Of a stretch of DNA of 64,000 nt, positions 1 to 64,000 are shown piece by piece. Position 1 is the first letter of the stretch; every line of letters starts with the position of its first letter. Under the pieces are notes generated by a model that saw only the letters and a program-made list of their open reading frames with translations, was not told where the DNA came from and ran no database searches. The stretch lies in assembly GCF_018977255.1 (NCBI RefSeq), contig NW_024704742.1:15688001-15752000 (forward strand). The letters are read 5' to 3'. The position numbers and the translations under genes were made by a program. This stretch comes from Callorhinchus milii. Its lineage: Eukaryota.

Positions 1-228
1 GGCGGCTCCTCCTGGACTTGCTGCCGACTCTGTGCCGCCGAGGGTCTGGCCCCGAGCTGGAGCGGGAGCTGGAGACGGTCCTGACCGGCCTCCGAGGCCC
101 TGGCGAGGAGGAGGCGGCGGCGGCGGCGGGTCAGGTCAGCGCCATCCTCAGGACGGTGATGGCTAAAGGGCGAGGGTCCGGGGCCGGGGCCGGGCCGGGC
201 AGCGCAGCCCGAGAGGTCGTGCTCAGAG
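1..228 (+). CDS. TRMT44: TRMT44 exon 1 (3' part; GC/CpG-rich)
   Basis: Open frame ...AILRTVMAKG...AREVVLR, then G|GTGGGT donor at 229; phase 1 matches exon 2 (G+AT = Asp). Confidence 0.8.
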
Positions 229-312
229 GTGGGTTGTGAGCAGATCACACCGAGTCATCTCAGTCATTCAAGAGCCCCGGTCCCGGCCCCGCTCCACCCG
301 CTCTTTACAGTA

Positions 313-634
313 TAATAATAATAATAATAATCCTCGCATTTGATATAGCGCTTTTCACGTCGGGAGGACGTCCCAAAGCGCTTCACAGAACACACTGTAA
401 AGTAAATTGACTGTATATTTGTGGGCAAACGCGGCAGCCAATTGCGCACAGCAATGTCCCACAAACAGTCGTGGATTGAAAATGACCAATTTATTATTGT
501 TTTGTTTTGGAGGATTATTATTAGGCTCTGTGTGGAGTAAGGAAACTTGCCCAAGGTCTCGCCCTCTGCCTGGAATTGAACTCAGGTCTCTCACTTGCAA
601 AGCGAGTGCTCTAACCACTGAGCTACAGGACTCC
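313..634 (-). mobile_element. tRNA-Ala-derived SINE, young subtype (CTCCC loop), full length
   Basis: Minus strand reads GGAGTCCTGTAGCTCAGTGGTTAGAGC (A box), TTTGCAA anticodon loop, GTTCAATTCC (B box), L2-like tail GGGACGTCCTCCCGACGTGAAAAGCGC and (ATT)n; near-identical copies elsewhere in the window. Confidence 0.9.
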
Positions 635-639
635 ACAAA

Positions 640-724
640 TATTCTGTGAAGCGCTTTGAGACGTCTCGAAGACGTGCTAAGGCGCTATAATCAAATGCAA
701 GGGTTATTATTATTATTATTATTA
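640..724 (+). mobile_element. 3' tail of an older SINE, split by the 313-634 insertion (left piece 303-312)
   Basis: CTTTACAGTA(T) left of the insertion and TATTCTGTGAAGCGC right of it rebuild the family sequence CTTTACAGTATATTCTGTGAAGC. Confidence 0.75.
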
Positions 725-763
725 CTCTCACGCCCACATGCAGATGGATCCCTTGGCTTCTGG

Positions 764-1150
764 CTTCCACCTCTCTGACCTGCTCACAACCCACACCACA
801 CCCAACGGCATCTTCAGTCAGTTGGGCTCCCAGAGGCAGTGGGGGACACACAGGCAGTGTGGAGGATGACAGGGAGCGCGGGAGGCACCGAGGAGCCTGG
901 GGAGTGACGTCCCTTCGTCCCCTCCGCTCCGCTATCGGCGGCCGTGCTCTCAGCCACACTGCCCTGAATTTCTCTGTTTTGCTGCCTGTCTTCAAATCAT
1001 GTTGAAGACTTTTGTCTTGGACCATGCCTTCGGTCAACCCCCCCCCCCCCCCCGATCCTTTTTTTTGCAGCTTGGTGTGAAACCTCAATGCTGTTAAATG
1101 CTCAGAGGCACAACCTGGTGTGAAATGTGCTATATAATTGCATATTGTTG
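764..1150 (+). mobile_element. Degenerate L2 3' fragment
   Basis: CCTCTCTGACCTGCTCAC, ATCGGCGGCCGTGCTCTCAGCC and tail GTGAAATGTGCTATATAATTGC...TTGTTG match other L2 3' ends. Confidence 0.65.
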
Positions 1151-1224
1151 TATACCAGAGGAACGTCTCAAATGACTTCACCTGACTGACTTCTTTTTGC
1201 AGGTCAGGGGAGCGTTTCAATCTC

Positions 1225-1635
1225 GATCAGTCGCTAGCACTCCCACCTCGGAGTCAGAAGATTGTGAGTTCAAGCACCATGTTGGCACTTTGAGCTCACA
1301 GTTTAAGCTGACACCAGTGCTGGAATTGTGCTGCATTGTTTGATTGATGCCCTTCAGATGAGATGTTAAATTTAAGTACCTTTCCCGATTCAGGTGGACA
1401 TTAAAGACACCATGGCACTACTTGAAAAGAGAAGGGATTTTCTCCCGGTCTTCTGACCAACAATCCACATACAAATTCGGTTATTTATATCTTGGCTCTT
1501 TGTGGGTCATTGCCGTGTGCAAATTGAATGCTGTGTTTATCTACAAAATACAGTCAAAGCACTTACAGTGAATCCTGTGAAGCACTTCTGAGACATCCTC
1601 CTGACTTGAAGCTTTATATCAAATGCAATTTAATT
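1225..1635 (+). mobile_element. Old Deu-domain SINE (SacSINE1/AmnSINE-like)
   Basis: tRNA-like head TAGCACTCCCACCTCGGAGTCAGAAG, Deu core CAGATGAGATGTTAAA...TTCAGGTGGACATTAAAGACACCATGGCACTA, L2-type tail. Confidence 0.75.
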
Positions 1636-2495
1636 TATTTCAATTCAAAAGGAAAATCTCAAGGTGATCATGGTCAGAAAGGTTTTTTTGAAGGTGGGGA
1701 GGGAGGGCGTAAGGCAAAGAGATTCTGGGGATGAATCATAAATTGAGTAGTACACCTAACATGACAGAACAGTCAATATAGAAACACATTTTGAAATTTG
1801 ATCATATTTATACAGTATGTATAAGTGTAGATTTTTAAATAAAACTTCTAGCCTATAGAAGTTTTTTTTTAAAAAATGCAATTCTTGGTAATCCTGGAAC
1901 CTCTAAACTTTTTAAAAAATTACTATGAAATTAAACATCACCCACAAAATATAGTCAATTCACTTTACAGTATATTCTGCAAAGAGCTTTGAAACGTCTC
2001 ATAGACGTGATAAGGGCCTATATCAAATGCCAGGATTATTTATTATTATTAAACATCTTATGAAATTGGAGTGATCCAGCAGAAAATGTCAAACACTGGA
2101 CAATTCTGGGAAATTAAACTTTTCAGTTGATTTCCAGGTAATGCACAGCACAGTTGGTTTGTTACTTTTTTTTCCTGCCAGGTGGACATAAACCTAGAAA
2201 AAAGGCAGCATTTTGAGTTCAGTAGGATTACGTTGTTTATTGCAAAAATTATTTGTGTTGTGCCTCCATGTCCATTGTGAACCATGCTATGATTGGCCAA
2301 ACACATTTCACACGCAACTCGTACTAGTATTCAGTGTTAAATCACAATAATACATAGGAAGTTTATGCACATGTGCCACCTAGTCAGTCCATTTAAATTT
2401 CTGTAGATTAGGGACTACTTGAATTATGATTGCTGCTCCTGATTTCAATCTTAAATAACTTTAAAATAATAATACTGCTCCTATGTCGTTTGCAG

Positions 2496-2619
2496 ATTTT
2501 GCAAACAACACTGCCACATTTATACCAGTTGATGAGCATGATGAAGAAAGTTGTGCGTTCAAGAAAAGCAACGTTTACAGATTTAAACTTTGCTGTGTTG
2601 AAGAAGATGAAGCATTATG
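2496..2619 (+). CDS. TRMT44: TRMT44 exon 2
   Basis: TTTGCAG acceptor, (D)FANNTATFIPVDEHDEESCAFKKSNVYRFKLCCVEEDEAL(W), GTGAGT donor. Confidence 0.88.
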
Positions 2620-2779
2620 GTGAGTCGTCAGCCAGGTAGAACTTCATGTGTTGTATGAATATGGTTGCCTGGATTTGATTAAAAATGAGTAAAAATTGAT
2701 ATTAGTTATTTTTTGCTATTAAAACTCAGCTGGAAGCTTAGAAAAGATATGCAGTGGGGTCAAAACTGTTTTACAAATA

Positions 2780-2850
2780 CAGTAGATAAGCCTGTTATAA
2801 TATGGTAGTTGGGGTCCATATGAATCCTAACCAGCGTTATAACAGAGCAC
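2780..2850 (+). mobile_element. Tigger/pogo-like MITE terminal fragment
   Basis: TA|CAGTAGATAAGCCTGTTATAA...TTGGGGTCCA...GCGTTATAACAGAG resembles Tigger-type ends and the element at 10138. Confidence 0.4.
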
Positions 2851-3504
2851 AATTGTCTGTCAGCACCTCTTTCGCTATGTATACGTGCCAAAAGGGGGCT
2901 GGCATGTTCAGGAAATGACGTTATGGTGACCTCATGGGCCGGAGGTTACGTGGAGCATGAGAAGCCAGCCAGCATTTAGCAATCAGCCATGTGGCTACGT
3001 GTGCGCATTTGGTATTTTTGGGGTCAGTCTAAACTCCAATTGTACTATAAACAAAACTGCTTTTACAAAGTACATGAAAATAGAGTTCCAATGGTCTATT
3101 ATCCGCTAAAATAAAAAAGATTTCTACCAGCCCTAGGTATGAAGAAGCATAAAAAAAATTTAGTGGCCAGAAATTGAAATTAGTGTTAACATTGAAGCCC
3201 ATTAACAAGCAGTTGTAAAATGCCATTAGCAAAGAGCTGGGAAAAGCATATCTGTATGATTGATGTAAGATTTGCAAAGTGAGGAAATAATTTTTGAAAC
3301 AAACTAAAAGAATAAAGCTGACGGTAGATCTTCTAGTCATCTGTAATTTTGTCTGTAATCTGCAATTCTAATGAGTCTGTATTGTTGAAGATGATTTGAT
3401 CATTTCGTATTCAGAACCATGTATTTTAGAATAAGATGGATCCCCATTAATCTGGAGATTGATTTTTCTGAGCTTTAACTTTTTTTAAAAACTATGTCTT
3501 AAAG

Positions 3505-3724
3505 GTCTGTTTCAATTTCTATATTGTGCCCTGAACAATGGGAATCAGATGGGATTTTGTACCCCAAAACAGCATGGCTCACAGATGTATTACTTTCAAA
3601 AATTGTGAAATGGTCCACGGAGAACAAAAAGAGCATTTATAAGAGCACTCTCTCTCTAATTTCTCTGGAAAAATATAGCGAACGTTATCACCAACTGAAA
3701 GAGAAATACAAAGAAATGGTCAAG
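3505..3724 (+). CDS. TRMT44: TRMT44 exon 3
   Basis: TTAAAG acceptor, (W)SVSISILCPEQWESDGILYPKTAWL...LKEKYKEMVK, GTACAA donor. Confidence 0.92.
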
Positions 3725-4548
3725 GTACAATTCTGAGAATCATAATCAGTTTTATTTTTACTGAACTTTTTGTCATTATCATTCAAATGTCTCTATAGTG
3801 TTGCTCCACCCACCCTCCTACTGTACTACCCTTCTGCTACAGCAATTCCCACCATTCAGCAAACACCAGTCTGCTTCATGTCCCCTCCCCCCATCATCAA
3901 TAGATGAACTTTCAGCCTCTACCTCAGTCTCTGGAACTCCATCCTGGAGTTCCCATACCTTGTGCCTTGTATCTCTGTCTTCAACCTGTGCCTTAAAACC
4001 CAGTGCTTCAATTGTGTTTTTGTGTATGTTTTCCCTTCCCCTTGTCAACTCCACTCTCCCTCCTCCCCACCTAAAACCCAGCTTAGGCTTTCAGTCAGTT
4101 TTGTGAAGCACTTTCATACATCCTTTACACATGAAAGGTGCTGTATAAATGTAACTGGTTGTCTTGTACCACACAATATTCACTGAGTTAGCAAATTCTG
4201 CTCCTGGGCCCCTCCACTCTTTAATTGGCTGTCAGGATGTTGAGTGAGAACTGCGTTTGGGGGCATGAATTTATTTCTAAATTTCTGATTCCTCCTGTGA
4301 GTTCAGCCAAGATCATGAACTTTCCCACGTGGGGAACTGGGTGTGAGTTTACATTCCAGCTCTTTAGTAGAAAATTAATCATCTTAAGAGTCTAGGGGAG
4401 TAGAATGTCTGTTAATTTGCTAATACAATAATTGTAATTTGCCTTCCTCTCTTCCTGCCACCCTCCTACCAATGTTTGAAAAATCTTACAGAGAATGCAG
4501 ATCAATGTGTTATTGTACAACTAAGTGACACATAGCTAAGTACTGTAT

Positions 4549-4905
4549 ACTTAAACCCTGGCTAGCTGGACTGATAGAGGGGAGATCCAATCCGGCAAAC
4601 TGGAATTCCGGCTAAGTGTTATTACAATGAGGTACCGGCATTTAGTGGCTTTTTTTTTAAATGTTGGTAATTGCCAGTAGTAGCATTGTAATTGTTTTAA
4701 TCCTGTGAGCAAAAGGTAGCGAATAAGGTATCGAGATTCAAACAATCTTGAGTCAAAGTCGATGTCTCTGGGCACTGTGAAGGCCAGCCAGGTTCAGTAG
4801 GAGAATTAGGAGTTGGGAGTCCGCAAGCTGTGGATTTTTAAAAAACAATTTAGTTTTGGGCCCAGTCTAGCTCGGTTTGAATTCTGAATACCCAGGATCT
4901 TCTGT
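4549..4905 (+). mobile_element. Degenerate Tigger-like non-autonomous DNA element, same family as 34305-34673
   Basis: Shares TTCCGGCTAAGTGTWATTACAA, an internal inverted repeat and CGAATAAG.TATC with the 34305 copy. Confidence 0.5.
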
Positions 4906-5476
4906 TTGTTGTCATGACCTACATCATACAGATGCTATTTAAGATACCTTACTGAAGCCAAGATTTTAACACTGTGATTTGCTATTAAATGCATTATTGT
5001 TCATGTGCAACAAGAACAACTTGAATTTATGTAGCACCCTTCATGCGGGATAGTGTCTCGGAACACATATAACAAATGTTCAAGTTTTACTCCTCTTGAA
5101 ATGTTTAAAACATGTCTAATAGAATCTAATCTTGCATATTTAACAATTTTGGGTTAGGTTGAATTCAGTTATTGTGAGAATTTTGTTTAAAGAACTTGAA
5201 TGTAAAGTGTGTCAAAAATACTATAATATTTTGAAAATTTCCAAGACATGGGTGTGAATATGGTGCAAGCCAATCTTCTATTCTCATCTTTACATAGAAT
5301 GTTTCACCAAGGAAACAAGCCATTTTGCCCAACATGTCCATGTGTATTTATACTCCACACCAGCCTCCCACCTCTAAACCCCTCTCCCATAACCATGTTT
5401 TCCCTTCTCTCATTTATGTGTCTGTTTCCACTTTAGATTAATTTAATATCTGTCATTGCCATTTCATTTTCAACAG

Positions 5477-5545
5477 GTTTGGCCAGAAGTTACGGATCCT
5501 GAAAAGTTTGTTTATGAGGATGTCGCCATTGCAACATACTTATTG
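5477..5545 (+). CDS. TRMT44: TRMT44 exon 4
   Basis: CAACAG acceptor, VWPEVTDPEKFVYEDVAIATYLL, GTAGTT donor. Confidence 0.95.
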
Positions 5546-6531
5546 GTAGTTATTTATTTGCAATCTATTTATGATGGTAAAAAGAAAAAAAAAGCTGCAA
5601 AGCTTCCCTGATCTAACAAACTAAACCATAATAGTATTGTATGCAAGAGAGCTCATCAGGTATTTTCAACATTTTGGTAGACTTCATGTTAATATCATTC
5701 ATAACGTTTAGTATTCATGAGGCAATTTTCTCTGTGGGAGAAAATTGCATATCCTTTTTTAAGAATATAAGAAAGCACTTAAGCAGTTAAGAGTTAAGCC
5801 CCAAGGGATGTTGATAACCATATGTTAAACTACCAGGATAATAAAGCTCTTGTGAAAGTTTCTTCATTTCTAAAGCAGCAACCTCACTAAGTAGGAAACT
5901 AAGATGCTAGCTTACAACTTTGTCACTGTGCATAGCACCATCATATTCAGAAATCAGGAGGGAATTCAAAATACAATTTACCCTCGGTCCTTAATTAAGG
6001 ATCAAAATGTAATACTGCAATTTTGGGCTCAATTGCAGTTCATGACTAATTTTCACATGTATATTTTAACTTTTGTGTTGTGAATAGTGATTTTCATGAT
6101 CATGAAAATGGACATTTTAATAGATGTAACATTAACTTTAATAGATGTATCATAACATTAATATATACTATATATACACAGGCATAAATGAAGCTCCTGA
6201 AATATTTTCTAAAATCTAGGTATTTTAGAATTGTACTTGTGTTTTCTTCAGGGTGGTGGGTGGAGAGGAAGAGATGTTTAAAAAAAAGTTTGTCAGTAGA
6301 TTAGATTTGTTGATGGAGCATTGTGTGTGGACTATGGAAGAAACTGATTCAATAGGCCAAATAGCCATGGCATATTTCATGCATTGTGTGATCTGTATAA
6401 AACAGCATTAGGAGGTTTTTATGTTATAAATGTTATATTAATACTCTTTAATTTTCCTCATAAAAGTGAAATAACTTTTTTTTACCATGACACATGAAGC
6501 CTTATCTATATTTTGTCTAAATGTCTTGCAG

Positions 6532-6639
6532 GTTCTCTGGGAAGATGAACGTGCAGAGAAAGACTTGGCTGTTAAACAGTCCTTTATAGATTTGGGATGT
6601 GGAAATGGATTGCTTGTTCACATCCTGAGCAATGAAGGG
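6532..6639 (+). CDS. TRMT44: TRMT44 exon 5 (SAM-binding motif I)
   Basis: TTGCAG acceptor, VLWEDERAEKDLAVKQSFIDLGCGNGLLVHILSNEG, GTGAGC donor. Confidence 0.96.
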
Positions 6640-7329
6640 GTGAGCTGACAGAAACTTAGATCTTGCTGAAATAATGTAGTACAGCAGCATTACTGATGTT
6701 GTGATGGAATTCCTAATTCACTGTAGGATTTCTGAGCAGAGAGCATTGATTGCATATGATTTCAGAAAGATGTGACACTTCAGCACCAGATCTAGTTTTC
6801 ATTGAGGTAAATCTGATAAATGTAATATTTGAGCCATGATTTATTTTCCTTTCTCCAACCTACCCCTTACTATGTTTTACATGGTTCATTTACATGCCTA
6901 GCTCCACATTCTGCTGGGCATAAATGTTAGTGTTTCATATCTGAGCTAGAAGAAGCGGTGCTTTGTTAATACAAAGCGTGGGTTTTAAAAAGTCTATATG
7001 TTATAAGGGGAAAGAGAGACTGAGGGAAATGAAGAGTTACTTGGTTTTGAAATCAAAGTGTGAATCACTCAGGTCTCTATCACTTGTATCTCCTTAATGA
7101 CAGGTTATAAAGTGGCAGAGGGCAGAAGCATAACAGTGAAGAATGATATGTTTTTTTATAAAATCTTAAATATTTGATAGCCTTATCCAGTTGCATCTCA
7201 AAGCAATATATAGTTTTCTGTAGAGATTGTGCATTGGTTGTGACTACAGAGCCAATTTGCATACAACAATGTCCCCAAAACAGCCATGACGAATGATGAA
7301 TTTTACATAGGGGATTTTTGGCCATGAAA

Positions 7330-7482
7330 CAGGAAAAAGTTCCCTGAGGTCAGGTAGGACCAGTTTGACATCTCATCCAAAGCCCAGCACCTCTGACAAT
7401 ATAGTGCTTCCCCAGTACTGCAATGGAATGTTAGCCTAGGCTTAACCCACAATCAGACAAGAGTGCTGCCAACTGAGTCAGG
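7330..7482 (-). mobile_element. Old Deu-domain SINE 5' fragment
   Basis: Reverse complement reads CTCAGTTGGCAGCACTCTTGTCTGA...CAGTACTGGGGAAGCACTATATTGTCAGAGGTGC...GGATGAGATGTCAAAC. Confidence 0.6.
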
Positions 7483-7601
7483 CTAACACTTTATACAGTG
7501 CAGTCCTTTATATCACGTCTTCTAGACGTCTCAAAGAGCTTCACAGAATATACTGTAAAATGAATTGGCTATATGTTTTGTGGGCGAAATTAACAGAACA
7601 A

Positions 7602-8049
7602 TGGCTCCCCATCCCCCAGAGGATCGAATTCAAGATCCTCACCCTCATCTACAAGGCCATTCAAGGCCTTGCACCCTCCTACCTCTCCGACCTACTATCC
7701 CCCTACGTACCTGCCCGTACCCTCCGTTCCTCTGGCTCCAGTCTGCTCCACATCCCCCGCCCTAACCGCCCTACCATCGGTGGCCGGACTTTCAGCCTCT
7801 CAGCCCCAAGGCTCTGGAACTCCATCCCCAGTGCCTTTGCCTTGCTTCCTTTCCTCCTTTAAGACCGTTCTCTTCAACCGTGCCTTCAGCTCCCCTCTCG
7901 ACTCTCTACTCCCTCCTCGCTCCCTCCCTTCCCTCCCCTCACCCTGACCATTTCCCCCGTGCTCGGGTCCCGACCCAACTGTCCAGCGCCTTGGGACGTC
8001 CTCCCGACGTGAAAAGCGCTCTATAAATGCAATCTTGTTGTTTTTGTTG
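7602..8049 (+). mobile_element. L2 LINE, 5'-truncated 3' end
   Basis: Encodes L2 ORF2 C-terminus WLPIPQRIEFKILTLIYKA...GGRTFSLSAPRLWNSIP; tail GGGACGTCCTCCCGACGTG...(TTG)n. Confidence 0.9.
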
Positions 8050-8109
8050 CCATCTCTTGCCTAATAGTTGTGACTTGCTTTAAAAAGTTACTGCTTTGGA
8101 AATATTTTA

Positions 8110-8248
8110 CGACTGTTTGTGGGACACTGCCGCGTTTCGCCACAAATATACGGTCAATTCACTTTGCAGCATATTCTGTGAAGCACTTTGAGACTCTAGA
8201 AGACGTGAAAAGCGCTATATCAAATGCAAGGATTATTATTTTATTATT
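8110..8248 (+). mobile_element. SINE 3' fragment
   Basis: GACTGTTTGTGGGACACTG...GTGAAAAGCGCTATATCAAATGCAAGGATTATT. Confidence 0.8.
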
Positions 8249-8301
8249 TTACTTGATTTTACATTCATCTTATCAGTGAGTTACTTTTTCTTACCTTCCA
8301 G

Positions 8302-8373
8302 TACCTTGGTAGAGGTATAGATGTGAGGAAGCGCAAAATTTGGAATATGTATGGTCCACAGACACATTTAGAG
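8302..8373 (+). CDS. TRMT44: TRMT44 exon 6
   Basis: TTCCAG acceptor, YLGRGIDVRKRKIWNMYGPQTHLE, GTAAGT donor. Confidence 0.95.
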
Positions 8374-9317
8374 GTAAGTAACAGAGATGTGATTCAGTGC
8401 CCAACTATTTTATATCATGCTAATATATAACCCTATAGGTACACTAGGTTCAAAGTTTTACATGATTTTTTACTTGCTATTTCAATGGTTTATTTTTTCT
8501 GCCAATAGGTCATACATATATATACATATAAGCTTTCTGCACCTCAGTAGCATGGTATAAACCAAGTGGATCTGAGGCATGCCATTTGGGTTTCATCCTA
8601 GCAGGACAAATGGAATGAAATTTTGTCTAATGGTTAAGAACACTTGCATTTCATATGCTATATGCTATATTTTTGATGGACATAGCTTGCATTATAAAAA
8701 TGCACCAAATCCTTTGTTATGGCTAACAACACACACATGATAATACCCAATTTGAAACAAGTCTGTTGTTCTGTACTTCCAAATTCATAGAAAGCTGAAT
8801 TAAGTCATAAGGATATTTTATGCAAAAATATGAATGGTCGGTCGATTCACAAATGAGTGCTTTTCTGGGATAATGCAGATTCTAAGGAGTAGAGGAGCTT
8901 TATTCTGTAAGTAATTTGTGCTGCAACTGATTTAGTGTTGATACAAGGTGCCAAAGGGATTTTATTTCATATTATCCAGATTAACATTGAATCTTATAAC
9001 GATTTAACAAAAAAGACTGAGTGGGATGATATGATGGAGCATTATCCATTCCATTTGTCTCCATGACATAGGACAGTTGAAGGCCCAGCAAAAAAAATGA
9101 TAGTTCAATTTATTTTTTGTAGTTGCATTTGGAATATCAAAGGAGTACATTTACAAATAGCAATCCTGATAACCCAGGTACATTTTTGGAACATGCAGGA
9201 AAAGGGGGTGGGGAGAGTTAGAAATGATGATTTGATTATGAGATTTGCTTCAAATCAGGCTTGTGAGCGAGTGAATGAATACATAAATAATGAAATTAAG
9301 TGCTGCTGTTTTGCTAG

Positions 9318-9424
9318 GAACATGCCATTACCCCAAGTGATAGCTACCTGTTTCCGGATGTTGACTGGATAATTGGTAACCATTCAGATGAGTTGACACC
9401 ATGGATACCTCTTATTGCAGCAAG
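9318..9424 (+). CDS. TRMT44: TRMT44 exon 7
   Basis: TGCTAG acceptor, EHAITPSDSYLFPDVDWIIGNHSDELTPWIPLIAA(R), GTATGT donor. Confidence 0.95.
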
Positions 9425-9627
9425 GTATGTGGTTATTTTCATCATTTGAATTTTAACTAGATGAAATATTCAGCTATCTACAGCTTGTTTAGCTTTACTG
9501 AATTGAAGGTACTGACCTTCAGGTGAAATGTTAAAAAAAAATTTTGAAAAGAGAAAAGATTTTCTTCCTGATCAATAATTGTCCAAATGAAATTGGTAAT
9601 TCACTTTGTGGTTGTTTTTGGGCCATT

Positions 9628-10056
9628 GCAACTTCCACATGTATGCAGATGACACCCAAATCTACTTCTCCTCCTCCAGCTGCAACTCCCAGTCCGCTGA
9701 TGTCCTGTCAGCTTGCTTGATGGACATCAAGGCCTGGAAAAGCGCAAATTTCCTGCAGCTGAATATCGGCAAGATAGAAGCTATACTGTTTGGCTCCTGT
9801 TTGTCCCTCGTACCCTCCGCTCCACTATCGGTGGCCGTGCCTTCAGCCAATATGCCCTGAAACTCTGGAACTCTCCCTCAATCCCTCCACCTTGCCCCTC
9901 CCTCCCCACCTTCAAATCCCACCTAAAGACCTTCCTTTATGATCATGTATACAGTCACCGTCCCCCTCCCTCTCCCCCTGGCTCATTGTTGGACTCTGCC
10001 ACTGTCAAACGCAAGACGTTATCCCATGTGAAGGGCACTATATAATTGCAAGTTGT
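9628..10056 (+). mobile_element. L2 fragment with internal deletion
   Basis: [11 protein letters not shown]...NFLQLNIGKIEAILFG joined directly to TIGGRAFSQYALKLWNS and the L2 tail. Confidence 0.85.
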
Positions 10057-10137
10057 TCTTCTGATGTTAAAGGTCGTAAAACATAAACTTCATGAGTTGT
10101 TTGACTGCCTGACAATTACAGATAGCTCAGCAGAGTA

Positions 10138-10352
10138 CAGAGCAACCCTGTTATAAAGCCCGATAGGGCTTGTGTCAGCTTGACCCCTGATGGCAGGTTA
10201 TCAGGTCATGCACATGTGTGTTATGTGCAAGTGAGGGCAGCAGTATTTCATGTACATAGCAGGCATGTGTGCAATGTGCAGGAAGTGATGTCAGTGCCAA
10301 CCTGGCGATCTGAAATTTGGCCTTTTTTTTACATTATAACAAAGTTGTCCTA
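10138..10352. mobile_element. Tigger-like MITE (~215 bp)
   Basis: Imperfect TIRs TA|CAGAGCAACCCTGTTATAA ... TTATAACAAAGTTGTCCTA|TA with flanking TA. Confidence 0.6.
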
Positions 10353-10830
10353 TAGTCTTGACTACTTTCACTGATTTGTTTACATATTGAAAGTAAGAAA
10401 GAACTTGCATTTTTGTAATGCTTTACCATGTTGAAATGTAACTTTACTGTAATTACTGCCAAGTATTGTGACTATGTAGACAAATATAGCAGTTATTTTG
10501 CTGTAAGCTTGGCCCCCCAAACCCTGTGAAATGATTTCCTAACTTAATCTGCAAGTTTTTGACCACGACAAAGGAGAAACTCCCTTCTCTTTTTTAAGTG
10601 TGATCAGACCTTTAATGTCCTCCTGAAGAACAGAGGAGTGACAGGAGCTTGATTTTTAATATCTTATCCAGAGGACCTTACCTCTGACAACACAGGGTTC
10701 TGTGTGTTCTGAGCTGGAGCGTTAGTCTGGACTTCGAGTTTAGGTTGTGATATAGAACTTAAACCCCCAGTGTTACTTGAATACAGTGATAAACATTGAA
10801 AAAGGTAATTGTTTGATTTTTGTGCTACAG

Positions 10831-11014
10831 ATCGTCCTATGAGTGCCGCTATTTTGTCCTGCCTTGTTGCTTCTTTGATTTCTATGGAAAGTACTGCCGT
10901 AGGCAAACCAAAAAGACACAGTACAGAGAATACCTTGATTTCATTATTGAAGTGGGTTCTGTTTGTGGCTTTGAAGTGGAAGAAGACTGCCTTCGAATCC
11001 CTTCTACTAAACGG
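10831..11014 (+). CDS. TRMT44: TRMT44 exon 8
   Basis: CTACAG acceptor, (R)SSYECRYFVLPCCFFDFYGKY...EDCLRIPSTKR, GTGAGT donor. Confidence 0.95.
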
Positions 11015-12028
11015 GTGAGTGGAGAGAATTCAGTAACTAAAATTAAACTGAAGGCTCACTTAAGTGACCCGCTGCCCGATTTTTCTATGCCTCAGACCTG
11101 AGAGTTGGACTATTTTATGATTCAAGGGGGAATAATCCTTAATGAAAGAATTAAGATTAAAAAAAGAAAAGTATATTGATTATTCTTACAAAATAATTAA
11201 ATTCTTACAAATAATAATAAACTTTTTTTAGCCATTGCGATGCCTGTTAGAAATGTGAAAAGAAAGATGATTGCTTCTAATTAGTTTCTGTCCTTCCTCA
11301 CTGGTGTTCAAAACTAGACTCTTAGACTACAGGTAGGTTGAGGGATACTCTTGTCGTTCAGCCACACATTTCTCTTAAGCTTTTTTTTCCCATTTTTAAT
11401 TTGTCTCATTTTTTTCTAATTTTCTCTCCTTTAATGTCCATTAACCTCCATTGATGATAAGGTCTTTCTGCTCCTGGTCTGGCCTGTTCTTGCTGGGGTG
11501 TAGTTCCTAGGGACAGGTTTGTCTTCTGTTACCCTGCCCAAGTGACCCATATTCACGTGTGAATTTTAGCAGTGAGTTTGGGTCACTCAACTGTAGAGGG
11601 TGTCACTGTAGCTGAGCCTGACCTGTGCCCACGTGGCTGCTACACGTGCATACAACCAGTGGAGGGTGCTAAAGAGAAACCAGGAGGAGGATCCTTGTAA
11701 ATATTGGATCGCAGAGGATTGTGTTGGGCATCACTTAACCCCAGCAGAAGTGGTTATTTGAATTTAGACACTTTAACAATATACTGTATTTAGGAAAATC
11801 ATCTTTTATTACATAAAAATATTTGAGAAATAGTGTAAGCGCTCAAACTTAAAAAGTAGTAAACTAAAAAATAGTTTAAAGCGCCAAGAGACTCCATCCG
11901 GCGTGAAAGGCACTATATAAATGCAAGTTGTTGTTGTGTATTCCACGATGGATGAGGTGGACCTATATATAAACCATACCTTTGATCAGCACTCTTGAAT
12001 TTCACTCCTTTCTTCCCTGCTCATTAAT

Positions 12029-12399
12029 ATAATAATACTAAGCCTTACATTTGTTATAGCACCTAATCACTTCTTTGAGACGTCTCAAAGCACTTCACAG
12101 AATATACTATAAAGTAAATTGATTGTATATTTTGTGGGCAAAACTCAGCAGTCACTTGCACACAGCAGTGTCCCACAAATAGTTGTGGATTGCGTGTCCA
12201 ATTTATTTATTTTTTTGAAGGTATTATTACTCCCGGTAAAGCAATCCGCCAATCGACTAACAACTGGGTTCCTACTTACTGCTAGGTAAACAGGCATGTG
12301 GAGTAAGGAAACTTGCCTAAGGTTTCACCCCATCTGGGAATTGAACCCAGGTCCTCTCGCTTGCGAGACAAGTGCTCTAACCACTAAGCTACAGGACTC
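12029..12399 (-). mobile_element. tRNA-Ala SINE, long (older) subtype
   Basis: Same head and tail as the young family plus an extra internal block GCCTGTTTACCTAGCAGTAAGTAGGAACCCAGTTGTTAGTCGATTGGCGG. Confidence 0.85.
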
Positions 12400-12724
12400 C
12401 TTTTTATTGCTTTTGTGAAAGGCTGTAAGACATTCACATTGTGAAAAGCGTCAAGTGTAAATTGTTGTGTATAAACAATTAATATATGTATAAAAAATTC
12501 AGGCGGTTATGACTTTTCACATTATCTGGAAATGATTGTTTACAGAAAATAAATATAAACATCAAATGGTGGTGTTTTGATGTTTACATTTATTCTATTT
12601 ACACAATGTTCATGGGAGCTGTATGCCTCTTGTCACAGGTGCTGAAGTCATATTAAGATGGAGAGATGTGACTTGCGTGTCTCCTCTCTTTTCCTTACTT
12701 TCCAACTCGCCCTTTGTACTTTAG

Positions 12725-13130
12725 GTGTGCCTGCTTGGTAAGCAGAGGAAATATCCCCCTTCCAGTGAAGGAAGACTGGATGAAGAACGAACCCAGTACA
12801 TCAGAGGAAGACTCACTGGTGGGAAAAGTGCAGCAAATAATGAGATGACAGCTCCTGAATCACTACATTCTCATGACATGAAGCATTTTACCAGTGACAT
12901 TGGTGATATGATGGAAGAAGCATCTCTTCCAATCGATTCTTCTACATCCAGCAATTGGGTGGGTGGCTTCCAACCTAGAGAGAAGATAGAGAAGGTTAAG
13001 AACTGTGCTACATTACCCCGCGACTTTATTGATGGTGTGGTGCTTCATGTGGCAAATGCATTGCTGAATGCTAATCAGGACCACCAGGAAAAAAGCAACG
13101 ATGAAGACAAGGGTTGCTGGAACAAGGGAG
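12725..13130 (+). CDS. TRMT44: TRMT44 exon 9
   Basis: Polypyrimidine tract and TTTAG acceptor, VCLLGKQRKYP...WVGGFQPREKIEKVKNCATLPRDF...WNKG(G), GTAAGA donor. Confidence 0.93.
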
Positions 13131-14721
13131 GTAAGACTTCTGTTTTCTGCAGCAGGTTATTTTGACCTTGAACCTCCACAAATGTAATCNTTTTTTAGTT
13201 TGCACAAGGCAAAACTACTATTTACCAAGATGACAGAAATGTGAATTGTTATACCAAGATGAGTCTTTGAAGTCATCCAAAGTCATCTTCACCAACAAAA
13301 CAGTCACTCCACTTTATAGTATATCCTGAGAAGCTCTTTGAGACGTGTTGATGACATGATAAGGTGCTGTATCAAATGCAAGATTTATTATTATTTTAAT
13401 TGCACTCAGCTCTGTGTCCAACACCTTGGTACATCCTCCCGATGTGAAAGGTGCTTTATAAATGCAATTTGTTGTTAATATTGAGATGTCATTTGATTTC
13501 TCTTGCTTTCCTTTATTACCCAATTATCAGCCATCATGGTAACTGTTGGGAACTTGACAATCTTGATTCTTTGCTGGCTCACCTTTAAGTATTAACGGTT
13601 AGCTTTGTTGGGGTGCTGGGGCTATTCTGGACAAAAGTAACTTCAAAAAGTCAGTTTCTTCATATTCTGGCTCAGGCACCTAAGTACTGCCCCTAAAGAT
13701 ATAAGGACACTTGTCCTTCGGTGACTAACTACTGTACTACTGAAGAATGTCACACATCATAAGTGACATTTGATATGAATTAGTCACAAGATTATAAACT
13801 GATTTCCTTATATCTATAGATATTACTGAATTGCTGGGCCTGATGGTCATGGATATATTTAAATCTTCCAAGCCTTGATTGGTGTGCTTTTCTCTGATCG
13901 CATCAGAAGTTTAATAAAGAACCACTATTTCTACTTGACATATAATCTTTACAAAACGGAGGTTCCCAAATCTACCTAGTCTTCACCAAAGACCACAATG
14001 TCTTAAAATGCCTGATCGTACAGAATTTTAGAATTTTTAAGTTCAGTCTTAATTTAGAACTTCTAACTGTTTATTTTACTTCTTAAAAATAATTGTTTGT
14101 AAGACTCGGCTCCTAACTTGAAACTGAATTTCACAATATTCTAAAATTCTGCACAGTCTAAAATTTTCAAATCATAGTGTTAAGCCTATAACTGTAAGAA
14201 ATTTCTGAATCTTTGGTATGGTACTCGTAGACAGGAGGGCATGTTCTAGAAGCAGTGGTTTCCTAACTTCTTACCGTTGTGCAAGGTGTAAGAGAAATCT
14301 CTGAATGAAGTCAAAAGTAGGGATATTAGAAGTCTCAGGTATCCCTACTTTTGACTTCCTTCTGACACATCTTTATATGAAGAATGTTTAACAGGGTGAG
14401 TATGAAGTCTTTTAATAGAGCTATATTTGGTAGCTAGGTCTACTTTATCAAGAAGTTGTTCTGCTGCTTGATGATTGTTTGCTATATTTTTATATATGTT
14501 TGTTGGCACAAATTAAAGGGTTTTAGCCCAGAATTAATGCGATGTTTTATTAAGAGACTGAGGCAAATTTTCCATTGAAAGTGCAATTATGACACTTGAG
14601 TTTTGAAGAATACATTAGAATACATTAGCATACATTAGAATATACAGCACAGAAACAGGCCATTCGGCCCAACTGGTCTATGCCGGTGTTTATGCTCCAA
14701 ATGAGCCTCCTCCTGCCCTTC

Positions 14722-15258
14722 CTCAACTCTTCCCTCAACAGGCTGCAGATAATCCAGAACTCTGCAGCCCGTGTCCTCTCCCGCACCAAACTCCGTGACC
14801 CCATCTCCCCCATTCTCACCTGACTCCATTGGCTCCCTATCCTACAGAGGATCCAGTTCAAGATCCTGGTCCTCACCTACAAAGCCCTCCATGGCCTCAC
14901 CCCACCCTACCTTTGTGACCTTCTAATCCCCTACCAAACCTCCCGCTCCCTCCACTCAGCCGGCTCCAGCCTGCTCCACGTCCCCCAACCCACCCGCCCC
15001 ACCATTGGCGGGTGAGCCTTCAGCCAACCTCTGGAATTCCATCCCCCAATCACTCCGCCTCGCCCCCTCCTTAGCCTCCTTTCAAGTCCCGCCTCAAAAC
15101 CCTCCTCTTCGACTATGCCATCAGCCACCCCCCTTCTCCCCTCCTCCCTTCTCCCTCCCTGATCCCAGCTTGGGTCTGAAGTGCTGTACACTGTCCAGCG
15201 CTTTGGGACGTCCTCCCAACATGAAAGGCACTATACAAATGTAATCTTGTTGTTGTTG
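14722..15258 (+). mobile_element. L2 3' fragment inserted in the CR1 3' UTR
   Basis: [16 protein letters not shown]...LHWLPI coding remnant and GGGACGTCCTCCCAACATG...(TTG)n tail. Confidence 0.85.
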
Positions 15259-17604
15259 TCAAGCCTTCAAGCATAACCTTCTATTCCTTTCTCCCTCATG
15301 TAACTATTCTAGCTTTCCCTTAAGTACATCTATGCTATTTGTCTCAATAACTCCTTGTAGCATTTTCCATATTCCCACTAATCTTTGTGTGAAGAAATTT
15401 CTTCCCCATTTGATCTATTTGTGACTATTTTATATTGATGGCCACTGGTTTTGGTCTCACTCACAAGTGGAAACATCTTCCCTATGTCTACCCTATCAAA
15501 ACCTTTCATAAAGACCTCTATCGGGTCACCCTTTACCCTTATCTTTTCAAGAGAAAAGAATCCAAGTATGTTCAGTCTTTCCTGATAGGTATAACCTCTC
15601 AGTTCTGGGATCATCCTTGTGAATCTCCTTTGCACCCTCTCCAGCTCCTTTACAGTATTCTAAGTGTGGGCTAACCAATGTTCTATAGAAGTTTACCATA
15701 GCTTCCCTGCTTTTTATTTCTATCCCTCTAGAAATGTACCTCAAAGCCTGTTTTTTGTTCATGGCCTGATTAACCTGCGTTGCTACCTTTAGTGAATTGT
15801 GTACATGTACCCCTAGATGCCTTTGCTCCTCTAACTCCATTTAGGTTTTTATTTTCCAGGATGTATGTGACTTCCTTATTCCTTCTACCAAAATGTACTA
15901 CTTCACACTTTCTACGTTGAAATGCATTTGCCATTTAAATGCCCACTCAGCAAGTTTATTAATATCTTGCTGTAATTTGTTGCAGTCCTCCTCTGTATTA
16001 ACTACTCCCCCCAATTTGGAATCGTCCGCAAATTTTGAAATTGAACTGCTGATTCCTGAATCCAAATCATTAATGTATATTGTGAACGTCCCAATACCGA
16101 TCCTTGTGGAACACCACTGCCCACCAGTCTGAGTAGCTACCCTTTACCCCTACTCTCTGTTTTCTGGTTTACAGCCAGCTTGCTATCCATTCAGCTATTT
16201 TTCCCCTGACTCCACATGCTCTGACCTTATTTGTTAGTCTATTATGTGGTACCTTATCAAACAGCTTTTGGAAATCCAAATATATTTGGATTACTCTTGT
16301 CTACTCTTTCCGTTACCCCTTCAAAGAATTCATTGAGGTTTGTCAAGCATGACCTTCCTTTTTGAAATCCGTGCTGACTATTCTTTATTATGTTTTCCGT
16401 TTCTAAATGTTTTTCTATTACCTCCTTCAGTAAGGATTCCATTATCTTTCCTACCACCAGTGTTAAGCTGACAGGTCTATAGTTCTCTGGGGTTGTTCTA
16501 TCTCCCTTTTTAAATATAGGTATAACATTAGCTATCCTCCAGTCCTTTGGCACTACTCCCTTTTCTAATGAGTTATATATGTGTAATAGTGCCTCTGCTA
16601 TCTCTTCCCTCGATTCTTTTAATATACGCGGATGCAATCCATCTGGACCGGGGGTTTTATCCTCTCTGAGTTTCGTTAGTTTTTCGATTATATCTCCCCT
16701 TTGTATCTTAAATGTATTTATATTACTTTCGATCTCTTCTCTTCTACTGTCATGTCCACCTGATCCATCTCCCAGGTGAAAACTGAGGCAAAGTAATTAT
16801 TTAATATTTCTGCCATTTAGCCGTCGCGGCCTGGGAGCTTATCTTGTCCATCCCTTAGTGGCCCTATTCCTATTTTGATTTTTCTTTTGTTATTTATATG
16901 TCTGTAGAATATTTTACTATTTATTTTTATATTCCTTGATAATTTAATTTCATAATTCCTATTTGCCTTCCTAATTTTTTTTGATTGTTTTCCTGACCTC
17001 TTCGTATTTTTTTGGTCATGTTCTCCCTTGTTGTTTATGTACTTAGTGAACACCTCTTTCCTGAGTCTTAACTTTGCCCTTATGTCTTTATTCATCCTTG
17101 GTGTCATTATTATTAGCTTTGTCTTGCTTTTTAGCAAAATATATTTCTCTTGGACTCTATTGACCACTGTTTTAAATGTTTCTCACTGCTGCTCTATCTC
17201 TTTGTTTGCCAATATTTTTTCCAGTTTATTTTCCCAAGTTCCATTCTCATCCCCTCATAATCAGCTTTTTTCCAATCTATTACCCTGGTCTTTGTCATAC
17301 TGATGACCTTCTTAATCATTATCTTAAACCTTATTAAGTTATGATCACTATTGCCTAGATGTTCCCCTACTCGTACTTCTTTTAACTTCCCATTACCATA
17401 TCCAGCAGCGATTCCTCCCTTGTATTCCTCTTACATACTGGGTAAGAAAGAAGTTCTGTACACATTGAAGGAACTCCATTCCCTTATCCCCTTTATCTAC
17501 CTCTTCTAGCCAATTTATTTAGGGGTTGTTGAAATCCCCCATGATTATTATTCTGTGTCTTTTACTCATTTCCCTAATTTGCTTGCATATTTTTATATTT
17601 TGTT

Positions 17605-17722
17605 TTGTTTCGCCCCCAAATATACAGTCAATTCACTTTACATTATATCCTGTGAAGTGCTTTGAGACGTCTAGATGACGTGAAAAGCGCTACATCAAAT
17701 GCAAGGATTATTATTATTATTT
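17605..17722 (+). mobile_element. SINE 3' fragment inserted in CR1
   Basis: AAATATACAGTCAATTCACTTTAC...GAGACGTCTAGATGACGTGAAAAGCGC...(ATT)n. Confidence 0.8.
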
Positions 17723-18099
17723 CTTCCTCTACCTCTCTTCCACTATTAGGTGGTCTGTAGAGGACACCTATTTGTGTGAATGATCCCATCTTTAATCTCT
17801 ATCCACACAGATTCTGTTTCTGTCTTACTGTTGGCTATGTCCCTTTTTTCTACTGTCACGATATTATCCCTAACGAGTACAGCTACTCCACTGCTCTTTT
17901 CCCCATCTCTATCCTTTCTAAATATGTTATACCTTGCAATGTTTAGTTGCTAGTCCTGTTTTTTTTGTAGCTACGTTTCAGTAATCCCAATTATATCTGG
18001 TTCCTCACTACGAATTATTGCCTCCAGTTCTCCTGTTTTGTGTAAGTATGCACAAGAAGTTTGTGTAAGTAGGAATATGCTGGTCCAACCCAAAGGAAT

Positions 18100-18380
18100 T
18101 TAGTTATGAGAACAGAATAGGCAAACTGGGGCTGTACCCCCTGAATAGAGGAGGTGAAGGAGGGTGATCTGATCAATGTGTTTAAGAGAATTGACAAAAT
18201 GAATAAGACTTTTTCTATGGTTTTAGTGTCCAGAACAAGAGGATATAATCTAAAACGTAGGTTTAGACCTGTTCAAGATAAAATTAGAAGGCTTTGTTTT
18301 CAGAGTTGTAAGATTGTGGAATTTACTTCCTCAAAGACTGTTCATGTAGAGACGGGAATGTTTAAAGGATGATAGATAAA
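18100..18380 (+). mobile_element. Old CR1 3' fragment
   Basis: GDLINVFK...RTRGYNLK remnant typical of the CR1 ORF2 C-terminus. Confidence 0.6.
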
Positions 18381-18384
18381 TACT

Positions 18385-18640
18385 AATAACCCTTATATTG
18401 GTATAGTGCCTTATCACATTGAGATATCTCAAAACACTTCATCGGATACCCGGGCGAATATAGCAGCTGATATGTGCACAGCAATGTCTTACAAATAGTT
18501 ACGGAGTGAGTGACCAATTTTTGCGGGGGGATTGTTGGCTAGGACACCTGGAGAAACCCTATTCACTTTTCGAGCAGCGACACGGAATCTTTAACATCCA
18601 CCTGGACAGGCCGATGGGACCTTGGTTTAACATCTCATCC
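18385..18640 (-). mobile_element. Old Deu-domain SINE fragment
   Basis: Reverse complement contains GGATGAGATGTTAAACCAAGGTCCC...CAGGTGGATGTTAAAGATTCCGTGTCGC...CCAGGTGTCCTAGCCAAC. Confidence 0.7.
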
Positions 18641-19896
18641 GTAACTATCTACAATGAGTAAGGGTATCATAATATATGGAGAAAAGGCAGACATATACTA
18701 TTAAGTTACAGATCAGGTACGATCTAACAAAATGGTTGAGCAAGCTTGACGGGCCGAATGATCTACCCCTGTCTTTATGTTCCTAACACAAATTATGTTA
18801 CTTTTTCGAATGTTGAGGTGCAAACTGTCAGTCGAGTTTTGCCAATTTCCTAGCCAGTCCTAACGAAATGCATCATATTTTATTTGCACATTTTGCCAGT
18901 TGCACATTTTCCCTCTGCTGATTCTCAAACTAATAACTACAGAGCTGCAAAGCATGTTGCATAGAACTGCAAAGATTTGGTCATCAGGTAAAATCTTCAG
19001 CAGCAACTTAGATCGTAGAGGATCTGTAATTTGACAACATGCCTGCTTTTTCTCCATATATTATGATACCCTGATACCCACGTAGTAAACATTTTCGGAT
19101 GAGATGTTAAACTGAGGTTCCGTTGGCCTGTTTAGACACATTCTCTCTATTTTTAAAAGACTCATTCAAGGTATTTTAGCTAGTTGGTCTACATTAGAAA
19201 TCAGTTTTTTTTTACCTGCTGTACACATTTGTCCCCGAAAATCTGTTTTACTTTTGATTCACATTTTATTGATGAGATCAAATGCCAAACTACTGGTTTA
19301 GCACCTGTCAATATAATAGGAACAACGAGTCTGTGAAGCTTTAAATTTATACCAGAGTTCTCTGTTGTTCTATACAATTCAATTACTGTACATTCACTCA
19401 TACTGTGAACTGAATGTGCTTGACATGTAACCTTTCAATTCAGAATCTTGTGCCTGAATATTTCAGAAGTGTGCAATATCTAAAATAAATCAAAGCCAGC
19501 TAAGTCCCTACCTTTGACTTCATAAGTTCACACAGTGACAAATCTTTACACGGCATTGTTGTAGCAGAGTGCTCACGTAATACTTCATGTAATATTTTCC
19601 CTAACAACTCTCAAATTTATTTCTATCAATAATTTCAATAATAATATGCTACATACTTTCTACTAGGCTAAGTACATTTTAAATGCAGCATTTTTCTTAT
19701 TAGTAACTTCTTCTGTAATTCTAAAGGTCAATGTAGATTAAATTATAAATAATTAAAAGATCGCTGACAGTTACTGAAGTTTGTAGAATGATGTAGTTTG
19801 TGAAAGAAATCTGATGTTCATGAGAGATCAGGCCACATACTATTTTGAAATCTTGTTATTTGGCTTAAGGTAGTCCTCAATACTTTTTCATTGCAG

Positions 19897-20013
19897 GAAG
19901 TCTGCCTCTGAAGAATGTGGCAGGCCTTTTGGACAGAGATGCATTGCAGAGATTAAAGAAGGAATGTGGAGGTTTGAAGACTTTGTTGAGAAACAATTAT
20001 CAGGTATTTGAAG
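19897..20013 (+). CDS. TRMT44: TRMT44 exon 10
   Basis: TTGCAG acceptor, (G)SLPLKNVAGLLDRDALQRLKKECGGLKTLLRNNYQVFE, GTAAGG donor. Confidence 0.93.
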
Positions 20014-20357
20014 GTAAGGCTTACAACTTAGATTTTTCACCTGCTCTATCTAATTTGTTCCTGCAAGAAAAACTTCATTCTTTTGAAATGTCTGAACATG
20101 TAGCCCTACTTGTATGTCTATATATGTCTCTGTGTGACCATGCATATATTGAATGTATATGAAGATGAATCTTGGCTGTTATTTATGAACAATATATTTT
20201 TTCCATTGATAATCAATTTTCTTATTTACCGAACAAAAGTTTTTACAATCATCTGTTCTATTTACATTATCATTCCCACAAATATGATTTTTTAATATTA
20301 ATTAGACTATATTAGGTCTATTAAACATTTAATCTCACGACAATTCAGTCACTTACT

Positions 20358-21708
20358 ACAACAACAACAACAACAAAATTACATTTATAGAGCGCCTTTC
20401 ACATCGGGAGGACGTCCCAAAGCGCTGAACAGTCAGGTGTCGGAGCCCGAGCATGGGGAAGGGGTGGTATAGGGGTAAGGGAAGGCAGAGAAGTGGGAGG
20501 GCGACCGAAGGCACGGTCGAAGAGAAGGGTCCTGAGATCGGCCTTGAAAGAGGCAAGGGAGGAAGCGAGGCGAAGATGCCGTGGGATGGAGTTCCAGAGT
20601 GTGGAGGCAGAGAGGTTGAAAGCCCGGCCACCGATAGTAGCGCACGTCGGGTGGGAGACATGGAGCAGGCCGGAGCCCACTGAACGGAGGGAGTGGGCAG
20701 GTTGGTACGGAGTCAGCAGGTCAGAGAGGTAGGAGGGGGCAAGGCCATGGATGGCCTTAAAGGTGAGGACGAGAATCTTGAACTCGATCCTGTGGGGGAT
20801 GGGGAGCCAGTGGAGTCGGGTGAGGGTGGGAGTGATGGGGTCACGGAGCCTGGTGTGTGAAAGTACACGGGCTGCAGAGTTTTGGATGATCTGCAGCTTG
20901 TGAAGGGAAGAGTTGGGAAGGCCGATGAAGTTCCCGTAATCGAGCCTTGATGTGACGAATGAGTAGGTGAGGGTTTCGGAGGCCTGAGGGGTGAGGCAGT
21001 GACGGAGTCTGGCAATTTTGTGGAGGTGGTGGTAGGCAGTGCCGGTCATTGCGTGGATGTGGGAGAGAGAGGTCAGTTCAGGGTCAAACAAGACACCCAG
21101 GTTCCTGACTGGCTTAGTGAGGTTGAGTGTGCAGCCGTGGAGGCTGATGCTGCCAGCGCCCGAGGTGCCAATCAGGAGGGCCTCGGTCTTGCTAACGTTG
21201 AGTTGGAGAAAGTTGTTCCTCGTCCAGGACTTGATGTCGAACAGGCAGTCGGTCAGGATGCCAGTAGTCCTGGAGTTCAGGGTGGAGGCAGAGAGGTAGA
21301 GTTGGGTGTCATCTGCATACATGTGGAAATTTACCCCACGACTGTGGATGATGTCACCAATGGGGAGCATGTAGAGAGTGAAGAGGAGAGCACCGAGGAC
21401 AGAGCCCTGAGGAACACCGCACAAAACAGTGCGGGGGCTGGAGGAGAAGCTGTTTGCAGTGACGAAGTGGAAGCGGTGTGAAAGGTAGGACCTGAACCAG
21501 TCAAGGACAGAACCTTGAAGGTTGAGGTGGGAGGAGAGGCGGTGGAGGAAGATTGAGTGGTCCACAGTTTCAAAGAGCGGCGGAGAGGACGAGGAGGCAG
21601 AGGGAGCCCTGGTCACACATGGTCAGGATGTCGTTTGTAACCTTGACCAGAGCAGTTTCCGTGCTTTTGGCAGCACAGAAATCCGATTGCAGGGGTTCAT
21701 GGAGGGAG
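20358..21708 (-). mobile_element. L2 LINE, 5'-truncated (RT domain and 3' tail)
   Basis: ORF 20399-21616: [19 protein letters not shown]...[11 protein letters not shown]...LHWLP...[17 protein letters not shown]; (TTG)n tail. Confidence 0.93.
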
Positions 21709-22018
21709 TAAGAGGATAGGAACTTGGATAGGAAGGGGAGATTTGAATTGGGCTGGTAGCTGGATAGCTGCTATAGGTCAAGGGAAGGTTTCTTCAAGGT
21801 TGAAATCAACTTAACAGTTGAAATCCATATATAAATTTAAAGATTAATTAATCCTTTTGTACATTCACAAGTATTACATGACTTATTTTTCTACATTTAT
21901 GTTCCATTGCCCGACTCAGTGCTCACAGGCCTGCTGTGTATTCCACGATCCCTTCACGCCGCCATTGATGGCCATGCCTTCAGCCACTATCCCCTAATCT
22001 ATGGAACCCTCTGCCTCA

Positions 22019-24192
22019 ATAATAATAATCCTTGCATTTGATATAGTGCTTTTCACGTCTTCTAGACGTCTCAAAGAGCTTCACAAAATATGCTGTAAAG
22101 TGAATTGACTGCATATTTGTGGGTGAAACGCAGCAACAACAACAACAACAAGATTCCATTTATAGAGCGCCTTTCACGTCGGGAGGACGTCCCAAGGCGC
22201 TGTACAGTTGGGTTGGGACCCGAGCAAAGGGGAAATGGTCAGGGTGAGGGGAGGGAAGGGAGGGAGCGAAGAGGGGGGAAATGGTCAGGGTGAGGGGAGG
22301 GAAGGGAAGGGAGGGAGCGAGGAGGGGTAGAGAGTCGAGAGGGGAGCTGAAGGCACGGTCAAAGAGAAAGGTCTTGAGACCAGCCTTGAAGGAGGAAAGG
22401 GAGGAGGCGGCGAAGGAACTGGGGGATAGAGTTCCAGAGCCTAGGGGCTGAGAGGCTGAAAGCCCGGCCACCGATGGTAGGGCGGTTGGGGAGGGGGATG
22501 TGGAGCAGACCGGAGCCAGAGGAACGGAGGGTACAGGCAGGTAGGTAGGGGGATAGTAGGTCGGAGAGGTAGGAGGGAGCAAGGCCGTGAATGGCCTTGT
22601 AGGTGAGGATGAGGATCTTGAATTCGATCCTCTGGGGGATGGGGAGCCAGTGGAGGCGAGCGAGGGTGGGAGTGATGTGGTCCCGAAGCCTGGTGCGGGA
22701 CAGTACATGAGCTGCAGAGTTCTGAATGACCTGCAGCTTGTGGAGGGAGGTGGCGGGAAGGCCGGCGAGGAGAGAGTTCCCATAGTCCAGCCTTGACGTG
22801 ATAAAGGTGTGGACCAGGGTTTCAGCAGCGTGAGGGGTGAGGTAGTGCCGTAGTCTGGCGACATTCCGGAGGTGATGGAAGGCGGTGCCAGTTGTGGCGC
22901 GGATATGAGGGAGAAAGGACAGCTCAGGGTCGAACAGAACCCCGAGGTTCCTGACTGGCTTTGAGAGGTGGAGAGTGCAGCCTTGGATGCTGATGCTGTC
23001 AGCGCCTGAGGTGCGGAGGCGCTAACGCGAGCCAATCAGGAGGGCCTCAGTTTTATGCACGTTGAGCTGAAGAAAGTTGTCTCTCGTCCAGGACTCGATG
23101 TCGGACAGGCAGCTGTCAGGACATCGGTGGTCGTGGAGTTGAGGGTAGAGGAGGAAAGGTAGAGTTGGGTGTCATCCGCATACATGTGGAAGTTAACCCC
23201 ATGTCTGCGGATGATGTCACCAAGGGGGAGCATATAGAGGGTGAAGAGGAGTGGACTGAGGACAGATCCCTGAGAGACACCACACGAGACAGTGCGGGGG
23301 GTGGAGGAGAAGCCGTTTGTGGAAACAAAGTGAAGACGGTGGGAGAGGTACGACCTAAACCACTCAAGGACAGGGCCTTGAAGGTTGAGGTGGGAGGACA
23401 AGCGGTGGAGGAGGATAGCGTGGTCGACCGTATCGAATGCTGCCGATAGGACGAGGAGGCAGAGGGAGCCCTGGTCACAGATGGTCAGGATGTCATTGGT
23501 GACCTTGACCAGGGCAGTTTCTGTGCTATGGGCAGCACGGAAACCTGACTGAAGGGGTTCGAATAATGAATGGGTGGAGAGGAAAGAGCGCAGTTGGGAG
23601 GCGACAACTCTTTCCAGGACCTTGGACAGGAAGGGAAGGTTGGAGACGGGCCGGTAGCTTGATAGCTGCGACGCATCAAGGGAGGGTTTTTTCAAGGTGG
23701 GAGTGATGGTGGCAGTTTTTAAGGGAATGGGAACAGCCAGAGGAGAGGGACAGGTTGACGTTGTCTGTGATATGTGGGGCAAGGAGGTGGAGCTGGGAGA
23801 TAAGGAGTGGAGTGGGGATAGGGTCAAGGGAGCAGGTGGTGGGTTTCAGGGATAGGATGAGTTTGGTGACAGAGGGTAGGGAAACGGGTACGAAAGTGTG
23901 TAGGAGTAGGGTAGGAGTCGGAGTGTGGGAGGGAGGGGGTGGGGGGGGTGGGTGGATGTTGGAGGGGAAGTGACCGCGGAGGTAGGAGGGAGCAATTGCG
24001 CACACCAGTGTCCCACAAACAGTCGTGGATTGAAGTGACCAATTTATTATTGTTTTTTTTCTCTTGAGGGATTATTATCAGGTGTGTGAAGTAAGAAAAC
24101 TTAGTTTTGTTTAAGGTTTCGCCCTGCCAGGAATCGAACCCAGGTCTCTCGCTTGAGAGGCGAGTGCTCTAATCACTGAGCTACAGAACTCC
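22019..24192 (-). mobile_element. tRNA-Ala SINE (22019-22135 plus 23991-24192) split by an L2
   Basis: Both halves join into the family consensus at GCAGCA|GCAATTGCGCAC. Confidence 0.85.
22136..23990 (-). mobile_element. Young L2 LINE, 5'-truncated ~1.85 kb
   Basis: [63 protein letters not shown]-loop tail and (TTG)n. Confidence 0.93.
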
Positions 24193-24409
24193 TACAAGAT
24201 TCAATCCCTCTGCTTCACCCCTTCTTTACCTGTCTTTAAAACCCATATTAAAATTTACTTTGGCCATACCTCTGAACATTTCCCTCTCCTGTTTTTCTGT
24301 TGGCTTGGTGTTACAATTTTGCCATTGGATAGCATTCCGAGAAACAATCCTGTGTGAAGGATGTTATGTAAATTCAAGTTGCTGTTGTTGCTTTGAAACT
24401 TTGTTTCTC

Positions 24410-24830
24410 GTTCCCCAGTAATGCTCTTGCCTCTGAATAAGGTTGTGGTTTCAAAACCGACTTGAAACCATAGACTAAGTTGACTATCAGTGCTGTGAGT
24501 GTGTTGTATTGTCGAAGGTGCTGTCCTTCGGTTGAGACTTTAAACTGAGGTCCTGTCTGCCTGTTCAGGTGGACGTTAAAGATCCCATCGCACTATTTGA
24601 AAAGAGAAGGGAGATTCTTCAGGTGTCCTGGCCAACAAATCCCCCAAATACACTCACTCCGTGGCTGTTTGTGTGTCATTGATGTGCGCAAACTGGCTGC
24701 TGGGTTTCACCCACAAAATACACAGTCAACGCACTTTACAATATGTCCTATGAAGCACTTTGAGACAATGCAACAATATAATATATAATGCAACAATATA
24801 ATGATTCTTCAAAATCAAGAATTATTATTT
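24410..24830 (+). mobile_element. Old Deu-domain SINE
   Basis: GTTGAGACTTTAAACTGAGGTCCTGTCTGCCTGTTCAGGTGGACGTTAAAGATCCCATCGCACTATTTGAAAAGAG...GGTGTCCTGGCCAAC. Confidence 0.8.
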
Positions 24831-25339
24831 GCTTGTTTAACTTGTTTTATGTTAGTAAAGGTCATTACAGTGATCATGATGACAGGAACGAATCCTGTGG
24901 TATACTGTCATCAATTACAAAGATTCAACTTTTTCCTATTCAGGTCAGTTTGGGAAAGAGTTTCCTGTGAATAAAAGCACATGTAAGGACATAGAGAACA
25001 GGGCATCAGCTCAAGAACACTGACTGCTTCTAACTGAAATTAATCCACTGTATCCAATTAAAGATCTTCCTAGCTGTGCTACGAGAAAGATTCTCTTCGG
25101 ATTAGCTTTGTGTCTTCTAAATGTAGATTTAGACCAAACCGGTGATGCTGTAGTTTTTTAAGATTAGTTTTGTGTTGTTATGATGATTTAACTTTATCAA
25201 GTTATGATAGTACACCATTTTACTTATTTATTGATACTATATTATATATACATACACACATATATATACACACACTACAGGCTGGTAAATGTGATACCTT
25301 AAAGATCACACTTATTCTGTATTTTTCTTCAACATTTAG

Positions 25340-25563
25340 TTGTCCAGAGCAACGTTCAGATTCGTGACTGGACAAAAGAGAAGCAAACAAGACGACCAGC
25401 ATCCAATGCGAAAAGAAAATTACCATCTGAAGCATGCAAGACACGTCTCTGCTGGTTTTTTGCAAATCACCCTGATGGATGTCCTCGAAGCACAGAAAGA
25501 TGCCCATTTGCACACGGAACAGAGGAGCTGAAACCTTGTGCAAACAGCAAAAAGGAAAATTAA
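25340..25563 (+). CDS. TRMT44: TRMT44 exon 11 (last coding exon, CCCH zinc finger, stop)
   Basis: ATTTAG acceptor, (V)VQSNVQIRDW...KTRLCWFFANHPDGCPRSTERCPFAHGTEEL...KKEN, TAA at 25561-25563. Confidence 0.93.
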
Positions 25564-25625
25564 ACTGGCCACTGGAAATGAAAATACTGTTCATTTTAAT
25601 TATTTTTTTCTACAGATTTTTGTTC

Positions 25626-25631
25626 ATTAAA
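25626..25631 (+). terminator. Possible polyadenylation signal ATTAAA for TRMT44
   Basis: First variant hexamer after the stop, followed by a T-rich tract; no transcript evidence. Confidence 0.3.
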
Positions 25632-26804
25632 TTCTATTAGTACACTTGCACCTTCTTGTTTTTCATTCTGATGCAGACAAAAGTGAACATTCCTATCAAT
25701 TAAGCAGAAATTGAAAATTCAGACTCATTATGTAACTATACTCACTGTAAATTGTAGATTGACTTTCCCTTTAATATATTTTATAGAATATAGCTACATA
25801 GTATTGTCACTTTCTCTACAGGGGTATTAACTAGTGATATTCACTAAATAGGATTATTGATCTTCCTCTTAGACCCCCCCTACACTGCCTCCACCTCTCT
25901 TGATTCCAACCCCCAGCTTGGGTGCAAACTCTTGAGTGTTCAGTGTCTTAGGACAGGATCCTGACATGAACAGTACCATATAATTGCAATTTGTTGTTGT
26001 TGGTGTTTGATGTGTTAATACTAAGATTCAATTTGCAAATATCGGATTAGAGGATCCACAACAGTGCTTCGGGAATCTTAAAAGGTTAATGAGCAAAACA
26101 CTGGTTGTTGAGCCATCACCCCGTTGAAACAAGTGTTGTTTTCCCTCCGTCTGGATCTGGGAGATTGCCAGGTTGTCTGGTGCCCAATGTAAAAAGCTCA
26201 CTCGACTCAAGGACCCTGTAATTCTCAAGACCACCACAGAAGAGAAAATAACTGCACCGTGTCCAAAACTAGGCCATTGCAATATTCTTACACAATGCTA
26301 TCATTTGTCACGACAGTTAAGACCTCCACTGCATCCATTGAATCAGTGAAACCTCAAACCGATTGCTTCAATCATTAAATATGCATTGTTTTCAGTGTAA
26401 CGACTCCCAACAGACCTGGGGGGGATGATGTACTTGCCAACAAATACCATCCATTTGAAAGGAATAAGACCTTAAGTAAGCAATCAAAATTAATAATTTG
26501 CATGAAGCCTTTCATGTAATAAACATCCAGAAACTTTTCAAATCTAAATCGGTTAGTCATAAAAGTGAATTATATTGTCAAACGTGGTAGCTATTCTGCA
26601 ACAACAATGTCCGGTAAACCACAATGATAGGAGTAGCAAAATTTGTATTCGGAGGTAAATTTAAATGAAGTGGGGAACTTAAATATTTTTAAGATTGGTA
26701 AAATCTTAAAAATTTAAAAGAAAAAATTGAAGGCAACTTCACATGTGTAAGTATCATTAGCTTATGCATTTGCTGCAGATGTTCTGGAAAAGGTCTTCAG
26801 GTCA

Positions 26805-27160
26805 TGATCCTCACTCTAGTGTTTAAATCCCTCCATTCCTTGTCAGCCCCCTATCTCTATAACCTCTCTCCCCACAGCAGTACCCGCTGCCTCCACTCTA
26901 CTGGGTCCGGCCACTTCCGCGTCCCCCGAATCCTCCACCATTGGCGGCCGTGCCTTCAGCCACTACGCCCTGAAACTTTGGAACTCCTTCCCTCAACCCC
27001 TTCACCTCGACCCCTCCTGAAGCCTGAAGACCTTCCTTTTTGACCGCACCTATGGTCACCTTCCCCCTGCCCTTGGCTCAGCCTTGGGCTTCACCATTGT
27101 TAAGCTCTCTTGAGACACCGCCTGGCGTGGAAGGCGCTATATAAGTGCAAGTTGTTATTG
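26805..27160 (+). mobile_element. L2 3' fragment
   Basis: ILTLVFKSLHSL..APYL remnant, GGCGGCCGTGCCTTCAGCC, tail GGCGTGGAAGGCGCTATATAAGTGCAAGTTGTT. Confidence 0.8.
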
Positions 27161-27671
27161 AAAAGATTTTATGTTTTAGTGGGTTTACTTTCTAGGTTTC
27201 AGCTTAAATCACTCAGTCGGGCAGTGGTGCTTTCCATTTTACTGCCTCTGCTGTTGGTACCATTTTAATAGTGGTGCCAACTCTGAAACCAAAGCTCCAC
27301 TTTGCTCCTCCTACATCAGTGTCCACCTCACAATTGCATCTCTTAGAACTCAAAGGCAACAACTTCACAATGCTTATAAGCCCAGGTCTGGCACAGTTGT
27401 TCGGATAGTCATCAGCTGATTTCTACTATAAATTGTGATTATCTATGGCCCCTAATACTTACATTTTGCATAGTGCTTTTCATCTTCTGGAAGATGTTGC
27501 AAAGGTTTCACAGGATATATTGCAAAGTGGACTAACTGTTTTGTTTTGTAGGCAAATGTTTATACAGCATAATTAAAGTTGCAGATGTAGTTTATGTGTG
27601 CACAAAACTGCCCATGTGTAAAACCTAATGCTGAAAACTACATGTATGATCAGACAGATTTTCTAAAGAAA

Positions 27672-27985
27672 CTGTAGCTTAGTGGTTGGAGAACTCGCCT
27701 CGCAAACAAGAGGACCTGGGTTCGATTCCCGGGCAAGGCAAAACGTTGGGCAGGTTTCCTTACTCCACACGCCTGTTTACCTAGCAGTAAGTAGGAACCC
27801 AGTTGTTAGTCAAAATAATAATTATTTGATCACTCAATCCACGACTGTGTGCGACTGTGTGCAATTGGCTGCTGCGTTTCGCCCACAATATATAGTCAAC
27901 TCACTTTACAGTATATTCTGTTAGCGTGTTGCGACGTCTCAAAGACGTCATAAGGCACTGTATCAAATGCAAGGATTGTTATTAT
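27672..27985 (+). mobile_element. tRNA-Ala SINE, long subtype
   Basis: CTGTAGCTTAGTGGTT, GGTTCGATTCC, GCCTGTTTACCTAGCAGTAAGTAGGAACCC, tail ACGTCTCAAAGACGT. Confidence 0.85.
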
Positions 27986-29807
27986 ATCACAGAACTCTTA
28001 AAACTATAGATAACAGTACATGAAAATTACTCAAATATGCCCAATAGATAGTATAATTTACATTAACCATCCTCTGGCCCTTGAAGCCAGCATATTATTT
28101 GATGTCTTGAAAGAAGCAGATAAAACAGATAAAAATATTTGTTACTTGTTTGAGAAACACTTTACATGGTAGTACCAAATTCTGCTGCATTTTGTGGAAT
28201 ACATGTTCTAGGCAGTCTCCAGAAGTGATATTAAAATGTAGTTTGGGGATGAATCTATCATTATTATGAGAAAAATAATGGCAGGCTATGACTTGCTATG
28301 GATCCCTATGTATGTTGCTGTATACGTGATGTCTTTAGCATCAATATTTTTTTGTTAGAGGCAACACGATGACAGGTGTAGGCTTACTGAATTCAGAATA
28401 AGCTGTTTACTTAGGGCAGAACCTTTAAATTGAGGAAATCTAATGTACTTTATTTAGAAAAATAAATGAAACTAACAAGACCAGATATTAGATGCTTAAA
28501 AATATTTCCGGGAAATGCTGTTGGCATGAATCCTACCAGAATGCAAACATGCTTCACCAATTCATTAATTAAGAATATCTGGAATACCTCTTATCCTAGA
28601 TTCAGACTTTATTTTAGCATTTCAAATAACTGAAGGAGGTGACAGTGAATGAAACGTTGACTGTAAATGAAAAAAAATCTTTAAAGTTTGAGCTTGTTGC
28701 TGCTTTTCTGTTGTTATTCTCTTTAGGTATACTGTGAACCAGACAAAATTTGCCAACATCCCCTGGGTCACTTTATTTCCCGCACCCCATGCGTTCTCCA
28801 TCCTGCAGTAATGTGTCACAAGGTTTCCTAGCTGCTGCCTCCTGCCCACCTCACCGCAGGCAATGCACTGTCATGCAAGCTTCATCCAATTAAAGCTCCC
28901 TCCCTGTTGATATGAAAAGGGTTAAGAAAGGTGTTTCACTTTTTCATTCTCTTTTATCAAAATGTTATGGTCATAAATAATTCTGAGCATCGGGAATGGG
29001 GTGTCCTCTTGGACAGCTGCTTTTGCTCAAGCCTACTACCTGCAAATGTCACTTAGAAGATCGAAGCTGAGCGGACAGAACAATTTTCAACAGCTGGAGA
29101 TCTGCCAAATATCCATTGCTTTTTAAAAACACAAAAGGATAAAATTGCTGTTCACCTGGATTTGTAAAACTTTTTCCTGAAACTAACATTGAAAGCGCTC
29201 TGGGATGCTACGCTGCGTGAGGAGAGCTATATAAACCCAAGTTGTTGCTGTTGGAATTTCATTTAGCTGGAATTACTAAACCATTAAAGTCGGCATTTCC
29301 ATTTCATGTTGGAAATAGACCAAAAGTAATGAGAGTAACGTAACTGTATTCTGATGTGACAAAATATTTGAAATATACTCATCTAAAATAATATGGTGGT
29401 TTGGGTTTTTCTTCTCTGACCAATTTCCCTTCCTCCTCCTGTGAAGCTATCTGATACCTAACTCAGTGACTCTGAAGCCAACTAGAACCATTCTTACTAT
29501 GATCACCTAATTCACACTGGGTATTGGTTCTAGAATTGGGCAAGCATAGAGTTTGCTCAGGGGCTCAAGGTGCACCATATTGCACAAGGAACAATTTCAA
29601 AAAAATGTTTCCTACATCATGTTTGTTAACTCACCAATCACTAAATGTAAGCTTTACAGTATGCAAGTTTGTAATTATCCATGGTATAAAACATTTGTGT
29701 GCCTTACAGCGAACTAGAAACTCAAACAGACAAAGCTGAAAGGATTGTCTGCTTGTACAGAGGACTTGAATATCCAGGTTTTCCTTCTCCAATAGTAAAA
29801 ATAATAC

Positions 29808-29897
29808 AAACAACAACAACAATCTGCACTTATATAGTGCCCTCCACTCAGAGCGCTTAAACAGTGGCGGAGCCTGTCTCCGAGCTGAGGTGGCCGT
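29808..29897 (-). mobile_element. Short L2 3' tail fragment
   Basis: (CAA)n-TCTGCACTTATATAGTGCCCTCCAC...AGCGCTT. Confidence 0.6.
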
Positions 29898-29900
29898 AAG

Positions 29901-32560
29901 CAACAACGACGACAACTTGGATTTACATTGCGCCCTCCACGCCGGACGGCGTCTCAGAGCGCTTCACAGTAACGGATCCCGGGGCCAAGCCAGGGGGAGG
30001 GGGAAGAAGGTGACCAAAGGCGCGGTCCAAAAGAAAAGTCCTCAGCCGAGACCTGAAAATAGGAAGAGAGGGGTCGAGGTGAAGGGAGTGAGGAGGGAGT
30101 TCCAGAGCCTCGGGGCATAGTGGCTGAAGCCACAGCTGCCGAGGGTGGAGTGGAGGATCCGGGGGATGAGGATGAGGCCGGGCCCGTGGAACGAAGGCAA
30201 TGGGCACTGTTTTGAGGAGAGAGGAGGTCAGAGAGGTAAGGGGGTGCAGAGGAGTGGAGGGATTTGAAGACAAGGGTGAGGATCTTGAAGTCGATCCTCT
30301 GGGACAGGCAGCCAGTTCAGTCTGGCAAGGACTAGGGTGATCAGGGAATGGAGTTTGGTATGGGTGAGAATGCGGGTGACAGAGCTTTGTATAATCGGGA
30401 TTTTGTGAATGGTAGTGGAGGGGAGACCGGCGAGGAGGGCGTTTGAATAGTCCAGCCGAGAGGTGACAAAGGCATGGACCAGGGTCTCAGCGGCTTTCGG
30501 AGAGAGGTATTGGTGGAGACAGGTGATGCGTCGGAGGTGGAAGAAAGCAGTGCTGGTGAGGGACCGGATGTGGGGGAGGAAGGATAATTGGGGGTCAAAT
30601 CTGACGCCTACGTTGCGTACTGGTTCAGAGAGTTTTAGTGGGAGGTCGGGTAGGTGGAGATGGTGAGAACCGTGAGATTTTAGAACGTTGACGAGAGCCA
30701 AGAGTATGGCTTCCGTCTTGTCAACGTTCAGCTGAAGGAAATTTGCGCTCATCCAGCTCCTGAGATCTGACAGGCAGGCTGACAGAACATCAGGGACTGG
30801 AGGTCGCAGAGAGAGGTGGTAAAATAGAGTTGGGTGTCATCTGCATACATGTGGAAGTGTTACTCCATGTCTATGGATGACATCCCCAAGAGGGAGCATG
30901 TAGATCAGAAAGAGGAGGGGGCCAAGGATGGATCTTTGGGGTATCCCACAGGTAACCGGGTGAGAGTGGGAGGAGAAACCGTTTGTGCAGATGCACTGCT
31001 GGCAGTTCGTGAGGTAGAACTCAAACCAGGCAAGGTGGATGACGGAGGAAAGATGGTGGAGGAGGGAAGCGTGATCAACTGTGTCGAAAGCGGTGGAGAG
31101 GTCCAGGAGGACAAGGAGGCAGATGGAGCTCTGGTCACAGGACAAGAGGGTGTAATTTGTGACTTTCACAAGCACAGTCGCTGTACTGTGGGCAGGGCAG
31201 AAACTGGACTGGAGGGGTTCGAAGAGGGAGTGGGAGGAGAGTTGTGCGCGGAGTTGATTTGCAACAACACATTCTAGGACTTTTGCGAGGAAGGGCAGGT
31301 TAGAAATAAGGCGGTAGTGGCTGGGGTTTGAGGGATCTAGGAAAGGTTTTTTGAGGAGGGGCGTGATGACAGCAGTTTTTAGGGGGACAGGGATTGATCC
31401 AGAGGAGAGGGACTGGTTAATGACATCAGCCAGTAGTGGGCAGAGGAGGGGGAGCTGGGTGACAAGCAAGTTGGTGGGGAGGGGTTTGAGGCAGCAGGTG
31501 GTGGGTTTCATTGAGGTGATGGTGGATGAGAGGGAGGAGGGAGAGATGGGGAGGAAGGAATGTAGGATGGGGGTCGTGTTAGGAGCTGATGATGGGGAGG
31601 ATGAGGGGGATGGAGAGGGGGTGGTGGTGGGTGACAAGAGGCAGGAGGATGAGGCTGCCTGGCAGATGTGTATTTTAGATGAAAAAAAATCCATGACCTC
31701 CTTGCACTTGGCATTGGATACTAAAATTGAGGAGGCCTGAGGGGGGCACGGAGGAGGTAGTAGGTGGTGGAAAAAAGGACTTTGGTATTGTTTTTAGCCT
31801 CCAAGATGATGTTGGAGTAGAAGCCGTTTTTGCGCGCGTCAAAGAACGGCGATAGCTGTGGAGATGCTCGAGCCACAGTTGGTAATGAACTGTCAGTCCA
31901 GTTTTCCATCATCTGCGCTCGAGCAGCTGGGTTTGGGTTTTTAGGCAGCGGTGATGATTGTTATAGCAGGGGGATTGGGTGGGTTTGGAGATGGTCCTGG
32001 ATTTCAGGGGGACGAGGGAGTTGAAGGTGGAGGAGAGGCGATCATGGAGCAGCTGGACGGCTGCTTCAGGTTCTCTGTGGGTGGAAGGCCAGAGGGATAG
32101 GATATTTGATGATATGAGGGCCTTCGTGAGCGTCTCAGGGGTAGCTTTTCCATGGGCGGTGGAGAATGGTTGAGGGCTTGCTGGAGAAGAGAGGGATGTG
32201 AGAGGAGAAGGAGATGAGGAAGTGGTCCGCGATGACCTTGTTCACTATGCTAAGGTCGGAAATATCAAGGCCGTGGGTGATAACGAGGTCAGGGGCATGA
32301 CCACAGTTGTGGGTGGGTGAATTTATGTGAAGGGTGAAGTTTAGGGAGGTGAGGAGGGCAGTGACGTCGGCAGAAGTGGTGCAGGGGGAGTTTAAGTGGA
32401 GGTTGAAATCGCCCATTATGAGCAGGCGCTCGGAGCAGAGGGACAGGGAAGAGAGGAGAGTAGAAATGTCTGTGTGTAAGGAGCCGGGGGGCTTAGGCGG
32501 GTGGTAGACAAGGAGGATTTTCAATGACAGAGAGGGTTGGAAGAGGGTGAGGTGCTCAAA
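29901..32560 (-). mobile_element. L2 LINE ~2.7 kb with AP-endonuclease and RT remnants (frameshifted)
   Basis: VYHPPK...IMGDFNLH...THNCGHAPDLV...DHFLI (APE); ISNLPFLAKVLE, LDLSTAFDTVDH (RT); tail ACGCCGTCCGGCGT. Confidence 0.92.
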
Positions 32561-33478
32561 GTGGCATAGTGGCTGAAAGTGATGAGACCTCTGATGGTGA
32601 GGCAGAGGGTGTGACCTTCAAGCAGGATGCCCAAACCGGATGGTGGAATGGGGAGTGAGGAGGTTGGAGAGGGAGGGGGTGTGCCAGAGAGTGAAGGAAT
32701 TTGAACACGAGTGTGGGGATCTTAAAGTCAATGGTGAGGAGCCAGTGGAGCCGACCAGAACTGGTGAGATGTGGGTACGGAGTTTGGTTCGGGTAAGTAT
32801 GCAGAATGCAGAGTTCTGAAAGAGCTGGATTTTTTTAAATAGTGGAGTTGGGGAGAACAGCGACGAGTGTGTTGGTGTAATCCAGGCGAGAGGTGACAAA
32901 CGCATGCACAAGAGTTTGGGCTGCATTTTGGGTTAGGTATGGTCAGAGGTGGGCAATGTGGCAGAAGTGGAAGAAGGCGGTCCTGGTCAGGGACCAGATA
33001 TGGGAGAGGAAGGACAGCTGGGAGTTGAACCAGACACTTAAATTGCTTAAGTTTAGTGAGTGTGAGGGAGACCCCAGGAAGGTTTAGGAGTTCAGATCCG
33101 CAGGAGTGAAGACAATGACGGGAGCCAAAGAGTATGGCTTCCGTCTTGTCCACATTAGGCTGCAGGAAGTTTGCACTCATTCAGACCCAGATTGATAGAA
33201 CATCGGCGGACCTGGAGTTGGTACAGGAGGAGGCAAAGTAAATTTCTGTGTCATCCGCATACATATGGAAGTTTACCCTGTGTCTGCAGATGACATCGCC
33301 CAGAGGGAGCGTATAGATAAGCAAAGGAAGAAGACCAAGGATGGAGCCCTGGTATACCCCTCAGATGACTGGGCGGGGGCGGGAGAAGAAACCATTTGCC
33401 GTGGTGAAATGGAGGCAGTTCGTTTAAGTAAGATTCGAGCCATGCGAGTGCAGTTCCACTAAGGTGGAAAGAGGTGAA
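32561..33478 (-). mobile_element. Older L2 fragment
   Basis: SANFLQPNVDKTEAILFGS, IQLFQNSA and YADD remnants. Confidence 0.85.
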
Positions 33479-33731
33479 ACAATTCACCCTGTTTTTCATT
33501 AATAAGTAAATCAAATTTATAAATAACTCAGTGTTAGTTACACACTTTTACAATTTATATAAATATTTGTTTTTGGTAACCGTGGCTAGTAGATTGAAAT
33601 GAATGTTTGCAATAGCAGATAAATATTAACAATATGTGCTATTTATAGCATCACACATGTTCTACATATGCTTCTCACAGATTTGTGCTGTTTATAACAT
33701 CCATATGTGAATCCTATTTATACCTTTTTAA

Positions 33732-33985
33732 TATAATAATCCTTGCATTTGATGTCGCGCTTTTCATGTCTTTAGACATCTCAAAGCGCTTAACATAATA
33801 GACTATAAAGTGAAGTGACTGCATATTTATGGGCAAAATGTGGGAGCCAATTGCACACAGCAGTGTCCCACAAACAGTTATGGATAGCATTGACCAATTC
33901 TATTATTTTTTCTTTTCTTGAGGGATTATTATCAGACATGTGGAGTAAGGAAACTTACCCAAGGTTTTGCACTGCGGGGAATCGA
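33732..33985 (-). mobile_element. tRNA-Ala SINE, 5'-truncated
   Basis: Matches the family body and tail. Confidence 0.8.
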
Positions 33986-34304
33986 AAGGTATATATATAT
34001 AAGTCTGAAGTCTGAAGACCTTACTGTATAAATTTCTGAGCAAATCTCAGATGGTAAAGTGGTTTTATTAATCATAATATTACAAGAGAGGTTTGGATGA
34101 AAAAGGCCCTTCGGCCCATTTGATCTCATTCTTCCAGAATAGCTACTTAACCGTCCTCCCATCAAGCTGTTACATAAATGAGAACAGTTTCCCAGCCTCA
34201 ACTACCCTTATTGGCAACTTATTCCACTCATTAAGTACCCTCTGGGTAAAGAAATATTATCTATTCACTACTTCGTTCACCCACTGATTATTTTTCCTCC
34301 TCCT

Positions 34305-34673
34305 TCCGGCTAAGTGTAATTACAACGCCAATACTGGTATTTACTGGCCATTTGTGGCCCGTCTTTTTTCAGCACTGAAAAATGCCGGTAAGTGCCATTA
34401 CCATCGTTGGAATTGTTTGGATCCCACGATCAGAGGATAACGAATAAGATATCTTCTACTCACGGGATTTAACTGAGTGAACGTCAATATTCCTGGCAAC
34501 TGAAGACCAGCAACAATGGTGAGGCGGGGGCACAGGCTAGGACAGTGGACCAGTGGGATTCTACATGTGCGTAGGCCTGTGGAAATGTGTTTTAATGTTC
34601 AGGTTATGGCCTGTCTGGCTAGGTACAATTCCGGATACTTGGAATCTGGTAAACCGGGGTTTTTCTGTACTCC
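34305..34673 (+). mobile_element. Tigger-like non-autonomous DNA element
   Basis: Right end reverse-complements to TA|CAGAAAAACCCCGGTTTACC...ATCCGG; homologous to 4549-4905. Confidence 0.5.
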
Positions 34674-34753
34674 CTGGAGATACAGTGAACAATCCAACCA
34701 GTCGGATCTAAAGTCTGAGAAGTGTGGTTCAATGGTATTATTTGCAGTTATAG

Positions 34754-35066
34754 TAATAATAATCCTTGCATTTGATATAGCACTTTTCACGTCGGGAGGA
34801 CGTCCCAAAGCGCTTCACAGAACACACTGTAAAGTGAATTGACTGTATATTTGTGGGCGAACGCAGCAGCCAATTGCGCACAGCAATGTCCCACAAACAG
34901 TCGTAGATTGAAAATGACCAATTTATTATTGTTTTTGGTTTTGGAGGGATTATTATTAGGCGTGTGGAGTAAGGAAACTTGCCCAAGGTTTCGCCCTCTG
35001 CCTGGAATTGAACTCAGGTCTCTCGCTTGCAAAGCGAGTGCTCTAACCACTGAGCTACAGGACTCC
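34754..35066 (-). mobile_element. tRNA-Ala SINE, young subtype, full length
   Basis: Near-identical to 313-634; intact A/B boxes and anticodon stem CTCGC-TTTGCAA-GCGAG. Confidence 0.92.
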
Positions 35067-35564
35067 ATAAATTAGAACTCCACAGTTCTAATTGAAACAG
35101 TTCTGCCTGTACAGTGCACAGAAATCATGTCAGCCAGCTATGACCAGGATGTTTGTCCATAAAGGGAATCTTCAGTAAATCTGTAGCTGCAGTAATTGCT
35201 GCCTGATGTGCTCAGAGCACCATCCAGGAAATCGTTAATCACAGTTTTGAAGACAAACAGACAACTAGACCGAGTATTGGTGCTTTAGCTGTACATTTCA
35301 GGTTCTTGGTAATGTAATAGGTCACACTTTAAACTCTATCCAAATAGAATAACTGTCAGAAAACTATAAAGTCTGAACGTCAGCTCAAGAGACCATATGA
35401 TCAGAATTTACCCAGGAGAAGGGGGCCTCTCAGCCTGGCTGAATTAAATCCAAATGTATGAAGCAGTAATCAATCAGCAACTTTGGGTAATGAAGAAGAT
35501 TTGGGCTGACTAAACAGGAACTCAGTAGGTTTGTGTAGTTTGGTAGGATTAATAATCTTGTTGA

Positions 35565-35778
35565 GAAGGGAATTTCTCCTGGTCCCTTGGCCAACAATCC
35601 CCCAACTAAAACTGGTCATTCACTTCACTGTGGGACATTGCTGTGCACATATCACCTGTTGTGTTCACCTGCAGAAATACACAGACAGTGAACACACTTT
35701 ACAGTATATCTTGCAAGGCACTTTAAGACATCCTCATGATGTGAAAGGCATTATCAAATGCAAGGATTATTATTATTT
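35565..35778 (+). mobile_element. Old Deu-SINE 3' fragment
   Basis: GGGAATTTCTCCTGGTCCCTTGGCCAACAAT...GTGGGACATTGCTGTGCAC...ATCAAATGCAAGGATTATT. Confidence 0.65.
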
Positions 35779-36376
35779 ATCCAAGATGTTGATGCTAGAT
35801 GTTTAAATCATGCTGAAGTTAAGCAGGGATGTTCACATCTTAAGCTAGTCGAAATCTCACTGTTGTTAACATATTGAATGTGTCAATTATCACATCAGAT
35901 CTGTTAATGAAACATCATATTTATTGCCCCCTGTGTTTCTAACCACCATTGTAGCTTACAAAAAGCTTAAATAGTTACAAGGTTCAATGGTGATCAGCAT
36001 TTCTGTTGGGGTTTTACAGAATTATAAAATAAACAGCAACTGAACATTTGCATTGCAAAATAAATCAATAAAAATGATCAATCAGCACATTTATAATAGC
36101 AGTTTGAACTAATTATAATAAAAAAGTCTTGCATTTGATACAGTGCCTTTCATGTTAGGAGAATATCTAAAAGCTGCATATTTTGTAGACAAACGTTCTC
36201 TAGTCAATGAAACTCAGTTCTTACCCCCTTCTTGTAAAACCTCTGGAGCTGCACTGATAAGATCAACTCAGCTTTCACAGCCTGCAATTCTGTTCCCTTC
36301 AATCCTGAACTAAATAGCCAAGTGATATGGGTGAATGCAGACAGATCCTTATCATATGTGTTTACAATTGCAATAC

Positions 36377-36672
36377 AAAATTGCATTTGTAAAGTGCCTT
36401 TCATGTTGAGAGGATTTGACAAGACGCTGAACAATAAGGGATTAGAACCCGAGCGGTGGGATGGGGCATCAGGGAGGGTGGAGGGCAGAGAGGGTAGGAG
36501 GGTGGCCGAAGGCACAGTCAACGAGGAGGGTCTTCAGGCACGTCTTGAAGGAGGCAAGGGAGGGAACGAGGCAAAGGGAATGTGGGATGGAGTTCCAGAG
36601 GGTTGGGGCAGACAGGCTGAAGGCCCGAACACCAATGGTGGGGCGGGCCGGGCGGGCAGGGACATGGAGCAC
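36377..36672 (-). mobile_element. L2 3' fragment
   Basis: TIGVRAFSLSAPTLWNSIP...SFKTCLKT. Confidence 0.85.
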
Positions 36673-38714
36673 ATTGATAAGGGGTTACTGATTTCTATAT
36701 GAAAAATATTTCAAAAGTTCAAGCTAATTATTAATAACATGTAGATTTTTTAAAAACATCATTAATATAAGTCCTGCAGAATACTTAACATTTTGAAAGA
36801 AAAGTTTCGCAATATAATTTCCTCACATAATCTATCAGTCCTCGCCAGTCTCACTTTCCTTACCTTGAGTAAAACTTGGAAGCTCCACAAGGTTCTCTTA
36901 GATAATTGTTGTTTGGTACATATTTGAGAAAAGCTCCTGAGACACTGATAGCAGGAAATAACATTCAAAACAGAGCAATAGCAATATTATTATTAAGCAC
37001 TTGAAAATGACTTTGTCATTTATTGCTGGTACTTTATTTGATGGGAGGCAGCGGAAATCAGCTTCTCAATCCGTTTAACTGGTATTTCGGTGACATATGT
37101 GGATAATGAATGTAGCTGACTGGAATTCTTTGAGTGAATTTTTGAGGAAATTACTGGAACATAGTCTGGACTTTTGCTTTGTATTTCCCTTTGGCAAGCT
37201 CAGCAGTTATCTCAATGAGAAAAACATGTTCTCTTGGTTTTCTTCATGAAGCAGACTACATAATGGTTCATGCCTGATATTTTCAGCTGTGCTTCAAAGC
37301 ATATGATGCACATTAAAAAGGAAAAAATTGAAATATCCCAGGTTAGTATTGGAAAGTCATGTGGAAAAGTAATAATGCATTTTTTACACTCTTTTGTCCC
37401 CTTTTTTAGATCTCTCTGGTTCCATGGACCATTCGCCAAATAAAAAGTTGGATAACTATTTCCATGGCCCTGGTATTGCTGGTACATAACTTGTCATGGT
37501 GGCTATCATGGTGTGCTGGCTTCTACTTCCTGATCATTCAAATTGACTTGTAAAATTGGCTACTCATATCGCTGTTTGATGGTTGTGGCTGACATAAATT
37601 AGCAGTCACTCTGCCTCCATACCAACACTCACATCACTGCTAATCTCAGTACGTACCGCGCTGACGTGGCTTTCGGTTATTTTCCCTCTCCTCACCCCCT
37701 CAGTTCTCACCCACAGCTTCAGTGCCAAGTCTGAATCATCAGTTCTTTGGGGTATCTTCCCGAAGTGAAAGTTGCTACATAAGTGTGAATTGTATTGTAT
37801 AATCAATCTCATGCTGCAAGGCATTTCAACAAGTCTCTTTTAAATATGAAAGGCATTGGACAAACGTAACTCAATGTGACTGAGCCCTGTTCATGTCTTC
37901 CTAATGACCTCACTGCTCAGAGTGTCCCAGTTACTCATTTCCCACAAGCCAATGTGTTGAAAATGTGGAAACATTTGGGGGAGACTGCAGGAATTATCTG
38001 ACTCATCAGTCCATTGTAGTAACTCCTTCCTCCCAAGAGCCATCTGATAATATACTGCTACAAGGTCAATACATTCAAGAAAGGTAGGCCGCAGGTCAGT
38101 TAATAACTGGAGAAAACCTGACATTTTTCTAAAAAAAATTGTCAACTGGGTGTCTGACACATGTGTAAACCCAGCACCGTACTTGAGTGTATCCAAACGA
38201 AGCTTAGAATTCCACGCATCCCACCTGCACATGGAAATTCCAGAGAAAGATTGTTGGAATGGAATGTGCTCTCTCCCTGTTTACCTAATTCCAGAAAACA
38301 TTAGGTGCAGGTTGGCGAGAGCCAAGGCTTGGGGACCCCATAGTGTGTGTTAGGGTACTGCTAGAGTCAGTTAAACCCACATAGCTTGATATTGATATTG
38401 CTGTCTGGCAAACTTTTCCACTACTTGCCCATCCAGGACCATCCTACCCGGTAGGGCCTTGGCTTGCAGGGTTAACAGGATCTGAGTGGGATAATTCAAC
38501 AGCAACATCTCAAAAACAACAGCTTGCATTGATATAGCGCCTGTCATACAAACTAGCATCTTGGAGCGCTTAAAATCTTGCTTGCTCGTGATCTTGCTTG
38601 CTTTTCGTTGATTCAGTTAAAAATTCCCTCAGCGTAAACCATCTAACAGATTTTTGCAGTTTCCAATGGTGACGGCAAGGCCAAATAGCTGGCACCCTCA
38701 TGGTCAGCAAATAC

Positions 38715-38975
38715 ATTAGATGTTAAACCAAGGTCCTGTTTACCTTTAAATATCCCATGTCACTATTCGCAAAGATGTTCTGGCCAACAATCCCCCAGAT
38801 AACAAATTAATCATTCACTTCACGTCTTTTTGTGGGACATTGCTGTGCGCAAATTGGATGTTGCGTTCGTCTACAAAAATCTACCATCACTACACTTTAC
38901 AGTAAATCTTGTAAAGCACTTTAGAGTCATCTGACTGATGTGAAAGGCTCCACATCAAATTACTGTTAATATTAT
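38715..38975 (+). mobile_element. Old Deu-domain SINE fragment
   Basis: AGATGTTAAACCAAGGTCCTG...ATCCCATGTCACTATTCG...GTGGGACATTGCTGTGCGCAAATTGG. Confidence 0.65.
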
Positions 38976-40365
38976 GACCCTTCTCTTCTCTGATACATTC
39001 ACACTCCAGCCCTCGGGATATCGTTTGAAAACAGAGCAATTACATGTTGAAAATTTACCTTGCTGCAACCCAGACCACATTTGTGACTCAACCACATCCA
39101 TTTCCTTCTCACCACTCCTCATCACCACCCACAGTTACTAGCTAAATCTAAAGAATCCAAAAGAATAATTTATATTGACGCTTATCCTACAAGTACTTGT
39201 TTAACCCCATTGATTACATTTCATTTCTACAGTGCCTGTGAGTGATGGAACTGGTTTGATAACTGAGCTACTGGTACCTAAGACGCCCACTCTATGATAG
39301 TTTGCATGGCTTTTGCATCACAATAACTGCTCCTCGTCCCATTGAAAAAGAACAGAAACCTGTGATGTTTAATTTTGGGTGTTTTTTTTCCTCAAACCCA
39401 GAACCAGAATATGATGGGAGAATTGCATCATTTCTGAATCTTATGTTGAATTAACTTCACCCTGAAGCTACCTGTACTAGAAATACAAAATCTAGCTGAA
39501 ATCTCATAAACCTGACAGCCACACCACTTAGTAGATCATTATTATACAGCTATGAAAATGTGCAATTGTTATGCATCTAATATTAGTCCTACACTCCTAC
39601 TGAAATTATTACCGTTACATCTCACTAAACACCCATCTTCTACAATTCTAATTATCTATAATAAACCATTAATATGACTGGTAATTTTTTTTAGGTGATA
39701 TTTGAGATCAGACAATTGTCTTTAATTAATACTTTCATTTAATGACAGCATGACTCATGCTACCAACTGTGGTGACTACTGTTGAATTTTGGTTAAAGAG
39801 AAGGTAAATGTTGATGTGCAGTAACTACTTACTCAAACAAAACCTTAAAGGGTTTAATTCAATTTTTTTGAATATCTGTGTTGACAGCAAGTACACAAAA
39901 CCTGATATTCACCTATTCACCCTTTAACATTACAGAGTGCATTGGGTTAAAATAGCAAGTGAGAAGCAGTGCAAAGAATTGATCCATACAGTCTCTTAAT
40001 AAATATTCAGTGCATTAAATTTCTTTTGAGACTGATTGCGGACTAATGCATTTTAAATAGACAAAAGGTTTATCCGCTTTGTTTGCAATTGTTCTTTAAT
40101 CCAAACTTTGAACGTTGGTATGTTGTTCTCACAATGTACAGTGTATGATACAGTTTAAGTACTGCAGCAGATGTTGTAGTGGGGAGTGAACTTTGCTGAG
40201 TGACTCGTAGTTCGTCCTGACAACAGGCACAGCTACATGCAGTATTTTACTGGCTGTGATGCCATTCCACTGTTGGGAGAATTGGTTTATATTGTGTCAC
40301 TATCTTGTGTGTTGGTGAGCTGTATAGGAATTGTTGCTTATGTGCCAGTAATCTGCAGACAGTAG

Positions 40366-40686
40366 AATAATAATAATAATCCTTGCATTTGATATAGCGC
40401 TTTTCACGTCGGGAGGACGTCCCAAAGCGCTTCACAGAACACACTGTAAAGTGAATTGACTGTATATTTGTGGGCGAACACGGCAGCCAATTGCGCACAG
40501 CAATGTCCCACAAACAGTCGTAGATTGAAAATAACCAATTTTTATTATTGTTTTTGGTTTTTGGAGGGATTATTATTAGGCGTGTGGCGTAAGGAAACTT
40601 GCCCAAGGTTTCGCCCTCTGCCTGGAATTGAACTCAGGTCTCTCACTTGCAAAGCGAGTGCTCTAACCACTGAGCTACAGGACTCC
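40366..40686 (-). mobile_element. tRNA-Ala SINE, young subtype, full length
   Basis: Near-identical to the other young copies; AGAATAA on both sides as probable TSD. Confidence 0.92.
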
Positions 40687-40969
40687 ACAAGAATAAGAAT
40701 GGGGACCAGAATTTGTAGAGTCAGACTCTGGAAGGGGACAGTCCTATACCAATGGACATAAATAGATTGGATCTTTTGACATGTCCAAAACATGTGGAAA
40801 GTTGTACCCTCTCCAACGCATCATTCTGCTAAGGCTTTAAGGTTTTGTTTGCGTAACAGGAAACAGGGTGATACGGTCAAATATTAATCATCATAAATAT
40901 CTGTGCCTTTATTAAGCTATGGTGAGCAATAGCAGCAACTTAACATCAGGAAGTAGAGAAAGTTTCAGC

Positions 40970-41360
40970 TTGTCTCAGTTGGTAGCACTTTTATCTCTGG
41001 GTCAGAGGGTTACAATTCCTGACTCGGGGGTTTAATGTGGGGACTTGGAATCACAGAGTCTAAGCTGACACTCCAATGCACCACTGGTGTTGCATTGTCA
41101 AAGTCCTTCAGATGAGATGTTAAACTGCCTGTTCAGATGGATTTTAAAGGTTCCATGGCACTATTTGAAAAGAGAAAGGAGTTTCTACTAGTGTCCTGAA
41201 CAACAATTCCCCAAATTGTGGGACATCGCTGTGCACAACTGACTGCTGTGTTTCGCTCACAAAATACACAATCAATTTACAGTATATCCTGTGAAGTGCT
41301 TTGAGATGTCTCAACAACGTGATAAGGCACCATAAGAAATGCAAAACATATTATTATTTT
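40970..41360 (+). mobile_element. Old Deu-domain SINE
   Basis: CTCAGTTGGTAGCAC head, CAGATGAGATGTTAAAC...CCATGGCACTATTTGAAAAGAG core, L2-type tail. Confidence 0.75.
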
Positions 41361-43366
41361 GAACACATAGATTCACATAGGTTAATTTGCCTTCTGACTG
41401 TTTGTAGATCTTTCTTACTGTGCTATGCAAATTAGACTGCTGGATCCACCAAGAAGCATGCACTCACTATACTTAACAGAAATTATTGTGAAGCTCTTTG
41501 AGGTGTTTCAACATGATAAGCCTTGATAGCAAATTCAAGGATTATTAAAGGGAGGGTATCCATTAGGTGACAGACAGCCTGGGCATCTCTCCTGTACTTA
41601 CTGCAGTAAATAATCACAGCCATGTTTGTCATCAGCCTGGGAGAAAATGATCTGCCTGTTCTCTCAGCTGTGTAAGTTGAGGAATGGTGCAGGGTCCTTA
41701 AATAATCAGGAAAAGCAACTGAAGAAACAAAATAGTAATACAATTGATTGAAATATGCAAATTGGAAAAGCTTTTATCTGAGGTCAAATGAGTCACTCTT
41801 ATTAGCAGAAACAATCTCTGACGGTTAATGCAGACTTCATTTGGTTACTTGCCTTAGTTAAAAGACTTCATGATATCCCATGGCATTTTTCATTGTTTAG
41901 AAACGAAACACAATAAATCTTAGTTCAGGCCACCACCAACATGACAAAGAGGAACTATGGTAAGTCAGCCCAGGGAAACAATTAGACTACAAAAACCTAC
42001 ATTTATTTGAGTGCCCTTCATGTGAGAGAAACATCTCAAAGCATTTTACAAAATGAGACTAATTAGAAATGAGGTGTATAGTGAAGATTGTTATGAAAAT
42101 AATCAGTTGTTGTAATCACACAACAGTTAATTTGCACCAGCAATGTCATGCAGACAACAATGAAGTGTGAAGCCAATTAACTTGAATGTTTACATTAATT
42201 TGGATGAGAGAGGTAAGACAAGATCTCTGGGAACAAAAATCTTATGGTTCAGGGGTTTGGGGAAAGGGCAAGTAAATGGGATTAAATTGGATTTGGTTTC
42301 AAAAGAGTCAGCACAGACATAATGGGCCGAATGGTCTTCTCTGTTACATAAATGTCTATAGATCACTTTGGAGTGCAGGGGAAGGGGCGGGTGGAGAGAG
42401 GGAAGGAGTTGATTAGAAATCGTGTAGGACTGGACTTTGTCAGGTGCTGAACCAGAGCAGAATAAAATGTTAGGGGTTTCTAAACATCCTGCGGCTGCCC
42501 CTAGCAGAGAAACCTAGAGCACTTGGTAACACATCTAGCAATTAGTGCTCTTAATTTCCCCGTGGAAAATACTGCACAAGCAAATTAAGCCAATCAGCGA
42601 TTTGCCGCGTTATTTAAACTACTTGTCTAAAGCAATCAAGGTTCATCACATCCTAGCTACGTGGTGAGTTTTGAACCCATGCTGCTCAAGAGACTGCCTT
42701 AACAAAACAGATTGCCTGAGCTTTCTACCTTAAGCAAACCCCCTTGACTTGCACTGAAAGTGAATATAATAAGGGAGGCTTGCAGAAAGGTGGGAGTATA
42801 ATAAAGTTCTTCTAAAGAGCTTGCTTATTGATGAAATATGTTTAAACCTGAAGTGTAATATGTTGTTGTAAATATTCAATCCTTGCTAACTTGACTATTG
42901 TCTGGTGATAACCATGAATAAATGCTGAATTGATTGAAGTCTGAGAGAATGTCATATTTATGGATAAGAGCTCCTGAGGTACGAACCTTATTGGCTCAAA
43001 GTTATTCACTGACCTCCGGAGGTAACAAAGTGACCTCAAAATAGAGAGAAGGTGCTATATGAAGGTACCACTTACTGAACAGCATCAACTTGCACTCTGC
43101 CTGTAGGGTTCACTTGCAGTTTTTAAAGTCTAAAGTTTGGGTTTGATTTGCAGTTTTGTGGGTCTGAAAGGTAATTATCAAATATTTGAAACCAAAAACA
43201 TAAATCGGTATGGGGAAAGAGGTAAGATAATGGTAAGATAATAATGATAATTAAACTGATAGCTTTTTCATTCAAAGAGGCAGCACAGGCATCATGCATT
43301 GATTGACCTTTTTCTGGGCTGACAAATTCTGATTCTGATTACAATTCACGTACCACTGAATTAAGT

Positions 43367-44964
43367 GGAGTCCTGTAGTTCAACAACAACAACAACAAGA
43401 TTACATTTGTATAGCGTCTTTCATATCAGGAGGACGTCCCAAGGTGCTGGACAGTGTATAGCATTTCAGACCCGAGCTGGGGTCAGGTGGGGAGAAGGGA
43501 GAGGAGGGGAAGGGCCGATGGCATGGTCGAAGAGGAGGGTCTTAAGGCGGGACTTGAAGGAGGCTAAGGAGGGGGCGAGGCAGAGTAATTGAGGGATGGA
43601 TTTCCAGAGGTTGGGGGCAGAGTGGCTGAAGGCTCTCCCACCAATGTTAGGGTGTGTGGGTTGGGGGACGTGGAGCAGCCCGGAGCTGGCTGAGCGGAAG
43701 GAGTGGGCGGGTTGGTAGGGGGTTAGGAGGACACAGAGGTAGGGTGGGGCGAGGCCATGGAGGGCTTTGTAGGTGAGGATCAGAATCTTGAACTGGATCC
43801 TCTGAAGGATAGGGAGCCAATAGAGTCGGGCGAGAATGGGGGAGATGGGGTCACGGAGTTTGGTGCGGGAGAGGATACGGGCTGCAGTGTTCTGGATTAT
43901 CTGCAGCCTGTGGAGGCAAGAGCTGGGAAGGCCGACAAGTAGGGCGCTTGCATAGTCGAGCATGGAGATGATGAAGGCATGAACAAGAGTTTCAGCGGCC
44001 TGAGGGTTGAGGTCGTGGCAGAGTCGGGCGATGTTAGGGAGGTGAGGGAAGGCAGAACAGGTCATGGCTTGGATGTGGGGAAGAAAAGTTGAGGGTCGAA
44101 CAAGACACCGAGGTCCCTGACTGGCTTGGTGAGTTGTAGTGTGCAACCATGGAGGTTGAGGCTGCCAGAGCCTGAGGTGCAGAGGCGCGGGCACGAGCCA
44201 ATCAGGAGGACCTCAGTCTTGTTCACATTCAACTGTAGGAAATTTCCCCTCATCCAGGACTTGATGTCCGACAGGCAGTCTGTCAGGACAGCAGTGGTCC
44301 TGGAGTTGAGGGTGGAGGCAGAAAGATAAGAGTTGGGTGTCATCCGCATACGTAGGGAAGCTGACTCCATGTCTGCGGATGAATTCACCAAGGGGGAGCA
44401 TGTAGATATTAAAGAGGAGAGGACCGAGGATTGAGCCCTGGGGGACGCCAGACATGACAGTGCGGGGGCTGGAGGAGAAACTGTTAGAGTCCACAAAGTG
44501 GAGATGGTGAGAGAGGTAGGAATCGAACAAGGCAAGGGCGGGTCTGCGAAGATTAAATAAAGAGGAGGCGGTGTATGAGGATGGAGTAGTCGACTGTGTC
44601 GAATGCGGCAGAGAGGTCGAGGAGGACAAGGAGGCAGAGGGAGCCCTGATCACAGATGTTCAGAATCAGTGGTTAGAACACTCACCTCGCAAGCGAGAGA
44701 CCTGGGCTCGATTCCCAGCAGGACAAAATGTTGGGCAAATTTCCTTACTCACACGTCTGATAATAATCCCTCAAGAAAAAAACCAATAATAAAAAATTGG
44801 TCACTCAATCCACGACTGTTTGTGGGACACTGCTGTGCACAATTGGCTGCTGCATTTCGCTCACAAATATACAGTCAATTCACTTTACAGTATATTCTGT
44901 GAAGCATTTGAGATGTCTAGAAGAAAAGTGCTGCATCAAATGCAAGGATTATTATTATTATTAT
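43367..44964 (+). mobile_element. tRNA-Ala SINE (43367-43382 plus 44666-44964) split in its A box by an L2
   Basis: GGAGTCCTGTAGTTCA ... TCAGTGGTTAGAACAC rebuilds the head; TCA is duplicated. Confidence 0.85.
43381..44665 (-). mobile_element. L2 LINE, 5'-truncated
   Basis: GVPQGSILGPLLFNIYMLP...YADDTQL; LQIIQNTAAR...LYWLP; (TTG)n tail. Confidence 0.92.
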
Positions 44965-45432
44965 TACAACAGCACTCGAGTGCACTGGTGATGACAGCCC
45001 AGCCTAGTTCATCAGTAGGACTAGGAAAGGCAGATGAGCCAATGAGGGCAAGGATTCTTTCCACTGAGCTCCTATTAACCCTGCAAGCCAAAGCAATAAT
45101 GGGTAAGCTGGTTCCAGATGGACAAACAGTGGGAAAGCTTTCAATGGCAAGCTATGTGGTTCCAGCTGGTCAGACTCCAGAATCACCCTAATGGACACTC
45201 TGGTGTCCACGAGCCTTGGCTTTTGCCAACCTGTGCCTGATCTAATAATTAGGTAAGGAGGATGCATCCCTCCAAGAGAAAGAGTGTGCATTCCATTCCA
45301 ATGAATATCTCAGGAATTGTCATGCATAGGTGAGAATGCATGGAACTCACAGTTTGGTTGGCATATTAAGCATGTGATGGGTGCATGTCAGCAGACACCT
45401 GAATGTACAAAGAAAATGCAGCTTGTAAGGTT

Positions 45433-45738
45433 ATAATAATAATAGTAATAATAATCCTTGCATTTGATATAGTACTTTTCACATCTTCTAGACATCTCAA
45501 AGTGCTTCACAGAATATACTGTAAAGTGAATTATCTGTATGTTTCTGGGTGTAACATGGCAGCATTGTCCCACAAACAGTCGTGGATTGAAGTGGCCAAT
45601 TTTATTATTTTTCTTCTTAAGGGATTATTATCACGCGTGTAGAGTAAGGAAACTTGCCCAAGGTTTTGCCCTGCCAGGAATCGAACCCAAGTCTCCTGCT
45701 TGCAAGGTGAGTGCTATAACCACTGAGCTACAGGACTC
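45433..45738 (-). mobile_element. tRNA-Ala SINE (TAGAA-loop subtype)
   Basis: Family head GGAGTCCTGTAGCTCAGTGG and (ATT)n tail. Confidence 0.88.
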
Positions 45739-46717
45739 CAAGTTAAATAGCATTCTTTACTTCAGCAGTTTGCCTGGACAAGGAAAGCACAGAGAGAATC
45801 TTTGTAGAGATTTTGGGCTGTGTGGAGACTATTATTAAGCAGGTCATACATGATCTGTTTAAGGAGAAGGCTTGATGGGCCAAATGTTTTTCTTGTACTA
45901 TTGATTAAGACATTTCTATATCACAATCAAGAGATATGAACACTTTTCAGAATCATGTTCTTCATCAGGGGAATGTGTTAAGGTGCCGCTGCATCTGTAC
46001 CAACACTATTTTAGTGCCACAAGCCTTGAACTTGCAATACAAACAATCACCTAGCAGTGAAGAATCTGATTTCAGTCTCGGGAGTTGCTGCAGTAAGTTA
46101 ATGATTCTATTTTTATTGTGTTGCTCTTAGTTGTCATGGAGAATTCATTCGTCTGATTATTATAATTTTCTACGAATAGCTGGTGAAAGCACAGTATCTT
46201 CTTGAGGAGAACTTTTTTATTTATGATGTTTCTTGCATGAATGTAATGTTCAGTCAGGCTTTTATCAACTGCAGGAGCTGTTTTGGTGGCTGTCGGCTTG
46301 TGCAGTATTTGGAAGTTGATGACAGCAGGATATCTCGGAGAGTTTTATACTCATTTGCTTTTCCTTCTTCAATTGTAATGTTGTTCCCCCTTTAGTAATG
46401 TTACCTTTAAAAGAAATGTCTTCAAAGTCCGGCAACCCAATATGAAGATTCACATTGTTATGACATATTTTTGATGTATTTATGTCAGTTGGATGGTTGG
46501 GTGCATATAAAAGGATGTTCTTGAATAAATGTTTTTGCCCATCTACCTTCAGTTTGTCTGCTTCACTGATAACTGAAAAGTTTTAAGAGTTTTTTAAGCC
46601 AATTCAATCAAAATGTTAAAATGAAAGATGCTCAGCAGTAACCCTGCAATATTATTTACATTTCTGAATGGGGAAAATGCAAAATGCATTTGTTGTTTTG
46701 GAGAAACAAACCTGGAG

Positions 46718-47076
46718 AAAAACGCTAAGATGCATTTGCATTTGAGTTACAAAGTTATAAGTTCATGCTCCATATTGGGACTTTGAGCTCACAATCTAGG
46801 CTGACATTCCAATTTTGTGCTGAGGTCTGCCGTATTGTGGAAAATCCTGTCCTTTATTTGCCTGAAACCATGGTCAAAGCCTTAAGGTGTGCTTTAAAAA
46901 CGCTAAATGCACTTGCATTTGAGTTACAAAGTTATAAGTTCATGCTCCATATTGGGACTTTGAGCTCACAATCTAGGCTGACATTCCAATTTTGTGCTGA
47001 GGTCTGCCGTATTGTAGAAGATCCTGTCCTTTATATGCCTGAAACCATGGTCAAAGCCTTAAGGTGTGCTTTAAAA
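46718..47076 (+). repeat. Tandem duplication, 2 x ~178 bp
   Basis: AAAACGCTAA...GTGCTTTAAAA repeated, CGCT at 46723 and 46901, with few mismatches. Confidence 0.95.
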
Positions 47077-47573
47077 GTGGGCAGGAAGCGAGCAAGGTAG
47101 AGGGTCTCTGGAATGGAGTTTCAGAGAATGGGGTCAGAAAACTTTGTATTGTCATAATCCTTGCATTTAATATCGCTCCTTTTCACATCATTAAAACATC
47201 TCAAAGAGCTTCAAGGATTTTCTGTACAGTTTAGTGACTGTGTCGTTGGTAGATAATCATGTCAGTCAATGTGCACACAGCAATGTCCTACACACAAACA
47301 TGAAGTGTACATAATGTCTGCCTACCAAATCCAGCTTTTGCATTTTACAGTAAAATTCTGTGAAATGCTTTGAGATGTTTTGATGACGTGATAAGGTGCT
47401 ATGTCAAATGCAAAAATTATTTAATGCAATACCCAATGAGCATTCCAGTTATAGTGCAGTTTAAAATGAAAAGACCACATCAGTAATTTTAAATTAAAAC
47501 ACATTTCATAATCCCCACAGTGTCACATAAGACACTGGTCACTTCGTTCTAAAAATGAATGAAACTGAAGCTT

Positions 47574-47846
47574 GGAGTCCTGCAGCTCAATGGTTAGAGC
47601 GCTTGCCTTGCAAGCGAGACACCTGGGTTCAATTCCAGGCAGGGCGACACCTTGGGCAAGTTTCCTTACTCCACACGCCTAATAATAATCCCTCCAAAAC
47701 AAAACAATAATAAATTGGTCATTTTCAATCCACGTTTCGCCCATAAATATACAGTCAATTCACTTTACAGCATATTCTGTGAAACGCTTTGAGACGTCTA
47801 GAAGAGGTGAGAAGTGCTACATCAAATGCAAGGATTATTATTATTA
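47574..47846 (+). mobile_element. tRNA-Ala SINE with a short internal deletion
   Basis: GGAGTCCTGCAGCTCAATGGTTAGAGC head; ACGTCTAGAAGAGGT tail. Confidence 0.88.
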
Positions 47847-48340
47847 AATTTGGATTGAATTTAAACCATTTGTATTTTTCCTCCTTTTTGTCACAGAGCT
47901 ATGGAAAACCTTTACCCTTATGACTAGAGATGTCGTTAAATATACACAAGAGGTTAAAATTAGTTTCCCTTTTATTAGGAAATACTGTGGTTATAAATTT
48001 TGATGTTGAAATAAATGCTGGTATTTATTGGGTCTCTATTTGGAACATGTAAACTGCAATTGCCCTACTTTGACCTAGACTGAACCTCCAGTTGGGAAGT
48101 GCTCCATTGTCAAGTGTTGTATTTTGGTTGAGATGTTAACCTGAATTCCTGTCAGCCTGTTCTTATATATCCCATGGAAAAAGAGATGGAAGTATTTATT
48201 GCTTTACCAATAAGAATCCTTATTCACCTCATGGCACCTCACTGTGTTCAAAATGGGTGTTGTATTTGCCTACATATGTAATTTGCGATGAAACATGTTG
48301 GTAATTACTCTAAAGTGTGTTAAGGTGTTTTGGCATATGA

Positions 48341-48453
48341 CACCTCCACCTCCTCGGGGGGGCCCCACCTTCTCCTCAGGGGGCCACCCACCTTCTCCTT
48401 GGGGTCCACCCACCTTCTCCTCGGGGGCCCCCCACTTCCTCCTCGGGGGGGCC
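48341..48453. repeat. GC-rich minisatellite, about 5 x 21-23 bp (CCACCTTCTCCTCGGGGGCC-like)
   Basis: Directly visible repeated units. Confidence 0.85.
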
Positions 48454-48536
48454 ATTCACTTCACAGCTGTTGTGGGATATTGCTTTGCTTAAATTGGCTG
48501 CCCTGTTCTCATACAAAATACCTCCACCCCCAACTC

Positions 48537-51500
48537 ACATTGTCCAGTGCCTTGGCACATCCTCCCAACATGAAAGTCGCTATATAAATGTAGGTTTTGT
48601 ATTTATGCATTTATACATGGTTTACCCTGCCAGCAAAGTTGATTCAACACAAGCATTTTTTTTGGTGTTTGCTTGTGCTTTCCTGTTTCCAGTTGAACAG
48701 CAAGCATTCAAACCCTGAAGACTTGCAAATGGTGATTTCCTGAAAATTACAGACAACTTTATACGATCTGAAAACAATGCCTTTTATTAATCTGATTTTG
48801 ATTGTGTGATGAGATTACCCGGAGTGGAAATAAAAATGGTTTTGGCCAGGCTGGTGTGGGCAGATGGAAAAGCAGGCCAGTGGGAATAAATGTTTAGGAA
48901 TTGAGCCTTTAAACAGAAAACAGAGCTAAAATGGGAGCCTCATGTTGTGAACAAAATATGACTCAATTCATAAAGGTATTTACCAGATTTTATGGTGCAT
49001 TTTCTATATTTTGCAGGAACTTGAGGAATTTGGAAATTGAATCATTGAGGTCGTAATTACAGTACAATAAATGCTTGCATTTGATATACAGTAGTGCTTT
49101 TTAATGTTGAAATGTTTAAATGTTTTCTGTGAAATGTAGTATTTATAGATAAATACATCAGCTAATTTATGTTCAGCAATGTCCCACTAATAGTCATTAA
49201 CTTAATGACCAACATTTTTTTATCTTGATGGGGGGATGTTGACCAGAACATTGTATGACAAATTTTAATGAATGTTATTCCCATACCCTTCTATTCCCTT
49301 CTCCCTCATTTGAAGATCTAGCATTCCTTTTGAATGCATCCATACTATCTGATTCAACCATTGCTTCAGGCTGTGAATTCCACAATCTCACTATCCTCTG
49401 GGTGAATAAGCTCCTCCCAAATTCTCTTTTACTATTTTTATGGTGTGCTTCAACAGATGGATAAGTAATACTGCATTTATAATTTTTTTTTAAAAATCTT
49501 TGTAGTAAAAGGCACTTTTCTACTTTTGCAGATATCAGAAAAGTTCCAAACCTGCATAAGCATATTTTTTTCTATCTCACAATTTTCAGATGCACCAAGA
49601 TAGTAAAATAAGAATAGGTTTAGATTTGTAAAGGACAATTTCAGGAGAGGCACCATGATATATTTATTTATCCAGAGAGTAATTGACCACTTGATCACTT
49701 TGTAAGAAAGAGTGGTTGAGCTCCAGTTGATGTTGTGATGGTAGGGTGGGTATTCTGGATGAATGAAACCAAATGGGCTGAAGGGTCTTCTTTATCCAAA
49801 ACAATCGTGAAACTGTAATCTTTGCTCCTGACTGCCAGTGAATTGATAAGGAAGAGTTGGGGACCTTTGGTGTTCTGTTTAATGTGGGGTATCACATGCA
49901 CCTAGACAACCAACCAAAGAATATGCTGGGAAGCCATTTCTAGGGTGTAATCTCTCAACGCTCTATTGACCAGTACTGCCTAAGGTTACACAAAATTGAA
50001 AAGAGCATCACAGCACAGAAATAGGCCATTCAGCCCAACTAGTCTGTGCTGATGTTCATATTCCACTTGAGGCTCCATCCGTCTGGATTTCTCTCCCATA
50101 CCACTCTATTCTCTTTGGAAACACTAGCTGCCTACAACATTTGCCTGATTTGCTGGAGCCCTAATAGACATTTTCCTCCCATTCAGGAAGCTGGTGAAAT
50201 GTTTATTGAGGTACGAAAACTGCGATGCTATGTGTCAACAGGCACCAAATGGAATTGAGAAAGTAAACCAAATAAATATTATTTCAGAAATGTCAGTTAA
50301 TAGAATAAGAGGGTAGAGTTTCAGGATTCACACTAAGCAATATTCCTTTACCCAGAGGGTAATTAATAATTGGACAAGTTACCAGGAAGAATTATTAAGG
50401 CCAGCACACTGGACATGTTTAAGAAACCCCTTGATGCTATGATGGGAAGACAGCAGGGTTGCCAGAAATTAAAATATGATGGTAGTCCAAAGTCAACCAA
50501 GGTTCTAGCCCACAAGTAGCCCAATATTATACATTGCCTATTGTGGGTAGTAGAGTAGCCGATTTAAGTTGGTGCTTTTGAAACTGTGTAAGAAAAGATC
50601 TTCAAAGGAAGAAAAGCATTCTGCAGGTTTAAATTTTTTTTTTAAATTTGGCACTCACCCAAAATAGATTTGTCGCACAGTTTTAAAAAAAAACCTCTCA
50701 ATCGGGAGTGAACCTGCCCAATCTTGTAACATTGGAAGACGGTGAAGTGGGTATTCTGGAAGGTTCAGATTCAAATGGGCTGAAGCACCTTATAAATCTG
50801 AACAGAAATTGCAAATGTGTAAACTTGTGAAGTTGCCTTGCACTCATCTTCCCAAATCAATGTGGGGGGGAAAAGCCCATCAGAAAAAGGGTAGTGAGAA
50901 TGATACCTCAACACCAAAACTAGCACCTCATGATGTAAAATATGATTCCTCGGGCAATGTCACGTATGCCAAGCCGACAAGCAGGAACTTGACTGTGATT
51001 GGAGATTACATCAGAACTGAATTCCCATGGGTTGGCAAGATGTTCATGTTTTCTCTACAAGTTGCACTTAATGTTCCAGCCTTGAGGTATTGTTTCTGCT
51101 GCTGTTTTTCTGCCGAGCGCTTTTCAATGTCATTGCCTCTTTTGAATATAAATAACTAATAATTTAATATAAAGCCTTGTGCATCAAAGCACAATCTAAA
51201 AGCACTTAACAAAAAAAATTACTTTAAACTGCAATAAATGTTTGCACACATAATACACACAATCGCACTTTACCATTTTCCCTGTGAAACACTTTGAGAC
51301 ATCTCAACGACATGAAAAGCAGATATATCAATGCAAGGATTATTAGTAGTATTGTTAATATTCCCATGTGACAGGCACTGTACTTAACAGTGCCAGCAAT
51401 GACCATAAATAACCATGAAAAGCCAATTAAACTGACTTTTTAGGGAGCAGGGGAAGGGTCAACTTGCATTATGGAGGAATGCTGGTTGGGAGGCAATACA

Positions 51501-52470
51501 ATTCTATTTGCAAAGTAAAAGGAAATGACAAAAAAATATAGAGGGAGAAGAAGGAAAGGAAAGAGCATGAATCACTTTGAGATATTTTGACATGATGAAA
51601 GGTGCCATAAAAATTCAAGTGTTTTCTTTCACACCAGTTGCTGAAAAGAGAGAAAGTTCGCTGCAACGAGAGAACCTAGATGGCCCACTGTCCATCACAA
51701 TCAATCAATTCAAACATAAGCACTTGAAATAAAAAGCAATGTGACTTTTTGAGAATTTGATCGACTTCACTAAACCCAATTGGCTTCAGCTCAGGAAATT
51801 AAGTATTTTGCAAATTCACTGATCTTAAAAAGAAGCATTGAATAAAGCAATCAATTTCAAAATTGAAGCCTGCCTGAAGACCAGAAGATGTGCTTCACAC
51901 CTGAGACTAGGAACCAGGGATTGTACTGTTAGGAGATTATGCAGTATTTGACAACATTTGGAGCTCAACAAAATCTATATTTCTATCACACTGCATTAGC
52001 GCTCGGAGTTTGAGTACTTATGTTTCAAATGATTGATTTTTTCTGCTAGAGTTTTTGCAAAGATGATGAAGATTATATATTTTTCAAATCTTTTCTATTT
52101 CTGAAACTTATGCAGAAAATGAAAGTTAGAAATCTGCCAGTCAACAGTTCTCCATGAGTTGTACTGGGAAGAATGGAAAGGCTGTATTAGGACCCGAGGG
52201 TAATTCTTGATAGAGAAATAAAGAATAAAGTTGTAAATTATTGTACATAAACATAAACATCATCTGAAGTTGGGTCAGACAACAATGCTCCATTAGTTTG
52301 ACCCTTCACTGCAACAGGATATGAATTTATATTAAGTAAAAAGTAAAAGAATCTTGGATTCAGAGCAATTATTCAGTATACATTGGAAATAATGTTAAGA
52401 TCTTCAAAAAGGAATGTCAGAGGTTACTTTTTAGATACCTCACTGTTGCAGTGAAGCTATGAACAAATAG
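48537..52470 (+). repeat. Left arm of a large inverted duplication
   Basis: Colinear reverse-complement match to 53580-59909, except for 50244-50940 and several indels. Confidence 0.93.
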
Positions 52471-52559
52471 CTTTTCATTTGATAGATCAAAAGAAGCTCT
52501 GAGCTCACGTTTCCCGCCAGTATAGCAGAGAGGACTCTGAGTGTGTGTCTGTGGATAGA

Positions 52560-53350
52560 GAGAGAAAGTGGGTAAGTTCAGGATCTCTGAGTTTGAGCAT
52601 TGTGTCATCTGCAAATGTGTCATCTTCATTAGCATTGTGTCATCTGCAAATTTAGCCACTGTGCTTGTGACTCCGAGCTCCAGGTCATTTATGAAGATGT
52701 TAAATAAAAGAGATCCCAAAACAGACCTCTGCAGAACTCCACTGGTAACATTCTCTCAGCTGATGACATTCCCTGTACCACCACCTTCTGGGTTCAATCT
52801 GTCAGACAGCAAGATACTTCCTCTGATTCCCTCTTTCTTTATTTATTAGGACTTCTGGATGACTTCTATCTATGCTATTTCTTCCTACATGGACAAGCAC
52901 GATTGGTTCGTCACCTGCTCCCTTGAGCATTTTGTCAACCCGTGATGTCAGATCCTCAACTCATGCACCCAGGAGGCAACTTACCGTTTGATTTTTTGGG
53001 TCCAGTTTGCGCAGAAGAATTCTTTCTGTAAAGTGGATAGCCATATTCCCTAACAACACGACTTGTCTGGTTTTCCTTCTATTTTCCCTCTTCTGACAGG
53101 CTGCTGGATGGTCTCAGGGATTGCACATTCTTGCCTGTCTCAGCAAGCCCTTAGATTTCCATATTGTCTCTCTCTTTAGAGGAGAGAAACTGTTTGAGAG
53201 CACCAGGGATTCCTCCTCCTGCCTCATTACCTGACCACAATTTCTAGAACCTTTTCTGACAGAGACCCACCCGCCTCTTCTTGATAACCGACCGACCGTA
53301 CCTCCAACCATACCTTCATGGTCACCTCCCCACTCTCCCTGGCTAGATGT
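52560..53350 (-). mobile_element. CR1 remnant in the palindrome spacer (ORF1 esterase piece joined to an RT piece)
   Basis: Minus strand EDLTSRVDKMLKGAGDEPIVLVHVGRNSI (CR1 ORF1 SGNH-like) and [25 protein letters not shown]. Confidence 0.75.
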
Positions 53351-53616
53351 CATGCTCCACCACTGTCAAGCACTCTGGGACGCTACCCTTCATAAGAAGC
53401 GATTTTTCAACTTCAATATGAAAGCTGACTGCGGTGGTGGGGGCAGAGAAAGAGGACAAACAAATAACTTAAAAACTAATATTTAATCTCAGAAAGTGTA
53501 TTAATTTCAAATAAGAGTATGATGCATTATGTGCAAATTTCTTGCTGATTAACTGCCATAAGCACACCAAGTCCACATACTATTTCATCATAGCTTCATG
53601 GCAACAGAGAGGTATC

Positions 53617-54630
53617 CTGGAGGATCATAAACTTGGTAAAGGAGGCCCTTTGGCACTTCCAAAACCAGTCGTCGTTCTGCCGAACGAGGGGACGGTGAGG
53701 GCCTTCCTCAGGCTAGCGCACGCTAGGATCAGGGATTATATACTGAGGGACAAGCTGAAGATTGACTCAACCGCGGCAAAGGCCAGATGGGGCCTGACCC
53801 CGGCAGGAGCAGCTCCGGCACTACCCACTCAGGATGCACCCACCAGGTAGCCTACAAGCGCACCCAAAACTGACAGAAAAAAACATAAGGGTACAGAAGG
53901 ACGCTCGAGATGTAACAACAATAACAAGATTCCATTTATAGAGCGCCTTTCACGTCGGGAGGACGTCCCAAGGCGCTGTACAGTTGGGTCAGGACCCGAG
54001 CAAGGGGAAAATGGTCAGGGTGAGGGAAGGGAGGGAGCGAGGAGAGGGAAGAGAGTCGAGAGGGTAGCTGAAGGCACAGTCAAAGAGAAAGGTCTTGAGA
54101 CCGGCCTTGAAGGAGGAAAGGGAGGAAGCAAGGCGAAGGCACTGGGGGATGGAGTTCCAGAGCCTAGGGGCTGAGAGGCTGAAGGCCCGGCCATCGATGG
54201 TAGGGCGGTTGGGGCGGGGGATGTGGAGCAGACCGGAGCCAGAGGAACGGAGGGTACGGGCGGGTAGGTAGGGGGATAGTAGGTCGGAGAGGTAGGAGGG
54301 AGCAAGGCTGAGAATGGCCTTGTAGGTGAACCAACGAGTGTCCCAAAAATGTATGTACAGTAAATACATGCGCGTACAGTGCACATCGGAGCAGCTTCCG
54401 AAAGCGGCAAATGCATGGATGTGCTGTACACAGGGGCGACTCCCGACTGTTTTAAAGGGAGCGTCCCAAAAAACATGTGCACAACCTACGTGCTGTGAAG
54501 GAATGTACCATAAACAAAGGAAGTTTTTTTGTATCGGGAGAAGGGAGAAAACTGTAACAGAAGTTGTTGTTTTAGATTTCTGTTGTAACAAATATTATAT
54601 TTATAAATATATATATTTTCAAAAAGAAAC
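53617..54630 (+). mobile_element. Tx1/L1-clade LINE 3' fragment with 16 bp TSD
   Basis: RLAHARIRDYILRDKLKIDSTAAKARWG resembles the ORF2 C-terminus of fish/shark Tx1-type elements; AT-rich 3' UTR ending in an A tract; flanked by GCAACAGAGAGGTATC and GCAACAAAAGAGGTATC. Confidence 0.75.
53914..54329 (-). mobile_element. Young L2 3' end nested in the Tx1-like element
   Basis: Highly similar to 22136-22605; CTCCC-loop tail. Confidence 0.9.
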
Positions 54631-56326
54631 GCAACAAAAGAGGTATCTAAAACATAAGCGCTGACATTCCATTTTGAAGATCTCAACATTATTTCTCGTC
54701 TACAGTGAATAATTGCTCTGAATCCAATATACTTTTACTTTTTACTTTATATAAATTCATATCCTATTGCAGTCAAGGGTCAAACTAATGGAGCATTGCT
54801 GTCTGACCCAACTTCAGAAGATGTACAGTATTCTATAATTTGTACATTTGCAACTTTTTTTTTCTCTCCTCTATCAAGAGGAGCCCCCAGGCCCCTAATA
54901 CAGCCTTTCCATTCAGCCCAGTACAACTCATGGAGAACTGTTGACTGGCAGATTTCTAACTTTTGCATAAGTTTCAGATATAGAAAAGATTTGAAAAATA
55001 TATAATCTTCATCATCTTTGCAAAAACGTTAGCAGAAAAAATCAATCAATTGAAATATAAGCACTCAAACTCTGAGCGCTAATGCAGTGTGATAGAAATA
55101 TATATTTTGTTGAGGTCCAAATGTTGTCAAATACTGCATAATCTCCTAATAGTACAATCCCTGGTTCCTAGTCTCAGGTGTGAAGCACATCTTCTGGTCT
55201 TCAGGCAGGCTTCAATTTTGAAATTGATTGCTTTATTCAATGCTTCTTTTTAAGATCAGTGAATTTGCAAAATACTTAATTTCCTGAGCTGAAGCCAATT
55301 GGGTTTAGTGAAGTCGATCAAATTCTCAAAAAGTCACATTGCTTTTTATTTCAAGTGCTTATGTTTGAATTGATTGATTGTGATGGACAGTGGGCCATCT
55401 AGGTTCTCTCGTTGCAGCGAACTTTCTCTCTTTTCAGCAACTGGTGTGAAAGAAAACACTTGAATTTTTATGGCACCTTTCATCATGTCAAAATATCTCA
55501 AAGTGCTTCACGAGTAATTCCCATCAAATGTGGTGGCTGTTCTTCTGTAGGCAAACGTAACAGCCATTTCCACAGACAAGTACAGGCCCTGTCTTGTGGG
55601 CTTGCATGTTGAGCTACCTACTGTTCTGTCCTCTGTTAATATGTTCATCATTTTTTGCTCTTTCCTTTTATTTCCTCCTTCTTCTTGTATGATTTTTGAC
55701 ATTTCCTTTTACTTTGCAAATAGAATTGTATTGCCTCCCAACCAACATTCCTCCTTCATGCAAGTTGACCCTTCCCCTGCTCCCCCCAAAATCAGATTAA
55801 TTGGCTTTTCATGGTTATTTATGGTCATTGCTGGCACTGTTAAGTACCATGTTTGTCACATAAGAATATTAATAACACTAATACTGCTCCTACTAATAAT
55901 AATCCTTGCATCGATATATCTCCTTACCATGTCATTGAGATGTCTCAAGCACTTCACAGGTTAGACTGTAAAGTGTTGTGATTGTGTGTATTTTGTGTGC
56001 AAACATTTACTGCAGTTTAAAGTAATTGTTTTTGTTAAGTGCTTTTAGACTGTGCTTTGATGTACAAGACTTTATACTAAATTATTAGTTATTTATATTC
56101 AAAAGAGACAGTGACATTGAAAAGCGCTCGGCAGAAAAACAGCAGCAGAAACAATACCTCAAGGCTGGAACATTAAGTGCAACATTTGCAGAGAAACATG
56201 AACATCATGCCAACCCATGGGAATTCAGTTCTGATGTAATCTCCAATCACAGCCAAGTTCCTGCTTGTCGGCTTGGCTTTCGTGACATTGCCCCGGGAAT
56301 CATACTATAAAATCATATAGTCTTTT

Positions 56327-56700
56327 ATAATAATAATCCTTGCATTTGAGATAAGCGCCTTATCACATCTTTGAAGTATCTAAAAGCATTTCACAGAATA
56401 TACTGTAAAGTTAATTGACTGTATATTTTGTGGGCGAAATATGGCAGCCAATTGCACATATCCGTGTTCCACAAACAGTCATGAATTGAGAGACCCATCT
56501 TTTAAATTTTTCTTTAAAATGGATTAATACCCCCAGAAAGTGCTGTGCCAATCAACTATCACCCGGGTTCCTACTTACTCCTAGGTAAACAGGGTAAGGC
56601 ATGAAGCGTGAGGAGTAAGGAAACTTGGTTGCGTCCTGCCCGGGAATTGAACCCGGTTCCTCTCACTTGTAAGGTGATTGCTCTAACCAATAAGCTTCCC
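56327..56700 (-). mobile_element. tRNA-Ala SINE, long subtype (degenerate)
   Basis: Contains GTTTACCTAGGAGTAAGTAGGAACCC block, B box and tail. Confidence 0.8.
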
Positions 56701-58118
56701 TTAGCTCCTCAGACCTTCAGTCAATGTCATATGTCCCCACAATTGGATGTACTCCCTTTCTCTGCTTTATTCATCCATCCTTACTTTTATATCTCTCTCC
56801 TCTGCACTGCACAGTGGGCCTTCATGTCTCAGTGGAGCAGCCAAACTGAAGTATCATGTTTAAAGACACATACACACAAAGCTGAGGGATGTTGTACCAC
56901 TGATAAAAAGCGCATTAAAAGATCATTGAGCAAACAGAGGATGAAATATCAACATAAATATTTAGTGAAGGATCAAGACAGCAATAAGTGATAGCAGCGA
57001 CTCCATGGAATTCAAAATGTTCCTGCCTCATTTTGTTTCTCCTGCATTTTGACCTTTGTATTTTTGTATTGCTGTATACAGAATGAAGAATTTTTGAGGA
57101 TGAGAAAATACCTTTAAAAATATCACAGATGTCAACGCTTAATTTCAGCTTTGACATTGCACTGCATAATTAAACGTTCCTGTTTTAAATAGAAGGGTAT
57201 TCTTGTTTTCCAAAAGTATGTTAACGTTCAGGCTAAATCTGTTTCTCTGTCTGTTGCTAACAACAATGAAGAAATACAATGAGTTTAAAAACACATCTGC
57301 CTCTTTGTTTATGAAACAATCATATTTCACACTGATGATTCTGCAAGGCTTACAAAGGATAACATGTACCTGTTAACAATTCTTTTGTGGACACATCTGT
57401 AGATATACTTCTTTCAACTGCTGCCTGGGTGACACTTACCACTGCAGTTTTCAGACCTTAATAGACATTTCACCAACTTCCTGACTGGGAGGAAAATGTC
57501 TAATAAGGCTCCAGCAAATCAGGCAAATACTCTAGGTGGATAGTGTTTCCAAAGGGAATAGAATGGTATGGGAGAGGAAATTTGGACGGATGGAGCCTCA
57601 AGTGGAATATAAACATCAGCACATCCGACGTGAAAGGCGTTTTACAAATATAATTTTGTTGTTGTTTCTGTGCTGGCATGTTCTTTATAATTCTGTGTAA
57701 CCTTAGGCAGTACAGACAGTGCAGAGAGATTACATGCTAGAAATGCCTTACCAGCATACCCTTTGATTGGTTCTAGGTGCATTTCCTACAGCGTTACCCC
57801 ACATTAAACAGAACACCAAAGGCCCCCAACTCTTCCTGATTACATCACTGGCAGTAGGGAGGAAAGATTACGGTATCTCGATTGGTTTGGATAAAGAAGA
57901 CCCTTCACCCCATTTGATTTCATCGATCCACAATACACACCCTACCATCTTCCCATCACAGCATCCACTGGAGCTCAACCACTCTTCCTTACAAAGTGAT
58001 CAAGTGATCAATTTCTCTCTCGATAAATAAATATATCATGGTGCCTGTCCTGAAATTACCCTTTACAAATCTAAACCTGTGTATTCTTATTCTACTATCT
58101 TGGAGCATCTGAAAATTG

Positions 58119-58336
58119 TGTTCTGCATTTGCTTTCTTAATTCCAGTTTACAAGCTGTATCTCTCTATCTTGTCCCCTCTGTGACAAAGTGTTTCCGGAC
58201 TGAAGATCCCCTGAATCTGACTGAAGATACTCTCAAGTCTCAGCAGCTAACATTACAGTTTTAGGGTACCTGAATTTATGTTCTCCATCCCTCCTGTAAA
58301 GCAAACTGGAAAGGAAAACTCTACTACTGTAGAACA
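58119..58336. mobile_element. Solo-LTR-like insertion (218 bp, TG...CA, 4 bp TSD)
   Basis: ATTG|TGTTCTGCA...TGTAGAACA|ATTG; absent from the paralogous site at 49580-49583. Confidence 0.7.
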
Positions 58337-58609
58337 ATTGGGAGATAGAAAAAAATATACTTATGCAGGTTTGGAACTTTTCTGATATCTGCAAAAGTAG
58401 AAAAGTGCCTTTTAATGACTATTAGTGGGACATTGCTGAACATAAATTAGTTGATGTATTTATCTATAAATACTACATTTTACAGAAAACATTTAAACAT
58501 TTCAACATTAAAAGGCACTACCTATATCAAATGCAAGCATTCCTTGTACTGCTATTACAGCCTCAATGATTCAATTTCCAAATTCCTCAAGTTCCTGCAA
58601 AATATAGAA

Positions 58610-59444
58610 CAACAAGATTCCATTTATAGAGCGCCTTTCACGTCGGAAGGATGTCCCAAGGCGCTGTACAGTTGGGTCAGGACCCGAGCAGGGGGTAAAT
58701 GGTCAGGGTGAGGGGAGGGGAGGGAGGGAGCGAGGAGGGGGTAGAGAGTCGAGAGGGGAGCTGAAGGCACGGTCAAAGAGAAAGGTCTTGAGACCGGCCT
58801 TGAAGAAGGAAAGGGAGGAGGCGGCGAAGGCACTGCGGGATAGAGTTCCAGAGCCTCGGGGCTGAGAGGCTGAAGGCCCGGCCACCGATGGTAGGGCGGT
58901 TGGGGCGGGGGATGTGGAGCAGACTGGAGCCAGAGGAACGGAGGGTACGGGCAGGTAATTAGGGCGATAGTAGGTCGGAGAGGTAGGAGGGAGCGAGGCC
59001 GTGAATGGCCTTAATAATAATAATAATAATAATCCTTGCATTTGATATAGCGCTTTTCACGTCGGGAGGACGTCCCAAAGCGCTTCACAGAACACACTGC
59101 AAAGTGAATTGACTGTATATTTGTGGGCGAACGCGGCAGCCAATTGCGCACAGCAATGTCCCACAAACAGTCGTAGATTGAAAATGACCAATTTATTATT
59201 GTTTTTGGTTTTGGAGGGATTATTATTAGGCTCTGTGTGGAGTAAGGAAACTTGCCCAAGGTTTCGCCCTCTGCCTGGAATTGAACTCAGGTCTCTCACT
59301 TGCAAAGCGAGTGCTCTAACCACTGAGCTACAGGACTCCACAAGCTACAGGCCTTGTAGATGAGGATGAGGATCTTGAATTCGATCCTCTGGGGGATGGG
59401 AAGCCAGTGGAGGCGAGCGAGGGTGGGAGTGATGTGGTCGCATG
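58610..59444 (-). mobile_element. Young L2 3' end (contains a nested SINE)
   Basis: Matches 22136-22680; absent from the paralogous site at ~49003; GAA duplicated. Confidence 0.9.
59013..59339 (-). mobile_element. tRNA-Ala SINE, young subtype, nested in L2
   Basis: Full-length copy flanked by GGCCTT at 59007-59012 and 59350-59355. Confidence 0.92.
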
Positions 59445-60164
59445 GAAAATGCTACATTAAACATGATAAATGCCTTTATGAATTGAGTCATATTTTGTTC
59501 ACAACATGAGGCTCCCATTTTAGCTCCGGTTCTGTTAAAGGCTCAATTCCTAAACATTTATTCCCACTGGCCTGCTTTTCCATCTGCGCACACCAGCCTG
59601 GCCAGGAGCATTTTTATTTCCACTCCGGGTGATCTCTTCACAGAATCAAAACCAGATTTAAAAAAAGGATTGTTTTCAGATTGTATAAACGTGTCTGTAC
59701 ATTTCAGGAAATCACTATTCGCAAGTCTTCAGGGTTTGAATGCTTGCTGGCATCTGGCATCAGGAAAGCACAAGCAAACACCAAAAAAAATGCTTGTGTT
59801 GAATCAACTTTGCTGGCAGGGTAAACCATGTATAAATGCATAAATACAAAACCTACATTTATATAGCGACTTTCATGTTGGGAGGATGTGCCAAGGCATT
59901 GGACAATGTAACATTTGCACCTTCGCTAGTGGTGAGGGCTGAGGGGGTGTGGGATGGGGGCCGAGGAGGTGGGGGCCGAGGAAGTGAGGTAAAGATGGCC
60001 AAATGTGCATTCAAAGAAGATTATCTTGATGCAGACCTTGTGGAAGAGAGGGAACGGGTAAGTTGAAGGAACCAGAATGGAGTTCCAAAGTTTGGGAACA
60101 GATTTGCTTCAAGTCTGGTTACCAATGTTGGGGAAGGTGCTCATTCAGCACTCATTCACAACTC

Positions 60165-60615
60165 TGCTGTCCGCATACTCACCCGGACCAAGCTCCGTAA
60201 CATTATCTCGCCAGATCTGGCCAGGCTCCACATCACCGAACAGATCGACTTCAAGATCCTCACACTCATGTCCTAATCCCTTTACTTCGGCACCTCCCTA
60301 CCTCTCCGACCTCCTCACTCCCCAATCCACCACCCGGCGCCTCCACTCGACTGCCAATGGCCTCCTGCTCAACCCTCACACCCTCCGCCCCACCATTGTT
60401 GGTCAAGCTTTCAGCCACTACCCCCCAAAATTCTGGAACACTCTCCCTCAATCCCTCTGCCTCCCCTTCACTCCCCTTTTTCAATTCCCGCCTGAAAACC
60501 TTCCTCTTCGACCTTATGGTCATCTCCCCAATCCTCCCTTCCCCCAGCTCGGAGTCAGACTCCGCCGCTGTGAAGTGCTCTGAAATGGTACCCTGCGTGA
60601 AATTTGCTGTTGTTG
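60165..60615 (+). mobile_element. L2 3' fragment
   Basis: [10 protein letters not shown]...TIVGQAFSHYPPKFWNTLP; degenerate tail. Confidence 0.8.
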
Positions 60616-60959
60616 TGCGGAGGAAATTACAAATGAGTGCTCTTAAAACTGAAATTCAGAAGACCATCACTTCCAATCTTTTTCACTGGATTGGAATTAT
60701 TTAGCAACCCTCCCTTGGTCTCTCCTTCCCCTTATTCAAGCCACATCTCAAAAAAAACATATCTCTTTGCGCTTTTTGTTATCTCTCCTCTCCCAGCCCT
60801 TTGGCTCCCAACCCCCAGTTCGAGTGCCCATTGTCAAGAGCTTTGAGACATCATCCTAATGTGAAAGTCCTGTATAAGTGTGAACATTAATTATAAATAA
60901 GTACACACGTCATTGCTTCTGTGCACATGCCTCTATAGATGGTTTACACAACCTGCACA

Positions 60960-61380
60960 TTGGGACTTAAACTTATGTAGTCCAGGCTGACACTACAATA
61001 CAATGTTGGGAGAATGCTGCATTGTTGGAGGGTAAATGTTGAACCAAGGTCTTGTCTACCTGTTCAGGTGGATGTTAACAAACTCATAGCACTACTCAAA
61101 ATAGAGAAGGGAGTTTCTCAAGGTTTCCTGCCTAATGCTATGTCAAATAAAATTGACACATCCATACTCACTTCATAAGCGCTCTGGGACGCTACCCCGT
61201 GTGGAGGGCGCTATGTAAATGCAAGTGTTGTTCATAGCTGCTTGTGGGAAATTGTGGTGTGCAAATGGGCTGCTATATTTGCCTACAGATATATTCTACT
61301 ACATAGTAAAATCCTGTGGAGTGCTTGAAGATGTACTCCTGATGTGAAAGGTGCCATACCAAAACAAGGATTATTATTAT
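60960..61380 (+). mobile_element. Old Deu-domain SINE with a small nested L2 tail (~61178-61232)
   Basis: ATGTTGAACCAAGGTCTTGTCTACCTGTTCAGGTGGATGTTAA core; inserted AGCGCTCTGGGACGCTACCCCGTGTGGAGGGCGCTATGTAAATGCAAG. Confidence 0.7.
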
Positions 61381-61800
61381 AAAATTTGCGTGATTCCTTA
61401 ACCACTCCTTGTTAATTGTATTAAAAAGAAACACCTTAAACTCCCAAATATGTTTTCTAGTTCTGTAACGCTGATTCCTGTGACTGGGTGCTCATAGGTA
61501 GTTGGCCTCTTATCAGTACGTAAAAAAAAACAAGAAACTGACTTTATATGGTCAGTTTCTTAGCTGGGATTGTGGTTGTAAATATGCGTTAGGAGCTTAA
61601 GCTGGGAAATCGCTTATTGTTGAGAGCACATATATAGAATTCATATCCTATTAAGATGAGGAACGAAGCAATGTTTTTGAGGGAAGGAAATGATTCCTGA
61701 GAATAGGGAGAGACTGGCAATGTCAAGGGTTAGTCGAGCTGTGATGAACTGGGTTGGTAATTTAATGGAGATCAGTGTAATCTCATCGGACTATTGGAAT

Positions 61801-62708
61801 CCTGACCGACTGCCTATTCGACATCAAGTCCTGGACGAGGGACAACTTTCTCCAACTCAACGTCAGCAAGACCGAGACCCTCCTCATTGGCTCGCGCCAG
61901 CGCCTCCGCACCTCAGGCGCTGGCAGCATCAGCCTTCACGGCTGCACACTCAAGCCAGTCAGGAACGTGGGTATCTTGTTTGACACTGAACTGTCCTTTC
62001 TCCTCCACATCCACGCCATGACCAGCGTTGCCTACCACCACCTCCGCAACATTGCCAGACTCCGTCACCGCCTCACCCCTCAGGCTGCCAAAACCCTCAC
62101 CCACGCATTCGTCACATCAAGCCTCGATTACGGGAACTCCCTCCTCATCGGCCTTCCCAACTCTTCCCTTCACAAGCTGCAGATAATCCAAAACTCTGCA
62201 GCTCGTGTACTCTCACCCACCAGGCTCCGTGACCCCATCACTCCCACCCTTGCCCGACTCCACTGGCTCCCCCTCCCCCTGAGGATCGAGTTCAAGATCC
62301 TCTTCCTCACCTTTAAGGCCATCCATGGCCTTGCCCCCTCCTAGCTCTCTGACCTGCTGACTCCCTACCAATCTGCCCGCTCCCTCCATTCGGCTCTGGC
62401 CTGCTCCATGTCTCCTGCCCGACCGACCCGCCCTACTATCGGTGGCTGGGCTTTCGGCCTCTCTGCCCCCACACTCTGGAACTCCATCCCACAGTCCCTT
62501 CGCCTCGCTTCCTCCCTTGCCTCCTTCAAGGCCGGTCTCAAGACCCTTTTCTTCGAACGTGCCTTCGGTCTCCCTCCCAATTGTCTGCCTTCCCTCACCC
62601 CTACACCACCCCTCCCCCATGCTCGGGCCCCGACACCTGACTGTTCAGGGCTTTGGCACGTCCTGCCGACGTGAAAGGCGCTCTATAAATGTATTGTTGT
62701 TGATGTTG
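61801..62708 (+). mobile_element. L2 LINE, 5'-truncated (same subfamily as 20358-21708)
   Basis: LRNIARLRHRLTPQAA...[12 protein letters not shown]...LHWLP; shares the 3' UTR CCCCATGCTCGGGC.CCGACACCTGACTGTTCAG. Confidence 0.9.
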
Positions 62709-63740
62709 TAATGTTTGCCGAGCAATGGAATGACAAAAAAGGCCTGGTAGAATGTTAAGGAACATTTGGAAGTGTAGCAGAAATCAATTTGCATCTCTCA
62801 CATTTATACTGCACAGGCCAAAGTGCTGCCAAGTCTCTTCCTGAAAGCATTTTTGTTGGACCATGGGGCCCCCACCATAATCTGAGATCATACTGCTGTA
62901 TCATCATTTATATTGCTTTCAGTGGCAAATCGTTGGGAAAAGGTCAGTATAACAAAGAAATCAGAAGGCTGAATGCCTGGGCTGTGTTGTGGATGCATCA
63001 AACCTGTCAAACCTGCAGGTAATGGACAAGCAACAGGAATCGTGCCAGTCGGTGTTTGCAACGGCAAGCTGTGTGGGTTTAGCTGGTTAAATTCCAACAA
63101 TAGCTAATGCAAGGTCTGGGGTCCCCAACCCATGGTTCTTGCCAACTTGCGCTTAATATTTTCCAGGATTTAGATAAGCAAGTGTATGACCCTTCAGGGA
63201 GAGAACGCACACTCCATTCCAGCCAGATGGAAATTTCTATGTTTACATGGAACTCAAAGCTGTTTGTCTTCGACGATTTTAAGTTTGGAAGTAGGTTTGG
63301 AAGTGGCCAAAAAAAAATAGTGGATTTTATTTTGTGGTAACTTTCAGGTTCTGAGAACATAAAGGCTTATTCAACATCCATAAGCTGTTCAAACAGAACA
63401 GCAACCTTTAAAAGCCCTTTGATACAACAGCTTTTACATCAGCTTTTCAACTTTACTGATCATTGATTGGATTTAGCTTTATGTTTTAAGGATCAGTGGG
63501 CGAACATGATTTTTACCTCTATTCTGATTGGAGACTGACGGAGAAGTGGGAACAAAAACCTCTTAAGTATCAATGCTTATTATATATAAACTAATCTTGC
63601 TGTTGCAAGAAACGATTTTTCCTCCCAAAACAATGTTTAAAAAAGTATATATAGTGTATTTATTTCACTTTCAAATCTCAGTGCTGTAACTTCCAATGTT
63701 CCAACTTTGGGTTATAGTTGCTATCTTATTGTCGCATTTA

Positions 63741-64000
63741 TAATAATAATAATAATAATAATAATAATCCTTGCATTTGATATAGCGCTTTTCACGTTGG
63801 GAGGACGTCCCAAAGCGCTTCACTGTAAAGTGAATTGACTGTATATTTGTGGGCGAACGCGGCAGCCAATTGCGCACAGCAATGTCCCACAAACAGTCGC
63901 AGATTGAAAATGACCAATTTATTTATTGTTTGGGGTTTTGGAGGGATTATTATTAGGTGTGTGGAGTAAGGAAATTTGCCCAAGGTTTCACCCTGCCTGG
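63741..64000 (-). mobile_element. tRNA-Ala SINE, young subtype, cut by the window edge
   Basis: (ATT)n tail, CTCCC loop, family body. Confidence 0.88.

Follow-up and report, generated by a model that had tools for sequence, protein, structure and literature searches.

The human fold-back inverted duplications described by Hermetz et al. 2014 (PMC3907307) are de novo rearrangements of 10 kb to megabases that lie beside terminal deletions or translocations, with spacers of 766-70,466 bp and with hybrid SINE/LINE repeats at 3 of 21 junctions. HsInv0209, as presented by Aguado et al. 2014 (PMC3961182), is associated with 7-kb inverted duplicates of 94% identity, in which a 782-bp island of 99.9% is the likely breakpoint, and recurrence is described there as common for such inversions. 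The primate X/Y palindromes, in the accounts drawn on here (PMC3723533, PMC8981503), pair inverted arms of >99% identity around a spacer, with conversion as their likely homogeniser. Non-allelic gene conversion between duplicates is described as acting over a few hundred bases (mean tract ~250 bp in humans; 10.1101/135152) and as limited by divergence, transposable elements (TEs) and large indels; it persists until pairing is broken up by large indels and by the insertion of TEs (Fawcett and Innan, PMC3924837), can be sustained by selection (PMC3924837), and human estimates suggest escape from it at 13-15% divergence (10.1101/135152, PMC3924837).

Taking as arm blocks the minus-strand matches in a self-BLAST of a 64,000-nucleotide stretch of Callorhinchus milii DNA (hereafter the window), we recovered the imperfect inverted duplication that a sequence-only reading had placed at 48537-59909, with coordinates about 10 bp or less from the earlier ones, together with its ~1.1-kb spacer. 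The locus is a ~4-kb non-coding stretch near a TRMT44-like gene, with an old inverted copy beside the original. Its features and those of the gene are as follows.

5447-25563, plus strand: TRMT44-like gene, which we take to be TRMT44; ends 23 kb before the left arm
5447-5608, 6475-6645 and 8257-8427, plus strand: its AdoMet_MTase exons (PF07757 in three of five exon ORFs)
25303-25563, plus strand: its last coding exon, with a CCCH finger (PDB matches weak, best E 0.028)
48470-48603, plus strand: old SINE remnant running into the common 3' tail; left outer breakpoint inside
48537-52470, plus strand: left arm, 3,934 bp, from the self-BLAST blocks
48548-48685, plus strand: identical tract 2, left copy, 138 bp; first 56 bp in a decayed SINE/L2 3' tail
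49198-49505: left-only segment (308 bp) consisting of old repeat debris; the corresponding joint in the right arm shows 3-bp microhomology
50247-50940: left-only middle block of old repeat pieces, presumably with a CR1 3' end; unique contigs in samples X1, X2 and X4
51573-51927, plus strand: identical tract 1, left copy, 355 bp with 0 differences; starts 5 bp inside the boundary of the 145-bp indel
52471-53579: spacer of 1,109 bp, mostly repeat debris but single-copy when taken as a whole
53580-59909, minus strand: right arm, 6,330 bp including ~3,350 bp of right-only segments, from the self-BLAST blocks
53617-54638, plus strand: end of a non-LTR element that we take to be Tx1-like; 5'-truncated, multi-copy, inserted 37 bp from the right arm's inner end
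53913-54329, minus strand: 3' fragment of L2 type lying inside the Tx1-like element, 92% to 58608-59012
55151-55505, minus strand: identical tract 1, right copy, reverse complement of 51573-51927
55511-55655: right-only 145 bp, bounding tract 1
56306-57419: right-only middle block; old SINE (56323-56696) and ~725 bp with no match in the window
58121-58342: right-only 222 bp; 6-of-7-bp microhomology
58610-59441, minus strand: right-only 3' fragment of L2 type that has a young tRNA-derived SINE nested in it (~59012-59349)
59761-59898, minus strand: identical tract 2, right copy, reverse complement of 48548-48685
59843-60000, minus strand: common tail and C-rich, probably L2-type upstream sequence; right outer breakpoint inside

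The arm blocks, all inverted, pair with the following self-BLAST identities.

48537-49007 with 59909-59442: 92.1%
49002-49200 with 58609-58412: 94.5%
49506-49584 with 58414-58336: 97.5%
49578-50247 with 58120-57419: 81.0%, with gaps
50941-51567 with 56304-55656: 87.6%
51568-52441 with 55510-54640: 92.4%
52434-52470 with 53616-53580: 86.5%, E 1e-5

All blocks are colinear around one common axis of symmetry, and arm to arm they total 2,905 aligned columns with 230 mismatches and 26 gap openings (92.1% identity). A search with word size 4 found no credible inverted homology between the middle blocks (50244-50940 and 56306-57421), which had been called non-homologous, and the old SINE and repeat debris attributed to both arms is present in each. 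No host gene was detected in the arms by a Pfam search of the scanned ORFs (protein-coding exons of at least 48 aa).

The locus behaves like the fold-back inverted duplication class, without being assigned to it as a member. As in the human cases, a single-copy spacer separates the direct and inverted copies (no second copy in the window; unique contigs in all three DNA-like samples), its 1,109 bp fall inside the human range, and a junction lies in homologous SINE/LINE sequence; in contrast to the cases described, the duplication here is interstitial, ~4-6 kb long, old and found in all three samples, and its repeat junction is the outer one rather than that at the spacer (PMC3907307). Ordinary flank is found on both sides within the window, and no repeat pair was seen at the spacer junction (52470/53580), where any original microhomology would be absorbed into the arm end. 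With HsInv0209 the locus shares kilobase-sized inverted duplicates, a mean identity in the low 90s and a near-perfect island, here the 355-bp and 138-bp tracts, a layout found in inverted-repeat-mediated inversions; however, no gene was detected in the arms here, the longer island measures 355 rather than 782 bp, and the pair is much older by neutral divergence (PMC3961182). Relative to the X/Y palindromes as described, inverted arms with a spacer are retained and conversion between the arms is again the likely homogeniser, but arm identity is 92%, no gene was detected and GC enrichment is absent (PMC3723533, PMC8981503). Conversion would be restricted here to islands, so that the locus looks like a late or escaped palindrome stage. 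Tract sizes of 355 and 138 bp are in line with the human mean (10.1101/135152), while the arms, unlike the conversion systems described, are non-coding and keep islands beside 13-15% divergence (10.1101/135152, PMC3924837).

The outer breakpoint lies inside a SINE/L2 tail common to both sides: upstream of the tail, the left sequence scores 61 against a SINE (shuffled maximum 29), and the right one exceeds the shuffled maximum for two of eight L2-type tails (46 vs 40; 32 vs 29), a weak signal. Together with the spacer size, this junction makes the fold-back or template switching put forward by the sequence-only reading plausible as a mechanism. Nothing else in the window matches the spacer, which shows no significant self-inversion either; it holds a CR1-like RT fragment (~52630-52755, minus strand; PF00078, E 0.0076, under the family cut-off), summed contig depth is high at 52627-52853 and 53308-53534, and a contig covering 52766-53377 shows 0 differences in all three DNA-like runs. 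The separated 37-bp match represents the real end of the arm, detached by the Tx1-like insertion, which is flanked by a 9-bp target-site duplication (AGAGGTATC, a direct repeat occupying 53608-53616 and 54639-54647). Other copies of this element, which gave no Pfam matches, reach 5' of 53617 in contigs and, in X1, X2 and X4, join 53913 to 54329, omitting 415 bp; the junction between spacer and element is spanned in X4 only (53364-53645). The SINE nested in the right-only L2-type fragment is 97% identical to three other copies in the window, with a tRNA match at 59271-59333. The microhomologies suggest a deletion in the right arm for the 308-bp segment and in the left arm for the 222-bp segment, whose right-arm form is fitted by an X2 contig of 778 letters. 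The proposal that each arm serves as an internal outgroup stands for insertions with hallmarks of their own (target-site duplication, young family), which can be polarised, but not for the other indels.

The reality of the duplication was assessed with contigs from the three DNA-like samples (X1, X2 and X4), compared with the left arm at a likeness threshold of 80. Sequence of both arms occurs in contigs of all three at roughly two-copy depth; the left outer junction is spanned in X1, X2 and X4, and the junction between left arm and spacer in X2 and X4. Right-arm letters and right-arm-only forms were found in contigs aligned to the left arm, and all 18 listed arm variants are the right-arm letter. 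A collapsed contig (51573-52168 in X1, X2 and X4) has no alternative letter inside tract 1 in any sample and reaches 1.7-1.9 times unique depth, where 1.6 would be expected for two copies, depth not being equivalent to copy number. With two-copy depth, both arms present and the left junctions spanned, the structure is real, and it is neither the haplotype misjoin nor the dispersed repeat family that had been named as possible refutations. It is highly improbable that the locus stems from a misjoin or from a polishing step in which tract differences were lost: neither the junction at 54640 (Tx1-like element to right arm) nor the right outer end appeared among the joints listed, but the 8% arm divergence and the arm-specific insertions far exceed allelic differences (0-1 per 500-700 bp in unique contigs), and both arm types recur in all three samples. 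Least probable of all is that the arms are the TIRs of a fold-back or DNA transposon or belong to a dispersed family. The inverted layout with a short middle recalls such elements, yet summed depth in unique arm bins is 9-25 against thousands for true repeats, the spacer has an RT-like fragment and no transposase, and no direct repeat is visible by eye at the outer ends (48536/59910); this candidate is largely refuted, in agreement with the earlier view of the arms as duplicated genomic DNA.

Arm identity is a mosaic, well past chance. In 20,000 permutations no run reached 355 bp (longest 179), and a 138-bp run was reached at a frequency of 0.0008. Repeat-derived and innermost arm segments differ at 13-15% of positions (JC 0.147-0.167), neutral divergence being alike in the outer (0.147) and inner (0.161-0.167) pairs, while unique segments differ at 0%, 4.3% and 5.1%. 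The SINE/L2 tail in tract 2 is identical between the arms at 66 of 67 positions and ~78-86% like other copies in the window (binomial P 0.0002-0.0007 for one mismatch in 67 in an old TE tail, post hoc). Each tract begins no more than 11 bp from an edge of homology (approximate chances 0.04 and 0.07), and their GC contents (0.372 and 0.384) show no enrichment over the arm (0.367). Differences adjoining tract 1 look unfixed: position 51928 carries the right letter in all three contigs, and a right-type path in X1 reads as left at 51963 with a right letter only 12 bp away, although the latter could be a plain SNP and the former a bubble-popping choice (1 in 8). Since the identical tracts exist, the arms have evolved non-independently or non-neutrally. 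Neither the mosaic nor the tracts had featured in the earlier reading.

We moderately favour one old interstitial inverted duplication, followed by decay and patchy homogenisation through gene conversion between the arms. The non-coding segment, at least 4 kb and probably 5-6 kb before deletions, may have been copied backwards during replication or repair, when a new strand switched template and turned back at the spacer edge, the chromosome being rejoined via the short 3' tail common to SINEs and L2 elements. Afterwards ~15% divergence between the arms accumulated at neutral sites, and deletions and inserted retroelements fragmented them, while conversion over a few hundred bases would still have reset patches as far as a large indel or the edge of homology, with the two tracts as the result. 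Copies overwriting each other, a process known from genomes and not an unusual one, most likely explain the identical patches; the defining test for conversion is derived changes common to both arms relative to an outgroup. Against conversion, the tracts lack GC enrichment and the innermost arm ends, spatially closest, are among the most diverged. A single event is consistent with the similar divergence of the outer and inner halves, although the non-homologous middle requires reciprocal deletions. That two or more events created an outer (48537-50246) and an inner pair (50941-52470) around never-duplicated middle blocks is unlikely: the blocks lack mutual homology and their repeat remnants differ more from other copies than the arms do from each other, but neutral divergence and the symmetry axis are shared by both pairs, and three other large non-TE indels indicate that deletions are common at this locus.

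Selection is the more serious competitor to conversion, if still doubtful: the arms may hold conserved non-coding elements, for example an Hmx or neighbouring enhancer, with both copies selected, with or without conversion, as a doubled enhancer. Low divergence in the other unique segments (4-5%), graded against repeat debris, is as selection predicts. Tract 1 consists of unique, AT-rich sequence in which motifs chosen post hoc look enhancer-like: NKX/HMX-type CAAGTG occurs 2 times (0.23 expected) and a PBX-type site once (0.16 expected), but TAATT (1 vs 1.46) and FOX (0 vs 1.71) are not in excess. HMX1 enhancer duplications are reported to change phenotype in mammals (PMC12085581). On the other side, 0 differences in 355 bp over a time of ~15% neutral divergence would require ultraconserved-level constraint on a redundant copy, and gene conversion is favoured over selection because tract 2 includes TE debris, the decayed SINE/L2 tail; weak constraint on tract 1 may nevertheless help preserve convertibility. 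The known mammalian HMX1 distal enhancer (ECR/hEC1) is placed between CPZ and HMX1 (PMC7349607), whereas the locus lies 23 kb from the TRMT44-like gene, with no host-gene and no CPZ- or GPCR-like Pfam match in the ORFs scanned (25.6-64 kb of the window); as to conservation across vertebrates, motif scans gave no matches. Compatible with duplication and conversion, though improbable, is a recurrent flip in which the tracts are crossover sites and partly scars, both orientations of the inner 3.2-kb (or 11-kb) segment segregating. HsInv0209 offers the analogue (PMC3961182), and the tract copies enclose loops of 3,223 and 11,075 bp; against it, a strand-changing joint is absent among 15 listed of 766 joints, in contigs that cannot phase across 355 bp. 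Such a length of identity is also short for frequent crossover. Very improbable is a long transcript across both arms, folding into a 355-bp duplex that is diced or A-to-I edited. The geometry allows it, with a predicted -657 kcal/mol (trivial for any perfect repeat), and 0.36 of the words are present in X5, a sample tentatively taken as RNA, against 0.00 in two runs of the same study; but X5 coverage is alike over flank and arm, its pieces are short with a depth of 2-6, and the sample may be DNA, and Rfam gave no matches in the arms apart from SINE tRNA heads.

Overall, the locus is one more case of a known kind of inverted duplication, not a new kind. It is improbable, but would be of greater importance, that tract 1 is a developmental enhancer of the Hmx landscape which a holocephalan lineage has maintained as two inverted copies over tens to hundreds of millions of years, its identity held by selection and conversion in concert while the rest decays and possibly with the 3.2-kb segment flipping, since gains of HMX1 enhancer copies are reported to alter mammalian craniofacial form (PMC12085581); this would be concerted evolution without any coding sequence. 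As it stands, the locus is a natural record of an inverted duplication escaping concerted evolution in a slowly evolving vertebrate, in which identity islands survive beside ~15% divergence and end at indels, and with an outgroup it could yield conversion tract lengths and relative rates for cartilaginous fish.

The arms of the inverted duplication were compared by self-BLAST of 46-64 kb, in which seven colinear minus-strand blocks pair 48537-52470 with 59909-53580, in agreement to ~10 bp with the palindrome coordinates proposed in the sequence-only reading. The elements referred to below are:

48537-52470, plus strand, left arm
52471-53579, spacer
53580-59909, minus strand, right arm
50244-50940 and 56306-57421, middle blocks of the left and right arms
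51573-51927 and 55151-55505, identical tract 1
48548-48685 and 59761-59898, identical tract 2

Pairwise alignment of the arms gave 2,905 columns with 230 mismatches (116 transitions and 114 transversions; 92.1% identity) and 26 gap openings. The earlier description of the middle blocks as non-homologous is upheld: down to word size 4, no inverted match between them was credible. The 1,109-bp spacer displayed neither significant self-inversion nor a second copy within the window, and a sensitive flank-versus-flank search found no inverted extension outside the arms. A candidate extension of homology past the outer breakpoint, through a C-rich minisatellite at 48349-48450 (score 34; block-shuffle P = 0.013), was dropped, as 2 of 11 unrelated L2-type tails reached the same or a higher score. 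This minisatellite (22-bp unit, 4.5 copies) lies directly outside the left outer breakpoint and a short C-rich duplication, at 59955-59986, outside the right one; homology between the two was no higher than with unrelated L2 tails. The outer breakpoint itself falls within a decayed retroelement tail: on its left a SINE body leads in (score 61, against a shuffled maximum of 29), while the C-rich sequence on its right is probably L2-type, exceeding the shuffled maximum weakly, for 2 of 8 L2-type tails.

On its inner side the right arm truly ends in an isolated 37-bp match, which is split off by an insertion at 53617-54638 that is bounded by a 9-bp direct repeat, AGAGGTATC, at 53608-53616 and 54639-54647. 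Contig records of other copies show the inserted element to be multi-copy and 5'-truncated; it is without a Pfam match, and we take it to resemble a Tx1-type 3' end. Nested in it is an L2-type fragment (53913-54329), absent from other copies of the element. A further L2-type fragment occupies 58610-59441 of the right arm and encloses a SINE that matches three other window copies at 97% identity. Three further indels between the arms involve non-TE or old-TE sequence (308 bp present in the left arm alone, 222 and 145 bp in the right arm alone); they look like deletions, two with microhomology, the direction being inferred. An apparent 91-bp perfect run proved to be 36 and 55 bp on either side of the 308-bp indel and was discarded. 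The arms are nevertheless near-identical flanking this indel (2 mismatches in ~138 bp over 49132-49197 and 49506-49577), possibly a third converted tract afterwards cut by deletion.

Upstream, 3 of 5 exon-sized ORFs at 5.4-11.1 kb matched PF07757 (AdoMet_MTase) and 25303-25560 gave a weak match to CCCH fingers, exons which presumably fit TRMT44; the coding sequence of this TRMT44-like gene ends 23 kb short of the left arm. The single N of the window, at 13190, directly follows the large TRMT44-like exon ORF. A Pfam scan of all 154 stop-to-stop ORFs (48 aa or longer) lying outside window repeats over 25.6-64 kb returned retroelement fragments and, apart from these, a single weak match to an unrelated family (EGF_Sp38_C, E = 0.005, below cut-off); for 146 of the 154 the sole match was the L2 endonuclease fragment at 32138-32617. 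Rfam yielded tRNA-like SINE heads only (10 hits). To the left of the palindrome, ~1.5 kb away, a 177-bp unit occurs twice head-to-tail at 46718-47076 (97% identical), and is a young local tandem duplication. Dispersed elements noted in the window include:

318-638, 34750-35070, 40367-40691 and 59020-59345, young tRNA-derived SINE, copies ~97% identical
63755-64000, fifth copy of this SINE, 91.5%
20399-23845, 29900-32600, 43385-44659 and 61781-62711, long L2-type RT/endonuclease remnants, open frames of 200-400 aa

Identity between the arms is a mosaic, a feature absent from the sequence-only reading. Tract 1 (355 bp) and tract 2 (138 bp) are without differences, whereas divergence reaches 13.4-15.0% in repeat-derived and innermost segments, and unique segments are in several cases 4-5% and in others ~10% diverged. 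In 20,000 permutations the longest run was 179, and 138 was reached in a fraction of 0.0008. Judged by this sequence comparison, and if neutral, tract 1 must be younger than ~1/17 of the arms' age (95% bound), whatever the rate. Tract 1 and the arms would date to 4 versus 73-84 My at 1e-9, a rate of our own choice, to 19 versus 330-380 My at 2.2e-10, and to 2 versus 33-38 My at 2.2e-9; in PMC4422223 the second rate is only assumed for C. milii and the third is the mammalian figure.

When sequencing runs were searched with the left arm, 24 were listed, of which 9 contain part of the arm; all 24 are from a single organism (A). Four samples from 2025 carry 0.70-0.76 of its words, and no run recorded as RNA was among the listed holders. 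That no other species was listed is nearly uninformative, because tract 1 supplies ~34 of 413 query words and at 98% identity 18 would be left, against a threshold of ~21. Contigs from 4 of the 24 runs (DNA-like samples X1, X2 and X4, and X5, guessed to be RNA) were aligned to 47860-54640 only (likeness 80), and the results rest on 40 of 634 variant rows, 15 of 766 joints and 32 pieces. All three DNA-like samples have contigs across the left outer junction; X2 and X4 also span the passage from left arm to spacer, and X4 the spacer with the 37-bp arm end and the insertion start. No contig was seen to cross the joint at 54640 or the right outer end. Arm positions account for 18 of the 40 variant rows, each with the right-arm letter (18 of 18). 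Right-arm-only forms were present as well: at 49197, the point at which 308 bp are missing from the right arm, records in three runs depart from the left arm for 30 letters, and an X2 record of 778 letters has 29 differences. Summed depth was 9-25 in arm bins without TE debris and hundreds to a million over repeats. Tract 1 contig depth was 1.88, 1.72 and 1.73 times the unique-piece median, where two copies would give 1.60, although contig depth is not a copy number; the medians used 6, 5 and 6 of 8 pieces per run, after removal of the contig over tract 1 and of records that were mosaic or of right-arm type. The assembly may derive from one of these samples; the three are concordant nonetheless. 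Within tract 1 the collapsed contig is free of alternative letters in each of the three DNA-like runs, which makes assembly polishing an unlikely cause of the tract's identity. An 895-letter X1 contig aligned only down to 48058, where X2 and X4 continue, possibly because the left flank is polymorphic for an indel at this point. Within 52139-52473, near the left arm's inner end, X1 and X4 have an 8-letter gap and X2 none.

X5 gave short pieces over the flank and left arm at depth 2-6, with no support for a specific hairpin transcript; its lack of cover over ~51722-52400 carries no evidential weight. It holds 0.36 of left-arm words, against 0.00 in two runs of the same study (X11 and X14; 217 and 94 million letters), a difference that could stem from background transcription specific to a tissue, or from DNA present in one of the libraries.

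Near-neutral decay dominated by arm-to-arm conversion is the reading we favour, with some reserve. The TE debris of tract 2 is ~78-86% like other copies, yet identical arm-to-arm at 66 of 67 positions (P = 0.0002-0.0007, post hoc). The start of each tract is no more than 11 bp from where homology breaks off (chances of roughly 0.04 and 0.07), and the tract lengths fit the mean of ~250 bp given for human non-allelic conversion in 10.1101/135152. The two arm differences closest to tract 1 look unfixed: at 51963 a right-type path in X1 bears the left-arm letter, with a right-arm letter 12 bp away, a combination that could not come from graph merging, and 51928 is the right letter in 3 of 3 contigs. 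The first of these could, however, be an ordinary SNP and the second an accident of bubble resolution. Contigs in which left and right letters are mixed (e.g. X4 record 18, X2 record 13) were not counted as conversion, because their switches fall inside identical runs of >30 bp and graph merging explains them.

Against conversion, the tracts are without GC enrichment, unique DNA in general diverges less than TE debris, and tract 1 contains some homeodomain-type motifs (post hoc, mixed). A constrained element in the arms is nonetheless improbable, and it appears quite doubtful that tract 1 is a doubled enhancer kept identical by selection and conversion together. Selection is also able to sustain conversion (PMC3924837). 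Two metagenome motif scans (0 matches) and a full-text literature search for short motif strings (none found) were uninformative on conservation. Adjacent double substitutions between the arms were in excess (48 against 27.5 expected), and the excess withstood trimming near gaps. As a signature of error-prone synthesis this was rejected, because TE pairs of the window give similar ratios after CpG masking (1.95, 1.50 and 1.17, against 1.81) and the excess is thus not arm-specific; it may be a genome-wide mutational trait. The transition/transversion ratio was ~1.0 between the arms and 1.2-1.7 in window TE pairs.

As to origin, a two-sided staggered-break inversion was discarded: such models predict interleaved duplicates, and those found here are nested. 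Two nested events would be an unlikely route. Human fold-back duplications, as described in PMC3907307, are alike in spacer size and in a junction within shared SINE/LINE sequence, but adjoin terminal deletions or translocations, whereas the present duplication is interstitial. To end up interstitial, the copy would have needed a second template switch to return, for which the shared tail may have served.

No paper on this locus was found in the literature covered, supplements and subscription journals lying outside it: a search on TRMT44, CPZ, HMX1 and enhancer gave no title on it, no palindrome paper among the matches listed for Callorhinchus named the species, and PMC10696661 contained none of the synteny terms looked for. 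In neither copy number nor target sites do the arms resemble TIR transposons, and they have neither the >99% identity nor the gene-bearing arms of sex-chromosome palindromes (PMC3723533, PMC8981503). The inverted duplication near TRMT44 is a real structure, and the closest case is human HsInv0209 (PMC3961182), likewise an inverted segmental duplication with an island of identity.
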